Below are positions 1 through 64,000 of a stretch of 64,000 bases of DNA, piece by piece (positions within the stretch are counted from its first letter, which is position 1; the number at the start of each line of letters is the position of its first letter). The notes under the pieces were generated by a model. It had not been told where the DNA came from. It worked only from the letters and a program-made list of their open reading frames with translations, and did no database searches. A program made the translations under genes and the position numbers. Source of the stretch: an uncultured delta proteobacterium (lineage in GTDB: Bacteria; Desulfobacterota; Binatia; UBA9968); assembly GCA_963727625.1 (NCBI GenBank), contig CAVSHR010000003.1, positions 32,001 to 96,000 of the forward strand, in the 5' to 3' direction.

Positions 1-1620
1 TTTTCTATCGCGGAGCGGCGGCATGACCATCTGGACCACGTTCAGCCGATAAAAGAGATCTTCACGAAATCGGCCTTCCTCAAGTTCCTTACGCAAGTCT
101 TTGTTGGTCGCGGAAATAATCCTTACATCGACTTTAACCGGTTTGCTGCCGCCTACAGGGGTGAAGCTCTTTTCTTGAAGAACTCTGAGGAGCTTCACTT
201 GAAGGTGCAGCGGCAACTCGGCTACTTCATCCAAAAAAATAGTTCCTTGGTCGGCTTGTTTGAACAGGCCGGTGTGATCGGATACGGCGCCGGTGAAGGC
301 GCCGCGCGCATGGCCGAAGAGCTCGCTTTCGATCAGGGTTTCCGGAATCGCTCCGCAATTGACGGCGACAAAGGGTTTATTTTCCCTGCGCCCATTGAGA
401 TGAATGGCGCGGGCCACCAGTTCTTTGCCGGTGCCGCTCTCACCGGTGATGAGCACGTTGGTGCTGGTCGTCGCGACCTTTTGAATCAACTGATAAATTT
501 TTTCGATTCCGCCGCTTTTCCCGATCACACCCTCGAAATGAAAATCTTCAGGCCCGTTTCCCGCTGCGCTCGGTTTGAACTCAACCTCCCGGCCGCGCCG
601 CAGTTCTTCTTCGATGCGCACTTTCTCTTCGATTTGCTTTTGCTTGGTGATGTCTTCAAAGATCGAGACAAAACCGATCAATTCCTGATTCGCGTTATTG
701 AGCGGCGCAACCGTGAGGCGAATTTGTTTGGGGATTCCAGAGGTCGCGCCAAACGAAAGTTCGTCGGTCACCACAACGGCCGCATCACGATGACGCCGGA
801 AGTCATAGCCGAGTCCGGGAAATATTTGATCCAACCGTTTGCCCTTCACGCTCGCTTCATCGAGTAATGTCAAAGCCTGGGCTTGGCCGTTAAAATAAGT
901 GATCTGTCCGTTCTGATCGGTGATCGCCACGCCGCTGCCGATCCCTTGGAGGAGCGCGTCTTTGAAAGCGTCCAAATCACGGTAGTCGTCCTGCTTTGCC
1001 CTGAGCATTTTTTCCGTTTCGCTCAGCTTGTTGGTTAGGAAACCGCTCAGCCAGGCAATCACAAAGAAACTGCCGATGCTCTGCACGATTGGGAACAGCG
1101 CTGACCGAGTAAAGACGATGCCATTTCCAGGATTCGCGAATCCCGACCAGATGAGCAACCCGGCGTAGGCCAAACCGGAGCATCCTGCGGCGAAAAACGC
1201 GCCGCGGTAAAAAAGCAAAATCGCCCCGTTCATGACGGCAAGATTGTAAAGAAATGAAAACGGGCTGGCGACATCGCCGGTTATCCAGATAATGCCGGAA
1301 ATTAGAATGACGTCAAAACAGACTTGCGCGTGAGCGAATGGACGAAGATCGGTAACTCGCGGCAAGAGTAGAGCCGAGCCAATGGAAATCGCATAGGCGA
1401 GGATTAGCGGAATAGAGAGATCGAAGAGATACCGCAGATCTCCCTCGGTCTTTAAAAAATGAAATAGTGCGGTTGCGCCCAAGAAAAAGGATACGATGAC
1501 CACGCGCAGAAGCAGTAGCCAGTGAATCTTCTCGGAGAGCTCTTTATTTTCGTCGCTCAAAGTTTCCAGCTTATCGGGGAACCAGTTAGCCGTGACGACA
1601 TTGGCTAGACTTGGAATCAC
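1..1620 (-). CDS. Membrane-anchored sigma-54-dependent activator: PilS-like N-terminal TM domain + PAS + AAA+ (PilR-like) domain; 3' end runs off the window
   Basis: Absent from the ORF track. I read the frame manually and found no stop from 1620 to 1. GTG start overlaps the pilC stop (GTGA). Hydrophobic N-terminus ([15 protein letters not shown]...[27 protein letters not shown]), PAS-like segment ([17 protein letters not shown]), then [40 protein letters not shown]. Confidence 0.88.
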
Positions 1621-2843
1621 CCGCCTACCAAGGACCCCATTTGGAATATCGGCAGATACATGGCGATGACCAAGCCGCCCAAAACCACGCCGAGGACCAC
1701 CATGATCATCGGCTCCATCATCGCGGTGAGATTGTTCACTGCGTCGTCAACCTCTTCTTCGTAGAGCTCCGCCACCTTTTTGAGCATGGTGTCGAGACCG
1801 CCGGTACTTTCCCCCACTGCGACCATTTGACAAACCAATGGCGGAAAAATTTTGCTGTCCCGCAGCGGCTCGGCAACCGTTTTTCCCTGGCTGATGCTGA
1901 CGCGGCTCTCCATGATCGCTTTTTCAACGACTTTATTACCGGCGGTCTTCCCGGTGATCGCCAGGCCGTCCAAAATCGGCACGCCCGAGCTCAGCAGAAG
2001 AGCCATGTTTTGGCAAAATCGCGCAACGGCCACCTTTCTTAACACATCTCCGATGATCGGCATGCGAAGCAGTAGGCGATCGATGTTCATGTGGCCCTGC
2101 GGCGTTTTGTAATAGTAGGAAATCGACATGAATACACCGACGCCGGCAGCGATTAAGACCCACCAGTAGGCGACGAACCAGTTGCTAATATTGATGCAAA
2201 TTTGCGTCGGCAGAGGAAGCGCCTGGCCCATACTGCCATACAGTTCCGCAAACACCGGGATGACGAAGATCATCAAGACCGCGACGACGATCACGGCTAC
2301 GCCGACGATGGCGCAGGGGTAGATCATGGCCCCTTTGACTTTTTTCTTGAGCCGGTTGGCTTTTTCGATGAACAAAGCAATCCGGTTGAGGATCGTATTT
2401 AAAATACCGCCGGCTTCACCGGCTTCGACCATGTTCACATAAAGATCGTCGAAGATCTTCGGATGTTTTCGCAGCGCGTCCGCGAAGGTAGAGCCGCCCT
2501 CGACGTCGGATTTAATCGTGTTAAGTGTTTTGCAAAGAAGCTTACTTTCAGACTGTTGCGCCAAAATATCTAAACACTGCACGATCGGCAGACCGGCATC
2601 GATCATGGTGGCCAACTGACGAGTGGCGAGCGACAAATCTTTCGTCGTGACTTTGTCGCCGAACCCGGGTATCGAGATCTCTCTTTCTAGCCCTTTACCT
2701 TTTTCCCGAACCCGGCTTGGAATCGGGCGAATTCTCTGCTCGCGTAGCCGCGCCAGGGCAGCGTCCAAATTCGGCGCTTCGAGATTATCGCCCTTGACCA
2801 ACCTGCCCTGAGCGGTTCTGCCTTCCCACACAAATGTCGTCAT
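1617..2843 (-). CDS. pilC: Type IV pilus inner-membrane platform protein PilC (T2SSF family)
   Basis: [20 protein letters not shown] and [12 protein letters not shown] motifs, TM segments, downstream of pilB. Confidence 0.95.
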
Positions 2844-2940
2844 AATTTCTTTCGTCCCGATAATTCGCTTGTTCGGCTACCTCATCCCCGACTGCTCCAG
2901 TCAATTTTACCCGTTGACATTGGCGAATCTGCCAACGCGA

Positions 2941-4668
2941 TCAAAATCCCAAAGAAAACACCGAGCCAAAACCCTTGTCGGTATCGGTTACTCGGATAGT
3001 TTCGTCGACGGTCGTTAATCCCTGGCGAACTTTATGTAGCGCGCTCATTCGCAACGTGCTCATGCCAAGCTTGACGGCTTCGCGTTTGAGCTCCATCGCA
3101 GAAGCTCTCTTCAGGATCATCTCGCGGATTGGCTCGTGCATCACCATGACTTCATAGATTGCCAAACGGCCGCGATAGCCGGTGTTGTTGCAATTGTTGC
3201 AACCCCGGCCGTGAAAGGTCGGAAATCCTGAGCTGATTTCCGCGGAATCCACGCCTAGGTTAAGTAAAACCTCGGCCTTGACTTCAATCGGTTCCTTACA
3301 ATGGTCGCAGATTTTGCGCACCAGTCGTTGAGCGAGAATCAAATTGATCGACGAAGTCAATAAAAACGTTTCGACACCCATGTTGAGCAGGCGGTCCACG
3401 GTCGCCGGACAGTCGTTGGTATGGAGGGTGCTGAGAACAAGATGGCCTGTCAAGGCCGCTTTGATGGCAATCTGAGCGGTTTCTAAATCGCGGACCTCGC
3501 CGACCATGATAATATCGGGATCTTGGCGCAGGAACGAGCGCAGACATGCGGCAAAATCGAGACCGATCTGCTCTTTGACTTGGACTTGATTGATGCCGAC
3601 CAAATTATATTCAACAGGATCTTCGGCCGTGGAAATATTCACATCCGGTTTGTTGAGTTCCGAAAGCGCGGAATAAAGCGTGGTCGATTTGCCGCTCCCG
3701 GTCGGACCGGTGATGAGAATCATGCCGTAGGGCTTATGAATGGCTTCTTGAAAGTCTTTCAAGTTTTGCGGATCGAAGCCAAGTTTAGCCATATCCAATT
3801 GTAAATTGGACTTATCGAGCAACCGCATCACGACCTTTTCGCCAAACAGCGTCGGCAATATGGAGACGCGAATATCCAGCTCGCCACCCATGCCCATTTT
3901 AAGCTTGATGCGGCCATCCTGGGTGAGCCGCCGTTCGGCGATGTCCAATCCGGCCATCACTTTGAGCCGGGAGACCAGCGCGTTTTTGAGCCGCAACGGC
4001 GGACTCATGATTTCCTGCAACACCCCGTCGATGCGAAAACGCACTCGAAAGATTTTTTCGTAGGGCTCGATATGAATATCGCTGCAGCCCCGCTTGGCTG
4101 CGTCGGCGAGGATGGCGTTGACCAGCGTCACCACCGGCGCATCCATGGTGGCTTGCTGCAGTTCCTGGAGGTTGACGTCGTCGCTTTCTTGGACGACCTC
4201 CATTTCACCGGCACCGAACTTTTTTAAGACATCGTCGTAGCTAACGCCGCCGAAGCGATGCTCAAGTGTCTTCTTGATGTTCGACGGCGTAGCCAAGACC
4301 ACTCGCACGCCGTAACCGGTAACGAATTTGACTTCGTTGATGGCCACCAGATCCGTCGGGTCGGACATCGCGACTGTTACAGTCGAGCCCGTGAGTTTGT
4401 ACGGTACGAGTTGATGTTTTTGGACGATCTGTGGCGGGACCAGGCTAAAAACGGCGTCTTCAATGTCGCCTGGGACTAGTTCGACTGCTTCGATGCCAAA
4501 TTGGTTACCGAGAAACTGGGTAAGTTTTTCTTCGTTTGTGAAGCCAAGTTTAACGATTTCTTTGGCGACGCTGGAGCCGTTTTCTCGCTCGCATTTTTGC
4601 GCTTCAGCGAGCTGTTCACGCGAAACTAGCCCGCCCTTTACCAAAAGTTCCGCAAAACGTGGTTCCAT
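2941..4668 (-). CDS. pilB: Type IV pilus assembly ATPase PilB
   Basis: SDIHIEP, Walker A GPTGSGKST, LRQDPDIIMVGEVRD, STLHTN and CxxC...CxxC Zn motif. Confidence 0.95.
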   Translation of the reverse strand: MEPRFAELLVKGGLVSREQLAEAQKCERENGSSVAKEIVKLGFTNEEKLTQFLGNQFGIEAVELVPGDIEDAVFSLVPPQIVQKHQLVPYKLTGSTVTVAMSDPTDLVAINEVKFVTGYGVRVVLATPSNIKKTLEHRFGGVSYDDVLKKFGAGEMEVVQESDDVNLQELQQATMDAPVVTLVNAILADAAKRGCSDIHIEPYEKIFRVRFRIDGVLQEIMSPPLRLKNALVSRLKVMAGLDIAERRLTQDGRIKLKMGMGGELDIRVSILPTLFGEKVVMRLLDKSNLQLDMAKLGFDPQNLKDFQEAIHKPYGMILITGPTGSGKSTTLYSALSELNKPDVNISTAEDPVEYNLVGINQVQVKEQIGLDFAACLRSFLRQDPDIIMVGEVRDLETAQIAIKAALTGHLVLSTLHTNDCPATVDRLLNMGVETFLLTSSINLILAQRLVRKICDHCKEPIEVKAEVLLNLGVDSAEISSGFPTFHGRGCNNCNNTGYRGRLAIYEVMVMHEPIREMILKRASAMELKREAVKLGMSTLRMSALHKVRQGLTTVDETIRVTDTDKGFGSVFSLGF

Positions 4669-4795
4669 AAACTTCTACGAAGAGAACTAAATTATCGTAG
4701 ATCGCTCTCAGCCTGTCAACAAATTCTACCATGAGTTACCGGCAATGACTCGTGTTTTATTCTTCTACAAAATAAGATATAAATTATTGTAATGA

Positions 4796-7516
4796 TTATC
4801 TTTTTTTACTTAAAGCCGCCCGTGCTGCTGCAAGTTTAGCGATGGCGACACGATAGGGTGAGCAGCTCACGTAAGTCAGCCCAATATCGTGACAAAAGGC
4901 TACTGATTGGGGATCGCCGCCATGCTCGCCGCAGATTCCCATTTCCAAATCTTTACGGGTTTTTCGTCCCTTAGCCACAGCAATTCGCATGAGCTCGCCG
5001 ACGCCGGCTTGATCAATGCTGACAAAAGGGTCTCGGGGCAACAATCCATGGAGCACGTAGATTGGTAAGAATTTCCCCGCGTCGTCCCGCGATAAGCCGA
5101 GACAAGTTTGTGTCAGATCATTTGTGCCGAAAGAGAAAAACTCGGCTTCCTCGGCAATTTCGTCAGCGACCATGCATGCGCGCGGCAGTTCGATCATGGT
5201 GCCAACTAAGTACCGAACCTTAACCCCGTAGGCTTTTTGCGTCTCACGGGCGACGCGCTCGACGATTGTCCTCTGTTCGTGCAACTCCTGGCGCGATCCG
5301 ACCAACGGGATCATGATTTCGGGAAACGGGTTCTTGCCATCGCGGCGCAGTTCGCAAGCGGCCTCGAAAATTGCCTGCGCCTGCATTTCGGTTATTTCCG
5401 GATAGGAGATTCCCAAGCGACAACCTCGATGGCCCAACATTGGGTTGAATTCGTGTAAAACATTCACTTTGTCGCGCAGCACGTCAACCGGCACACCCAT
5501 GACTTGCGCCAGCTCGACGATCTCGTCGTCGTTTTTCGGGAGAAACTCATGGAGCGGGGGATCGAGCGTGCGAATCGTCACGGGCAAACTTCCCATAATC
5601 TCGAGCAGGCCTTTAAAATCTTCTTTCTGCATCGGCAAGAGCTTGGCCAATGCGCGGCGCCGGCCGGCCTCATCATCGGCAAGAATCATCTCGCGCACGG
5701 CCTGGATGCGATCGCCGTGAAAAAACATATGCTCGGTGCGGCACAAACCGATTCCCTCGCTGCCAAAGGCCTTGGCGATGACCGCCTGGTCGGGTTGATC
5801 AGCGTTGGTGCGCACGCCAAGCGTGCGTACCTCATCCGCCCATTTCATCAGTTTGGCGAATTGTTGATAAATGCGCGACTCTTTGGGAGCCAACGAGCGC
5901 GCCAGCAGCACTTGCAGGACTTCAGACGGGAGCGTTTGAATCTCGCCTTGGTAAACCTCTCCCGTACTGCCGTCGATGGAAATCCAATCGCCTTCGTTAA
6001 GCTCGGTTCCATCGACTCTCAATATTCGCCGGATATGATCGATATGCAGCGCTTCACAACCTGCGACACATACTTTTCCCATCTGCCTTGCTACCAGCGC
6101 GGCATGCGAGGTCATGCCGCCTCGCGCTGTCAAAATTCCTTGGGCTGCATCCATGCCGCGGATATCGTCTGGACTGGTTTCAATACGACACAAGACGACC
6201 CGCTCACCGCGTTTTTTCCACTCGACTGCGTCTTCGGCATGAAACACGATACGCCCGGTAGCAGCGCCGGGACCGGCCGGCAACCCCATACCGAGCCGCC
6301 TTCCGGCTTGGAGCGCTTGTTCTTTCCATTTCTGGTCGAAGATCGGCCGCAGTAGCTGGTTTAACTGATCCGGTTCGATGCGCAGCAAAGCTTCTTTCTT
6401 ATCGATGATCCGCTCTTCCACCATGCCGACGGCGATTCGGATAGCGGCGAAGCCGGTACGCTTACCGTTGCGGGTTTGCAGCAACCATAATTTACCGTTC
6501 TCGATGGTGAACTCGACATCCTGCATCTCGCGGAAATGCTTCTCGATGGATTTGCACACACGCTGAAGCTGCTTGGCGGCTTCGGGCATGAACTGGCCGA
6601 GCTCGGCGATTGGCTTTGGGGTGCGAATGCCGGCGACAACGTCCTCCCCCTGAGCGTTGACGAGAAACTCGCCGTAGAGTTGTTTATCGCCGGTCGCGGG
6701 ATTGCGCGTGAAGGCTACCCCGGTGGCACAGTCATCACCCAGATTGCCGAAAACCATGGCCTGCACATTGACGGCGGTGCCCCAAGTATGGGGGATATGG
6801 TAGAGTTCTCGATAGGCGATCGCGCGGTCATTGTTCCAGGAACCGAACACTGCTCCGATTGCTCCCCACAGCTGGTCGCGCGGATCCTCGGGGAATTCGT
6901 TGCTCAAAGTTCTCTTAATCTCGGCTTTGTATTCCGCAACCAGTTCCTGTAAATCCGCAGCTTTGAGCTCCGTGTCGAGGCGGGCACCGCGGGCTTTTTT
7001 CTTGCGCTCGAGAATCGTCTCGAGCGGACCGACGGCGCCTTTCTCTTTCGGCTTAATGCCCATCACCACATCGGCGTACATCTGAATGAATCGGCGGTAA
7101 GAATCATAAACGAATCGGGGATTGCTCCTGCGCCGAATTAAGCTTTCCACGGTCTGATCATTGAGGCCCAGATTCAGTACCGTATCCATCATTCCGGGCA
7201 TGGATTCGCGCGCACCGGAGCGGACGGAAACTAACAGGGTATTTTCCGCATCGCCAAAGCGCCGGCCAAGAATTTTCTCGATGCGCCCCAGCGCTTCGAT
7301 CATTTGACCGGCGAGTTCCTTGGGGTAACGGTGTTCATGACTATCGTAATACTTGCAGACCTCGGTGGTGATCGTGAAACCGGGCGGAACCGGAATTCCG
7401 ATGCGAGTCATTTCATGCAGTCCGGCCCCTTTTCCGCCGAGTAGTTCGCGCATTTTGCCGTGACCATCGGCCTTACCTTTTCCAAAAAAGTAAACGAATT
7501 TTTTCTTCTTCGGCAT
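4796..7516 (-). CDS. ppdK: Pyruvate, phosphate dikinase
   Basis: [30 protein letters not shown] (phospho-His), [10 protein letters not shown]. Start placed at MPKKKK (7516), preceded by a GAGGAG RBS. Confidence 0.97.
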
Positions 7517-7590
7517 GTTGCATGCTCCTCGTGGGGATGAGGCACAAATGCTTTGCGCGGCCGCCAAAAATCAAAAAGCCTATACATGAA

Positions 7591-8358
7591 TTATACGGAA
7601 GAGAAATTCTCAAGAAAGGGGGCTGACTTGATTTCTCGATCCATTTGAAACTGGATGAACCGCAACACTACAGAGCGAATTTGCTTCACCACCGACAGCG
7701 GGACCGACAAGCGCGGCGGTAAACCGTCGCCGCCAGACTGCAATGCCATTAAAATCTCGACGGCGGCGCTACTCAGCGGAAGAATCTCCCTGCAAGAACG
7801 CGAACAGGAATCGCACAGGATACCGCCGTCCAACGGACTGAAGTGCCATCGGGATACTGCCGCTTCGACGCGGTCTTTATGGCATTTTTTGCAGGTATCC
7901 AAAATCGGTTGATAACCCGTCAAGCGCAAAAGCTTGAGTTCAAATGAAGTGAGAAAGCGCAAGGAAGTACCGTTCTCCGCCAAATAACCGAGACCGTCTT
8001 TAAGATGGTGAAAAACCTCTGTGTTATCTTCCCGCTCTGCGCACAGTCCGTCGGTGATTTCAACCAAATAGGAGGCGTAGGAAATTCGCTCCAACGTGGT
8101 CGCCAACTGCCTGAAGCCGGAGATGAGATCGGCGCTCAGGATAAAAGCAAGATTACTGTGCGGACGATCTTGAAAGGAGAGATTGACCAAAGCAAAGGGC
8201 TCTAAAGAATTTACGAAGCGCTTGCGCGAGCGCATCGCTCCCTTAGCGATGCCGATAAGCTTCCCATAGTTTTCGGTAAAAAGGGAAACTATCTTGTCTG
8301 ATTCGCCAAACGGCCAAGTGCGTAACACTACCGCCGGAGAATATAGGCTAACACGCAT
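7591..8358 (-). CDS. recO: DNA repair protein RecO
   Basis: GESDKIVSLFTENYGKL..AKGA N-terminal motif; CxxC...CxxC Zn finger. Confidence 0.92.
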   Translation of the reverse strand: MRVSLYSPAVVLRTWPFGESDKIVSLFTENYGKLIGIAKGAMRSRKRFVNSLEPFALVNLSFQDRPHSNLAFILSADLISGFRQLATTLERISYASYLVEITDGLCAEREDNTEVFHHLKDGLGYLAENGTSLRFLTSFELKLLRLTGYQPILDTCKKCHKDRVEAAVSRWHFSPLDGGILCDSCSRSCREILPLSSAAVEILMALQSGGDGLPPRLSVPLSVVKQIRSVVLRFIQFQMDREIKSAPFLENFSSV

Positions 8359-8463
8359 GTTTATCGTTGCGACCGCCAGCTCTCAAATTGAGTGGGCACC
8401 TTAGCATTTTTTAATATTGCAGGCAACTATTTAAAATCACAAGGAAATCTTTGATACGGCAAC

Positions 8464-8492
8464 TTGACAGCGGAGCTTTTCGTGATTACGTT
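8464..8492 (+). promoter_or_regulatory. Putative sigma-70-type promoter of the grpE-dnaK operon
   Basis: TTGACA-17 nt-TACGTT about 30 nt upstream of grpE. Confidence 0.55.
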
Positions 8493-8524
8493 TGCGGCAC
8501 TAAAGTTGGGAGAGATGCTCAGTC

Positions 8525-9121
8525 ATGAGCGAAGAAACGAAAAATAGCGCTGAAGAAGCTGCGTCGGAAGAGAATTCTCGTCTTACGGACTCCGAGGTCG
8601 ATGATCTGCGACAACAGTTGGCGGCAAAAGAGCTGGAAGCGAAAACCAATTACGACCGTTTCGTGCGTCAGGCAGCGGAACTGGATAACTTCAAGAAGCG
8701 CGCGAGCCGCGAGCGCGAAGATGCCATCCGTTACGCCAACGAATCCTTAATTAAGGACCTTTTATCAGTCGTTGACAATCTTGAGCGCGCCGTTGCACAT
8801 GCGTCCGGAGACGGGAACGGTAAACCGATCGTCGAAGGTGTGGAAATGGTGCTGAAAGGCCTTTTGGATGTCCTGGCCAAGTACGGCGTCACGCAAATCT
8901 CCGCCGTCGGCCAGCCATTCGATCCGGCCAAGCACGAGGCGATGGCCCAAGTGGAAAGTCAAACGCACCAACCCAACAGCGTCGTCGATGAGCTTCACAA
9001 AGGCTATGCGCTGCGCGACAGGTTGCTCCGGCCAGCCCTGGTGAGCGTAGCTAAGGCTCCAATAACACAAGAGAAAAAAAACGAGGACAGCAAGGTTGAA
9101 AACGACCCGAGCGATGATTAA
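8525..9121 (+). CDS. grpE: Nucleotide exchange factor GrpE
   Basis: AELDNFKKR, DNLERA, FDPAKHEA, GYALRDRLLRPALV; upstream of dnaK. Confidence 0.96.
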   Translation: MSEETKNSAEEAASEENSRLTDSEVDDLRQQLAAKELEAKTNYDRFVRQAAELDNFKKRASREREDAIRYANESLIKDLLSVVDNLERAVAHASGDGNGKPIVEGVEMVLKGLLDVLAKYGVTQISAVGQPFDPAKHEAMAQVESQTHQPNSVVDELHKGYALRDRLLRPALVSVAKAPITQEKKNEDSKVENDPSDD

Positions 9122-9175
9122 ATAATTTCCGTTATCCTGTAGATACGTTGATAAAAGTATTGAGGAGTCATTGAA

Positions 9176-11101
9176 ATGGCAAAAGTTATTGGAATTGATT
9201 TGGGGACGACCAACTCTTGCGTGGCAATCATGGAGAGCGGAGATCCCGTTGTTCTGGCCAATTCCGAGGGTAGCCGCACCACTCCGTCCGTTGTCGCTTT
9301 TACAGAAAGCGGCGAGCGATTGGCCGGACAAATTGCCCGGCGACAAGCGATTACCAATCCAGAGAATACTATTTCCGCTGTAAAGCGCTTGATCGGCAGA
9401 CGCAGTGACGATGCGATGGTACAGAAGGCTTCCAGCCTTCTCCCTTATAAGATCGTTCGCAACGATAACGGCGATGCCTGGGTGGAAATTCGCGGCAAAC
9501 GTTATAGCCCGGCGGAAATTTCTGCTTTTATTCTGCAAAAAATGAAACAGAGCGCGGAAGACTTTCTGGGCGAGAAGGTCTCCGAAGCGGTGATCACTGT
9601 TCCAGCGTATTTTAATGATAGCCAAAGGCAGGCCACCAAGGACGCTGGACGCATCGCCGGTCTAAACGTTTTGCGCATTATCAACGAACCCACTGCAGCC
9701 GCACTGGCCTACGGGCTGGATAAGAAAAAAGACGAGAAGATCGCGGTTTTTGACCTGGGTGGTGGCACCTTCGATATCTCCATTTTGGAGCTCGGCGACG
9801 GCGTCTTCGAAGTCAAAGCGACCAACGGCGATACTTTCCTCGGCGGTGAAGACTTCGATCAGAGAGTCATCGATTACTTGGCCGATGAGTTCAAAAAGGA
9901 CCAGGGCATCGATTTGCGCAAGGATCGCATGGCGCTGCAGCGTCTTAAAGAAGCGGCTGAAAAAGCCAAATGCGAGCTTTCGTCGTCCATCGAGACCGAT
10001 ATCAATCTGCCCTTCATCACCGCGGACCAACAGGGTCCCAAGCACTTGAACATTAAGTTAACCCGGTCGAAATTGGAAGCGCTTTGCGCAGATTTGATTG
10101 ATCGGACGGAGGGCCCGTGCCGCCAAGCGTTGAAAGATGCCGGGCTGAGCGCCGGCGATATTCACGAAGTGATCCTTGTCGGCGGCATGACCCGCATGCC
10201 GGCGGTTCAAGAGCGGGTAAAGAAAATTTTCGGCAAGGAGCCGCACAAAGGCGTGAACCCGGACGAAGTTGTCGCCATCGGCGCGGCGATCCAAGCAGCT
10301 GTGCTCAAGGGCGAGGTTAAGGACGTCTTGCTTTTAGACGTGACGCCGCTTTCACTCGGCATCGAGACCTTGGGCGGTGTATTTACCAAACTGATCGAGC
10401 GCAACACGACGATCCCGACCAAAAAGAGCCAAGTTTTTTCCACCGCGCAAGACAATCAGTCGGCGGTCTCGATTCGGGTCTTTCAGGGTGAGCGGGAGAT
10501 GGCAGCTGACAATAAGTTGCTCGGACAATTTGATCTCGTCGGCATCCCAATGGCCCCGCGCGGCATGCCCCAGATCGAAGTGACGTTCGACATCGACGCC
10601 AACGGCATCGTTCACGTCGCGGCGAAAGATCTTGGCACCGGCAAGGAACAATCAATCAAGATTACAGCATCGAGCGGTCTCAGCGAAGAAGAGATCAAGA
10701 AGATGGTCGGAGACGCCGAGGCCCATGCTGCTGAGGATAAGAAGCGCAAAGACATCGTCGAAGCGCGCAACCAGCTCGATTCTCTGGTTTACTCGACCGA
10801 GAAATCGCTCAAAGAGTATGGCGACGACCTCGAAGCCGGTGTCAAAGAAAACATCGAAGTCGAACTGAAAAAGGCCAAAGAGGTTTTGGAAGGCCAGGAC
10901 GCCGACGCCATGCGCAAGGCGGTGGAACAATTGAGCCAGGCGTCGCACAAGCTCGCGGAGGCGATGTATGCGAAGGCGTCCCAGCAACAAGCCGCGCAGC
11001 AAAAGGATGCCAATAACGATGGCGAGAAGGAAGCGAGTTCCGAGGGCGACAAGAAAAAGGACGATGTGGTTGACGCCGATTTTACGGAGGTCAAAGAATA
11101 G
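9176..11101 (+). CDS. dnaK: Chaperone DnaK (Hsp70)
   Basis: [25 protein letters not shown]; C-terminal DADFTEV. Confidence 0.99.
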
Positions 11102-11132
11102 CCGCGGGGCGGTATAAAAATTATCCTCATTC

Positions 11133-11172
11133 AAAGCCCCTACTCCTGGACGTTGAGGAGAGGGGCTTTCTT
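11133..11172 (+). terminator. Stem-loop between dnaK and dnaJ (partial terminator or mRNA stabiliser)
   Basis: AAAGCCCCT-ACTCC...GGAG-AGGGGCTTT inverted repeat. Confidence 0.5.
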
Positions 11173-11215
11173 GCTCATAGATACAAAAAAAAAGCACGGA
11201 AACAGAGGGTCGGGA

Positions 11216-12322
11216 TTGAGCACCAAGAAAGATTACTACGAACTGCTCGGCGTGGGTCGTAGCGCCGGCGATGAAGAAATCAAAAAAGCGTATCGTAAAC
11301 TTGCGCTGCAATATCACCCGGATCGCAATCCGGGGGACAAACACTCCGAAGAAAAATTTAAAGAAGTGTCCGAGGCCTATTCGGTGCTTTCCGACCCGCA
11401 AAAGCGCGCCCAGTACGATCAGTTCGGTCACGCTGCGTTCGGCGACGGCGGACCTTTCGCCGGGGGTTTCGATTTTTCCGGTGGCTTTGAGGATATCTTC
11501 GGCGACATCTTTGGCGAGTTTTTCGGTGGCGGCACGAGCCGGCGGCGTAGCCGGGGCCAAGACTTACGCTACAACCTGACCTTAAAATTCGAAGAAGCCG
11601 TTTCCGGCGTTGAGAAAAAGATCAAAATTCCGCGTCACGGGCCGTGCGAAACTTGCCGCGGCAATGGCGCCAAGCCGGGCACGGTGCCGCAGACATGCCC
11701 GAGCTGTAAGGGCCGCGGCCAGGTGAATTTCCAACAGGGTTTTTTTAGCGTCTCGCGAACCTGCAGCCAGTGCCAGGGACAGGGAACGATCATCAAAGAG
11801 CCCTGCTCAAATTGCGGCGGGGCGGGACGAGTGCGCGGTATGCACACGCTCAGCGTGAAAATTCCCGCGGGCGTCGACAACGGTTCGCGCTTGAAGCTAC
11901 GCGGCGAAGGCGAGACTGCGCCGGCCGGAGGAATTCCCGGTGACCTTTACGTCGTTACTCAAGTCGAGCCCCACCCGATTTTCGTGCGCGACAATCTCGA
12001 TATCATCTGTGACGTGCCGATCAGCTTCGTGCAGGCCGCCTTGGGCGCAGAAATCGACGCGCCGACGTTGGACGGCAAGGTTAAAATGAAAATTCCCGCC
12101 GGCACGCAGTCGGGCAAGGTCTTTCGCATGAGGGGCAAAGGCATAAAAGATGTTCACGGCCTGCAACAGGGAGATCAACATGTCCGCGTCACGGTAGAAA
12201 CTCCGACCCGCCTGACGGCGAAGCAGAAAGAACTCTTGAAAGAGTTTGCCACTGTCGGCGGCGAAGAAGTGAATCCGCTGTCAAAAGGTTTCTTTGACAA
12301 AATGAAAGAACTGTTTGGTTAA
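11216..12322 (+). CDS. dnaJ: Chaperone DnaJ
   Basis: J domain with HPD, G/F region, four CxxCxGxG repeats; TTG start at MSTKKDYY. Confidence 0.97.
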
Positions 12323-12465
12323 GGAACACCGCTGCGAGAAGTCAACACCGCCAACGGCTCGCCCACGTTGTCATTCTTCAATTTTCCTGAAAATCCGATT
12401 TAGGCCAGATTGTTGTTGACCTGGGATACCGCTGTGATTAAGTTGACGGCAGGATTGGAGTCATT

Positions 12466-14964
12466 ATGAGCGAAACCGAATGGAAAGCCGAGAGCCCTGA
12501 GAGCAAAAGTTCTCAAGTGGAAATTCCGGAAGTTCTGCCGCTCCTGCCGATCCGCGACATCGTCATATACCCGTATATGATGCTGCCTCTTTTTGTCGGC
12601 CGCGATGTGTCGATTCGCGCGGTCGAAGAGGCGCTATCGCGCGACCGTTTAATCTTTCTGGTCTCACAAGTAAATTCCGCGGAGGAAAATCCCGCGCCCG
12701 GGGATATTCATCGGGTCGGCACTATCGCTTCGATCATGCGCATGCTGAAGCTGGCCGACGGTCGGGTCAAAATACTCGTCCAAGGTTTATCCAAAGGCGA
12801 AGTCGATACCTACCTGCGCGAGAGGCCCTTCTTCGAAGTGAAGATCCGCAAGGTCATCGAGCCGACGCTAGCGGAGGTGCCCATCGAAGTCGAGGCGCTG
12901 ATGCGCACGGCGAAAGAAAAGATCGAGCAAATTTTAAATCTGAAAAATCTGCCGCCCGAAATCGTCATGGTCACTGACAATATCAGCGACCCCGGTGTTT
13001 TGGCTGATCTAGTCGCCTCTAATCTACGGCTTAAAATCGAAGAGAGCCAGGCGATTCTCGAAGTCTTCGATCCCATCGAGCGTCTGAAGAAAGTCAACGA
13101 ACTGCTCACCCGCGAGCTGGAGTTGTCGGCCATGCAGGCGCGCATCCAGAGTCAGGCCAAGGAGGAAATGAGCAAGACCCAGCGCGATTATTATCTGCGC
13201 GAGCAGTTAAAACAGATTCAGCAAGAGCTGGGCGAAGGTGACGAGCGCGCCGAAGAGATCGGCGAGCTCAAAAAGCAGATTGAAAAGGCCAAGATGCCTC
13301 CAGAAGTGAAGAGCGAAGCCGACAAACAGCTGCGGCGCCTCGAGCAGATGCATCCGGAATCCTCCGAAGCCTCACTGGTGCGCACCTATCTCGACTGGAT
13401 CGTCGACCTGCCTTGGAGCAAACGCACCAAAGACAATTTGAATATTAAAAAGGCCAAACAAGTTCTCGACGAAGATCATTACAATCTGGAGAAAATTAAA
13501 GAGCGGATCCTCGAGTATCTGGCGGTGAACAAATTACGACGCAAGATCAAAGGACCGATTCTCTGTTTTGTCGGCCCGCCGGGCGTCGGCAAAACTTCAC
13601 TGGGGCGATCCATCGCGCGGTCGTTGGGACGAAACTTCATGCGCGTGTCCCTGGGCGGCGTGCGCGACGAGGCGGAGATCCGCGGCCACCGGCGCACCTA
13701 TGTCGGCGCACTGCCGGGGCGGATTATTCAAGGCATCAAGCAAGCCAATTCAAACAATCCGGTTTTCATGCTCGACGAGATCGACAAAGTGGGCGCCGAT
13801 TTTCGCGGCGATCCCTCGGCCGCGCTGCTGGAAGTATTGGATCCGGAGCAGAACCATGCCTTCAGCGATCATTATTTAAATTTGCCTTTCGATCTTTCCA
13901 ACGTGTTGTTCATCTGCACGGCGAATTTACTCGATCCGGTACCGCCCGCCTTGGCCGATCGCATGGAAGTCATTCAACTCTCCGGATACACCAATGAAGA
14001 GAAACTGGCGATCGCTCGGAAATATCTACTGCCGCGGCAGTTGAATGACAACGGCATTTCCACCAAACAGTTGGAGATCTCCGATGACGCGGTACTGCGC
14101 GTGATCGCCGAATACACGAAAGAAGCCGGGCTTAGAAATCTCGAGCGCGAGATTGCTTCGATTTGTCGCAAAGTGGCACGCAAAGTGGCTGAAGGAAAAG
14201 GCGAGCTCACCCGCGTGACCCGGGCCAATGTTCATACCTTTCTCGGCGCGCCGAAGTTTTTGCCGGAAGCCGAACAAGAGGAGCACGAGATCGGCGTGGC
14301 TACCGGTTTGGCGTGGACCAGCGCCGGCGGCGAGATCCTTTACGTTGAAGCCTCGCTGTCGCGCGGGCGCGGCAACCTGACGCTCACCGGCCAACTCGGT
14401 GACGTGATGAAAGAGTCGGCCCAAGCTGCGGTGAGTTACGCGCGGGCGCACGCCAAAACCCTCGGCATCGAAGCGGATTTTTACCAGAAACTCGATATCC
14501 ATATTCACGTTCCCTCCGGCGCGATTCCCAAAGACGGTCCCTCCGCGGGTATCACCATGGCTACTGCGCTGATCTCTGCGCTGACCAAGCGGCCGGTCAG
14601 CCGCGACGTGGCGATGACCGGTGAGATCACGTTGCGCGGTCGAGTGCTGCCTATTGGCGGACTCAAAGAAAAATCTCTCGCGGCCTTTCGCGCTGGAATT
14701 AGAACGATCATTATTCCGGACCGCAACGAAAAGGACCTTGATGAGATTCCCAAACCGTTGCGCCGTAAGCTCAATTGGGTGGTCGCGAAAAATATGTCCG
14801 ACGTGTTGAAGGTCGCACTGATTGAGCGGGGAACAGCGACGAAAACACCGCGCTCCGACCCACGCAGGCGACGGGTTCTCGCTGCGTCGCCTCGGGTCGC
14901 AAGAAAATCTCATCGGCCGCTGCGTAAAAACCATCGGGAACGATCGCTGCCGATTCGCCCTTGA
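12466..14964 (+). CDS. lon: ATP-dependent protease La (Lon)
   Basis: LON N domain, [17 protein letters not shown] catalytic Ser, GGLKEK Lys. Confidence 0.97.
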
Positions 14965-15055
14965 ACGAGCCACCGAGCCGGCGCAGCAGCGCTTCGAAGT
15001 GTTTGAACGCCGGCCGCAAACTCGAAGTTCCTCGACGTATTTGTACTCTGACTGG

Positions 15056-16042
15056 ATGAAGCTCAGCCGCCTCGGAGAGTTCGGTTTGATCGAAAGAATT
15101 CGCCGCGCCATGCCCGCGGGTCGCGGGGTGCGCATCGGAATTGGTGATGACGCCGCCTGGGTCGGCCATCCGGCCGGCTCATCGCTTGTCACGGCGGATC
15201 TGCTGGTCGAGAAAGTTCATTTCAATCTCAAATGGATCTCGCTCTACGAGCTCGGCTATAAGTCGCTTGCGGTTAACCTGAGCGACATCGCCGCGATGGG
15301 AGGCGTGCCCGCCTACGCGATCCTGTCCCTCGGCATCCCCGGCAATTTTGACAGCAACCAAATCGATGAGTTTTATCGCGGAGTCAAAGCGCTGGCGCGA
15401 AAAAGTCGAGTCGCTATCGTCGGCGGCGATACCAACATCGCCGACTCGCTGATTGTTTCGGTTTGCGTCATCGGCCATCCGCCGCTCCGGCCGATTCGCC
15501 GCAGCGGCGCCAAGGTCGGCGACGATATTTATGTCACCGGCACGTTGGGCGATTCCGCGCTTGGTTTGAAGTTATTGCGACAGGGAAAAGGGCGGCTCAA
15601 AGGGCAAAATTTTGCCAAACTGATCGCGCGCCATCACCGACCGACGCCCAGGCTTAGCGCCGGATCGCTGCTTGCGAAAGAAGGGCTGGCGACGGCGATG
15701 ATCGACGTGAGCGACGGGCTGCTGCAGGACTTGGGTCATATTTGCCGCGCCAGCGATGTCGGGGCGGTGGTATTCAACAACCAATTGCCCCTGTCGCCCG
15801 CCTATCGCGTGCTCGCCGGTAAGGACAGTACAATCCACGCGCTGAGCGGTGGTGAGGACTACGAGCTGCTGTTTTGCGCTCGGCCGAAAAATCGCGACCG
15901 AGTCGAAAAACTTCCGCGGCGGGCACATCTACGGATCACTAGGATTGGAACCTGTGCTGCAGCCAACCGAGGAATTCATGTCGTCGAAAGATCTGGAAAG
16001 CGCCTTTTTATTCGCGCCACAGGCCATGATCATTTCAGATGA
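15056..16042 (+). CDS. thiL: Thiamine-monophosphate kinase
   Basis: GEFGLIERI, GIGDDAA, NLSDIAAMGG, MIDVSDGL, GGEDYELLF; start at MKLSRL. Confidence 0.95.
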   Translation: MKLSRLGEFGLIERIRRAMPAGRGVRIGIGDDAAWVGHPAGSSLVTADLLVEKVHFNLKWISLYELGYKSLAVNLSDIAAMGGVPAYAILSLGIPGNFDSNQIDEFYRGVKALARKSRVAIVGGDTNIADSLIVSVCVIGHPPLRPIRRSGAKVGDDIYVTGTLGDSALGLKLLRQGKGRLKGQNFAKLIARHHRPTPRLSAGSLLAKEGLATAMIDVSDGLLQDLGHICRASDVGAVVFNNQLPLSPAYRVLAGKDSTIHALSGGEDYELLFCARPKNRDRVEKLPRRAHLRITRIGTCAAANRGIHVVERSGKRLFIRATGHDHFR

Positions 16043-16122
16043 AAGTAGCGCAAACCCGCGACAATCGGTATATCTATAATGTTTGGCGCTCCACATGGCG
16101 GCCATAAAAAAACCTTTGAATC

Positions 16123-16872
16123 ATGGACTCCGAGCAGCTAGTCAAATTGCTTAACGGGGTGCGCCGAAACCGGCTGAGCGTCCCTCAAGCGTTGGTCCGG
16201 CTGCGCCATATGCCGTTTGAAGACCTCGGCTTTGCCAAAATCGACCATCATCGGGCGCTGCGCCAGGGTTTTCCTGAAGTGATTATGGGCCAGGGAAAAG
16301 AGGCCAAAGATATCGCAGCGATCGTCCGCGCGATGCGTCGGAGTACGGGGAAAATTTTGGTTACGCGCATCGACGCTGAGAAGATGGCGCGCTTGAAGCA
16401 ACTCCGCACCGGCCTTAAGTTTCATACGGAAGCCCGCGCCGCGACTTGGCTCGGGAAACCGCTCAAGATCACCGGCAAAGGAACCATCTTGGTAGTATGC
16501 GCCGGCACCTCCGATATTCCCGTTGCCGAGGAGGCAGTTCTCACTGCAGCCATTACGGGTAACCAAGTGGAGCGGCTTTACGACGTCGGCGTGGCGGGGA
16601 TTCACCGCGTGCTCGACAACCGGCCGCGGCTCGACGCCGCTGCGGTGCTCATCGTCGTCGCGGGGATGGAAGGGGCGTTGCCCAGCGTCGTCGCGGGATT
16701 GGTCGATAAACCGGTAATCGCCGTGCCGACCAGCGTCGGTTACGGGGCGAGCTTTCACGGCCTGGCCGCACTGTTGGGCATGCTCAATTCTTGCGCCGCC
16801 GGCGTGACGGTGGTGAACATCGACAACGGCTTCGGCGCCGGGTTTGCGGCCAGCCTCATAAACCGGGTATAA
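16123..16872 (+). CDS. larB: Nickel-pincer cofactor biosynthesis protein LarB (PurE-like carboxylase)
   Basis: DHHRALRQGFPEVI, AGTSDIPVAEEA, DVGVAGIHR, AGMEGALPSV, VNIDNGFGA. Confidence 0.9.
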   Translation: MDSEQLVKLLNGVRRNRLSVPQALVRLRHMPFEDLGFAKIDHHRALRQGFPEVIMGQGKEAKDIAAIVRAMRRSTGKILVTRIDAEKMARLKQLRTGLKFHTEARAATWLGKPLKITGKGTILVVCAGTSDIPVAEEAVLTAAITGNQVERLYDVGVAGIHRVLDNRPRLDAAAVLIVVAGMEGALPSVVAGLVDKPVIAVPTSVGYGASFHGLAALLGMLNSCAAGVTVVNIDNGFGAGFAASLINRV

Positions 16873-16879
16873 AAGGGGG

Positions 16880-17173
16880 GTGAGGCAGTGTTATCACTGC
16901 GGTAGAGAGGTTTTCGGAACAATCCATACGCAGAAGAACTATAAAGTCGATTTCTATCTACTCCACACCGGTCATACCGAGTGGGAATTTATTGAAAATC
17001 CAAAGCAAAATGCGCCGTCCTTTCGCTATCGCAAGTTGACCCAACCGATAGATATTTTCACATGTGTCCAGTGTTATGCGCGTCCGGCAATCCGGCAACT
17101 CTTGGATGATGATATTTCTGGCCGCCGCGAGCTCGTTGACATGCAGCCCAGGGCGAGCCACGAACAGATTTAA
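16880..17173 (+). CDS. Hypothetical protein with CxxC...CxxC (putative Zn-binding)
   Basis: Fills the gap between larB and archease on the same strand; CYHC and CVQC. Confidence 0.7.
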   Translation: MRQCYHCGREVFGTIHTQKNYKVDFYLLHTGHTEWEFIENPKQNAPSFRYRKLTQPIDIFTCVQCYARPAIRQLLDDDISGRRELVDMQPRASHEQI

Positions 17174-17193
17174 ACCTCGAAGGTCGACGGAAC

Positions 17194-17622
17194 ATGGAGA
17201 ACCAGAAGAAATACCGACTCACCAGACATCAATCTGAACTCGCCGTAAGGGTGACCGGCGATTCCCAAGCGGATCTATTTGCCAATTCGGCTTGGGCGCT
17301 CTTCGACGTCATCATGGCGGATGTGAACAGGGTCGAGACCAAAGAACGAATTCCCCTGGAGGTCGAAGGAACCGATCGTGACGATTTGATGGTCAACTGG
17401 ATGCGCGAGTTGCTTTATCTCTATCAGGGCAGCGGCTATCTGTTGCGAGAATTTCTCATCCGCGAGGTCAAGGATAACTTTGTCAAGGCAGAGGTTGCCG
17501 GCGAAAAACTCGATCCAGACCGCCACGAAATTAAACAGGAGATCGCCGCTGTGGCGTTTCATAAAAGCCGCATGGAAAAAACCGGTAACCAATGGACGGC
17601 GCACTTAATTTTCGAGGTCTGA
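17194..17622 (+). CDS. Archease family protein
   Basis: H-x-S/A-E/D N-terminal motif, LFANSAWALF, LMVNWMRELLYL, EIAAVAFH and C-terminal IFEV, resembling archease IKAVTYH...FDV. Confidence 0.85.
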   Translation: MENQKKYRLTRHQSELAVRVTGDSQADLFANSAWALFDVIMADVNRVETKERIPLEVEGTDRDDLMVNWMRELLYLYQGSGYLLREFLIREVKDNFVKAEVAGEKLDPDRHEIKQEIAAVAFHKSRMEKTGNQWTAHLIFEV

Positions 17623-17677
17623 CGCGCGTCGTTGCCCTCGTTAACCTAGTCAACAAGGTTTCGAGCGCAGGGAAGAC

Positions 17678-19081
17678 ATGGCGCATCTGAGCGATAACGA
17701 GTACGAAGGCACGGCGCTGATCGCCGATCCGATCCATCGCTACATCCAGTTCACCGTCCCGAAAGAAAAAGGCGAGGTCACCGAGAAAGCCTTGATCGAT
17801 TCTCCCTGGGTGCAGCGTCTGCGCTATATTTATCAGTTGCAGAGCGCGCGCTGGGTCTACCCCTCAGCAGAGCACAGCCGCTTTCAACACTCGCTCGGCG
17901 CCATGCACTTAGCCGGCGAGTTCGCCAAACATCTTTACCCATCGCTGCGCAAAGTCCTCGGCGACGAGTGCCCGTCGGCCCCGTTCATAGAGGAATACAT
18001 GCGGGTCACCGGGCTGTTGCACGACATCGGCCACGGCCCATTCGGCCATTTTTTCGACGATAATTTTTTAATTAATTACGATCTCACCCACGAGGATCTT
18101 GGCCAGATCATCATCCAGAAACATCTGGGCGATATCATCCGCCAACTGCGGCGCAGCCCCAGCGGTCCCTTTGCGCCCGGCGAAGAGCTAAGGCCTGAAG
18201 ACGTTGCCTTCCCGATTAAAAAGAACGGCAAGGAGGACCATCGCAAGGCCAAGTGGGTGCGTTTTCTGCAACCTTTGACCGGCGGGATTTTTACCTTTGA
18301 TAATCTTGACTACGTGTCGCGCGATTCTTATATGTGCGGCGTCCATCCGGGCCCCATCGACCGTGAGCGGCTGATTCACTACACGTTTTTTACGCCCAAA
18401 GGCCTCACCGTCCATAAGGCAGGCAACGGCGCGCTGACGACTTTTCTAAACGCCCGGCTCTATCTCTACACCAACGTCTACTATCACCGCACCACTCGCG
18501 CCATCGACTTGCATTTAAGAGAAATCTTTCCCGAAACCATGAAGGTTCTATTCCCAGGAAATCCCCTCGATCATATGGAGGATTATCTCTATTTGACCGA
18601 TTGGTCATTGCTTGAGGACGTGTCGCGCTGGCGCCGTCGAAAAGGCGAGCTCGAAGCCCTGGCCAAGGAATGGGAATCCGTGCTGCACCGCGAGGTCAAA
18701 TGGAAGATGGCCTACGACCGCACGCTGTCTCTAAACGAGCTGCGTTACGGTGTGGCGCTGATTCAGGACACCGACTGGGAAAAGCGCATCCGCAATGCAC
18801 TCCCGGCGGCGGCGCGCGATTTGACCTTCCGCGTCGACATGGCCACTCAAGACCCGCGTCCGGAAAACCCGTTTGCCATGGGCAAGAAGCAAATCCACAT
18901 TTACGATCCTTCGACCGGCGAGATCACCAAGGAAACTCTCGCCGAGCTCTTTGAGTTTATTCCATCTAAGGTCGTTCAGTTCCGCGTCTTCGCCCTCGAT
19001 CACGAGCATGATCAGTTGCTCGCCGAAGTCGCCGAAAACGCGTTGAAGGGCCAGTCTCCGGCAGTCAAAACCAGTGTCTAG
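17678..19081 (+). CDS. HD-domain phosphohydrolase (dNTP triphosphohydrolase/SAMHD1-like family)
   Basis: DPIH, QRLRYIYQL, HSRFQHSLG, LLHDIGHGPFGH, DNLDYVSRD, VYYHRT. Confidence 0.88.
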   Translation: MAHLSDNEYEGTALIADPIHRYIQFTVPKEKGEVTEKALIDSPWVQRLRYIYQLQSARWVYPSAEHSRFQHSLGAMHLAGEFAKHLYPSLRKVLGDECPSAPFIEEYMRVTGLLHDIGHGPFGHFFDDNFLINYDLTHEDLGQIIIQKHLGDIIRQLRRSPSGPFAPGEELRPEDVAFPIKKNGKEDHRKAKWVRFLQPLTGGIFTFDNLDYVSRDSYMCGVHPGPIDRERLIHYTFFTPKGLTVHKAGNGALTTFLNARLYLYTNVYYHRTTRAIDLHLREIFPETMKVLFPGNPLDHMEDYLYLTDWSLLEDVSRWRRRKGELEALAKEWESVLHREVKWKMAYDRTLSLNELRYGVALIQDTDWEKRIRNALPAAARDLTFRVDMATQDPRPENPFAMGKKQIHIYDPSTGEITKETLAELFEFIPSKVVQFRVFALDHEHDQLLAEVAENALKGQSPAVKTSV

Positions 19082-20273
19082 TCCCGCCCCTTTTAAAATT
19101 CCGATCGTCGACCTGCGCGCGCAATATGCTGCCATTCGCGAGCAGGTGCGCCAGGCCATCGACCAGGTAAGCGAATCGCAACAATTCATCCTCGGCCCGG
19201 CCGTTAAAGATTTCGAAGACCAAATGGCGGCATATCTTGTGTGCGGATCCGCCGTCGGCGTGGCCTCGGGCAGCGACGCGCTCTTGCTGGCGCTGATGGC
19301 GCTCGGGGTCGGGCCCGGCGACAGCGTGATCACGACGCCGTTTACTTTTTTTTCGACGGTCTCCTCCATTACGAGATTGGGTGCAATACCGTTGTTTGTC
19401 GATATCGACGCCGACAACTATCTCCTGAGCGCAAAAGGCGTCGAAGCATTTCTCGACGAACGCGGACAAAAGCAAAACAGCCGCGTGGTGCATGTCAAAA
19501 CCGGCCGGTGCATTCGTGCGATTCTACCGGTGCACCTCTTTGGCCAGTGCAGCGCGATGAATGAGCTGCTCGGGTTGGCCAAGAGATATCATTTGCATAT
19601 CGTCGAAGATGTCGCCCAGGCTTGCGGCGCGAGGATGGAAGTGGGCGGGGAAAATAAATTTGCCGGTGCCATCGGTGATCTTGGCTGCTTTTCTTTTTTC
19701 CCAAGTAAAAATTTGGGCGGTTTCGGCGACGGCGGCATGGTAACAACGAGCGATCCTGAATTCGCCGACAAGGTGAGAATGCTGCGCATGCATGGCGAGC
19801 GCACCAAGTATCACCATGAGGTCACCGGCATCAATTCCCGTCTCGATTCGCTTCAAGCGGCCGTCTTGGCGGTGAAACAGAAATTCCTTGAGACCTGGTG
19901 CGCCGAGCGCATTCGCCGCGCCCGGCGGTATTACGAATGGTTCAGCCAGAGCGGACTGTTGGGTCATGGTGTGCTGACCATTCCGCCGCACAGCCTCGAC
20001 AAATCTCACGTCTTCAACAATTACGTAGTCCGGGTTGAACGCCGTGACGAGCTAAAGCGATTTCTCGCCGATCAAGGCATTCAAAGCGAGATTTATTACC
20101 CCCTGCCGCTGCACTTGCAGAACTGCTTCGCGGATCTCGGTTACCGGCGGGGCGAGTTTCCTCAAGCTGAGCTTGCGGCAAGCCAGGTTTTGGCCTTACC
20201 GCTCTATCCCGAGCTGGCCCCGGCCCAGCAAGAATTGGTCGTCGAAACGATTCGAGCGTTTTATCGTCGCTAA
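19074..20273 (+). CDS. DegT/DnrJ/EryC1/StrS PLP-dependent sugar aminotransferase
   Basis: SGSDALLLAL, PVHLFGQ, EDVAQA, SFFPSKNLGGFGDGG, NSRLD. Confidence 0.93.
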   Translation: MSSPAPFKIPIVDLRAQYAAIREQVRQAIDQVSESQQFILGPAVKDFEDQMAAYLVCGSAVGVASGSDALLLALMALGVGPGDSVITTPFTFFSTVSSITRLGAIPLFVDIDADNYLLSAKGVEAFLDERGQKQNSRVVHVKTGRCIRAILPVHLFGQCSAMNELLGLAKRYHLHIVEDVAQACGARMEVGGENKFAGAIGDLGCFSFFPSKNLGGFGDGGMVTTSDPEFADKVRMLRMHGERTKYHHEVTGINSRLDSLQAAVLAVKQKFLETWCAERIRRARRYYEWFSQSGLLGHGVLTIPPHSLDKSHVFNNYVVRVERRDELKRFLADQGIQSEIYYPLPLHLQNCFADLGYRRGEFPQAELAASQVLALPLYPELAPAQQELVVETIRAFYRR

Positions 20274-20331
20274 CATCGTCTTCCATCTCTGCGCACCCTG
20301 TGATAAAAATTTTTCCACTTTGAAAGAGACT

Positions 20332-20910
20332 ATGAAAGATTTGATCGCCTTGGCTTTCGACGAAAGCATCCGGGTGAAGCGAGCTTTCTTGCGCGATAAT
20401 CTTGACGACCTCGCTCAGGCGATCGAGACCGTCGTCGCGGCGTTCAAAAGCGGCAATAAATTATTGCTTTTCGGCAACGGCGGCAGCGCCGCCGACGCCC
20501 AGCATATCGCTGCGGAGTTCGTCAATCGCTTCCGCATCGAACGGCCGCCTCTACCGGCAATCGCCTTGACCACCGATTCCTCCGCGCTGACGAGTATCGC
20601 CAACGATTACGATTACTCGGAGGTCTTCGCAAAACAGCTAAGAGCACTGGGTAAGGCAGGGGATGTGGCGCTGGCGATCTCGACCAGCGGCAATGCCGCC
20701 AATGTTGTCAATGCCGTACAAGTTTGCCGGGAGCTTAATATCAAAACGATCGGACTCACGGGCGGCAGCGGTGGCAAACTCGCCGGCAACACCGATCATC
20801 TGCTGCGCGTCGCCGCAACCGCCAATACCGCGCGCATCCAGGAAACTCACATTCTCATCGGCCATGTGATTTGCGAGCTGGTCGACGGGCAACTCTTCCC
20901 GGTAACCTGA
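20332..20910 (+). CDS. gmhA: D-sedoheptulose 7-phosphate isomerase
   Basis: GNGGSAADAQHIAAE, ISTSGN, RIQETHILIGH. Confidence 0.95.
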   Translation: MKDLIALAFDESIRVKRAFLRDNLDDLAQAIETVVAAFKSGNKLLLFGNGGSAADAQHIAAEFVNRFRIERPPLPAIALTTDSSALTSIANDYDYSEVFAKQLRALGKAGDVALAISTSGNAANVVNAVQVCRELNIKTIGLTGGSGGKLAGNTDHLLRVAATANTARIQETHILIGHVICELVDGQLFPVT

Positions 20911-20925
20911 CAGAGCCTGCCGCGC

Positions 20926-21873
20926 ATGCCATCGAAAAAGTTCAAGCCGCTCGACTTCACGAAAGTCCGCACCTACCCGGTGACCAAGAGATTCAGCAAA
21001 GTCGAAGCCTCGCTGCTCGGGAAAAAAATCACCAAGGGCGCGACGCTGCGTGCATTCATCCGCGGTCTGCCGGATATTCTCGCGGCCCAGAATCTCAAGG
21101 CGATCGCGCGCAAGCTCGCGGAATGCCACCGCAAGAATCGCACCATCCTGCTCGGTATGGGCGCCCACCCGATCAAAGTCGGGTTGAGTCCGCTGATCAT
21201 CGATTTCATGGAAAGGGGACTGATCCACGCCATCGCGCTCAACGGCGCGGGCGTGATTCACGACTTCGAGCTCGCCTACATGGGCGAGACCTCCGAGGAC
21301 GTGGCAACGACGTTGAAAGACGGCAGCTTCGGCATGGCGGAAGAGACCGGCGCCTTCATCAACCAGGCGATCATCGAGGGCTCGCAAAAAAACTTGGGTG
21401 TGGGTGCCGCAGTGGGCGCGGCGATCGTGAAAAACCATTTGCCGCATCGAAAATTGAGTATTCTCGCCGCTGCCACGCGCCTTGGCATTCCGGTCACTTC
21501 GCATATCGCCATCGGCACGGATATCATCCACATGCACCCAAAAGCCGATGGCCGGGCGCTCGGTGATTGCAGTCTCAGAGACTTTCGCACGTTAACTTCA
21601 GTCGTGGCCACGCTCCGCGGCGGGGTGTATTTGAATTTCGGTTCCGCGGTGGTGTTGCCGGAGGTGTTTCTCAAGGCCGTGAGCCTGGCGCGTAATCTCG
21701 GCAATCCCGTGGACAAACTAACGACGGTGAATCTAGATTTCCTGCAGCACTACCGGCCGCTCACAAACGTGGTCAACCGGCCGACCCTGGGCAGCGGCAA
21801 GGGGTACCACCTCACCGGCCATATGGAAATCATGGTGCCGCTGCTTTTTGCCGCGGTTTTGGAAGAATTATAG
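20926..21873 (+). CDS. Conserved hypothetical protein, probable deoxyhypusine-synthase-like fold
   Basis: MGAHPIKVG, NGAGVIHDFE, HIAIGTDIIH, GSAVVLPEVFLKA; 16 nt downstream of gmhA. Fold assignment is from recollection of the family. Confidence 0.65.
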   Translation: MPSKKFKPLDFTKVRTYPVTKRFSKVEASLLGKKITKGATLRAFIRGLPDILAAQNLKAIARKLAECHRKNRTILLGMGAHPIKVGLSPLIIDFMERGLIHAIALNGAGVIHDFELAYMGETSEDVATTLKDGSFGMAEETGAFINQAIIEGSQKNLGVGAAVGAAIVKNHLPHRKLSILAAATRLGIPVTSHIAIGTDIIHMHPKADGRALGDCSLRDFRTLTSVVATLRGGVYLNFGSAVVLPEVFLKAVSLARNLGNPVDKLTTVNLDFLQHYRPLTNVVNRPTLGSGKGYHLTGHMEIMVPLLFAAVLEEL

Positions 21874-21912
21874 CGCAGCTCCGAAAACTGCAAGTCAGAC
21901 GAACCTCTCGCC

Positions 21913-23115
21913 TTAACTCTTCTCTGTTCTTCCCAACAGCCGCCAAAAGGTCAGGACAGTCAAAGTCATCGAAGCCACCGAGGTCAGCGCCAAACCATGG
22001 GCGGCACCGAAGGCCGCTACGCAGGCGCCCATCACCACCGAGCCGAGCGAGCGCATACCTTGGTCCATGAGAAAAATGCTCATCACCCGGCCGAGTAACT
22101 CCCGCGGCGCTTCAATCTGAATAATCAGCCGGCTCACAGTGCGGAAAATAATCTGCATGCCGCCGAAGACACCGAGAACCAAGACCGATAGCCACTGGTG
22201 CCGCGAGAGGCAAAAAAGGATCAGCAGCGAGGGCGTGGCGAGGGCGGAAAACCAAAGCAGAGTTTGTCGGCTCCAGCGTTCTTGGAGCGAGCCCAGCACG
22301 ATGAGTGAGAACACCGCGCCGACCCCCGGTGCAGCCATGAGCAAGCCCATGCCGTCCGGACCAACGGCTAAAATGTCCTTGGCGAATACCGCGAGGAAAC
22401 GCGTATAGGTTCCGACAAAAATGCTGATGCCGTAGGCTGCGATGATGCTGGCTAGAATCACCGGCGCGCCGGCGATATAGTGAACGCCTTCCTTGAATTC
22501 GTTCAAGAGATTCCCTTCGCCGCTCGCCGGGGCGCTTGTCTTTAGACGCACGCCGAGCAACCCAAGAGCTGAGAGCAAAAGAGCTACACCGTAAAATAAC
22601 AGACAGCCGCCGACGCCGATCCAGATAATCAACACCCCGCCGATGGAGGGACCGACGATGCGGGCGAAATTAAAGCCGATGGAGTAGAGCGACACCGCGC
22701 TCATTAACTCCGCTTCGGGTACCAGGTCGCGCAGCATCGATTGTCCGGCGGTCGGATTCATGCTGCGCAGGGTCGACCATAGGGTTTCCAATGCCACCAT
22801 ATGCCAGAATTCCAGCCGGCCGAAAAAATAGAGGACAACGAGGCCAAACACCGGCACACAGCAGAGAAATTGAATTGCCGTGAGCAGGCGCAGCCGGTCA
22901 TAGCGGTCGACGATTACGCCGCCAACGGCGCCGAGCAAAAGGCGCGGCGCCGCCTCGCTGAAGCCGAGCAGGCCCAGCGCCCAAGCCGAACCCGTGATCT
23001 CGTAGGCGAGCCAGTAAAGCGCCACTTCGCGGACGAATTGACCGACCGAGGCGATTAAATCGCTGGACCAGAAGAGTGCGTAGTTCTTGTGCCGCAGCGG
23101 CTGGAAGACGCGAAT
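21913..23115 (-). CDS. MFS transporter (DHA3/MFS_3-like); start uncertain, possibly ATT at 23115
   Basis: Hydrophobic helices, GVIVDRYDR motif, LLGRVMS. The conserved PLRHKNYALFW N-terminus lies upstream of the first GTG (23025). Confidence 0.85.
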   Translation of the reverse strand: MRVFQPLRHKNYALFWSSDLIASVGQFVREVALYWLAYEITGSAWALGLLGFSEAAPRLLLGAVGGVIVDRYDRLRLLTAIQFLCCVPVFGLVVLYFFGRLEFWHMVALETLWSTLRSMNPTAGQSMLRDLVPEAELMSAVSLYSIGFNFARIVGPSIGGVLIIWIGVGGCLLFYGVALLLSALGLLGVRLKTSAPASGEGNLLNEFKEGVHYIAGAPVILASIIAAYGISIFVGTYTRFLAVFAKDILAVGPDGMGLLMAAPGVGAVFSLIVLGSLQERWSRQTLLWFSALATPSLLILFCLSRHQWLSVLVLGVFGGMQIIFRTVSRLIIQIEAPRELLGRVMSIFLMDQGMRSLGSVVMGACVAAFGAAHGLALTSVASMTLTVLTFWRLLGRTEKS

Positions 23116-23380
23116 GAGAATGCTCCGTAAAAAATTTGGCGGCTTGCCGAAAAAATCGCCCGGTTATCCGCATGTGGACAACAATGAAGCGCGCACGATT
23201 TTCGTTTCCTAGCGCTTGAACCGGCCGCCGAACTTGTTGAGGATTAGGAAAGAGCTCTTTGGACAACCTGTCGGAGTCGTTCCGGCAAACAGCCCGATAT
23301 ATATACCGATCACAGCCGGCTGCCTAGTGCCGGCTTTACGCTTTGCGGCTTTTTTGCTTAGATTGGCATCAATTCGGCCT

Positions 23381-24184
23381 ATGTTGATCACTTTAACCAC
23401 CGACTTCGGCCTTAACGATTCTTTCGTCGGCATAATGAAGGGTGTGATCGCGCGGATTAATCCGCAAGTCCATGTGATCGATTTGACCCATGGCATTCCG
23501 GCTCAGGATATCTTGGCCGGCGCTTTAACCCTGCGCCATTCGATTGCCTATTTTCCGGCCGGGACCATCCATATCGCCGTCATCGATCCTGGCGTCGGCG
23601 GCGCGCGCCGGCCGTTGTTGATCGAATCCAACGGTCTTTACTTCATCGGCCCGGACAACGGCGTATTGAGTTTGGCGGTCGGTAATTCCATTCCCGCCCG
23701 GATCGTGCAACTCTCCAATCCCGCTTACCATCTGCAACCGACCAGTGCGACATTTCACGGGCGGGATATCTTCGCGCCCGCGGCTGCTCATCTATCGCGC
23801 GGCGTACCGCCCGCTGAGTTCGGCGAAACAGTAGCCAGTTTCGTCAAGCTGCCGCTTCCCGGAGTCGTTCGCACGGTAAGCGCGCTGGGCGGCGAAGTAA
23901 TTTACATCGACAAATTCGGCAATCTGTTTACAAATATTGAGGAGCATGATTTGACTGGGTTGGCAAGAGATCATATGGACATCGCCTTGGCGGGTCTACG
24001 TATCCGGGGCGTTGCCGCCAATTATGCCGCCGGTGGTACCGGCGAGTTCGTCGCCGTCCTGAATAGTTGGGGATTTTTAGAAATCGCCGTGGACAAAGGC
24101 AATGCAGCCGAACGCACGGGCGCGAAGGTCGGTGATAAGGTTAAAGTTACTTTTGAAAATGACAGCGCCGGAGGGCAGCCATGA
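23381..24184 (+). CDS. SAM hydroxide adenosyltransferase / chlorinase-fluorinase family (DUF62)
   Basis: [42 protein letters not shown]. Confidence 0.92.
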
Positions 24185-24642
24185 GCCAACGCCTAAGCTG
24201 GGATCAATATTTCATGACCATCACACAACAAGTGGCCGAGCGCTCGACTTGCACCCGGGCCAAGGTGGGCGCAGTCATCGTGCGCGATAAGAACATACTC
24301 GCCACCGGTTATAACGGCGCCCCGGCCGGCATGCCCCACTGCACCGACGTCGGCTGCCTGATTTATGAATCCAAAACCCCCAACGGGGACACCGAGCAAA
24401 ACTGCTTCCGCACCATCCACGCGGAGATGAACGCGATTGCCCAGGCGGCCAAAAACGGCGCGAGCATCAAGGACGGCGCGATTTACATCACCCACACTCC
24501 GTGCATCCACTGCCTCAAAGTATTGGTCAACACGGGAATCAAAGAAATTTACTACGAGAAGCCTTACAAGTTGCACACCCTGGACGAGTTGTTGCGCTAC
24601 ACTCAAGTGCATCTGTACAAAGTTGAATTGCCGATAAAATGA
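24181..24642 (+). CDS. dCMP deaminase (ComEB family)
   Basis: RSTC, TGYNG, HAEMNA, PCIHC zinc-deaminase motifs. Confidence 0.93.
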
Positions 24643-24673
24643 AAGGGCGGGAAGATTTCTCCCCCCGCCCCTT
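24643..24673. terminator. Probable bidirectional terminator between dCMP deaminase and atpE
   Basis: AAGGGCGGG...CCCGCCCCTT hairpin between convergent genes. Confidence 0.6.
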
Positions 24674-24694
24674 GTTAAGATCCTCGGCGAATCG

Positions 24695-25021
24695 CTAAAT
24701 TTTACCTGTTAAGATAATTGCGATAACGAAGCCGTAAAGCGCCAGCGCTTCGAGCAACGCTAAGGTCAGAACCAACGGCAAGAAAAGCTTATCAGCCGCG
24801 TTCGGGTTGCGGCCGATGCTTTCCATCGCCGACGCGCCGACCCGTCCTTGGCCCAACGCGGCGCCAAAGGCGGCAATAGCGACGGCAACGCCGGCGGATA
24901 TAGCGATCGCGACGCTCTTTTGCGAATCGCCTCCGGCGGCAGCACCCTCAGCAGCCATGGCCAAACCTGCGGCCAGCACGCCCGTGAAAAGTGTGCCGAA
25001 AAACACCATCAGTCTTTTCAT
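24695..25021 (-). CDS. atpE: ATP synthase F0 subunit c with N-terminal extension
   Basis: GAALGQG, IGRNP loop, LLEALALY conserved Glu. Confidence 0.95.
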   Translation of the reverse strand: MKRLMVFFGTLFTGVLAAGLAMAAEGAAAGGDSQKSVAIAISAGVAVAIAAFGAALGQGRVGASAMESIGRNPNAADKLFLPLVLTLALLEALALYGFVIAIILTGKI

Positions 25022-25092
25022 CTTCCTTCTCCTTTCCAGCGATTGATGCCTGCCGCTCCTCTGTCCTCATCCTCTGCCAATCGGCCCATCGC

Positions 25093-25887
25093 TTAGTGCT
25101 GTGATGGATGTGCGTCCTGACCATGCTCTTCATCGTGACCGTGGCTAATCGCCAGGGCGACGTAGATCATGCTCAATAACATAAATACAAAGGCCTGAAT
25201 GACCGACACCAGCGTCCCCATTATGTAAAAAAACACGGGAACAACAACTTTTGTCAGGCCGATAAATGCGCCGATGACCTCGTGGTCACCCATCATGTTG
25301 CCGAAAAGACGTAAAGAGAGCGAAACCGGCCTAAAACCGTGGGAGAAAGCCTCTAGAACAAAGAAAAACATCATCGAAATTAGCAGTACGGGCAGGAACA
25401 ATGCTTTTGCGATGAAGCTCTGGCCTGGAAGACTGGTCATCGGACCGAGAAAATGCTTCAAGTAACCCGAGCGCTGCTCGCGAACGCCGATAAGGTTGTA
25501 ACCGATGAATGATACGATAGCCAGTCCCAGGGTCGTGTTGAGATTGCTCGTCGGCGCGCTAAAACCCGGAAGCAAGCCACTGAGATTGGCAAACAGGATA
25601 AAAAAGAAAAAGGTCCCGAAGTATGGGACGTACTTGCGCCCTTGCTTGCCGATGATCGCATCACTCTGCCGCACCACCACGAACTCGAGCAAAAGCTCGG
25701 CAATGTTACGGGCGCCCAAACCCTCGGCCGGTACGATTGGGTCGACTGCCTTCAAAAGCGAAGCACGGGCCGCCAAAGCGAACCAGAGCAAGAGCAGCGC
25801 AACCACGACGGCAAAAAATGTGTGATCGCCAACCACGTGCTGGAAACCCTCGGGCAACAAATTATACCAGGTAAATGGATGTTCCAT
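25093..25887 (-). CDS. atpB: ATP synthase F0 subunit a
   Basis: PTSNLNTT, RPVSLSLRLFGNM, IQAFVF..LS..Y. Confidence 0.96.
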   Translation of the reverse strand: MEHPFTWYNLLPEGFQHVVGDHTFFAVVVALLLLWFALAARASLLKAVDPIVPAEGLGARNIAELLLEFVVVRQSDAIIGKQGRKYVPYFGTFFFFILFANLSGLLPGFSAPTSNLNTTLGLAIVSFIGYNLIGVREQRSGYLKHFLGPMTSLPGQSFIAKALFLPVLLISMMFFFVLEAFSHGFRPVSLSLRLFGNMMGDHEVIGAFIGLTKVVVPVFFYIMGTLVSVIQAFVFMLLSMIYVALAISHGHDEEHGQDAHPSQH

Positions 25888-25894
25888 TATTATT

Positions 25895-26272
25895 CTAGGT
25901 CTCCGCTTTAACGGATTTTCGAATCGCTTCGAGAAAGATCGCCACAATCAACGTTGAAAAGCCGATGGAAAATGAGACCGCGTCAAGATCAAAACGATAC
26001 AATAAAGTCGCAAGCAACCCTAAAAAAATTACAATCTTGAGAACCAGTAAGCTTATACCCGCTTTAACCCGGCCCTTTCCCGCGAGCGGAGTCAGCACCC
26101 AAGCGACGCCGAAGCTCAGCAAGAAGAAGTTTACGCCCATGAACAGTCCGCCGACCACAAGCGCGGTCGGATCAACGAGGCGGGTCCGGCCGATCGTCGC
26201 GAGCATGATGAGCAGCAATAGTCCATGCCACAGCTCAACCCGCATTATCATTTTTCTCGCTGCGGTTTCCAC
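25895..26272 (-). CDS. atpI: ATP synthase protein I-like membrane protein
   Basis: Four-TM small protein directly upstream of atpB. Confidence 0.7.
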   Translation of the reverse strand: METAARKMIMRVELWHGLLLLIMLATIGRTRLVDPTALVVGGLFMGVNFFLLSFGVAWVLTPLAGKGRVKAGISLLVLKIVIFLGLLATLLYRFDLDAVSFSIGFSTLIVAIFLEAIRKSVKAET

Positions 26273-26522
26273 TACGCTTGTCTGCGAAATATCGCGCCCA
26301 CCGAACCAATCTCACAAACGCCCCGACGAAGGCTAACGCGGTGCACGTGATGAGAAACCAGGGAGAACTGCCGAAGTACAAATCTGCGTAATAACCGACC
26401 ACGAGGCCGCCAAGTATGGTGCCTGGTAACTCGAAAGCTACTCCTACATATAATCCCGCTCGGCGCAGGAAGGGAGTTTGATTCTTTTGCCGGCTATTGG
26501 GGCGGCCCCCAATTTTTCCCAC
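26235..26522 (-). CDS. AtpZ/AtpI family protein
   Basis: GLVVGYYADLYFGSSPWF matches the G..lG..lD..f.t.Pw pattern; first gene of the F0 operon. Confidence 0.8.
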   Translation of the reverse strand: MGKIGGRPNSRQKNQTPFLRRAGLYVGVAFELPGTILGGLVVGYYADLYFGSSPWFLITCTALAFVGAFVRLVRWARYFADKRSGNRSEKNDNAG

Positions 26523-26556
26523 TGGGCTAAGTTTCTAGCATGAAGGTCTGTAGGGG

Positions 26557-27843
26557 TCAATCTTGGGTTGCTGTTCTAGCCCAATCCTCAAAGGCGGATA
26601 TCGTCTTGTCCAGATCCGCGTTTGAGTGAGCTAGAGAGACAAACATGGCTTCGAAGGGCGACGGTGGGAGATAGACCCCACGCTTCAGCATGGCGTGAAA
26701 ATAGCGCGCAAATGTTTTACGATCGCATTGCCGTGCAGCGTCGGGGCTCTCGACCCGCTCGACGCCAAAAAACAATGTCATCATGGAGCCGACACGGTTG
26801 AGCGCCGCCTTGATGGCGTATTTACCAAGGACGGTACGAAAGCCGTTTTCGAGCCGGCGTGCCTTGCTCTCGAGCTTTTGATAGGTTCCGGGTCGGGCCA
26901 ATTGTTCCAGCGTCGCCAAGCCGGCCGCCACGGCGAGCGGGTTGCCGGAAAGTGTTCCGGCTTGGTAGACAGGTCCCGATGGCGCCAGCATGTTCATGAT
27001 TCGGCGTTTTCCGCCAAAAGCGGCCAGAGGTATCCCGCCGCCAAGGATTTTACCCAGACAGGTGAGATCCGGCGAGATGCCAAAAAGATTCTGCGCGCCT
27101 CCGAGCCCAAGACGAAAACCGGTAATGACCTCATCGAAGATCAGCAGCGCGCCGTGCTTTAAAGTGATTTCCCTTAGCGCTTTGAGAAAACCCGGCTTGG
27201 GAGCAATCACCCCCATGTTGCCGCACACCGGTTCGACAATAAGCGCAGCGACATTCTTACCATGTTTAGAAAAAACTTTTTGCAGGGATGTAATGTCGTT
27301 GTAACTAGCTGTCAACGTTTCGCGGGCAAAACCGTCCGGCACGCCTGGACTATCTGGAAGCCCCAGGGTGGCAATGCCGGAACCGGCTTTGACAAGCAAG
27401 CTGTCCGAGTGACCGTGATAGCAACCGTCAAATTTGACGATCTTGGTTCGTCCCGTAAATGCGCGGGCAAGACGGATCGCGCTCATGGTTGCTTCCGTGC
27501 CGGAGCTGACCATGCGCAACATCGTTATCGACGGCATGAGCTGCGTCACTTTTTCCGCTAAGCGCACCTCGCCGGCGGTGGGCGCGCCGAAGGTGAACCC
27601 TCGCGCGGCGCATTGGCGCACCCTTTGGACGATCTTCGGGTGCGCATGGCCGAGGATGAGCGGTCCCCAGGAGCCGACGAAATCGATATAGCGTTTGCCG
27701 TCGGCGTCGAAAATGTAACTTCCCTTTCCACGGTCGATGATCAGAGGGTTGCCGCCGACTGCTTTCCACGCGCGCACCGGACTGTTGACGCCGCCGGAAA
27801 TCTTTCGTTCAGCGCGTCGAAAAATATTTTTTGAGCGGGACAT
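26557..27843 (-). CDS. hemL: Glutamate-1-semialdehyde 2,1-aminomutase
   Basis: GGVNSPVRA, SGTEATMSAIR, YHGH, FDEVITGFR, GKILGGG, YQAGTLSGNP. Confidence 0.97.
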   Translation of the reverse strand: MSRSKNIFRRAERKISGGVNSPVRAWKAVGGNPLIIDRGKGSYIFDADGKRYIDFVGSWGPLILGHAHPKIVQRVRQCAARGFTFGAPTAGEVRLAEKVTQLMPSITMLRMVSSGTEATMSAIRLARAFTGRTKIVKFDGCYHGHSDSLLVKAGSGIATLGLPDSPGVPDGFARETLTASYNDITSLQKVFSKHGKNVAALIVEPVCGNMGVIAPKPGFLKALREITLKHGALLIFDEVITGFRLGLGGAQNLFGISPDLTCLGKILGGGIPLAAFGGKRRIMNMLAPSGPVYQAGTLSGNPLAVAAGLATLEQLARPGTYQKLESKARRLENGFRTVLGKYAIKAALNRVGSMMTLFFGVERVESPDAARQCDRKTFARYFHAMLKRGVYLPPSPFEAMFVSLAHSNADLDKTISAFEDWARTATQD

Positions 27844-28402
27844 AGTTTAGGAGATGGTGCTAACATCGAGATTGTGCACTGTCAACATCATCATTAAATC
27901 ACCGATCGTGGCGTTTCATGAACCCTGGGGCGTTTAGCGCCGCGCTAAATTGTTTACAGTACTTGTCTAATATTGAACGGAAATCTGCGCCTAGATTAGA
28001 AAAACTGCCGGAAAGTTGAGGGAAGCATTGGACAGGCACTGTAAGTGACCACGGCGACCGGGGTCGCTACGCTGCGAATGGGAGTTGGCGATCTTGTCTT
28101 TGTCTTTAGGCCGCGCCGAATATTTCGTACGAGAATGAGCCACTACAAATTGACTAGAAAAACATTTCGTGGTGCTTTTTTTCTTGCAATGATTTTCGAA
28201 AAGGACTATTTAAAACTCTTCCGAATTCTTGCGCGCGTAACCTATCATTTTTATCTGACAGGACACGAAAAAGTTGCCACGACATTTCTTGGCGAAAACT
28301 TTTTTCCGCGTGCGGTGCGAAGTCGATAATTTTCACAGCCAGCGATCAAATCAGGCTAGACAAAATTTCAGGCAAAAGTGTTAAACAAAACTGATTTTAA
28401 AG

Positions 28403-28422
28403 TTATCCACAGCTGTGGATAA
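28403..28422. promoter_or_regulatory. Inverted pair of perfect DnaA boxes upstream of dnaA
   Basis: TTATCCACA-GC-TGTGGATAA in an AT-rich intergenic region. Confidence 0.9.
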
Positions 28423-28483
28423 CATTGTTTGTAACTATTGTCCCTTTTTATTCCAATTGTTCGCTAGCTTAGCGGTATCGATC

Positions 28484-29818
28484 ATGAATAACCTGTGGCC
28501 GGAAACTGTATTGGAAATCAAGGAGAAAATCGGCAAGCAAAACTTCGAGACCTGGATTGCACCGATTCGCTTCGTGGCGAAGAACAAAAGCGAGGTACTT
28601 CTCGAAGTGCCGAATAAATTTTTTCGCGACTGGCTTACCGAGCATTACCTCGGCACGCTCGAGCATAGTTTGAGCGCGACGACGAAGCAGGAGATCAAAG
28701 TAGTTTTTCAGGTTAATGAACGAGTGACAAAGCCCCTGAACCTGGAAAAGCAAACCAAAAAAGAAGAAAAAGAACACGAGCGGCCGCAGCGCACCAGCAA
28801 TCTGATCCAAAAATATACCTTTAGTAATTTCGTGATCGGTGCCAGTAATCAATTTGCCCATGCGGCCAGCGTTGCGGTGGCAAACCAGCCTGGCGACAGT
28901 TATAATCCGCTGTTTATTTATGGCGGCGTTGGCTTGGGAAAGACACACCTGGTTAATGCCATCGGCCACCAAGCTACGACACAACGGCCCGGCTTGAAAG
29001 TCGTTTACTTGAGCTCGGAATCATTCATGAACGAATTGATCGCGTCGCTCCGCCGCGACAAGATGGACGAATTCAAGAGAAAATTCCGGAACGTGGATAT
29101 TTTAATTGTCGACGATGTGCAATTTATCGCCGGGAAAGAACGCACCCAGGAAGAATTTTTTCACACCTTTAACTCGCTCTATGAGTCACATAAGCAGATT
29201 GTCATTACCTCGGACAAATTTCCCAAGGAAATCCCCGGTATCGAGGATCGGCTGAGAAACCGCTTCGAGTGGGGCCTAATCGCCGACATTCAGCCGCCCG
29301 ACATGGAAACCCGAGTCGCGATCTTGCAAAAAAAGGCCGAGGATGAAGGTGTCAAGCTACCTCACGACGTCGCGATCTTCCTAGCTTCAAACATCGATTC
29401 CAACGTCCGCGAGTTGGAAGGATCGCTCACTCGTCTCGGCGCCTTCGGCTCGCTGACCAAAGCGACGATCACTATCGACCTGGCAAAAGACGTTCTGCGC
29501 AATACTTTGAACTGGGCAAAGAGAGAAATAACAGTTGAAAATATTCAGAAAATGACCTGCGACTACTTCAATATTAAGCTGGGCGACCTAAAGGCAAAAA
29601 GACGCACGCAAAACATCGCCTTACCGCGCCAAGTCGCCATGTATCTCTGCCGCAAGTACACAGAGACATCCTTTCCCGCGATCGGCGACAAGTTCGGCGG
29701 TCGCGATCATTCGACGGTCATCCACGCGTCGAAAACCATCGAAAGAAAAATTAAAGAAGATCCGCATATGCAGACCACCATCGAAAAACTCGAAAGGAAT
29801 CTAAACATTCGCAAGTAG
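28484..29818 (+). CDS. dnaA: Chromosomal replication initiator DnaA
   Basis: YNPLFIYGGVGLGKTHL, DDVQF, QEEFFHTFN, RELEG, GGRDHSTVIH; start at MNNLW. Confidence 0.98.
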   Translation: MNNLWPETVLEIKEKIGKQNFETWIAPIRFVAKNKSEVLLEVPNKFFRDWLTEHYLGTLEHSLSATTKQEIKVVFQVNERVTKPLNLEKQTKKEEKEHERPQRTSNLIQKYTFSNFVIGASNQFAHAASVAVANQPGDSYNPLFIYGGVGLGKTHLVNAIGHQATTQRPGLKVVYLSSESFMNELIASLRRDKMDEFKRKFRNVDILIVDDVQFIAGKERTQEEFFHTFNSLYESHKQIVITSDKFPKEIPGIEDRLRNRFEWGLIADIQPPDMETRVAILQKKAEDEGVKLPHDVAIFLASNIDSNVRELEGSLTRLGAFGSLTKATITIDLAKDVLRNTLNWAKREITVENIQKMTCDYFNIKLGDLKAKRRTQNIALPRQVAMYLCRKYTETSFPAIGDKFGGRDHSTVIHASKTIERKIKEDPHMQTTIEKLERNLNIRK

Positions 29819-30052
29819 CTGTGCATAAGTTGTGATTAATAGATCATTCTGGTGTGAATGATTGGGCATTTCTTTCGCGTTGATCTGGTCAAGGTTGAAA
29901 AGAGACCAAAGTCAGTAAAATAAACCACAGACTAGCTACGCGTTTTTTTTCGCAAAACCTGCCTTTTCCGCCTTATTCACACCCTCTACTATTACTCTTG
30001 GAATTTATATATATTCAAAGTGATAATAGCTGTAGAGAGGAAATGAGGAAGT
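29819..30052. other. Replication origin oriC unwinding region (DnaA boxes + DnaA-trios)
   Basis: Box-like TGTGCATAA (29820), TGTGATTAA (29831) and TGTGAATGA (29853). TTATTCACA (29973) is followed by CCCT and CTACTATTACT trios, then an AT-rich tract. Confidence 0.8.
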
Positions 30053-31159
30053 ATGGAAATTAAAGCCAAGCGGGAGGGGCTTCTCGCCACGCTTTATTGG
30101 ACTCAGAGCATCGTCGAACGGCGCAACACCATGCCGATTCTCGCCAACGTCTTGTTCGAGGCCGTCAAAGGATCGATTCGCGTTACCGCTACGGATTTGG
30201 AAGTTGGTGTCAGGGGAGAAATTGACGGCGATGTCGCAAAAGAGGGTACGATAACCGTCAACGCTAAGAAGATCTTCGAAATAATCCGCGAAGTTCCTAA
30301 CGACCAAGTGCAAATAAAACGCTTGGAAAACGACTGGGTAGAAATTCGCAGCGGCAAATCGGTGTTTAAAATCGTCGGCATCGATGCCAAGGAGTTTCCT
30401 CAGTTTCCGAAATTCGATAGCAATGCACTGTCATCTACTCCCGCATCGACGATTCGCGAAATGATCGAGCGCACGCTTTTTTCCGTTTCGACGGATGAAA
30501 CGCGCTACAGTTTGAACGGCGTGCTTGTCGAACAGGGCGACGGCGGCAAGATCAGAATGGTAGCTACTGACGGCCACCGCCTAGCGTTTGAGGAAAGGTC
30601 GGTGGGCTCCTTCGGCTTGACCAAAGGGGTAATCCTGCCGCGTAAGGGATTAGCGGAATTAAAAAAGCTCTTGGAAGACGGCGCCGACGGTGCCGTGTCG
30701 CTTGGTTTCGTGGAAAACATGGGGCTGGTAACTAAGGATAAGATAGAGCTATTTATGCGTCTTATCGACGGCGATTTTCCCGATTACACTAAGGTGATTC
30801 CAAAAGGGAATCCGAGCATCGTCAAACTGGAGCATGACGAGTTGCTCCAGGCTTTGCGTCGCGTGTCTATTTTGTCGAGTGAACGGTATAAGGGCATTCG
30901 CATGGAGTTTAGCGACGGCAAAGTGGCTATCTCTGCGAACAACCCGGACTTAGGCGAGGCGGTAGAGGAAATTGAGGCTGAATATAAAGGTAAGCCGCTG
31001 TCAATCGGCTTTAATGCGCGCTATTTGATCGATGTCTTGGGAGTTTTGGGCGGCGGTGGCGAAATTGATATCGAGCTCAAAGACGAGCTGAGCCCAAGCG
31101 TAATTCGCAAGGCCGGCGTAGACAGCTACCTTTATGTTTTAATGCCAATGAGACTTTAA
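30053..31159 (+). CDS. dnaN: DNA polymerase III beta sliding clamp
   Basis: RNTMPILANVL, ATDLE, ATDGHRL, GFNARYL, C-terminal LMPMRL. Confidence 0.98.
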   Translation: MEIKAKREGLLATLYWTQSIVERRNTMPILANVLFEAVKGSIRVTATDLEVGVRGEIDGDVAKEGTITVNAKKIFEIIREVPNDQVQIKRLENDWVEIRSGKSVFKIVGIDAKEFPQFPKFDSNALSSTPASTIREMIERTLFSVSTDETRYSLNGVLVEQGDGGKIRMVATDGHRLAFEERSVGSFGLTKGVILPRKGLAELKKLLEDGADGAVSLGFVENMGLVTKDKIELFMRLIDGDFPDYTKVIPKGNPSIVKLEHDELLQALRRVSILSSERYKGIRMEFSDGKVAISANNPDLGEAVEEIEAEYKGKPLSIGFNARYLIDVLGVLGGGGEIDIELKDELSPSVIRKAGVDSYLYVLMPMRL

Positions 31160-31215
31160 TGTTGAGTATAGCTGGCAAAAAAAAGATTAGTAATCCGCAA
31201 TAAGAATTAGCTTTT

Positions 31216-32079
31216 CTAGCTCCGGTACTTTGCGTCGAGCGCGTACTTTTTATCCAAGCCGACGATTTCGTTGAATTCATTGAACGGCATCAGCCGATCC
31301 AAAATCGCTAGAGTCGATCCATCTTTCCGCAAAGTCGTGTAAACATCGGTTAAAGATTTTGCCACCGAATAGAGCGGCGCCAAAGGCCAGACTACTAATT
31401 CGAAACCTAAATCCCTCAGCTCTTTCGGTCCCATCAGCGGTGTAACTCCGCGCTCCAGCATATTGGCGACCAGCGGCCCCGGCACTTCTCTAGCGATCTC
31501 TTTCATTTCCTCTTTTGATTCAGGTGCTTCAATAAACACTGCATCGGCGCCGGCGGCTTTGAAAGCGAGGCCGCGACGAATCGCCTCGGCAAGCCCTAGA
31601 GCCTGGCGCGAGTCGGTCCGCGCAACGATGAAAAAATCGCTCTTGCCCTTTGCGTCGACCGCTGCCCGCAGTTTCTTAAGTTGCTCATCGAGCGAAATGA
31701 CCTGCTTACCTTGCATATGGCCGCAACGTTTTGGCCAAACTTGATCTTCCAGAAACATCCCCGCCGCGCCGGCGCGGAGCAGTTCCTCAACGGTGCGAAT
31801 CACGTTGATCGAATTACCATAGCCGGTGTCGGCATCGACGATTACGGGCGTATCGACCACGGCGCAAATCCGTCGTGCTGCCGCGACCACTTCGGACTGA
31901 GTCAGCAAACCGAAATCCGGTTCACCGAGAAGCGTTGCCGACAGGCTGTAACCGGTGATGAAAATAACTTCGAAACCGGCGCGGTCGGCAATTTTTGCGC
32001 TCAGAGCGTCATAAACGCCTGGCATGATCAGCTGGCCATGCTCCTTCAAAGCCTGACGCACGAGCTGCGCTTTTTCCAT
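31216..32079 (-). CDS. Isocitrate lyase/PEP mutase family enzyme (methylisocitrate lyase-like)
   Basis: DADTGYG, EDQVWPKRCGH, ARTD, AGADAVF. Confidence 0.9.
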   Translation of the reverse strand: MEKAQLVRQALKEHGQLIMPGVYDALSAKIADRAGFEVIFITGYSLSATLLGEPDFGLLTQSEVVAAARRICAVVDTPVIVDADTGYGNSINVIRTVEELLRAGAAGMFLEDQVWPKRCGHMQGKQVISLDEQLKKLRAAVDAKGKSDFFIVARTDSRQALGLAEAIRRGLAFKAAGADAVFIEAPESKEEMKEIAREVPGPLVANMLERGVTPLMGPKELRDLGFELVVWPLAPLYSVAKSLTDVYTTLRKDGSTLAILDRLMPFNEFNEIVGLDKKYALDAKYRS

Positions 32080-32166
32080 ATTACCTCAACTATATTCGGT
32101 ACCCGCTATTGGGTTTTAAAACAGCATGATGCCCCGGATTACTTCGGTATCCGAACTCATTGCCTG

Positions 32167-32529
32167 CTATCTCCTTGGACCGCGGCCAAAGCCGCCCCGT
32201 TGCGGGGGCGCCTCCAGCTTGGGGGAGACGCGCAAGATTCGCGCCGACTTTAACTCAAGGACATCGTCGCCGTAGCGAGATTTGTCCAAATGGTCGCAGC
32301 GCGCTTTAATTTTATAGCGAATTTGGTGGCGGCGCACCGTGTCTGTCTTGGCGGCTTTTAGGTCTTCCAGATTGAGCTCCACATCCCCCTCGTGGCCGCG
32401 GAGCTTTACGTGAATCGTGAATCGTGAACCTTCGCCCTCTTTCGCTGAGTAATCGACTCGCTTATCGACGCTGCGAATAATATCACGGAGCAGGTTCTCT
32501 TCCTCCTGAAATACGCCCTTGCCAAACAT
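32167..32529 (-). CDS. Hypothetical protein, paralog of 59903-60271
   Basis: GGAGG RBS before MFGKG; clear similarity to the second copy in this window. Confidence 0.8.
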   Translation of the reverse strand: MFGKGVFQEEENLLRDIIRSVDKRVDYSAKEGEGSRFTIHVKLRGHEGDVELNLEDLKAAKTDTVRRHQIRYKIKARCDHLDKSRYGDDVLELKSARILRVSPKLEAPPQRGGFGRGPRR

Positions 32530-32675
32530 ACAGCCTCCCATTCCTGAGTTTCACTACAGCACTATGTTCGACGCGCTTGAGGTATTTAAAAAATTTACGA
32601 CAAACAGGCCGGAAGATCAACGTGGAAGACATCGGGACGGCTGACTTTGGGCATTTACGGTTGGCCTCGGTCTCT

Positions 32676-33638
32676 TTAAGAGTGGGCCTCGGTGTTGACG
32701 AACAGCTCGTCCAACGCCATTTTGCGGCCGATCAATCCCTGCTCGTGGGAATACTGCATCAGAGTCTGTAGTGTCTTGGTGTTGACTGCGCCGAGGCCGT
32801 AAACCCATGGGTCGGGACCGAGAACTTCTTCTTGTTCCTCCAGGAAGGACCGGAACCAGGCGAGCGGCACGATGCGCGGGTTCTCCATGCGCTTGTAGGC
32901 GGCCTTTTTCGAGGCCTCGAAAGCCTGCATTAAATTGATCGGCACCCAGGGATATTGATCGACGATCTCCTGCCTGATCGCGGTGGTGTGCATGATCGGG
33001 AATATCCCGGTGCGCTTGTAATAGTCCATCTCGAGATCGCGATAGTTTGGGAACAAGCGCGTCACCCGCTTGTCCTTGTCCAGGATCGGCTGGATCAGCT
33101 CGGGGTGAATTAACGCGTCGAGCTCGCCGTCGAGGAGCATTTTTTCAACGCTCTGAGCCGGGGTGATGCGTTGGATCTTCAAATCGGCCGGGGGCGTCCA
33201 ATCGACCTCTTCTTCGTCCTGTTTGAACCAGTTGACGCTGCGATGGGGCAGGCCGAATTCATGCTCCAGGATACCGCGAATCCAGAGATTGGCGGTGGCT
33301 TGAAAATTGCGCAGCCCCACTTTTTTGCCGATCAAGTCGGCCGGTTTGACGATGTCTTTAGCGGCATTTAGGAATACGAAGCCGTGGCGAAAGCGACGGT
33401 GCAGAAAGACCGGGATCGCGACAAACGGCAGGCCGGTATATTTGGCCATCAAATAATTCGACATGGACAGCTCGGCGACGTCGAACTCGCGGTTCCGTAG
33501 CGTGCGCCAATGCCGGATATCGGAAGTCATATCGGTGAGCACGGTCAGCTCGATACCATCGGCTTGAACCGTGCCTTCTTTTAAAGCGCGAATGCTTTCG
33601 TAATCACCGGTTGCCAAAGTGAGATGGACCTTTTTCAT
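32676..33638 (-). CDS. 4,5-dihydroxyphthalate decarboxylase-like / periplasmic-binding-fold protein
   Basis: LTLATGDY, FDVAELS, PVFLHRRFRH, GIFPIMH, DPWVYG. Confidence 0.8.
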   Translation of the reverse strand: MKKVHLTLATGDYESIRALKEGTVQADGIELTVLTDMTSDIRHWRTLRNREFDVAELSMSNYLMAKYTGLPFVAIPVFLHRRFRHGFVFLNAAKDIVKPADLIGKKVGLRNFQATANLWIRGILEHEFGLPHRSVNWFKQDEEEVDWTPPADLKIQRITPAQSVEKMLLDGELDALIHPELIQPILDKDKRVTRLFPNYRDLEMDYYKRTGIFPIMHTTAIRQEIVDQYPWVPINLMQAFEASKKAAYKRMENPRIVPLAWFRSFLEEQEEVLGPDPWVYGLGAVNTKTLQTLMQYSHEQGLIGRKMALDELFVNTEAHS

Positions 33639-33755
33639 TGCGCCTATCTAGCATGGATGCTCGGTTTTGCCAAATATGCTCATAGTGAATGAATTGACTC
33701 CCCCCAACGTCTCTGTTAGTAGCCTTTGGACATTATTTTTCGAGGAGTAAGAGTC

Positions 33756-34718
33756 ATGAAATTACGGATCTTTTTGTTCGTTGGCGTCGGCCTATTCGGA
33801 TTGGCCGCGCTCGCTTCCGCGCAAGCTCCGGTGCGCATCAATTGGACCGCGGTCACCGGCGCGCAGAGCGGCATGTTTATGGCGCACCAGGAAAAATTAT
33901 TTAAGAAGAACGGCTTGGACGTCGAATTCCTGCATATCCCATCGAGCTCGCGCGGCATTCAGGCGATTCTCGCCGGCGAAATTGCCTTTTCCTTCATGGA
34001 TGGCTCCAATGCGACGCTGGCCAATCTCAAGGGCGCAAACCTGGCCCTGGTCGCCGGCGCCACCAACCGGCAGGTCTTTTCGCTGATGGCCAAACCGGAA
34101 TTCAAAAGAATTGCCGAACTCAAAGGTAAAAAAATCGGCATCACCCGAATCGGCTCATCGACACATACCTCGGCGCTTTACGCCCTTGGATCGGCAGGGT
34201 TGAAGCCGTCGGACTATCAAATCCTGCCGTTGGTCGAGGTGCCGAATATTTTTACTGCGCTGGCAGCAGGCCAGATCGATGCCGGGATCATGTCGCCGCC
34301 GACCAACTCGCGGGCGAAAAAGGCCGGATTCGTCGAGCTGATGAACATCGCTAAAGAGGGTCCGGAATTCGTCTCCGTCGCCGTGGGCACGACCCGAAGC
34401 TACATCAAGGCCCATGAGGACATCGTCCGGCGCGTCGTGCGTTCCTACGCGGAAGGCGTGCAACTCTTCAAATCCAACAAAGCCGCCTCCTTGAGAATGA
34501 TCCAGAACCAGCTCAAAGTAAAAGAGCCGGAGATCCAGGAGGACACCTACAACCAATTTCGTGAATATTTAGAGTATCCGCCTTACGTTAGCCGTAAAGG
34601 CATGCAAGCCGTGCTCGACGGGATTGCGGAGAAAAACCCGGCGGCAAGAAACGTCAAGCCGGAGGATTTTCTCGACATGCGCTTCGTCGCCGAGCTCGAT
34701 AAGAAAGGCGGAAAATAG
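33756..34718 (+). CDS. ABC transporter substrate-binding protein (NMT1/SsuA-like)
   Basis: Signal peptide, FKKNGLDVE, LKGKKIGITRIGS, C-terminal PEDFLDMRFVAEL. Confidence 0.88.
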   Translation: MKLRIFLFVGVGLFGLAALASAQAPVRINWTAVTGAQSGMFMAHQEKLFKKNGLDVEFLHIPSSSRGIQAILAGEIAFSFMDGSNATLANLKGANLALVAGATNRQVFSLMAKPEFKRIAELKGKKIGITRIGSSTHTSALYALGSAGLKPSDYQILPLVEVPNIFTALAAGQIDAGIMSPPTNSRAKKAGFVELMNIAKEGPEFVSVAVGTTRSYIKAHEDIVRRVVRSYAEGVQLFKSNKAASLRMIQNQLKVKEPEIQEDTYNQFREYLEYPPYVSRKGMQAVLDGIAEKNPAARNVKPEDFLDMRFVAELDKKGGK

Positions 34719-34780
34719 GCTGGCACCGCGGAGACTCACGCGGGCGACTGCGGTACCGCGCCTGTCGTCGAATGGCGCCG

Positions 34781-35839
34781 CTAATGCGCCGCGCCGGCCC
34801 GCTTTTTCGTCTCCAACCCCAATCCGACGATGAACGACGGATTGACCGTGCACATGGTATAAAGCTCTTCCGCCGTGCAGCCGAATGCCGCCATATAGCC
34901 GCGCAGCAGACGGAGCGACTCGACCGAATTCGGGAACAGCGGCTCGCCCGCGTCCGACGACAGTGTGCAGTGCTCGGGTCCGACGATGCGAATCGCTTTA
35001 TACATGATTGCCGGGTCGATGCCGAGAAGCGGCGACAATTCGTCGAAAGTGAAGTTGAGCCACAGGCCGGCCGCGCCGGCGTCTTTCATTTCCTCAATGG
35101 TCAAATTGACGAAGGGGCTGAAGGGATGGTCGACGACGCCCTTTTTGAAACCGATCTTTTGGCTGAACTCCGCCATCGCCCTGAACTCCGCTTTGGTCGG
35201 ATGACCAAAAAAGATCGCCGCATTGTGATCACGGGCCATGCGGAAGATCTCTTCGATTTCCGGCAAAAGCCGGTCCTTGTCGTCGAGCAGGTAATGGCCG
35301 TATTTAAGCGAGTCGGACCAGGACAGCGGCTCGGTATGAGCCTTCGGATCGGCATTCTTGTCCCAAGCGCTGGGCTTGCCGCCGACGATGGAGAGCGTGT
35401 TGGCTGAAGTGTTGTTGGGCATCCAAAGACCGACGACGCCGGCTTTGAGCATCTTGGCGGACCACGCCGGCTCGATCTTCGAGAGAAAACCCTGGGTGAC
35501 CGAGCTGCCGGGCCAGACGTGCGCCGGAGTTAAACCCTTCTCTGCGCACCAGGATTCGAGCTTGCTCCGAACACCGCCAACTGTTCCCGCGGGATCCTTC
35601 CGTCCCACGATCGTCTTGTAGAGTATGCCCATCATGCCGCTTTTCGAGGCAAGCTTGGCGACGCCGAGGGCGTCCTGCTGCCCTTCGTGCGCATGGCAGT
35701 GAATATCGATGGCGCCCTCCACGCCGACCACGCGATCGAGCGAGGGGTCAACGGCCTGTTTGTAGCCGCGCCGGGCGGGATAAGAAGTCACCGAGCGAAC
35801 GGAGCTCGGCGTGGAATAGTTTGGCTTTGTCTCGGTCAT
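34781..35839 (-). CDS. Metal-dependent TIM-barrel hydrolase (DUF6282/amidohydrolase-like)
   Basis: AIDIHCH, FFGH, VVDHP, LSSDAG metal ligands. Confidence 0.7.
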   Translation of the reverse strand: MTETKPNYSTPSSVRSVTSYPARRGYKQAVDPSLDRVVGVEGAIDIHCHAHEGQQDALGVAKLASKSGMMGILYKTIVGRKDPAGTVGGVRSKLESWCAEKGLTPAHVWPGSSVTQGFLSKIEPAWSAKMLKAGVVGLWMPNNTSANTLSIVGGKPSAWDKNADPKAHTEPLSWSDSLKYGHYLLDDKDRLLPEIEEIFRMARDHNAAIFFGHPTKAEFRAMAEFSQKIGFKKGVVDHPFSPFVNLTIEEMKDAGAAGLWLNFTFDELSPLLGIDPAIMYKAIRIVGPEHCTLSSDAGEPLFPNSVESLRLLRGYMAAFGCTAEELYTMCTVNPSFIVGLGLETKKRAGAAH

Positions 35840-36179
35840 GATCAATCCTCCCGATTGGCGAATTGACTGGACCATAGCGCGTCTTCGGGCGGCGGGCAAA
35901 TTAATTCACTCCGGTGGCCGAGCCATGCGAGTCCCGTGCAGTTTTCCGGCCGAATTCAGGAGCGCGAGACTGCCGTTCTATAAACTTGCCGGTTCGTTCG
36001 GCTCGACGCGCGCCGCGACGAATCACAAGGTTTGCACCGCAGGCTGAAGCGACTCCGCCGGCTTTCCCCGCGAATCCAAGTTGACAATTTTCACAGCCGG
36101 GTGTTATCAGCAGGATTCCGACGCACGACGACATCGAGAAGCGCGACGATAAGAGCCCTGGTCGGCAGAGGAGGAACTC

Positions 36180-37283
36180 ATGGCACAACAGCTCAAAATC
36201 ATCGATGGCGACGGCCATATTTTCGAGGACGGGGAGGCCATCGCCCGCCACTTTCCCTACAGCGCCGCGGGAGGCCGCCTGAGAAGCGGCGTATTTCCGC
36301 TGAACAGCCATATTCAATATTCGCTCACCCGCACTCCGCCGGGCGCCTTCGCCACTACTCCCGACGGTCGGTTTCAAAATCCCGGACCGGAAGGCTGGAT
36401 GGAGTTCATGGATCAAGCGGGGATCGACCATGCGGTGCTCTTTCCCACCGCCGGCCAGCGCATCGGCCGGATCGTCGACCGAGACTACGCCAGCGGCGCA
36501 GCCAGGGCTTACAATGACTGGTTGGCGGAGACCTATCTTCGGCGCGATTCGCGCTTCAAGGGCGTCGCGATTCTGCCGATGCATGATGCCGAAGCCGCCT
36601 TGGAGGAATTACATCATGCCTATCAAGAGCTGGGCCTGTGCGCCGTCCTGTTCCCGGCGACGGGCGTGCACCTGAACCTCGGCGCCAAGCCCCTCTGGCC
36701 GGTGTACGCCGAAGCGGCTCGGTTGGGCTGTCCGGTGGTCGTTCACGGCGGCGGCCACTGGGACCTGGGTATGGATACGATGAACGTTTCCACCGGCGCC
36801 AACGCCATCGGCCATCCCATGTCTCTGGCGATCGCTCTGGCGGAGATGGTCTTAAACAATCTCTTTGAGCGCTGCGCCGGCCTGCGCGTGGCCTACCTCG
36901 AGGGCGGTCCGCTCTGGTTTCTCATGGCGCTCGAACGTCTGTCGCGATCCTTTGAGGCAGGCACTCCGGTCAATCCTCGCGGCGAACTGCTGCAGTTGCC
37001 GGAGGGACAAACAGTCGCGGACTACATCCGGGGGCTGGTTCAAGCAGGCCGGCTGGTCGTGGGGATCGAAGGAGGGGAGTCCGACCTCGCTTACGCGATC
37101 CAGATCGCCGGTGAGCGCGCGTTTATGTTTTCGTCGGACTTTCCGCACGAGGTGAACCTTCTGACGATTCGTAAGGAAATTCGGGAACTTTGCGAGCGCG
37201 AGGAGATTAGCGAAGCAGCCAAGCAGGCGATCCTTGCCGGCAATGCCGCCCGGTTCTACAACCTGGCCTCGGCATCCAATTAG
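36180..37283 (+). CDS. Amidohydrolase family protein (Amidohydro_2)
   Basis: IIDGDGH, AYNDWLAE, VVVHGG, FSSDFPH, GNAARFY. Confidence 0.9.
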   Translation: MAQQLKIIDGDGHIFEDGEAIARHFPYSAAGGRLRSGVFPLNSHIQYSLTRTPPGAFATTPDGRFQNPGPEGWMEFMDQAGIDHAVLFPTAGQRIGRIVDRDYASGAARAYNDWLAETYLRRDSRFKGVAILPMHDAEAALEELHHAYQELGLCAVLFPATGVHLNLGAKPLWPVYAEAARLGCPVVVHGGGHWDLGMDTMNVSTGANAIGHPMSLAIALAEMVLNNLFERCAGLRVAYLEGGPLWFLMALERLSRSFEAGTPVNPRGELLQLPEGQTVADYIRGLVQAGRLVVGIEGGESDLAYAIQIAGERAFMFSSDFPHEVNLLTIRKEIRELCEREEISEAAKQAILAGNAARFYNLASASN

Positions 37284-37350
37284 ACGCCCGTAAACAAGGA
37301 ATGGCTGGCTCGCGGCATCGATGCTGAAAAAGCTCGGCTAAGGAGAGGAC

Positions 37351-38361
37351 ATGGAAATCGCCAAAATCATAGATTCCGACGGTCACGTTCAAGAGCACGA
37401 CGCCGATATCAGGCCGCACATGGAGGAGCCCTTTCGCCATCGACGAGGCAGCCTGCTGCCGAGCGACGAGTGGGACTCCAGCATGTACGGCACGCTGGGG
37501 ATGAAAGTCCGCGATGTGGCGATGCGGCTGGGCGATATGGACAAAGAGACCATCGACACCGCCGTGCTTTTTCCGACCAGCGCCTTTCATATGAGCCGTC
37601 TTGCGGAAAAGGATTACGCCGCGGCATACTGCCGGGCCTACAACAATTGGATCGCCGCACACTGCAACGAGAGCCCCCGGCTCAAAGGCGCGGCCCTCGT
37701 GCCGTTTCAGAATGTCGCCGCCGCGGCGGCGGAAGCGAACCGCGCGGTCACCAAGCTCGGCCTCGTCGGGGTCGCCATCGCCTCTTTCGGACTGAAAGAG
37801 CACTTGGGAAAGCCGGAATTTTGGCCGATCTACGAGGAACTGCAAAGGCTCAACGTGCCTCTTCTGGTGCACAACTCCCGCCAGGGGCCGGCAGGCGAGA
37901 TCCGCTTCGACACTTTTCTCTTCAAGCACACCATCGGGCGGCCGTTCGAGACGCTGCTCGACTGCGCGTCGCTGATGTACGGCGGCGTGCCGGAAAAGTT
38001 TCCCGACTTGCGCATCGCGTTTCTGGAGTGCGGCGCGGGCTGGGTCCCCTACTGGATGGATCGGATGGACGAGGAGTGGGAGAAACGGCAATCCGAGGCG
38101 CCGTTGCTCAAGGCCAAGCCCAGCGAATACATGACCCGCGGCAACTGGTACTTTGCCGCGGAACCGGAAGAGACCACTCTGCCCTATGTCCTCGATCGCC
38201 TAGGCGAAGATGTCATTCTTTTCGCTTCGGATTACCCCCACTGGGACGGCAACTTTCCCTACATGGTCGCGACGCTGAAAGAGCGCAAAGACATTTCCGA
38301 CAGCGCGAAGAAAAAAATTCTCTGCGAGAACGCCCTGCGGCTCTACGGCTGGAGCCGGTGA
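37351..38361 (+). CDS. Amidohydrolase family protein (Amidohydro_2)
   Basis: IIDSDGH, AYNNW, FLECGAGW, FASDYPHWD, ENALRLY. Confidence 0.9.
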   Translation: MEIAKIIDSDGHVQEHDADIRPHMEEPFRHRRGSLLPSDEWDSSMYGTLGMKVRDVAMRLGDMDKETIDTAVLFPTSAFHMSRLAEKDYAAAYCRAYNNWIAAHCNESPRLKGAALVPFQNVAAAAAEANRAVTKLGLVGVAIASFGLKEHLGKPEFWPIYEELQRLNVPLLVHNSRQGPAGEIRFDTFLFKHTIGRPFETLLDCASLMYGGVPEKFPDLRIAFLECGAGWVPYWMDRMDEEWEKRQSEAPLLKAKPSEYMTRGNWYFAAEPEETTLPYVLDRLGEDVILFASDYPHWDGNFPYMVATLKERKDISDSAKKKILCENALRLYGWSR

Positions 38362-38473
38362 CGATTCGCCCGCTTGCATCGCTGCGGATTTGCGATCGGG
38401 AGTTCTCGAACCGAGTCGAAGCGCCGCTCGTATCGTCACAGCCAGGCGAATTCTCGTTCCTTTGCCGGTCAGC

Positions 38474-39370
38474 TCATATTTTGAATCCGTGCAGCCTTGC
38501 CGGATTGTCGACGAGGATCTTTCGCAGCAGCGCCGCGTCATTGTCGACGTAGCGGTAAAGCAGCTCGACCTCTTCGGCGTCGTTCATCATGGGTTTGCTC
38601 CACTGGGGATGGGGCCAGTCGGTGCCCCAGATGATGTTGTCCGGCGCCGCCTCGATGAACGCCCTGCCGTAGGGGATCGCGTCGTCCCAACCCGAATCCA
38701 TTTTCGAGTCGCGGTTGCCGTTCGACACCATCATCCACCAGTTCTCCTGCTTCAGCATGTCGAGCAGCCAACGGATCACCGGGCGGTCCATGCCGCCGTC
38801 GAAGCCGACATGGCCGAAATGATCGACGACCATCGGCACGTCCTTGAGCGAATGCAGCAAATCGGAATTTTCGAGCAGGTCGTTGCCGTTGACATGCAGG
38901 CGGGCGTGCCAGCCGAGCTCGCGCAGCCGCGCCATCGAGCGCCTGACCTCCGCTTCGCGCTGATCGAGGGTCAGAAAGCGGACGAAGTTGAAGCGCGCGC
39001 CGCGCACGCCGGCCGCGTGCATGCGCTCGAGCTCCTGGTCCGAAACCCGGTCATCGACGATGCCGATGCCGCGGTAGCGGTCGCGATCGTTCAAGCTCTC
39101 CAGAGTGTGGAGCAGCAGCCGGTGATCGCTGCCGTAAATCGCGCTATGGACGATGACGCCGCGATCGAAGCCGAGCGCCTTGTGGGTTTTTTGCGCTGCG
39201 GCGAAGGTCGCGCTTTCGATCGGCGGGTAAGGTGGGTTGGGCCGCGGCGGGAACCTCGCCGGATTTTTGTAAACGTGAAATTGGCAATCGCAGCTTCCCG
39301 CCGGCGGCGCCGGCACCGGTATGCGCGGCTGTTTGTCCCATTCGTAAAATTTCTGCCCGCCCGTCGCCAT
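38474..39370 (-). CDS. Amidohydrolase, 2-pyrone-4,6-dicarboxylate lactonase (LigI)-like
   Basis: CDCQFHVY, GVRGARFN, VVDHFG, WGTDWPHP, LVDNPARL. Confidence 0.85.
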   Translation of the reverse strand: MATGGQKFYEWDKQPRIPVPAPPAGSCDCQFHVYKNPARFPPRPNPPYPPIESATFAAAQKTHKALGFDRGVIVHSAIYGSDHRLLLHTLESLNDRDRYRGIGIVDDRVSDQELERMHAAGVRGARFNFVRFLTLDQREAEVRRSMARLRELGWHARLHVNGNDLLENSDLLHSLKDVPMVVDHFGHVGFDGGMDRPVIRWLLDMLKQENWWMMVSNGNRDSKMDSGWDDAIPYGRAFIEAAPDNIIWGTDWPHPQWSKPMMNDAEEVELLYRYVDNDAALLRKILVDNPARLHGFKI

Positions 39371-39523
39371 CGTCGCTTTCCTACCGATCTATCAGATTGC
39401 TATTTGAATTCGGCGTTGCCTGTTTGAATCGTTGAACCTTGGAACGACTCCACGATTCACTCAAACTGGGCTTTGATGCTGGAACCCCGCTCTTAAGCAC
39501 GACGTGAACGTTTGTCAAGCGGG

Positions 39524-39552
39524 TTGACGGCGCGGGAGGCGGTGCTTACCTT
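39524..39552 (+). promoter_or_regulatory. Putative sigma-70-type promoter of hsp20
   Basis: TTGACG-17 nt-TACCTT, then AAGGAGG RBS; -35 is part of a TGTCAA-N5-TTGACG inverted repeat. Confidence 0.5.
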
Positions 39553-39575
39553 TTAATCATAAGGAGGTACGCATT

Positions 39576-40016
39576 ATGGAACTAGTAAGATGGGAACCGG
39601 TTACCGAATTTGGCAATATTCGTTCCGTGTTCAATGATTTGTTCGAGGACAACATGGGCCGCGCGGCCGCGCAAGCGAGCGTATCGCAAGGGTATCCGGC
39701 GGTGGATGTGTTGGAGAGCAAGGATTCTTATCTGATCCGCGCGGAGCTTCCCGGCATGAAACGGGAAGACATCAAAGTGGAAGTAAAGGACGGAACGCTG
39801 GTTCTCAGCGGGGAAAGAAAATCGGAGAAACCCGCTGAAGGCGTCGAATACCGCCACATAGAACGGGTGGCCGCGAAGTTCTGGCGCTCATTCTCCCTTC
39901 CTGAGACCGTAAAGCAGGACGGCATCGAAGCCACCTACAAAGAGGGTTTGCTCGAGATACGCGTGCCGAAGGCGGAAGAGGCCAAGCCGCGCCAGATCGA
40001 AATCAGCGTGCATTAA
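39576..40016 (+). CDS. Hsp20/alpha-crystallin small heat shock protein
   Basis: PAVDV, AELPGM, LSGERK, FWRSFSLP, ATYKEGLLEIRVPK. Confidence 0.95.
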   Translation: MELVRWEPVTEFGNIRSVFNDLFEDNMGRAAAQASVSQGYPAVDVLESKDSYLIRAELPGMKREDIKVEVKDGTLVLSGERKSEKPAEGVEYRHIERVAAKFWRSFSLPETVKQDGIEATYKEGLLEIRVPKAEEAKPRQIEISVH

Positions 40017-40032
40017 TTGGGTTATTAAACCG

Positions 40033-40073
40033 TAACAAAAAAAGGGAGGCGAGCCGCCTTCCTTTTTTTGTTT
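40033..40073. terminator. Bidirectional intrinsic terminator
   Basis: AACAAAAAAAGGGAGGC-GAGCC-GCCTTCCTTTTTTTGTT. Confidence 0.85.
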
Positions 40074-40122
40074 AGAATTCGTCTCGGGTTATTTTCGCCG
40101 GCATGGTGCGAGCCCATTGATT

Positions 40123-40172
40123 CTTAAACGGCTTAAACAGTTTGAACGCCTGGAACGATTTGTACGATTGAA
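40123..40172. repeat. Degenerate 9-nt tandem repeat (about 5 units)
   Basis: CTTAAACGG CTTAAACAG TTTGAACGC CTGGAACGA TTTGTACGA; a similar short run occurs near 39423-39447. Confidence 0.6.
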
Positions 40173-40177
40173 AGTCG

Positions 40178-40609
40178 TTATCCCCGCACGGCCAGACTCC
40201 AGCAGCGGCGGCACCGGCGCGCGCCGAAAGCTTTGCGGCCTGCGCATCCCGGGCAACGGTAGGCTCGGGGATTTTTCCTGCTCTTCTCGACCGACTTGAG
40301 CGGGCTCAATGTCAGCCGCAGTTCACGCACCTCGATCTCGCTGGCGCGCTCCGGGCAGTCGCGGCGGCGCCTCAGCCAGGGCCAGAAAAAAGGCGCATTG
40401 CCCGGCTTCGTGTTCGTTACGGTCCTGAATTGTCCGAGGCTGCCGCAGCCGAGCTGTTTCTGCATTGCGGCGCACTTCATGATCGCGATGCCGCTCATCT
40501 TCATGGGGCACCAGACCATGCCGCTTGGATAACCCCATTCGTCCAGCGTGACACGCTGGACCGAGCTGCGGCCGTTCGACAACCCTCTTTTTTTGCTTAC
40601 GCCGGACAT
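40178..40609 (-). CDS. Hypothetical Cys/Arg-rich protein (C-terminal CxxC-x10-CxxC)
   Basis: ATG preceded by AGGA; CPGC...CRRC plus four more Cys. Confidence 0.55.
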   Translation of the reverse strand: MSGVSKKRGLSNGRSSVQRVTLDEWGYPSGMVWCPMKMSGIAIMKCAAMQKQLGCGSLGQFRTVTNTKPGNAPFFWPWLRRRRDCPERASEIEVRELRLTLSPLKSVEKSRKNPRAYRCPGCAGRKAFGARRCRRCWSLAVRG

Positions 40610-40818
40610 CGTTCCTGAACTTTCTTGCCCTCAGTATGCGCAAAATCCTTCACATCGCAAGGAAAGAAAAAAGGCGGAAAGCTCGGTGGAGGAGTCGCAC
40701 TAAGGCGGTCTTGCGATACGTTCCAACGAAACCGTTCTTTGCCGCTGGGCTAGGATGGGTTGCGTCAGCGATTCGAGTCTGGACTGTCGAGCGCGCCGCT
40801 GTTAACTGTTGAATATAT

Positions 40819-41319
40819 ATGGATGTCGTTGCTCATGGTCTCTGGGGCGGCGCGCTCTTTTATTCCCAGGGGCGAAAGAAGTTTTTCGCCGGAGCTTTGA
40901 TCGGCATGGCGCCCGATCTGTTATCGTTCGGCGTGTTTCACGTCACCCATCCGGGATGGATCACGATGCGTCTGGCAGGGGAAATTTCCGGGCCGCCGCC
41001 GCTGACGCTGCTTCCGCCGTACGTCTTTCACGCCTACAACGTGACTCATAGTCTCGTCGTCTGGGCCGTCGCGTTTTTACTGCTCTGGCTCGTCATGAGA
41101 AAACCGCCGTGGCTATTGGCTGCTTGGCTTTTGCATATTCTCTGTGACATTCCCACGCACGCAACGAGTTATTTCCCGACGCCGTTCTTCTGGCCGTTTC
41201 CGACCCCGTTCGTCAACGGCATTCCATGGTCCACCCCATGGTTCATGGCGGCCAATTACTCGGCGATATTTGTGGTTTACTGCTGGCTGGTTTTTTATTT
41301 CCGCAGGGTGGCTAGCTGA
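40819..41319 (+). CDS. Membrane-bound metal-dependent hydrolase (YdjM/DUF457-like)
   Basis: MDVVAHG, GMAPDL, THSL, LHILCDIPTH, FWP motifs with TM segments. Confidence 0.8.
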   Translation: MDVVAHGLWGGALFYSQGRKKFFAGALIGMAPDLLSFGVFHVTHPGWITMRLAGEISGPPPLTLLPPYVFHAYNVTHSLVVWAVAFLLLWLVMRKPPWLLAAWLLHILCDIPTHATSYFPTPFFWPFPTPFVNGIPWSTPWFMAANYSAIFVVYCWLVFYFRRVAS

Positions 41320-41734
41320 AGAACAGCGACGCGATGCCGCTAACCGGAGCGTATCCAGGCTGCGAATCCTGATTTTGTCGGGTTGCTTGGATCTGTTCCT
41401 GTCGGGCACTCAAGAAGCGATTGGCAAGATCATGAAGGTGGTTGATCCCCGACTTGGGCATCGATCGATCAACTAAAGATAGTCAAGGTGTCAAGGCTTG
41501 TCCCTCACGGTCGCTCACAAATAATCCCCGCATCTATGATCAAAAAGGTGTGTCATATTTAATTAGCGCTTTGAAGATGAACGCATGACATCGCGTATTG
41601 GTTAAGAGGAATTATATCTGTGGAACCGATCGCCTCAAAATTCCAAAGTCGATTGCCGTTTGGGTTGGGGTCGACGATCCGTGCGCCCGGGCGACCTCGC
41701 ATGGACTCGCTATGAAATTGGACTTATTCCCTTT

Positions 41735-41938
41735 TCTCTTTACTCCCAAAGCACTCGCTCGTGCATCGTAAAAAAGGGGATGCGCTCCGGCGCCATGGCC
41801 ATTATGCTTGTGGCGCTCGAGAATGAATGGGATCCGCAAACGGCTTTGCATAAGGCCAGAGAGCCTGGGTTTGGCTGGAATCAGAATCCGCAACTGAAGA
41901 AATATTTTAAGTCTTACATTGCCCGGCACGATTCTTGA
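41735..41938 (+). pseudogene. Remnant of a protein-tyrosine-phosphatase-like (DUF442-type) gene
   Basis: Frameshifted LVH(R)KK/GMRSGAMA resembles the HCxxGxRS P-loop, followed by ALHKAREPGF; no intact 5' end. Confidence 0.45.
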
Positions 41939-41963
41939 GCTAAAGAAACTGCGTTCCTTCGAC

Positions 41964-42980
41964 CTAGATTTGATATAGGGCTTTGGCGTTGTCGTACAAG
42001 ATTTTGTCGATGATCCCCGCCTTGACCTCACCCTTGAGCCTGAGCTTTCGCAGCGCTTCGATCTCGCTCGAGGTGTCGGCATGGCCATAGTCCGAACCAA
42101 TGACTAGATGATCCTCACCCGCATATTTAAGGATGTACGGTAGGTCGTCGTCGGTTTGGCAGGCGACATAAATCCGGTTGTCGCGTAACAACGACGCGCC
42201 CGCGTGCTGGTTGGTTCTTTCTAATCGTTTTGCCAGTTCCACGGCGAGATAAGGAATCCATTGCGCTCTCACCTCGATGAAACCAAATCGCAGCTGAGGA
42301 AATTTTTTGGGAACGCCGTCATGCACGATCGAGTGAAACGCAGACAGCACGGGTAATTTGAACCGAGAAAACCCGCCTTCACCTTGAAACAATTCCACCC
42401 AATCGAAATTGCCGGTCGAAGCGTGAACGCAAATAGGCAAGCCGAGCCTTTCAGCTTGCTCATAAAGCGGGAAAAAATACGGGTCGCTCAAACGCTTATC
42501 GTCGACAATACCGCGGGTAAACAGCCCGCAGGCGCCGTTCGCCTTTGCGAATTTCGCCTCGGCGATGGCTTGGTCCAGGCTCATCAGGGGCACCACGGCG
42601 ACCCATCGAAGGCGGCCTTCTGCTTTGCTGCAGATATCCGTGAGCCAGCGGTTGTAGCTCCTGCAGATGGCCGTTTCGACTTCAGGGCGCTTGGTTAACG
42701 GCCGGAGAAAGAGGGATGGGTAAAGAACTTGAACATCGATATCGAGTTCATCCATGTGTTTCAGGCGAAGTTCAATGTCTTGCATCTCGCGCGAAGCCGC
42801 GGGGATGTCCTTGTTAACGTTGACCCCTCGACTGAACACCCTTCCATCAACTAACCAGAATTCTCGCCCTCCTTGGCCCGGAGACATTCGAAGCGGGCGG
42901 AGCTCGGCCTCTCCCGGCTCCATGTATTCCCAGGTGCGTTCGGTTTCGATGACGTGGGCGTCTGCATCGATCGTAGCCAT
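41964..42980 (-). CDS. Amidohydrolase family protein (Amidohydro_2)
   Basis: IDADAHV, SYNRWL, ICVH, GSDYGHAD, DNAKALY. Confidence 0.9.
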   Translation of the reverse strand: MATIDADAHVIETERTWEYMEPGEAELRPLRMSPGQGGREFWLVDGRVFSRGVNVNKDIPAASREMQDIELRLKHMDELDIDVQVLYPSLFLRPLTKRPEVETAICRSYNRWLTDICSKAEGRLRWVAVVPLMSLDQAIAEAKFAKANGACGLFTRGIVDDKRLSDPYFFPLYEQAERLGLPICVHASTGNFDWVELFQGEGGFSRFKLPVLSAFHSIVHDGVPKKFPQLRFGFIEVRAQWIPYLAVELAKRLERTNQHAGASLLRDNRIYVACQTDDDLPYILKYAGEDHLVIGSDYGHADTSSEIEALRKLRLKGEVKAGIIDKILYDNAKALYQI

Positions 42981-43010
42981 AATCCGTTTTTTCTCCTTGA
43001 ATGGCGCAAT

Positions 43011-43976
43011 CTAAGGCGTCTCCAAATAAACGATCTCGGGTTCGTGAACCGCTTTGAAACTTTTTGGCTTGTCCAAAACAGCCTGGCTCAAGTCCCGGCC
43101 TGATAGCAGTTCATACAGCAGTCCGATAGCCTGTGGACTGTTCTTGCGTGCCAGGCCGTGGGCCCGACCCATCTCCTGGATTTGGCTTGCCAGGCCAATC
43201 AGGGGTAACGGAACATTTAACTGGTTGGCGACCTTCAATGCCTGCCGAATATCCTTGTAGCTATTGCTCAGAGCGCCACCGTTATTATTGTTTCGCTGTA
43301 GGAATTCTTCCAAGCGCGTCGCCGATGCCTGTGATCCCGTGGTCTGGAGTAACTTGAGAAACAGCTCCGGGTTGATCCCTTGCGCCAAGAGCCAGGTGCA
43401 CACCTCGGCATTCAAAATGCTGCTCACGGTCGAAAACATGATGACCGCGATTTTTAGAGCCTTGGGCATCCACGGTTCCGGCAAACAAAGGACCTTCTGC
43501 GCGAGGCCCCGAAGCAACTCCGAGCACGCCTCCACCGTTTCTCTCTTGCCTCCGATCGCAATCGACAGCATTCCCTTGGGTATCGTTACGGCGGGTGCGC
43601 CATGGGCATGTAAGGTCCCACCAAGAAAGAACGCCTTTTTCTCGTTGACGTCGCGCTCGATGTCACGCGCGCAATCGGGATCCGTTCCGCTGAGGTCGAT
43701 ATACGTAAACCCCGGCGGCAAAGAGGAGCGAATGCCTTTATCGCCAAAGTAGGCCGCTCGGACCTCGACCGAAGACGGCAAAACGGTGAGTGTGATCGGT
43801 TTCGTGGCGTCGGCGGCTGAGTCCGCCGGAGCAGCGCCCAGTTCGACTAAAGTGGAAACGGCGGTTCGATTGAGATCATAGACAGTCAAGGAGTATCCCC
43901 GATCGAGGAGCCTTTCAGCCAGCGGCTTCCCCGCATTGCCCAGACCAATCAGGCCGATTTCGCTTTTTTTGTTCAT
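43011..43976 (-). CDS. NAD(P)-dependent oxidoreductase (3-hydroxyisobutyrate dehydrogenase family)
   Basis: IGLIGLGNAG Rossmann motif, IDLS, KDI..AL. Confidence 0.85.
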   Translation of the reverse strand: MNKKSEIGLIGLGNAGKPLAERLLDRGYSLTVYDLNRTAVSTLVELGAAPADSAADATKPITLTVLPSSVEVRAAYFGDKGIRSSLPPGFTYIDLSGTDPDCARDIERDVNEKKAFFLGGTLHAHGAPAVTIPKGMLSIAIGGKRETVEACSELLRGLAQKVLCLPEPWMPKALKIAVIMFSTVSSILNAEVCTWLLAQGINPELFLKLLQTTGSQASATRLEEFLQRNNNNGGALSNSYKDIRQALKVANQLNVPLPLIGLASQIQEMGRAHGLARKNSPQAIGLLYELLSGRDLSQAVLDKPKSFKAVHEPEIVYLETP

Positions 43977-45085
43977 TTTTTTGATCCCTCCAGCGCCTCG
44001 GTCACAATCTGTTGCATGGCTTTGATGGCTTTCCGGTTATTGTACTTGGACAGGCTCATGTGAAAATAGCGGACTCCTTCTTGGGGCACCCATTCTCGCG
44101 GTAGATCGTCCTTCGGTATATCCATACGGAGCGAATTGGTCTCCGTGTACTTCTGCCAGGCGATTTGTCCGTCGCGGGAAAGAACCCAGTTAATGAACAC
44201 TTTAGCTGCATTGGGGTGGGGCGCCTTGTTGAGATAAGCCATGCAACACGAGCCGCCTCCCATGATCTCGCCTTCCTTCATAGATTGGGAAATGAAAGCA
44301 ACCGGCAGGCCCTGTTCCTTCGCTTTTAAAATGGGCTGGGCACCGCCAATGTAAAGTTGGTATTTCCCGTCCGCCAACCAGTCCGTACCCTGGCGCAGAT
44401 CTCTTGTCAGTGTAACGTTCATATCTCTAAAGAGCCGCCGCAAAAATTCAGGGCCCAAATCCGGCGAGTGATAAAAAAACAAAAATATTGGAGCGCCTCC
44501 TCCGGTGGCTCGAGGATCGAAAACCACGAGCTTGCCTTTCCACTTAGGGTTTAGAAGATCGCGCCATGATCGAAATTCCTCGGGATTAACGAGTCTGGTG
44601 TTGTACGCAATTCGGTTAATTCCAACTTGCCCTGATATATTAATCACGTAGCGATTTTCAGGATCAGAAAAGGATAACTGCCCGCCCCACCATGCCGACT
44701 TTTCGGTAACTTCAGGCAGGATTAGAAGCGGGCGGATGGGATCAGCGACCCCTGCGGGATAAGACGCATACGTGCTCGCACCGCCCATAACGATATCCGT
44801 GACAAATTTTCCGGCTCGTCGTTCTCCCAGAATGCGTTTGGCATGGTTCGATCCTCGTCCGGGAAGAAAATTGAATTTGATCTCTGGAAACGATTTGCTA
44901 AACGCCTCCCATACGTGCTGGTACACGGGATTATGCGGCCCATAAACGGAGAGATTTCCTTCGTTTTTGGCGGCCTCAACGGTTGTTTCCCATTCTTTTG
45001 TTTTGCTAGTTTGACCGAATGCCGTACCAACGGCTGCGCCAATAAGTATAAAAAGTATCGGCACGTAACATTTGATATTTTTCAT
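43973..45085 (-). CDS. Extracellular solute-binding protein (Fe3+/thiamine-type ABC SBP)
   Basis: Signal peptide, AAKNEG, YNTRLV, DLLNPKWKGK, APHPNAAKVFINWVLS. Confidence 0.88.
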   Translation of the reverse strand: MKNIKCYVPILFILIGAAVGTAFGQTSKTKEWETTVEAAKNEGNLSVYGPHNPVYQHVWEAFSKSFPEIKFNFLPGRGSNHAKRILGERRAGKFVTDIVMGGASTYASYPAGVADPIRPLLILPEVTEKSAWWGGQLSFSDPENRYVINISGQVGINRIAYNTRLVNPEEFRSWRDLLNPKWKGKLVVFDPRATGGGAPIFLFFYHSPDLGPEFLRRLFRDMNVTLTRDLRQGTDWLADGKYQLYIGGAQPILKAKEQGLPVAFISQSMKEGEIMGGGSCCMAYLNKAPHPNAAKVFINWVLSRDGQIAWQKYTETNSLRMDIPKDDLPREWVPQEGVRYFHMSLSKYNNRKAIKAMQQIVTEALEGSKK

Positions 45086-45426
45086 ATGATCTCCTGCGCT
45101 TTTTCGGTGAGGGCCTTCGGGTTCCAGCTCGCAGTTATAGCAAGCGGACGTCAGTTTTGGCAATGATTGCGACCCGTGAGCTGCGTCAGAGTCATGTCGA
45201 GAAAAGCGTGAATGTAGGTGGGTTTATGAGGCGTGTCTTGCGGTACAATGCCGGCCCGCGTCATCCTACCGAGCATTTGAAATTAAGCTTCGCGTAAGCC
45301 GCCACTATGCGGAAAGGCGCGACAGCAGGACGACAGTGACAGATTTGCGTTTGTTGCGTACGCTGTTCGTGCTCGTAATATTCGCACTCATCGCAAGTCT
45401 GACATTTAGCCTTTTACCTGAAGACA

Positions 45427-45648
45427 CCGCCGTGGTTGTTGGGCGCGTGGCTGCTGCACATCGTCTGCGATATCCCGACACACGCGGCGAGCTATTTTCC
45501 AACGCCTTTCCTCTGGCCGTTTCCGACCCCGTTCGTCAACGGCATTCCATGGTCCACGCCGTGGTTCATGGCGGCCAATTACCCGGCGCTGATCGTTGTT
45601 TATTGCTGGCTGATTTTTTTCCGCGGCAAAACTAAAGCACGTACCTGA
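45427..45648 (+). pseudogene. Second copy (3' ~220 bp) of the 40819-41319 hydrolase gene
   Basis: PPWLLGAWLLHIVCDIPTHAASYFPTPFLWPFPTPFVNGIPWSTPWFMAANY; no 5' half. Confidence 0.9.
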
Positions 45649-45808
45649 GAAGCTTTGCCGCGCCCGGAAAGATTCTAAGCTCGTGATTGGAAGACCGCCC
45701 TTCGGTAACCCTCAGCATCGTTCAAATCCAAATTCGAAAGCCGCGCGTCAAAGCCCGACTCTCGAATTCCCCGACCCGGCCACGGCGGCTGGCGACGACG
45801 GGGAGGCG

Positions 45809-46024
45809 TCACGTATTTGCGGGAGTTTCCGCGGCTCCGATGCGCTGGATATATTCGTCGATCTGACTCTGCAATTGCCGCAGTTGCTCGAGAGGACCTT
45901 CGGCGAACAGGGCGAAATTCCGGGTATCACGCGTCAAGATTTCGTTGCGGTAGGATTCAAGAAGGCGCTGCATCCGCCCCATCTGTTCGATCGCCTGATA
46001 GAGTTGTTCCACCGTCTCGATCAT
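45809..46024 (-). CDS. Small helical protein coupled to the nucleotidyltransferase remnant (putative TA partner)
   Basis: ATGA overlap with the upstream gene stop; 71 aa. Confidence 0.7.
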   Translation of the reverse strand: MIETVEQLYQAIEQMGRMQRLLESYRNEILTRDTRNFALFAEGPLEQLRQLQSQIDEYIQRIGAAETPANT

Positions 46025-46314
46025 AATGCGATCCTCAAAAGGCCCTTTTTCCTGCCGGGTCGCTGTTTGACCTGCTGAAAGAAGTCGACCATGTGATCAA
46101 AATTTTCGCTCCCATTCTTCACCACGACTATATCAAATCCAAACCGCCTGCGCATTCTGCGCTGTGAGAGCAAATTGTAAGCGGCCGGCGACAGGTCCGT
46201 TGAAAGATCGAAGTTTGACGCTGCGACAAGCACGGGGTCTATGTCGTTTGGCTCCGGCGTCCCGGTTAAAAAAACTCCCGTCCACCAGCACGGCCTCACG
46301 ATGGCGCCACACAC
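46021..46314 (-). pseudogene. 5'-truncated, frameshifted minimal nucleotidyltransferase (DUF6932-like)
   Basis: AVLVDGSF in one frame and TGTPEPNDID in the next, shifted at a T-run near 46270. Confidence 0.7.
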
Positions 46315-46379
46315 ATGAGCTGAATATTTGACAAAACTTCCCGCAGCCCTTAAGCTACGGATACCTACGGAGGAATATC

Positions 46380-46640
46380 ATGCTCTCCAAGCGTGTCGAA
46401 ATTTTATTGGATCCGGCAGAGATGGAAGCGTTGCGCCGGCAGGCGAAGAAGACCAAGAAATCCGTCGGCGCCTTGATTCGCGAAGCGGTCAAAGAAAAGT
46501 TTTTGACTCCCACTCCAAAGGAACGGAAAGAAGCGTTGAAGCGTCTGTTCTCATCGCAGCGCTCGGTCAGCTTTCCGTCCTGGAACAAGATCAAAAGGGA
46601 ACTGGACGATAGCATGAGGAGAGGGAGTGAGACTCGTTGA
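46380..46640 (+). CDS. CopG/RHH antitoxin (VapB-like)
   Basis: KRVEILL...LRRQAK...SVGALIREAV RHH pattern; overlaps the PIN gene. Confidence 0.85.
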   Translation: MLSKRVEILLDPAEMEALRRQAKKTKKSVGALIREAVKEKFLTPTPKERKEALKRLFSSQRSVSFPSWNKIKRELDDSMRRGSETR

Positions 46641-47025
46641 CACCAATGTCCTCATTTACGCCGTCGGAAGGACTCATTCCTTGCAAGGTGACGCGCGAAG
46701 AGTACTCGATCGGATTGCCGAGGGCGCATTGCATGCCAACGTTGACGCCGAGGTGTTGCAGGAAATTCTTCACGTCTACGACGCGCGCAAGGAAAGAACC
46801 AAAGGATTCGCCACCCTTGAAGATCTTCTGGTGATTTTTCCAAACCCGATTGCGATCGCAAGGGAAGAAATCGAAAGAGCGCGCGACCTGATGCGCGCGC
46901 ACTCTTTCCTCGGCGCTCGCGATGCGATCCACGCAGCCGTCGTCCAGACCCACGACCTCGAAGGAATCGTCAGCGCCGATAAAGTCTTTGACCGAATAAA
47001 AGGTGTGAAAAGGTTCGCCCTCTAG
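46627..47025 (+). CDS. vapC: VapC PIN-domain toxin
   Basis: LVDTNVLIY, EVLQE, RDAIHAA, SADKVFD. Confidence 0.92.
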   Translation: MRLVDTNVLIYAVGRTHSLQGDARRVLDRIAEGALHANVDAEVLQEILHVYDARKERTKGFATLEDLLVIFPNPIAIAREEIERARDLMRAHSFLGARDAIHAAVVQTHDLEGIVSADKVFDRIKGVKRFAL

Positions 47026-47093
47026 GGCTCTCCACAAGCGTCGATTCCGTCCGTTCCTCGACCTGACGGATTATCACTAACGCGAGGGATTTT

Positions 47094-47408
47094 ATGAGCG
47101 TTGCTAATAAGCGAGCACGAAAAATTCGACCTGTTCATCCCGGTGAAATTCTGCGCGAGGATTTTCTTCCGGATTACGGACTGACGATCTCGAGTTTCGC
47201 CCGGGCCCTCGGGGTTTCCCGTCAGACGGTGAACGAGCTGCTGCGCGAACGGCGCTCGCTCAGCCCGGAAATGGCGCTGCGCCTCTCTCGTTTGTTCGGC
47301 AACAGCGCCGAATTCTGGCTCAATGCCCAGCGCGCCGTCGATCTGTGGGAGGCTGAAAAAAGCGTCAAGGACGACCTCAAGCAGATTTCCCCGTTAAATG
47401 CCGCCTAG
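47094..47408 (+). CDS. higA: HigA family antitoxin (orphan; no higB upstream)
   Basis: PVHPGEILREDFL, ALGVSRQTVNEL, MALRLSRLFG, FWLNAQ. Confidence 0.93.
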   Translation: MSVANKRARKIRPVHPGEILREDFLPDYGLTISSFARALGVSRQTVNELLRERRSLSPEMALRLSRLFGNSAEFWLNAQRAVDLWEAEKSVKDDLKQISPLNAA

Positions 47409-47429
47409 CGGCTCGCGGCGAAAGTCGTC

Positions 47430-47517
47430 CAAGGGGGGTGTGGTTCACGTCGTGGCCGTGCCGCGCCAGTACCGCGCAGAGACCTGGCGGCAGGTGCGCG
47501 TCCACGAGAAACTTCAT
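47430..47517 (-). pseudogene. Truncated DUF5615 PIN-like toxin
   Basis: MKFLVDAHLPPGLCAVLARHGHDVNH, then similarity is lost; ATGA overlap with the DUF433 stop. Confidence 0.75.
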
Positions 47518-47752
47518 GCGAGCGGCAAGTGGATCGTTCTGGCGGCTAACATCCGGCGCGCGAATTCATGGCATGCGAGAATATCTTCGCGCTCGAGATC
47601 CGGAAACTGTCTGAGGAGATCTTCGATCGTATCGCCGCCGGCGAGATATTCGAGGATCGTCTCTACCGGATAGCGCAGCCCCCGAAGGCACGGCTTGCCG
47701 TGGCATATTTCGGGTCCACGGTGATCCGGGAAAGCAACTTGTCACTGGACAT
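47514..47752 (-). pseudogene. DUF433 antitoxin with a single-base frameshift
   Basis: MSSDKLLSRITVDPK / (I)CHGKPCLRGLRYPVETILEYLAGGDTIEDLLRQFPDLEREDILAC; one base missing near 47708. Confidence 0.85.
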
Positions 47753-47789
47753 AGGCGAATTCTACACCGACGGCCGCAGGTTGCAACCC

Positions 47790-48090
47790 GATAGGGGACC
47801 ATTCCCGTCGCTCTGGAGGCGGCCCCTATCCAGCGGCACCAGGCCGGCGGCCCGGATGAAGAATTCAATGGGCGCGCGCTCTACGCATTCTGCCGCAAGC
47901 TCATGGACCACGGCGTCTTCACGCTTTTCGACAAGCTGCACATCATCGTTTCGGCAAGCGCCGATGGGTCCGGAGGACTCCGGAAATGGGCGATCGCCTC
48001 TCACGCGCGGCGCTCCGCCCGCCCCAGAGTCCGAACTATTACCCCGGCAAATCGGTCGTCGAATGGCTCCAGGGCCCGGAACGATGCCAA
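47790..48090 (+). pseudogene. Decayed C-terminal part of an HNH restriction endonuclease
   Basis: PVALEAAPIQRHQAGGPDEEFNGRALYAFCRKLMDHGVFTL matches the HNH_2 pattern LEAAHI...GPD...NGLALC..HH..FD.G with catalytic His residues lost. Confidence 0.75.
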
Positions 48091-48176
48091 GGTCCGGCTT
48101 GACCGGACGCGACCCCGAAATCCGCGCATCGTTCAAATCCAAATCGGAAAGCCCGAGTTTTTGACTTTTCGCAATT

Positions 48177-48587
48177 CTATCGGGGTATGCGAACGAACCC
48201 GCCATATTCGTCGAAGTGATGATCAAACGCGAAGGCGTGGTCGATACCGAGTCTTTCCATGACGCTGAAACTCGTGCAATCGACGAAGCTGAACAAATGA
48301 TCTGAATAGTTCCGAAAGACTTGCAACGCCTTCTGCAAATCAGCGGGCGTAATATTTTGCAGGACGGCGGACTGTTGTCTCAGGATGGATGAAGCGACTC
48401 GCACGGCCAGCCGATGGCCGCGTGCGGTTCTGTCCCGCATTCGTATGAGGGTCGCAGTTTCCGCCAATACATAATCCGTGGTGATCAACGGCTCGCGGTT
48501 TCGGCGGAGCCATCTCATAGCCGCTTCATGGTCTGGGTCATTGGCTACGGCGACGGCAAACCATGCGCCCGTGTCGACAAAGATCAC
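48177..48587 (-). CDS. vapC: VapC PIN-domain toxin
   Basis: IFVDTGAW, DYVLAE, FSFVDCTSF, AFDHHF. Confidence 0.92.
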   Translation of the reverse strand: MIFVDTGAWFAVAVANDPDHEAAMRWLRRNREPLITTDYVLAETATLIRMRDRTARGHRLAVRVASSILRQQSAVLQNITPADLQKALQVFRNYSDHLFSFVDCTSFSVMERLGIDHAFAFDHHFDEYGGFVRIPR

Positions 48588-48826
48588 GATTCATTCCTGT
48601 AAAGGATGATGTCGTGTTCTCGTCCCGAGAACCCATCTTTCAGCCTCGTCCCAGCCCATCTCGCAATGGCGGAGATCTGTCTTTTTGCCAAAAGCCCGTC
48701 GTTACGGCCGACCGCGTGGCGCCTGCCATTCCGTTTTTTCAGAGAATCGATAAACTCCTGGACGTCTTTCAAGGACTCCTCGGACAGTCCTTCCAACGCC
48801 CGCAAGATCTCCGGTTTGCCGGCCAT
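48584..48826 (-). CDS. Putative antitoxin of the adjacent VapC
   Basis: GAGGAGG RBS, ATGA coupling to vapC, C-terminal SGREHDIILY typical of VapB partners. Confidence 0.8.
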   Translation of the reverse strand: MAGKPEILRALEGLSEESLKDVQEFIDSLKKRNGRRHAVGRNDGLLAKRQISAIARWAGTRLKDGFSGREHDIILYRNES

Positions 48827-49020
48827 GGGCGCCTCCTCGATTTTCAACGTTTTTTTTGCGGCTGACTCCCAAAACGAAATATAACAGGAACCGTGGATTG
48901 ACCACAATCGTTGAGTCGGGCTGACAAATAATCTTCCCTGGCGTGGCTCTTCACCCTGGAACTTTCCATGGAGTGGCTCATGAGCTTACGCTCGCCCACA
49001 GAGAATGAAAAAGCCAGCGG

Positions 49021-49087
49021 GAAAGATTCCCTCGCGTCCACTCGGAATGACAAGGCCTGTCATCTCGAACGAAGTGAGAGATCTTTC
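49021..49087. repeat. REP-like palindromic intergenic element
   Basis: GAAAGATTCCCTCG...GGAATGACA-AGGCC-TGTCATCTCGAACGAAGTGAGAGATCTTTC inverted pair. Confidence 0.7.
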
Positions 49088-49235
49088 TCCAGTCCTATTT
49101 TTCGAAGGAGGGTTCTTCCAGGAGACTGGCAGCTCGAGAATTGATCCCTCTGCACCCAGGTTTGGGTCGAATGCGGGTTCCCGGCGCCCGCAAAGTCCAG
49201 ACTCTTGCCTGATCGCAGACCCTGCTTCCGCGCAC

Positions 49236-49496
49236 GAAGAATTCAATGGGCGTGCGCTCTACACATTGCGCCGCAAGCTCTTCGACCACGGCGTCTTCAC
49301 GCTATCCGACAAGCTGAACATCATCGCTTAGGAACGCGCCGACAGGATCTGAGGACTCCGGGAATGGGCGATCGCCTCTCACGGCGCGGCACTCCGCCCG
49401 CCGCAAAGCCGATGCAATTGTCCCGGCAAATGGATCGTGGAATAGCACGTCAAAGAAGCGTACCAGGGCCCGAAAAGATACAAAGCTCGTGATTGA
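49236..49496 (+). pseudogene. Second decayed copy of the HNH endonuclease 3' end
   Basis: EEFNGRALYTLRRKLFDHGVFTLSDKLNIIA* aligns at nucleotide level with about 47858-48100; in-frame stop. Confidence 0.75.
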
Positions 49497-49643
49497 CGGC
49501 GCTCGCTCCGGGACGCGATGTGCGATCGGGCGTTTTTATTCGCGGTATGCGCCGAACCACCGGCTTCCATTCCGTGGCTACCAGCGCGGCGACCGAAATT
49601 CAGAAGACCCCCTTTCTCACCCCGACGCAAATCCATCCGGCGC

Positions 49644-49772
49644 CCCCACGCCTTTTTTTTGGCCGTTTCCGACCCCCTTCGTCAACGGCATTCCATGGTC
49701 CACGCCGTGGTTCATGGCGGGAAATTATACAGCGCTGTTTGTAGTTTACTGCTAGCTGGTTTTTTGTTTCCT
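49644..49772 (+). pseudogene. Third copy (3' ~125 bp) of the 40819-41319 hydrolase gene
   Basis: PTPFFWPFPTPFVNGIPWSTPWFMAGNYTALFVVYC* with TGG changed to TAG. Confidence 0.9.
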
Positions 49773-49797
49773 ACAGAAAAGTCACTTAAAAAACGAA

Positions 49798-51258
49798 TTA
49801 GGCTAAAGCGGCCCGAAGTTCAGAAATCATTTCGTCAATTCTCTCGCCCATCGGCAAAGCTACCATTACCAAATCGATCTTCCGCTTACTCGCGTAAATC
49901 GCAGCCCTGTTGCTCACCAACCCCCTTTCCTTAAGTGATGTCCATGCCTCGATATTGCAGGGATAAGCGAGGCAAACGGTGGTGGCCTTGTTATCAGAAA
50001 GAGTCGAGTAGGCTAAAACCTGCAACAGATCATCACGATGGTGCTCCCGGAGCTCATTTTCCAGCTTCGACCAACGTTGATACTGTAAAGCCTCCCAGTG
50101 ATCTTTGTATTTGGCGTCAACGAAGATCGTGTGTTCTTCTTGCTCGATGACAAGATCCGGCAAAAGATATTTTTGCGATCCCAAGAATGGACGTTCCCAA
50201 GCTATAGGAGTAATGGTTTCGCGGCGGCGTCCGACACGAAGTCGCCCTCCATACCGTCTTGTGAAGCGTTGGAAGACTGTTTCTACCCACGCCTCAAAAA
50301 ATTGCTCCATCGACATCGTCCATGGCAGTCCACGCCAATCTGTCAATCCCCCCAGCCCGGTCTCTTCCGTGCTCCACGTGATAGCATTTAATCCATCGAC
50401 GAAAGATTTCGACGCAAGAGGTACTCGAAACCAACTATCCAATTGCTTGCGCGTAGGTCGCATCGGTGACACACCTTCGACTAAATGCAGAAGTGTCATG
50501 CAGATCTTCATGAGTTCGATAACAATTATTCCGGCATGGCGTTGCGATTCGAGCGAAGCGAGTTGTTTTCGAAGAACGTAGTGGATGGCCCCGAACAATT
50601 CGCGATTGCTGCGAAGATCAGGATAGCGGCAGGGGACATCGAGAAACTTCATTAATGGGAGTTGCTTGATTACGTAACTTTCCCAATTTATCTGTCCATG
50701 AGGTGCCGCGCGTACGGTTTCTACGATCTCAAATCGCCTCGCTAATTGATCAAGCATGGCTCTCAATCGCGGCAGAATCGTTGCCGAAAGAACCCAGTCT
50801 GGAATTTCTCTCTCCGTCTTCGGGAGTAGTGGGAGTGATAGAACCTGAGGAACGACCTTGAAACCACTGGCTCCTAAAGAACATCCCAAACCCGACCAGC
50901 CGAATCGAGGACGGACGATGAGCGTTACCTCTGCTTTTCCGGAAATAGGCGAGATTAAGGGGAATGCGCCGATTTGTGAGCCGGCCTGAAAGACAATGGA
51001 AACACGATGCCCGTCAAAATCGACTCGCGCCATAATACCGAACTGCGCTAACGTCTGTCCGTTCTGCTCGATGAAATGATGCGCGAGTTGTGCCTCGCGC
51101 GATGGATCACTCAGGTGCGCACGTGTGATTGCTGAGGCATTGACACGAGTGCTCGACGTGTCATCGAGCGGAATTGCTTCAAACTTACTTGGCTCAATCC
51201 GACGAAATAGAGAGTTTGATCGTCGGATACGGCGTCGTTGTTTTAGATCTGGACTCAC
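49798..51258 (-). CDS. mcrC: McrC-like PD-(D/E)xK nuclease subunit
   Basis: MEQFFEAWV, LLPDLVI..IFVDAKYK, DLLQVLAY; GTG start overlaps the McrB stop. Confidence 0.85.
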   Translation of the reverse strand: MSPDLKQRRRIRRSNSLFRRIEPSKFEAIPLDDTSSTRVNASAITRAHLSDPSREAQLAHHFIEQNGQTLAQFGIMARVDFDGHRVSIVFQAGSQIGAFPLISPISGKAEVTLIVRPRFGWSGLGCSLGASGFKVVPQVLSLPLLPKTEREIPDWVLSATILPRLRAMLDQLARRFEIVETVRAAPHGQINWESYVIKQLPLMKFLDVPCRYPDLRSNRELFGAIHYVLRKQLASLESQRHAGIIVIELMKICMTLLHLVEGVSPMRPTRKQLDSWFRVPLASKSFVDGLNAITWSTEETGLGGLTDWRGLPWTMSMEQFFEAWVETVFQRFTRRYGGRLRVGRRRETITPIAWERPFLGSQKYLLPDLVIEQEEHTIFVDAKYKDHWEALQYQRWSKLENELREHHRDDLLQVLAYSTLSDNKATTVCLAYPCNIEAWTSLKERGLVSNRAAIYASKRKIDLVMVALPMGERIDEMISELRAALA

Positions 51259-52736
51259 TACGATTCTGCCGTCAGAGATCCCACCCACTGGCAGTAGCCT
51301 CGGATGTGATCCGAAAAGCTCGTAACGTAGCCCTGCGCAAGATATTCTTCTAAAAGAGGAATCAAATTTACGCGCAATGACTTTAGCGCTGTGGCGTCTT
51401 GCCCATCTTTGGGCAGGAAATAGGAATGGCCCGGCATCAGCGTGAATGCGTCATCAGACGCATATTCCATGAAGATCGAGAGCAACCGTCTAAATGCCTC
51501 CTCGGCTAGCTTGCTTCCACAATTTTGAACTACGGCAAACTGTGGCCAGAGTTTTACAAACGCGAAGCGCCGGCGAATGGCAATGTCTACAATCGCAATA
51601 CTTCGGTCGGCGCTATTCATGGTTCCGAGAATATGGAGGTTGGGTGGTAACGCAAGCCTATTGAAAAACGGTGGACCAAAATCGTGTGACAGATTAATTG
51701 AACGTGGTTTGTCCTCCATATATTCCAAGAGAAAAACGGCCTCGCCAAGAACTTTGGCAAGATCCGCTCGATTAATCTCGTCTATGTGCAAAATGTATGG
51801 ATTGGGCTTAATTTTTTCAGCTGCTGCAGCAGCTTTCATCAGTTCACCCATGACTGGCACGAACCGGAAGCCGACGTCTCCACCGGTTGCTAAAGGTGCT
51901 AAGCCACCAATAAAATTCTCGTACGTAGTATTGGGATGAAATTGAATTGATTGCCCACGGCCATGATAATGGGCCTGCAACAATTCCAGAGCCATGCGAG
52001 TCTTGCCCGTTCCCGGTGGGCCTTCGAGCACAACAAAGGCCCTTTCGGAAAGCAAGTCGGCTGCTTGGCGTGTTGTGATGTCTGGCATTAGACATTTGAA
52101 GTACTCGGACCTAATTATCTCGTAATCGTCCAAATATGGTTTCAGTGGAACAAATCCACGGTCCTCAAAATAGAGATCCAGGAATGCTTTCAGTACGAAC
52201 TCTGTCGCTGTACGATCTGAATTTGGACGATAAATTGCGTGAACGTCTTTGCCGTAGCGCTTCAGCGGAGCAGCGTATAGTTGAAAGTGACTGGCAACAT
52301 TTTCGGGCACTGCCAAGTCGGTGCGTGTCGGATCATGTTTTGCCCACGCCGCAAAACGTTTCTCACGCCGATTGATCGCTTCACAGATAGCCTGAGCTTT
52401 CCTCGCATGACCGGGCCTCGCAAGAATAGTTTCATCAGGGTGCAAACCGGTTGTCCCAGTTCCGAGTGCGATTAAACAGGGCTCACCTTCTACAGGGAAG
52501 ATACCGACGCTCATGCCACCATAAGGTCCTGACTTTGGATTTGACGGTTCTATCAGGGTGGAGAACGGAATATTGTTCTCATCAGTAAATTTGGGGGCGC
52601 GAATTTGCACCGCTTGCCTAGCACGCTCTGGATACCGACCAGTCGATCCCCCGAACAATTCGCTGAATGCTTCTACTGCTTTCTCACTCCACATGGACAG
52701 ATCGTGGTCGTAGATTAATTTGACTAGTTTCTCCAT
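51258..52736 (-). CDS. mcrB: McrB-like AAA+ GTPase
   Basis: GPPGTGKT, IQFHPNTTYENF, IDEINRA, GTMNSADRS (NxxD), AIRRRF. Confidence 0.9.
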   Translation of the reverse strand: MEKLVKLIYDHDLSMWSEKAVEAFSELFGGSTGRYPERARQAVQIRAPKFTDENNIPFSTLIEPSNPKSGPYGGMSVGIFPVEGEPCLIALGTGTTGLHPDETILARPGHARKAQAICEAINRREKRFAAWAKHDPTRTDLAVPENVASHFQLYAAPLKRYGKDVHAIYRPNSDRTATEFVLKAFLDLYFEDRGFVPLKPYLDDYEIIRSEYFKCLMPDITTRQAADLLSERAFVVLEGPPGTGKTRMALELLQAHYHGRGQSIQFHPNTTYENFIGGLAPLATGGDVGFRFVPVMGELMKAAAAAEKIKPNPYILHIDEINRADLAKVLGEAVFLLEYMEDKPRSINLSHDFGPPFFNRLALPPNLHILGTMNSADRSIAIVDIAIRRRFAFVKLWPQFAVVQNCGSKLAEEAFRRLLSIFMEYASDDAFTLMPGHSYFLPKDGQDATALKSLRVNLIPLLEEYLAQGYVTSFSDHIRGYCQWVGSLTAES

Positions 52737-52759
52737 GCGTTTGACGCTCTTTTGGTTGA

Positions 52760-53014
52760 TTAAAATCCCTCTGAACCGTCTTCCTTGCCAAGTACCACAG
52801 CAATTGCTAGCGCATTGCGTAGAATAAATGCCCCGTAGTTATCCACAAGTCTTAGAATCTCAACTGCACCAGATACACTCCAATCTGCCGAGGCAGAGAG
52901 TTCTTTGACTATTTTCGACTCATCATATCCACCCTGTGCGTCATTGAGTTCTGTTTTACGGAGAACAATCTCATATTCGCGAATTAAGGACTCTACGTAT
53001 TCACCTTCTTTCAT
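52760..53014 (-). CDS. Small acidic hypothetical protein upstream of mcrB
   Basis: 84-aa ORF ending 23 nt before mcrB on the same strand, with similarly low GC. Confidence 0.7.
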   Translation of the reverse strand: MKEGEYVESLIREYEIVLRKTELNDAQGGYDESKIVKELSASADWSVSGAVEILRLVDNYGAFILRNALAIAVVLGKEDGSEGF

Positions 53015-53095
53015 GAGCCTTACCCCCGTTTCGTCCTTGATCGCATATATTTAGTACTCTCCGAGAGGAAAAGTCGATCTAGGAAAAGTTTATGA

Positions 53096-53115
53096 GATCA
53101 GGCTACTTTTACAAT
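53096..53115 (+). repeat. 20-bp direct repeat, copy 1
   Basis: GATCAGGCTACTTTTACAAT; 17/20 identical to 54727-54746. Confidence 0.55.
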
Positions 53116-53233
53116 ATACTCCGGGTGTAATCATGCTTCTCGTGTAGCGACGCTTCCAGGTTACGCTGCCTGCGGATATAGGCCGCGGCGATGCCTTGTA
53201 GCGCCGGGTATCGGTTTTGAAAAGAATTATTCA

Positions 53234-53965
53234 TTACACAAAGAGGCATCGATTACCGAAACACACGATCGGGTCAAACACGGACATGTTCATTCTCCGT
53301 AGATGGTTTCTCCCCAGCGTCACCCCGTGGACGGGTCGAGCTCCGCGGTACGCTGCTTCGATGATTTGCCTCGCCTCGAACGCGACGAAAGTGGTATTGG
53401 ACGCGTTGCCACGCCAAGAATCGAGCATCACGAGTCCGTCATAACCCCTGGCGATCAACTGCTTGCGCACGCCGCCCCTCAAAGGAGTATCGAATCGCAG
53501 AACCACCCAGGCGGTCAGCTCCATCCCCGCCGGCGCACGGTCGAGCTTGCCCGCAAGTGGAGTGCCGTCGATGTCGATGCCGTTCTCGGAAAACCAGCGC
53601 CGCCACTCGGCGGGAGTGAGCGCGACATAGGGGCGCAGGCCAAGGGGATTTTTGAGCACGAGGTAAAATCGCCGGATAAACCACGGCACGTTGATCTCGT
53701 CGCGGGCGAAATTGCGCGCCCAAGTTTTGGAAGCGGCGAAATAAAAATAGCAGTGCTCTCCCACGGTGCCGTAGGACTTCGGCTGCAGATCGGCGGTTGT
53801 CGGCGACGCGTGATAAACCGGAAGCGGAGCGCCGCTCGCATCAACCACCTTGCTGGCACGAAACCAGCGCTGGAACGACTCGCTCTTTATTCCGCGCTTC
53901 GCCGGAGGGGTTGCGAGCTCGAAGGGTTCTTGGGCCGGCCGTCTTTCTCTGAGCATCGGCCGCAC
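53234..53965 (-). CDS. Stand-alone ADP-ribosyltransferase-like protein (ART-PolyVal-like)
   Basis: FQRWFRASKVVDASGAPLPVYH, YFYF....WA, FYLVLKNPL, GYDGLV, FVAFEARQI match the ART-PolyVal pattern as I recall it. Confidence 0.75.
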   Translation of the reverse strand: MRPMLRERRPAQEPFELATPPAKRGIKSESFQRWFRASKVVDASGAPLPVYHASPTTADLQPKSYGTVGEHCYFYFAASKTWARNFARDEINVPWFIRRFYLVLKNPLGLRPYVALTPAEWRRWFSENGIDIDGTPLAGKLDRAPAGMELTAWVVLRFDTPLRGGVRKQLIARGYDGLVMLDSWRGNASNTTFVAFEARQIIEAAYRGARPVHGVTLGRNHLRRMNMSVFDPIVCFGNRCLFV

Positions 53966-54260
53966 TTTAACAAAGCTGCGAGAATCGGTCCACTTTTTTT
54001 CGCCGTTGGCGTCCCGGTTTTTGTTTTACTGGCCGAGCCGGATTTTTGTCTTCCGTTTTCGAAGAAACCGCTCCGAGCGTTCCCGTCGCCTGGCATGAGT
54101 CCAATGGAATAGCTCTATCGCTGCGCTCGCCGAAGCGGTTCTGCCGGGACGGGCATTCAATAAATCACGGTTCGAGATTTCGACCGCGGGCGAAAAACTC
54201 GCGGGAACGCCGCCGCGTTTCGGGAATCGCCGTAACGTGCATGTGGCGTGGGATGCCTTC

Positions 54261-54452
54261 TTATTTTGGATCCGGGATGCCGAGCTGGCGGCAAATCTTG
54301 CGCGCGAGGAAGTCTGCGATCTCGGTGTGCCTTGGAAGCGTGGTAACACGGCGCGGATCAGCGAGATTGACGAATTTGCTGTGCTTTGCCCCCTCATCGG
54401 CGAGAACACATCCGAACCGCTCCAGGTGCCGAACGAGCTCCCGCCGCTTCAC
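54261..54452 (-). CDS. hicA: HicA mRNA interferase toxin
   Basis: MKRRELVRHLE..GC...EGAKHS...LPRHTEI...ICRQLGI. Confidence 0.92.
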   Translation of the reverse strand: MKRRELVRHLERFGCVLADEGAKHSKFVNLADPRRVTTLPRHTEIADFLARKICRQLGIPDPK

Positions 54453-54653
54453 TTACACCTCGATCTGTTCGATCACGACCTTGCTCTTGGGAAGCTTCGA
54501 TAGATCCACCGGCTCGCGAATCATGCGCACCGCGTCGATAAGATTTTCACGCGCCTCTTCGAGAGTCGCGCCCTGCGTCAGTGCGCCTGGAACGTCATCG
54601 GTCCACGCCACCCACCATTTGCCGTCCTTCACAAAGCTAGCCTGGATTTTCAT
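54453..54653 (-). CDS. hicB: HicB antitoxin (short form, no DNA-binding domain)
   Basis: WWVA...VPGALTQGATLEEARENLIDA. Confidence 0.92.
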   Translation of the reverse strand: MKIQASFVKDGKWWVAWTDDVPGALTQGATLEEARENLIDAVRMIREPVDLSKLPKSKVVIEQIEV

Positions 54654-54726
54654 ATAATCGATCTCCTGCCGGCATTTATTTTATGCAAAACGGCCGGGCA
54701 ATACCAATCCTTGGGAAATTAAACGG

Positions 54727-54746
54727 GATCAGGCTGCTTTTGTAAT
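54727..54746 (+). repeat. 20-bp direct repeat, copy 2
   Basis: GATCAGGCTGCTTTTGTAAT. Confidence 0.55.
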
Positions 54747-55005
54747 GTCGCACGTTACGGAATTGTTACGGGCGTTGTTGCTTTTTGCTCGATAATCTCA
54801 GTTGGTTTTAGGCGTATCCAATCGTCAAGTGGCCGATACATCGGTCACCGAAACAGACGCGGGCGGCCGGGCTACGGGTCGGACCTCCGCAACTCCTCGA
54901 TACGACGAGATTGAGCTTCGAAAAATTCATCGTTTAAGCGCTTAGAAGGCAAATTTCTAATCCAAAACGCCGCTTCTAACTCGCAATCTGGACGATGACA
55001 AGTTA

Positions 55006-55200
55006 TCAGAGAAGCGACAAGCTACTTATATCCGAGAAATCAATCTTCTTCGACTTCATATTTTTTCCCTTCTGTGCGGCTCGCCCGGCGCGCGCTGATC
55101 ATTCGCGGACTTCTTCATCGTCTTGGTTCGATGCTTCTTGGATTTGCCCGTGTTGGCGGTGAGCACGAGCAGGTCTTGCAATCACAATCGGCTCGCGGGC
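55006..55200 (-). pseudogene. BrnT/BrnA toxin-antitoxin remnant
   Basis: ...DDEEV/RMISARRASRTEGKKYE* (BrnT RIISARkA motif) overlapping MKSKKIDFSDI (BrnA-type start), which stops after 17 codons. Confidence 0.7.
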
Positions 55201-55265
55201 TGACGAAGATCCGCGTTACGACCTGAAAAGTTTCATCGGTCGCACCGGTTTAAGATTGGCCAACG

Positions 55266-55559
55266 TTATCGGCGTGTAACGCCAACGGTGGGACGTCTCC
55301 TATGGTGTCGCACGACAAGAATTCGCACGACATTCCCAACGATACGAAACAGGAAATGATAAGGGAAGCGCTGCAAGTTTACGCGGCGGAGATCGCGCTC
55401 GCGGATTGCAAAAGATTCCGGCCGTTCCGCCGCCTGCCGCATGTAATATCGCAGCTCGGCGTAAAATTCGTCGGCGAGTTGCCGCGTCGCAACCCGTTCA
55501 TAGTAACCCATGATCTCGTCGATATCCGAATAAACTTTCGGATGCAGGACGAGGCGCAT
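55266..55559 (-). CDS. RelE/ParE family toxin
   Basis: DIDEIMGYY, RRVNLQRFPY..LFR, ILVVRHHRRRP. Confidence 0.9.
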   Translation of the reverse strand: MRLVLHPKVYSDIDEIMGYYERVATRQLADEFYAELRYYMRQAAERPESFAIRERDLRRVNLQRFPYHFLFRIVGNVVRILVVRHHRRRPTVGVTRR

Positions 55560-55780
55560 CAGGTTCGGCGGCGTTGAATCTGTCGATCAAGTTGCTCCAG
55601 CGTGAGACCGCCGGATGGATTCGCTTCGAGGCCGGCATCGCGCCTAAGCGCCTCGGCTATGCCCTCGTCCTCGTCGTAGAGGACCGGTGGAAGCGAGCCA
55701 AGGAGGTGAGCTGCCAGAACAGCCCTGTCGTTTTCAGATAAATCTTGAGCGAGTTTCTCGATCTCAGCGATCGTAGCCAT
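55559..55780 (-). CDS. Addiction module antitoxin
   Basis: LSENDRAVLAAHLLGSL...AEALRR; coupled to the toxin start. Confidence 0.85.
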   Translation of the reverse strand: MATIAEIEKLAQDLSENDRAVLAAHLLGSLPPVLYDEDEGIAEALRRDAGLEANPSGGLTLEQLDRQIQRRRT

Positions 55781-56123
55781 GGGACGATTATAGTAAGCTA
55801 TCGCCCGGAAGCAAGCGAGCCTCAATCTCGGATAGCAACAATAGGGTTGCAGCTTTACTTTTGACTTTTCGGCTGCACCAGGGTCTAGTTTCGTGCTTTA
55901 TCCCGTCGAAACATCGCGCCATTTCTTTTGCTACGCGACTTTGAAGAGGTGAGCCGGGGCCGGTTGGCCTTTGAGCTCGACCGGACCCGGCTCTTCGACG
56001 CCGGGCAATGCTGCGTCGAGATTTCGCCGTACGGCGTCGGAGATCAAGAACCGGGCTTGAAACTCCTTTGAAACGGCTTGCTGGCGTCGATCAACGCTGT
56101 CGAGTTGTAAGGAATTCCGAGGT

Positions 56124-56828
56124 TCAGCCGCGAGTTACTGCTCGATCCGAGTTGTCTTCGGACACCCGCCCTTCGCTTACGCGCAGCACTCGCGTGGCGC
56201 ACCGGCGCGCAAACTCTTCGTCGTGGGTGGCGACAACCAGCGTGCGCCCCTCGCGGGTCAAGCCTTGGAGCAGATCGCGGAGCTCGGTGCGCCGGCCGGC
56301 ATCGAGCGCCGAGGTGGGCTCGTCCAACAGCAAGAGCGGCGGGTCGACGGCCAGGGCGCGGGCGATCGCCACCCGCTGCGCTTCACCGCCCGAAAGCTCG
56401 CGCGGCAGCGCGTTGGCGCGATGCTCGACACCGAGAGCGCTCAGCAGCTCGCGCGCGCGGACTTCGGCTTCCTGGCGGGGGATGCCGCGCGCGTGCACCG
56501 GCGCGAGCCAGACGTTTTTGAGCACGGGCAGATGCTCGAAGAGATGGGGAAACTGAAACACCATGCCGACTTTCGCGCGCAAGCGGTGGAGCGCGGCCGG
56601 CGCGTGAGCGGCGCCGCCGTTGAGGGCGACTTCCTCAACCTGCAGGGTACCCGAATGAAAAGTCTCGAGCCCGGCGATCACGCGCAGCAGCGTCGTCTTG
56701 CCGACCCCGGACGGTCCCATCAGCGCCACCAGCTCGCCGCGGGTGACGTCGAACGTGACCCCGGCCAGCACCGGGCGCCGGCTGCGAAAAAGACTCACGT
56801 CGCTCAAACGAAGTGTCCAGTCGCTCAC
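56124..56828 (-). CDS. Amino acid ABC transporter ATP-binding protein
   Basis: GPSGVGKTT, LSGGEAQRVAIARAL, LLLDEPTSALD; GTG start overlaps the permease stop. Confidence 0.93.
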   Translation of the reverse strand: MSDWTLRLSDVSLFRSRRPVLAGVTFDVTRGELVALMGPSGVGKTTLLRVIAGLETFHSGTLQVEEVALNGGAAHAPAALHRLRAKVGMVFQFPHLFEHLPVLKNVWLAPVHARGIPRQEAEVRARELLSALGVEHRANALPRELSGGEAQRVAIARALAVDPPLLLLDEPTSALDAGRRTELRDLLQGLTREGRTLVVATHDEEFARRCATRVLRVSEGRVSEDNSDRAVTRG

Positions 56829-58432
56829 GGCGTCGGCGCCTTCCAGCGCTGCTCGAGCCGGCGCGCCAGTGCCGCCAGGGGCAGCGACATGGCGAGGTAA
56901 AGAGCGGCGCAGAGCAGGCCGGGAACGACCCAGCTGCCGGTGTTGGTGGCGAAAATCTGTGTCTGTTTGGTGAGCTCGAGCACCGTGAGCACGGAGACCA
57001 GCGAGGAGTCCTTGAGCAGCGCGATGAAGTCGTTGGTCATGGGCGCCAGGGCGAGGCGAAAGGCTTGCGGTCCGCGCACCAGCGCCAGCACCTGGCGCTC
57101 GCTGAAGCCAAGAATGCGCGCGGCCTCGAGTTGGCCGCTCGGCACCGCTTCGAGCGCGCCGCGGTAAATCTCGCTTTCGTACGCCGCGTAGTTGAGCGCC
57201 AGACCCAAGAGCGCCGCGCCGAACGCCGGCAGGCGGATGACGCCGGCGATGCCGTAGTAGAGCACGAAGAGCTGGAGCAGGATCGGCGTGCCGCGCATGA
57301 CCTCGACATAGACTCGCAGGAGAGTTTGCGTAATCGCGCCGCCGTACACGCGGCCGCTCGCGATCGAGACCCCGAGGCCAACGGCGAGCGCCATCGCCAG
57401 ACATGAGAGCACGATGGTCAACGCCGACGCGCGCAGAAGCGAGGGCAGATAGCGGAGCGTCGCCTCCCATTGCGAGAGCGCGGGCTTCACACTCGCCGCC
57501 GCGTCACCGCTGACCGGCGAAATAGTTTCTCCCGCCAGCACCTGGGCATGGAGCGCCGGCTGATCGTCATTCCAAACCCGCCACTTGCGAAAAATTTTTT
57601 CTAAACTGCCCTCGCGCATGGCGCCGCGCAGGATTTCATTGACTTGTTCACGGAGCTCGGTATTTCGCCTCGCCAGCACGCCGACATAGTGGCCGATCGC
57701 AACGCTTTGCGGCTGGATCGTAAAACCCGGCAGCGCCCGGGCGCGCCGCTCGGCCAGCACATTATCGAGCAGCACGGCATCGACGCGGCCGATCAGGAGG
57801 TCGCTGAAAGGGTGGACGTCGTCATCGTAAGAGACGACCTGGATGGCATGCTCGCGCTCGGCGCGGAGCAAAATTTCATAGGCGATGGTGCCGCCGAGGG
57901 TGCCGACGTGCCGGCCACGGAGATCCGCCAGCGTGGCGAAACGCGCCGAGTCGGCATCGCGCACGCTCAACACTTCGCGAAACCGATAGTACGGCAGGGT
58001 CGGCGCCATCGCCGCGCGCCGCGCCGGGGTGTCTTCCATGCCGCTCAAGCCGATCTCGGCGTCGCCGCGCTCGATGGACTGGTCGATCGACGTGAAGGTG
58101 ATGTTGATAAAGCGCGCTTGACGCCCGAGCCGCCGGGCGATGAGATCGGCGATTTCGACGTCGAAACCGGCGACCTTGTCGGGCTGCGCTGGGTCCGCTT
58201 CGACGAAGGGAGCTCCCCCCTCGGGATCGCCCGCCCAACGGAACTCACGCGGCCGCTCCGACGCCTTGGCGCCAAAGGCCGGCAACAGCAATATCGCCAG
58301 CGCCGCCAGATAGGCGACTCGAGCCAAGCCTTCGATCCTGGTGCTGACATGCTTCGAACGCGCCGTCGGTGATGAAGAATCCGATTCAGAATTGATTCCG
58401 CTGAGGGCCGAGCAAAAAGTCAAAATCCTCAT
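56825..58432 (-). CDS. Polar amino acid ABC transporter, fused substrate-binding + permease (start may be further downstream)
   Basis: GFDVEIA SBP_bac_3 domain, then RGTPILLQL, AYESEIYRG, LLKDSSL permease motifs. Confidence 0.92.
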   Translation of the reverse strand: MRILTFCSALSGINSESDSSSPTARSKHVSTRIEGLARVAYLAALAILLLPAFGAKASERPREFRWAGDPEGGAPFVEADPAQPDKVAGFDVEIADLIARRLGRQARFINITFTSIDQSIERGDAEIGLSGMEDTPARRAAMAPTLPYYRFREVLSVRDADSARFATLADLRGRHVGTLGGTIAYEILLRAEREHAIQVVSYDDDVHPFSDLLIGRVDAVLLDNVLAERRARALPGFTIQPQSVAIGHYVGVLARRNTELREQVNEILRGAMREGSLEKIFRKWRVWNDDQPALHAQVLAGETISPVSGDAAASVKPALSQWEATLRYLPSLLRASALTIVLSCLAMALAVGLGVSIASGRVYGGAITQTLLRVYVEVMRGTPILLQLFVLYYGIAGVIRLPAFGAALLGLALNYAAYESEIYRGALEAVPSGQLEAARILGFSERQVLALVRGPQAFRLALAPMTNDFIALLKDSSLVSVLTVLELTKQTQIFATNTGSWVVPGLLCAALYLAMSLPLAALARRLEQRWKAPTP

Positions 58433-58658
58433 TTCGATTGCAGCGAAATCTATCCGATGGCCGATCGAGCTGTCAATCTTGCCTGGTCGAGAGCGATGCG
58501 AGGAGAAAAAGGCTTTAACAGCGCAGAGCCGCTTTTATTGCTTCCATGCAACGAAAGCCGACGCGGGAGCGATCGATGTTGATATAGATTGACAGCATAC
58601 GCGGGAGCGCCATAAAACAGCTCCGTCATCCCACACTTGGAAAGTTTGAGAGCGGCGC

Positions 58659-59845
58659 ATGAGCAAACATGACAACGCGGACCACCTACCGGGGCAACTG
58701 GCGGCGCCGCGGCGCAACGGCCGCGCGCTGAAACTCGGCGGCGGGCCGGCGAACTACCTGCAAAACGCGCTCAAGGCGGCGGCCGAGCCATTCAAGGGAA
58801 ATACGGCCGGACGGAGCGGTTATCCCCGGCCTGTTCCCGATTCAAGCCACCGGGGTTTCGACACAGACGATTCGCGATGCCGCCGAAGCCTATCTCGGAT
58901 CGCTGAGCGCGGAACAGCGGGCGCGAGCGCTGTTTCCCATCGACGCCCGGCGAGTGGCGCATGTGGAGCAATATCCACCGCACCATCATGCGCCACGGCA
59001 TACCGTTCTGCGAGATGTCCGATAGACAGGTCGAGCGCGCCTTGGCGCTGCTGAAGGAAAGCTTGAGCAATCAGGGGTTCGCCACGGCCCGCGATATCAT
59101 GCGTCTCAATGAAACGGTGGGGGAGATGACCGGGCGGCTCGATGAATTCGGCGACGATCTTTACTGGCTCAGCATCATGGGCGCGCCTTCGGTCACCGAG
59201 CCCTGGGGCTGGCAGATCGACGGCCATCATTTGAACGTCAATTATTTTCTATTGGGCGATCAGGTCGTGATGGCGCCGGCGTTTCTCGGCTCCGAGCCGG
59301 TATTCGCTGAAAGCGGCAAATACGGCGGCACCCGGGTGTTCGAAGCGGAAGAAGCCCAGGGGCTGGCGCTGATCCGCGCCCTCGACGCCGGACAGCGCGG
59401 CATAGCCGTGGTCTCCAAGGAGCTGCCGCGCGATCTCTTCACCTCGGCCTTTCGCGACAACCACGAGCTACGCTACGAGGGGATCGCTTACGATGAGCTG
59501 ACGGCGGCGCAGCATGAGCAGCTCCTCCGCTTGGTGGAACTGCACGTCGGGCGCCTGCGGCCGGGCCATGCAAAAATTAAAATGGCCGAAGTCCTGCGCC
59601 ATGTGCACAATACCCATTTCTCCTGGCGCGGCGGCGTCGAAGAAGAGAGCGTCTTTTACTACCGCGTGCAGAGCCCGGTCATCATCATCGAGTTCGATCA
59701 TCAAGCCGGACAGGCGTTTCCGCAATACAAAGAACATTACCGCGACCATATCCATGTCATCGTGCGCACGCCCAACGGCAACGACTATGGCAAAGATCTT
59801 TTGCGCCGGCACTATCAGCGCGGCGATCATGCAAGGGGTCAATGA
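58659..59845 (+). pseudogene. DUF3500 family protein interrupted by two +1 frameshifts
   Basis: AEPFKG / DGAVIPGLFPI...FPIDA / GEWRMWSNIH lie in three successive frames. C-terminal part has WGWQIDGHHL, YYRVQSP, IEFDH, HIHVIVRTPNGNDYG. Confidence 0.8.
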
Positions 59846-59902
59846 CAGCCTCGGCCCGCGAATCGGTCGAGGACGCCGGGTCGCCGCCTCGGAAACGGTC
59901 TA

Positions 59903-60271
59903 CTACCTGCGCCCCTGGGGGCGTCTGTAGAAGAACGACGCCTTGGCGTCGCCTTGCCCGGCTGCAGACTGTTTCAGCATTTTCGTGATCCTTTTTTCCA
60001 TCACGTCCACGACGTAGTTGGATAACAAATGATCGCGCGTACTTTTGATCTTTTGACGGATCGCATTCCTGCGCACGTCATCTCCGACGGCCAGTCGTAA
60101 ATCGTTGGTCAGCAGGGAAACGACTTTTTCCCGTCCCCGTGTTGACAATCGAAGAGAAAACCGGCCTTCCTGAGTCGGGTCGATGAAATTGTAATCAAGC
60201 TTTTTATCGATACTGCGAATAATCTTTCTCAACAGCTCTGCGCTCTGTTTAACCGCCTCTTGCTCGGTCAT
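59903..60271 (-). CDS. Hypothetical protein, paralog of 32167-32529
   Basis: GGAGG RBS before MTEQEA; similarity to the other copy. Confidence 0.8.
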   Translation of the reverse strand: MTEQEAVKQSAELLRKIIRSIDKKLDYNFIDPTQEGRFSLRLSTRGREKVVSLLTNDLRLAVGDDVRRNAIRQKIKSTRDHLLSNYVVDVMEKRITKMLKQSAAGQGDAKASFFYRRPQGRR

Positions 60272-60440
60272 AGAACCTCCATGGTTTGCGGCCCAATAAG
60301 AAGCCGCCGAGGTTACCGGATGTCCTCGAGGCCTGAAAAAGCCGGCGGCAAAACTGCCCTGCTCAGCCGTGCCTGGCAAAAAGCTCAAGCGGCGGCAGTC
60401 GCTTCAGTAAACTTCTACTCCCGGCTCGTGAAGTGCAAGC

Positions 60441-60469
60441 AAAGAGGGGCAACCCGACCTGTTGCCCCT
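60441..60469 (-). terminator. Intrinsic terminator after the RRM gene
   Basis: AGGGGCAAC-N7-GTTGCCCCT hairpin followed by CTTT on the minus strand. Confidence 0.65.
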
Positions 60470-60495
60470 GAGTGATTAGCTAGATAACGGAAAAA

Positions 60496-60786
60496 CTACC
60501 GGCGATTGCGGCCTCCGCCATCGCCGTTATCGCGCCGCGCCATCGGCTTGGCTTCGTTAACGGTCAGGGTGCGCCCGTCGAGCTGGGTGCCGTTCAAAGA
60601 GTCGATCGCTTTTTGCGCTTCGCTGCCCGAGCTCATCTCGACAAAACTGAAGCCCCGGGATTGTCCGGTAAACTTATCCGAGATCACCTTGGCCGACGCG
60701 ACTGATCGGTATGCCGCAAAGATTTCCTCCAGCCGCGCCTCGGTTACCGAATCGGGCAAACCGCCGGCATATAATTGATTTCCCAT
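60496..60786 (-). CDS. RNA recognition motif (RRM) RNA-binding protein
   Basis: RNP2 LYAGGL, DKFTGQSRGFSFVEM RNP1, GRTLTVNEAKP, Gly/Arg tail. Confidence 0.93.
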   Translation of the reverse strand: MGNQLYAGGLPDSVTEARLEEIFAAYRSVASAKVISDKFTGQSRGFSFVEMSSGSEAQKAIDSLNGTQLDGRTLTVNEAKPMARRDNGDGGGRNRR

Positions 60787-60987
60787 GTTCTTCTCCAAAA
60801 AGAGAATTGTTGTCCAAGACCCTGAGAAGTAGGCTGCCGGTCGGAGAACATGGGCTAGTCAATGGCTGAAACCACGCTCTGGTCGGTTTATCCGTTAGGA
60901 ATCGTTCGCAAGGAGAGAGACGGATTAGAGGCCTTCAACGTTTGAATCATCCTCTTTCAGAAGGCCTTTTACTGAACTAGGATCTCC

Positions 60988-61016
60988 ACTCTACGTATTA
61001 ACCGGGCCGGTGTCAA
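60988..61016 (-). promoter_or_regulatory. Putative sigma-70 promoter of the RRM gene (about 190-nt leader)
   Basis: Minus strand TTGACA-17 nt-TAGAGT. Confidence 0.6.
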
Positions 61017-61139
61017 TCACGCCGGCGGAACCTTGCGGATCCGGCAGCTTATCGGACCGGTGCCGCGCCAATTCTCTGGCGAACGGGGCAAGTCGGGATG
61101 GCCGCGCTCAGATGCGTTCGCAATACACCGCGCTTGCCG

Positions 61140-61300
61140 GATCGCCGGCTCAGTTCATCGAAGAAACTTGCTCGGTCGAGTTCGTCGGTGAAACGGTGCG
61201 CGACCAAGCGTTTCGGGTCGGCATTCGCCAAAACGGGCCCGGTCGACGCCAATAACTGCGTCATCGATTTGACCACGCGCCCCTATGGCGCCGGTTTCGT
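61140..61300 (-). pseudogene. 3' remnant of an NMT1-type solute-binding protein gene
   Basis: PVLANADPKRLVAHRFTDELDRASFF resembles the C-terminus of 33756-34718 (PAARNVKPEDFLDMRFVAELDK); stops upstream. Confidence 0.5.
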
Positions 61301-61353
61301 TCACCGATAGTTGAAGTCACCAATCGGCCGGCATCCATGGCGGTTTGGTGTTT

Positions 61354-62043
61354 CTAGGCGAGCAGGGCGGCGATGAGACCCGATAAGACAATGCCGTCGA
61401 AGGTGCCCGCGCCGCCGATGCTGGCCACCGCCGGCGCGATCTTCACGACCTGCTTCAGATGCAGCAAATCGGCGCCGATCAATGGCCCGAGGACGCCGGC
61501 GACAAAGGCCACGGGCGCGGCGAAATCCGGGATGAGCAGCAAGCTCAAACTCGCGGCGATCAAGGGTGGAATAAAGGCCGGCATCGCTATCCCTAAATTC
61601 GCCACGGGACGCGCAAGGCGAAAACAAACGGCAACGTCGACGAGCGTGACGACCAACAGAATCATGAGGGCAGCGGGCCCGCGCCGCGCGACCAGAAAAC
61701 ATTCATAGACCGCGAGCGCCGAGGGGATCACACAGCCGCCGGCGTTAACCGCCAGGGTCACATAGCGACGCGCACGCCGCGGCAGGGAAAACAAGCGGCC
61801 GAATCCGAACATGACGAACGGATCGACGAAGATTTCCTCGTCACGGGGAAAGCGCCTGATCGGAATATTGACCGAGCTGCCCAGGATAATTCCCACCAGA
61901 ACGACGAAAGCCCCGCCCGGGCTGAGCCCGAGCTTCGCCAGGGCCGTGAGCATGAATTGGGCAAAGAAAAACGGCAGGAGAAGGAGCAGGAAGAAAACCA
62001 GAATCAGTGTCAGACAACCCGGGTAAATCATAAATCGCGACAC
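61354..62043 (-). CDS. DUF1614 family membrane protein (start may be 62031)
   Basis: GSSVNIP, AVNAGGCVIP, LIGADLLHL, SIGGAGTFDGI. Confidence 0.88.
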   Translation of the reverse strand: MSRFMIYPGCLTLILVFFLLLLLPFFFAQFMLTALAKLGLSPGGAFVVLVGIILGSSVNIPIRRFPRDEEIFVDPFVMFGFGRLFSLPRRARRYVTLAVNAGGCVIPSALAVYECFLVARRGPAALMILLVVTLVDVAVCFRLARPVANLGIAMPAFIPPLIAASLSLLLIPDFAAPVAFVAGVLGPLIGADLLHLKQVVKIAPAVASIGGAGTFDGIVLSGLIAALLA

Positions 62044-62410
62044 GATTTTTCATTGCGCGTAAAAGAGGTTTCGATGCGATCCAACATCCCTGTGCAGGCT
62101 GATGGTGCAACTCCGTTGCTCGACAATGCAGCCGCCGATTCGGCCCGGGTTGACCGTGTCATCGGATGGCTCCTCGCATCTCTGAACGGAAACAGGCCGG
62201 GTGTTTCCATGATTGAATCGGGCGGGAAGGACGCATCTATGGCTGCAGGCGGTTCTACTCGCCGCCGGGCTCGCCAACCATCGCCATGCGGGTTTGAGCT
62301 CATTCAGCCGCGGCTCCGAAAGGACCTCTAGTTGCTTTTTTCAAGCGATCGGCCCCGGCTCTTCCGGGAAATCGCACCGCCATTGATTTTGCGAACTTTG
62401 AGACGCAACG

Positions 62411-63121
62411 CTAAGCGGATTTGCGGAACTTTTTAGCGCGGCGCACGAAGTAGTCCCACATCGATTCGAGCCGATGCGGTGTGTAGATCTGCTCGTATTT
62501 GACGGCGGCTTCTTCGTCGCTGGTCCATGACGGATCGCCGGAGGCGGCGGCCATGAGCTGAATGCGCGCGGCTTTTTCCAAAAACACCGCATAGAGCGTG
62601 GCCACTTCGATGGACTCGCCGACCACGGTGGAGCCGTGGTTTTTCATCAGCAGGCCGCGGCATTTGCCAAGACTCTTGGCGACTTCCACGCCCAGCTCAG
62701 GCGTGCGAATCAACGCGGTGGTGTAGTCGAAGGTCGGCAAGCCGTCGTAAAAAATAGTGCCTTCGTGGCTGATCGGGCGCAATTTTTGGCCGAGCGCGCC
62801 GAAGGCGGTCGCATAGGGCGGATGCGAGTGGACAACGCAATTGACATCCGGCCTGGCCTTCATGATTTCGGTGTGAATGAAAACTTCGGAGTGGCGCTCG
62901 TGCTTGCCTTCGATTTTTTTGCCGGTCTCGATATCGACAACGATGATGTGCTGCGGGCGAATCTCTTCGAAGCCGAAGCTGTGCGGCTTCATGAGTATCT
63001 TGTTCAGTCCCGGGACGCGCACCGAAACATGGCCGAGGATATTGTCCCAGTGGCCTTCGTTCGCGAGAATGTTGCAGGAATAGGCGAGCTTCTCTTTCAA
63101 CTCTTTGAGGTTCGCAGCCAT
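62411..63121 (-). CDS. Class II aldolase/adducin family protein
   Basis: GHVSVR, SEVFIHTEI..ARPDVNCVVHSHP, LMKNHG. Confidence 0.92.
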   Translation of the reverse strand: MAANLKELKEKLAYSCNILANEGHWDNILGHVSVRVPGLNKILMKPHSFGFEEIRPQHIIVVDIETGKKIEGKHERHSEVFIHTEIMKARPDVNCVVHSHPPYATAFGALGQKLRPISHEGTIFYDGLPTFDYTTALIRTPELGVEVAKSLGKCRGLLMKNHGSTVVGESIEVATLYAVFLEKAARIQLMAAASGDPSWTSDEEAAVKYEQIYTPHRLESMWDYFVRRAKKFRKSA

Positions 63122-63183
63122 GATGTCTCCTAAAAAAGTGCCGAGTCGCGGGCGCTGAGGACTCTGTGTTTGTGCGATCAGTC

Positions 63184-64000
63184 TTAAGTTTTTGCGCGCA
63201 AGCGAAATCTTTGGATTTTGCCGGTCACGGTCTTCGGCAGGTCGTCGACAAACTCGACCCAGCGAGGATACTTGTACGGCGCCAATTTGCTCTTGACGTG
63301 ATTCTGCAGCTCGAGCCGAAGCTCGGCGCTGGGCTTGTATTCGCTCTTCAACAAGACGAACGCTTTCGGTTTGAGGAGGCCGTCGGCGTCGGTGTCGCCG
63401 ATGACGCCGGACTCGAGCACCGCGGGGTGTTCCATCAGCGTGTTCTCAATTTCGATCGGCGAGACCCAAAGGCCGCCGACTTTCATCATGTCGTCGGAGC
63501 GGCCGCAGTACCAGTAGTAACTGTCGGCGTCGCAGTAGTAGGTGTCGCCGGTCTTAAGCCACTCGCCCTGCATCATCTTTTTAGTCTGCTCGTGTTTGTT
63601 CCAGTAGTAAGGCGCGTTGGCGTCGCCTTTGACCAGCAAATTTCCGACTTCGCCGATCGGCACTTCGCGCCCCTCGTCGTCGACGATCTTGGCCTCGAAG
63701 GCGGGTGTCACTTCGCCGCTGCTGCCCGCCTTGGCGCGGCCCGGACGATTGGCCAGGAAATCGTGGGTTGCTTCCGTGGAGCCGACGACATCGAGCAGCT
63801 CCAGACCGGTGCGATCCTTCCATTGATGAAACAGCGCCGGCGGCAACGGCTCGCCCGAGGAGAGACAAGTCCGCAGGGAGCTTAAATCGTATTTTTTCTC
63901 GATGCGCAGAAAGCGCGCAAAAAGCGTCGGCACGGAGAAGAAGAAAGTCGGTTTGTACCTATCGATGACCTGTAGAATCTTTTCCGGGTCCGGCTTGTCC
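63184..64000 (-). CDS. Benzoate-CoA ligase-family acyl-CoA synthetase (5' end outside window)
   Basis: FFSVPT, SSGEPLP, GSTEA, TGD, GRSDDMMKVGG, YKYPRW, KTVTGKIQRF. Confidence 0.9.
   Translation of the reverse strand, partial: DKPDPEKILQVIDRYKPTFFFSVPTLFARFLRIEKKYDLSSLRTCLSSGEPLPPALFHQWKDRTGLELLDVVGSTEATHDFLANRPGRAKAGSSGEVTPAFEAKIVDDEGREVPIGEVGNLLVKGDANAPYYWNKHEQTKKMMQGEWLKTGDTYYCDADSYYWYCGRSDDMMKVGGLWVSPIEIENTLMEHPAVLESGVIGDTDADGLLKPKAFVLLKSEYKPSAELRLELQNHVKSKLAPYKYPRWVEFVDDLPKTVTGKIQRFRLRAKT

Follow-up and report, generated by a model that had tools for sequence, protein, structure and literature searches.

The locus described here raises the question of how the 3' end of a single gene can occur three times in direct orientation, each time followed by different genes, with no integrase gene nearby. 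It lies in a 64-kb stretch of DNA from an uncultured member of the Binatia, hereafter called the window. All knowledge of the Binatia comes from metagenomes, and our literature search found nothing on mobile elements or genomic islands of this group. Nothing related was found on ydjM as an integration site or on DUF457 together with an integrase either.

The putative target gene and the copies of its 3' end

The intact gene at the left end of the array was compared with protein families and homologues. A Pfam profile search matched residues 12-153 to PF04307 with 29.1 bits, just above the cutoff of 29. A homologue search returned 571 proteins, with full-length alignments at identities of up to 87%; PF04307 is present among them, and several are labelled YbcI/DUF457 by their source. 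The gene can be assigned to the YdjM/YbcI family (PF04307, DUF457) of membrane-bound metal-dependent hydrolases, with hydrolase activity as a predicted function. The closest genome locus shares only 84% protein identity, and the full-length relative P0005 matches the target gene in 84 of 95 N-terminal residues.

The preliminary description had noted three direct copies of the 3' end of this gene, and here a repeat finder (41096-41296, 45419-45619 and 49565-49765) and the translations agree. Copy 1 is the terminal part of the intact reading frame. The reading frame of copy 2 is open between PPWLL (45427) and a stop codon at 45646-45648, with stops upstream, and the homology of this copy to the target gene ends at 45419, with none upstream of that position. 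For copy 3 the translation begins near 49648 (TPFFWPF...) and is interrupted by a TGG-to-TAG stop at 49753-49755. The part retained upstream of the shared core is 95 nt long in copy 2 and about 12 nt long in copy 3. A fourth copy of the 3' end was searched for and not found.

All copies share a 44-mer, with no mismatch between copies 1 and 2 and a single one (49677) in copy 3, exactly as claimed before; no occurrence is expected by chance (100 shuffles). Between copies 1 and 2 the identity extends over 46 nt (41189-41234, 0 mismatches) and the following 25 nt contain 2 mismatches, whereas the 93 nt upstream (41096-41188) contain 25, of which 17 are at third codon positions, the pattern of upstream divergence that had been reported. 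Within the core 14 of 15 codons are identical, compared to 9 of 29 upstream, where 16 differ synonymously only and 4 change the amino acid (Fisher p=9e-5 for codons, p=2.5e-5 for nucleotides). Copies 2 and 3 share a 61-nt stretch with 1 mismatch. The flanks of the core are 73-82% identical between copies at the nucleotide level, and the left boundary of identity coincides within 3 nt in all three copy pairs, as expected if one fixed site was used. Hence, a short identical core (46 nt) lies inside otherwise diverged, putatively att-like sites.

Copy 2 differs from the target gene mostly at synonymous sites and therefore stems from a gene that was functional in a different lineage. Since it diverged under purifying selection (16 synonymous versus 4 replacement codons), it was imported and did not arise by local duplication. 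Its tail (IF-FRGKTKART) resembles those of P0004 and P0005, two full-length relatives (21/29 residues each); being of the type found in the closest full-length relatives, this tail is consistent with a sequence that remained functional up to the arrival of element E1.

The identity of the core is specific to this locus and does not reflect DNA conservation across the family, since 24 orthologue genes differ from the 44-nt core at 5-14 positions, with identical runs of at most 14 nt. Core identity is at least 95.6% between the copies and at most 88.9% to any of these orthologues, and synonymous sites within the core vary freely across the family. Equal conservation in orthologues, named in the preliminary description as one observation that would speak against its proposal, was thus not seen among the 24. 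The imperfect dyad described earlier, GCCGTT(TCC)GAC-7 nt-GTCAACGGC, is present in the core. An equally good dyad occurs in 22 of 3000 shuffled 44-mers (0.7%) and in 50 of 2908 44-mers from the window (1.7%), and it is perfect in only 1 of the 24 orthologues. The fold of the 64-nt single-stranded DNA (z=-3.46) was matched by 1 of 200 shuffles. Statistical support for the dyad is weak (p about 0.01-0.02).

Cargo between and beyond the repeats

The intervals E1 and E2 hold unrelated cargo between three direct copies that share one core (Table 1). GC content is 0.48-0.58 in E1, compared to about 0.60-0.63 upstream. Homologues of the E1 amidohydrolase with 65-89% identity are found in soil metagenomes, and the few named ones belong to Binatia, Udaeobacter, Terriglobales and Acidoferrales. 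E2 contains internal repeats: 47853-48153 matches 49231-49495, and A and B boxes also occur at 45648-45742. An integron or CALIN cassette array was considered and rejected, as the A/B boxes fold no better than shuffled sequences (z -0.75, -1.0 and +0.79) and no integrase is present.

Table 1. Features of the repeat array and of the adjoining tract (positions in the window)
Feature	Position	Strand	Remarks
Target gene	40819-41319	+	Integration target; intact YdjM/DUF457-family membrane-protein gene, 166 aa; carries repeat copy 1
Core, copy 1	41189-41234	+	46 nt identical to copy 2; includes 44-mer 41191-41234; encodes (F)WPFPTPFVNGIPWST
Element E1	41320-45418		Cargo only: three metabolic/transport genes, non-coding stretches at both ends
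E1 Amidohydro_2	41964-42980	-	
E1 dehydrogenase	43011-43976	-	NAD-binding, 6PGDH/HIBADH-like
E1 solute-binding protein	43973-45163	-	
Copy 2	45419-45648	+	Displaced 3' fragment, codons ~96 to stop; core at 45514-45557
Element E2	45649-49647		Toxin-antitoxin-type modules, partly decayed
E2 DUF6932	46021-46314	-	
E2 RHH+PIN	46380-47025	+	
E2 HigA	47094-47408	+	
E2 DUF5615/DUF433	47380-47741	-	
E2 PIN	48177-48907	-	Includes small ORF upstream
E2 ORF	49005-49331	+	No assigned family
Copy 3	49648-49772	+	Most decayed 3' fragment; core 49660-49703; tail diverged
McrC-like	49798-51288	-	Pfam PF10117, 5.6e-9
McrB-like AAA_5	51258-52736	-	Pfam PF07728, 3.6e-15
Remainder of low-GC tract	52760-55900		
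ART-PolyVal-like ORF	53234-53965	-	Weak match
HicA/HicB-like	54264-54680	-	
Antitoxin-like gene and partner	55266-55825	-	

The McrC-like/McrB-like pair (49798-52736, minus strand) directly adjoins copy 3. Its McrB-like gene scores 97.5 bits with the NCBIfam McrB model, far below the cutoff of 637, and the pair does not match the PADLOC McrBC model. A ydjM repeat was sought on the far side of the pair and is absent, so capture of this block at the core site is unsupported. GC content is lowered across 41-56 kb and returns to 0.68 at about 56000. The cargo behind each copy is thus as previously listed (catabolic trio, toxin-antitoxin cluster, McrBC); the claim that defence cassettes accumulate here is not supported, since E1 is metabolic, E2 is of toxin-antitoxin type with several decayed modules, and no further repeat follows the McrBC-like block, which is located past copy 3.

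Possible routes to the tandem array

The repeats have the attL / hybrid / attR anatomy of serial integration into a protein-coding 3' end, which bears out the att-like reading of the preliminary description. The locus is best explained as a tandem array of two small recombinase-less elements, built by repeated recombination at the 44-46-bp core in the 3' end of a ydjM-family gene and most likely joined by a site-specific recombinase; we give this explanation a probability of about 0.5. Each element would arrive in circular form, with part of a ydjM 3' end (upstream codons, core and a tail with stop codon) in addition to its cargo. Recombination at the core would fuse the chromosomal 5' part to the tail of the element, so that the gene stays whole, and would strand the previous tail downstream as a dead fragment. 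E2 would be the older insertion and would have pushed downstream the tail that is now copy 3, with its stop codon and core mismatch; E1 would have followed and displaced what is now copy 2, in which the frame is still open. The 166-aa reading frame of the target gene aligns end to end with its homologues and appears reconstituted, with a tail presumably derived from an element. Circularity of the incoming DNA, the succession of the two insertions and the type of enzyme are inferred from this arrangement: a site-specific recombinase would have acted on the core with its dyad, and its gene would lie outside the window or have been lost in the meantime. E1 and E2 would then be equivalents of cis-mobilizable elements stacked by accretion.

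The lack of a local integrase, noted before, is confirmed across the whole window, where no integrase, recombinase or transposase domain was detected even as a remnant in scans of 30 + 74 + 132 + 25 ORFs or frames. Nor was a cognate recombinase, of the tyrosine or the serine type, present downstream of the gene in 27 closer relatives (0 of 134 ORFs). No attP-like copy of the core was found in a phage collection, and a plasmid collection yielded one distant full-length gene only. That both elements are devoid of a recombinase is more than simple decay readily explains and counts against a dedicated enzyme. The same holds for the ends of E1 and E2, which resemble each other only at chance level, so that no common arm sites are visible, and for the 95 nt of preserved coding sequence upstream of the copy 2 core, because an attP needs no such sequence, nor its selection. 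At 38 related loci the same tandem architecture is absent; a second 3' fragment occurs at none (0/38) and all hold a single gene copy. Together with the downstream ORFs of the 27 relatives, this does not support the term hotspot used previously.

The same outcome could tentatively be ascribed to RecA-type homologous recombination between the chromosomal gene and a circle carrying a ydjM 3' fragment plus cargo, without a dedicated enzyme. The identical core would then be a crossover or gene-conversion tract and not a protein-binding site. The 64 kb without a recombinase gene are in line with this, as are the unequal upstream lengths of 95 nt and about 12 nt, as the Rhs model (PMC2935791) predicts core fragments of differing length. 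Upstream of its core, copy 2 resembles a piece of a recently functional gene, which fits refreshment by gene conversion or fragments cut from a chromosome. Moreover, identity fades by degrees on the right side of the core (2 of 25 nt between copies 1 and 2, 1 mismatch in 61 nt between copies 2 and 3), as in a conversion tract. However, donors as diverged as the flanks (73-82%) should share core runs of no more than 14 nt, a very poor substrate for homologous recombination, and the common left edge could arise only if several tracts happened to end at one point. The cargo is also not a tip-plus-immunity pair, so that the selective advantage assumed for Rhs does not apply.

Three further explanations have lower probabilities. 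It is unlikely that the core encoding WPFPTPFVNGIPWST serves as a permanent docking site, similar to integron attI but within a protein-coding gene, into which a dedicated recombinase elsewhere in Binatia genomes would serially insert small recombinase-less, self-expressed blocks; such a platform for cassette capture would be of an undescribed kind. An assembly artefact, in which circular or strain-variant sequences sharing the 46-61-nt core were threaded together, so that the fragments are real but their order is not, is very unlikely. The relatives retrieved are nearly all metagenome-assembled genomes, this record, with a contig of 232,600 nt, probably is a metagenome assembly as well, and the exact shared core is below what many assembler k-mers resolve. 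However, real molecules must contain the junctions at 45419 and 49648, where non-gene DNA meets a truncated gene, the divergence among the three flanks exceeds that of strain variants, and the interpretation as elements plus attP would hold even with a wrong order. Slightly less probable still is a single import of 41.3-55.9 kb as a ready composite island from another Binatia genome. The lower GC is uniform over the whole tract, and transfer of entire accreted composites is reported (PMC5704250); even so, the gene-adjacent repeat still requires one integration at the core, the unlike decay of copies 2 and 3 argues for separate times, and the right end of the tract carries no repeat. A variant with old local duplications is ruled out, because copy 2 has diverged predominantly at synonymous sites.

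Known systems and significance

The locus had been called undescribed, but related arrangements are known, and the novelty is confined to the gene that is targeted and the clade of the host. Tandem integrase-less, att-bounded elements are known as CIMEs or accretion products (PMC5704250), from the ssrA islands of Dehalococcoides (PMC3146451) and, in a variant based on homologous recombination, from Rhs displacement (PMC2935791). CIMEs of the ICESt1/ICESt3 type lack integration and transfer genes, stand in tandem and leave the target gene whole (PMC5704250), and here, too, three copies bound E1 and E2. In contrast, related integrase-bearing ICEs or IMEs are known at the same site as CIMEs, while none was found in our window or at the 38 related loci; the ydjM-family gene of Binatia is a new target.

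According to PMC3146451, the Dehalococcoides islands include 15 that are integrase-less, repeat-bounded and proposed to be CIMEs. Multiple islands stand in tandem 3' of one gene, each bounded by a direct repeat of the gene's 3' end, and they carry catabolic cargo, all as observed here. They differ in their RNA-gene target with a 20-bp repeat, compared to a coding fragment of 125-230 nt, and in the serine recombinase DsiB found on 16 islands, with no known counterpart here. Tycheposon arrays of Prochlorococcus (bioRxiv 10.1101/2020.12.28.424599) are similar in that every new integration at the shared site moves the older elements deeper into the island, leaving partial targets, degraded remnants and cargo. 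However, their targets are tRNA genes (stacked with partial tRNAs), and they carry a tyrosine recombinase and replication genes, both absent here. Rhs C-terminal displacement likewise leaves an intact gene followed by displaced 3' ends with core pieces of variable length and genes between them, comparable to the 95 nt and about 12 nt seen here; integrases are lacking, and a circular intermediate with homologous recombination is the proposed mechanism (PMC2935791). Rhs loci have long high-identity cores and toxin tips with immunity genes, whereas the array in Binatia has a 44-61-nt tract, tails of 25-30 membrane-protein residues and cargo unrelated to the gene.

Thus, serial growth of genomic islands by 3'-end replacement is a known process, here with a new target gene and no recombinase gene nearby. 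The locus yields a precise candidate attachment site of 44-46 bp and two defined cargo modules; hence, the search for a cognate recombinase becomes straightforward and a test between recombinase and homologous recombination feasible. If the site is not reused, this would be one further case of accreted island remnants. If it is reused across strains, it would provide a handle on the exchange of metabolic and toxin-antitoxin genes among these soil bacteria.

The target gene and its repeated 3' end

The window appears to be part of the chromosome of a bacterium of the Candidatus Binatia type. Its first 40 kb carry housekeeping genes, including pilBC, ppdK, dnaK/J, lon and dnaA-dnaN in the ORF annotation, and where homologues of the target gene have a named source, it is in most cases a MAG of Binatia or of a "delta proteobacterium". 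The target encodes a YdjM-family protein with 571 homologues, to which it aligns over its full length; the best identity among the matches listed is 87%. Among the 120 matches listed for its family, the window's own YdjM protein is absent; the window's own amidohydrolase is in the protein collection (P0144, on a contig of 232,600 nt). In the source annotation the YdjM gene may be uncalled or called differently. dnaA and dnaN are some 10 kb upstream of the repeat locus, which places the island near the likely replication origin region. The triplicated gene 3' end with a 44-bp core, reported in the preliminary description, is borne out: the 44-mer is found twice exactly and once with one mismatch, always in the same orientation, with 0 occurrences expected by chance. 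Homology of the two fragments to the gene ends abruptly at their left edges (about 45419 and 49648), and alignments upstream of these edges, computed for hidden homology, were no better than those of shuffles.

Features of the repeat locus and its surroundings (window coordinates)
Feature	Position	Strand or orientation	Basis
dnaA	28415-29818		ORF annotation
dnaN	30053-31159		ORF annotation
Amidohydro_2 paralogues, native region just upstream of target gene	36180-38361		
Intact YdjM/YbcI gene (PF04307, DUF457), 166 aa, containing copy 1	40819-41319	+	Pfam
44-mer, exact	41191-41234; 45514-45557	same as gene	
44-mer, one mismatch	49660-49703	same as gene	
E1, inferred element between copies 1 and 2: three intact genes (Amidohydro_2 hydrolase, 6PGDH/HIBADH-like dehydrogenase, solute-binding protein)	41320-45418	-	
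E1 hydrolase	41964-42980		
Copy 2, codon ~96 to stop, open frame	45419-45648	same as gene	repeat finding, translation
E2, inferred element between copies 2 and 3: toxin-antitoxin-type patchwork (RHH+PIN, HigA, DUF5615/DUF433, PIN, DUF6932)	45649-49647		
A box, 42 nt	right after copy 2 stop (within 45648-45742); 48060-48101; 49454-49495		
B box, 28 nt (93%)	45715-45742; 48126-48153		
Copy 3, from ~12 nt before core; TGG-to-TAG stop, diverged tail	49648-49772	same as gene	translation
ART-PolyVal (ADP-ribosyltransferase) borderline ORF	53234-53965	-	31.0 bits vs cutoff 31.2

Identity of the core and origin of the fragments

The peptide encoded by the core, WPFPTPFVNGIPWST, is the most conserved one in the family, and therefore protein conservation alone could inflate identity of the DNA. 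In 24 orthologue genes taken from the genome scan, core codons vary freely at synonymous sites; the window codon ACC129 is found in 3 of 24, and CCA136 and ACC139 occur in 3/10 and 1/21 of the orthologues keeping the respective residue. Equal conservation of the core in orthologues, which the preliminary description had named as evidence against its reading, is at odds with the 5-14 positions (median 9.5) at which all 24 differ from the 44-mer, the longest identical run being at most 14 nt. Identity among the three window copies is at least 95.6% within the core and just 73-82% across the flanking coding segments. Between copies 1 and 2, 14/15 core codons are identical compared to 9/29 upstream (Fisher p=9e-5), and nucleotide mismatches amount to 0/46 and 25/93, respectively (p=2.5e-5). 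Core identity is thus a property of the locus.

Compared with the gene, copy 2 has 16 synonymous and 4 replacement codon differences upstream of the core, and all four replacements are residues found in homologues. Judged by its sequence pattern, this divergence is the signature of a working gene in another lineage; the dominance of synonymous changes excludes a local duplicate that drifted as a pseudogene. Copy 2 ends in …WLIF-FRGKTKART, a tail that shares the one-residue deletion and the FRGK motif of P0004 and P0005. These closest full-length relatives carry the copy 2-type tail (IF-FRGK…; window 45559-45645), not the …VFYFRRVAS now attached to the window gene, which among the matches listed is found elsewhere just in the short fragment P0128 (…FRRVAEPF). 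P0005 is also, among the matches listed, joint-closest to the window gene over the N-terminal 95 residues (84/95). This agreement of tail type and N-terminal closeness suggests that, until the arrival of E1, the tail of copy 2 was the working tail of the gene. Decay is most advanced in copy 3. Because of this decay, and because the copy 2 tail seems to be a former working tail, each new arrival would insert beside the gene and displace its predecessors outward, an order drawn from the decay states. Outward displacement of older elements is also described for tycheposon arrays (excerpts of bioRxiv 10.1101/2020.12.28.424599).

Joining of the copies

Only the integration of a circle, we infer, would explain why repeats of the gene end, all in direct orientation and chimeric in origin, flank unrelated DNA and leave the gene whole. 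Such a circle would carry a partial gene 3' end and integrate at the target gene. In our estimate the joining was done, with a probability of about 0.5, by a recombinase that acts in trans or has since been lost. A site-specific enzyme is favoured because the left edge of identity is common to all three pairs of copies, and because donors as diverged as the flanks should offer no usable identical tract to homologous recombination. The core dyad (9 bp with a 3-nt bulge and a 7-nt spacer) points the same way since it is uncommon, an equal dyad occurring in 0.7% of shuffles and in 1.7% of window 44-mers, and, being perfect in 1/24 orthologues, not a family feature. The one core mismatch of copy 3 likewise favours such an enzyme, as it sits within the dyad spacer, where it would hinder further exchange with copy 3. 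Homologous recombination, as in Rhs displacement, the published variant of this kind (excerpts of PMC2935791), is in line with the lack of a recombinase in the scans of the 64-kb window, with varying fragment lengths and with identity that declines gradually rightward of the core. It would also account for the upstream part of copy 2, which is well preserved, yet useless to an attP (element attachment site). We consider homologous recombination possible, albeit less probable than a recombinase; assembly chimerism or import as a single block jointly take the remaining share. A dedicated platform for cassette capture inside a coding gene, to which so far solely the absence of a recombinase points, seems improbable.

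Pfam and NCBIfam scans covered 30 island ORFs, 74 non-overlapping ORFs from the whole window, 132 stop-to-stop frames (45 aa or longer) from unannotated island parts and 25 further ORFs. None of these four sets contains an integrase, recombinase, transposase or excisionase domain, in agreement with the earlier statement that a local integrase is lacking, and no recombinase remnants were found in the 132 frames or the remaining window ORFs. A tRNA or tmRNA can be dismissed as target, no such gene being present in the window, and Rfam gave 0 matches at E up to 0.1 between 40 and 57 kb. No shared arm sequences were found at the ends of E1 and E2: in local alignments, none longer than 29 nt, one pair scored 26 vs a shuffle maximum of 24 and the other three stayed below the maximum. 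Searches for attP gave no match in the phage collection, and the sole plasmid match was a 41%-identical full gene in Aquincola.

Cargo, relatives and known systems

The E1 hydrolase has relatives at 65-89% identity across soil metagenomes, Binatia among them. E1 cargo is of a type common around the ydjM gene in the clade, because Amidohydro_2 paralogues lie just upstream of the gene in the window, and homologues of the E1 hydrolase lie upstream of the ydjM gene in the related loci L005 (6409-7449, 52% identical) and L011 (3832-4884, 47% identical). In E2, no HigB partner for HigA is visible. The element has internal duplications: the 3' end of ORF 49005-49331 is present a second time in truncated form, and the A and B boxes recur; about 250 nt (the ORF 3' end plus downstream sequence; 49231-49495) recur at 47853-48101 with 87% identity over 167 nt. 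An integron-like attC array was rejected, the boxes being unstructured as ssDNA and IntI not found. Beyond copy 3 follow a McrBC-like pair, the weak ART-PolyVal-like ORF, HicAB-like genes and another antitoxin-like pair; the ART-PolyVal-like ORF, between the McrBC-like and HicAB-like pairs, lies in a locally GC-rich patch (0.61) of the low-GC tract. GC is 0.46-0.61 at 41-56 kb; the 5 kb that precede the gene have 0.56-0.63, and the sequence past 56 kb 0.60-0.68. A fourth repeat closing the McrBC block was found neither by tblastn nor by blastn-short. Because the low-GC tract continues for about 6 kb after the last repeat and has none at its end, McrBC, initially counted as captured at the same site, is not assignable to it. 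PADLOC, scanning for defence systems, gave weak or generic matches only.

The genome-contig scan used the two most conserved peptides of the family as patterns, one inside the core. Of its 63 pattern matches, 25 failed a tblastn filter and the others correspond to 38 loci (protein identity of up to 84%; the genome of the window itself not among them), each with one gene copy and none with an extra fragment. Thus, the proposed hotspot finds no support among these 38 loci. None is syntenic with the window downstream of the gene, and therefore an empty site is undefinable at such evolutionary distance. The closer-relative set comprises 27 loci, nearly all labelled Binatia or delta/Deltaproteobacteria, and in 19 of them the sequence extends 5 kb or more beyond the gene; among 134 ORFs downstream of the gene there is no recombinase. 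Upstream, an hsp20 gene is found in four loci (L002, L005, L006, L013), as in the window. Since 11/27 (L002, L005, L006, L007, L010, L012, L014, L016, L017, L019, L021) have a GST-family gene no more than 6 kb downstream and the scanned window ORFs contain no glutathione S-transferase domain, the genes originally downstream may have been replaced or relocated. Six of 22 short metagenome proteins are C-terminal fragments, four of which start near residue 101-105; in P0125 the first 15 residues are unrelated, and P0137 has a frameshift within the core. These fragments may be similar att-type remnants in other genomes, or contig-end truncations. The short ORFs P0125, P0137, P0127 and P0128 are on metagenome contigs of 0.9-4 kb.

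Arrangements of this kind had been called undescribed, but tandem integrase-less elements bounded by att sites are known. Excerpts of PMC5704250 describe cis-mobilizable elements (CIMEs), which lack an integrase, retain their att sites and lie in tandem with other elements, and term such stacking accretion; excerpts of PMC3146451 describe Dehalococcoides island arrays bounded by ssrA 3' end repeats, 15 without an integration module. We found nothing in print on a ydjM-family target or on Binatia islands. New at this locus are the target gene, the host clade and two elements that both consist of bare cargo.
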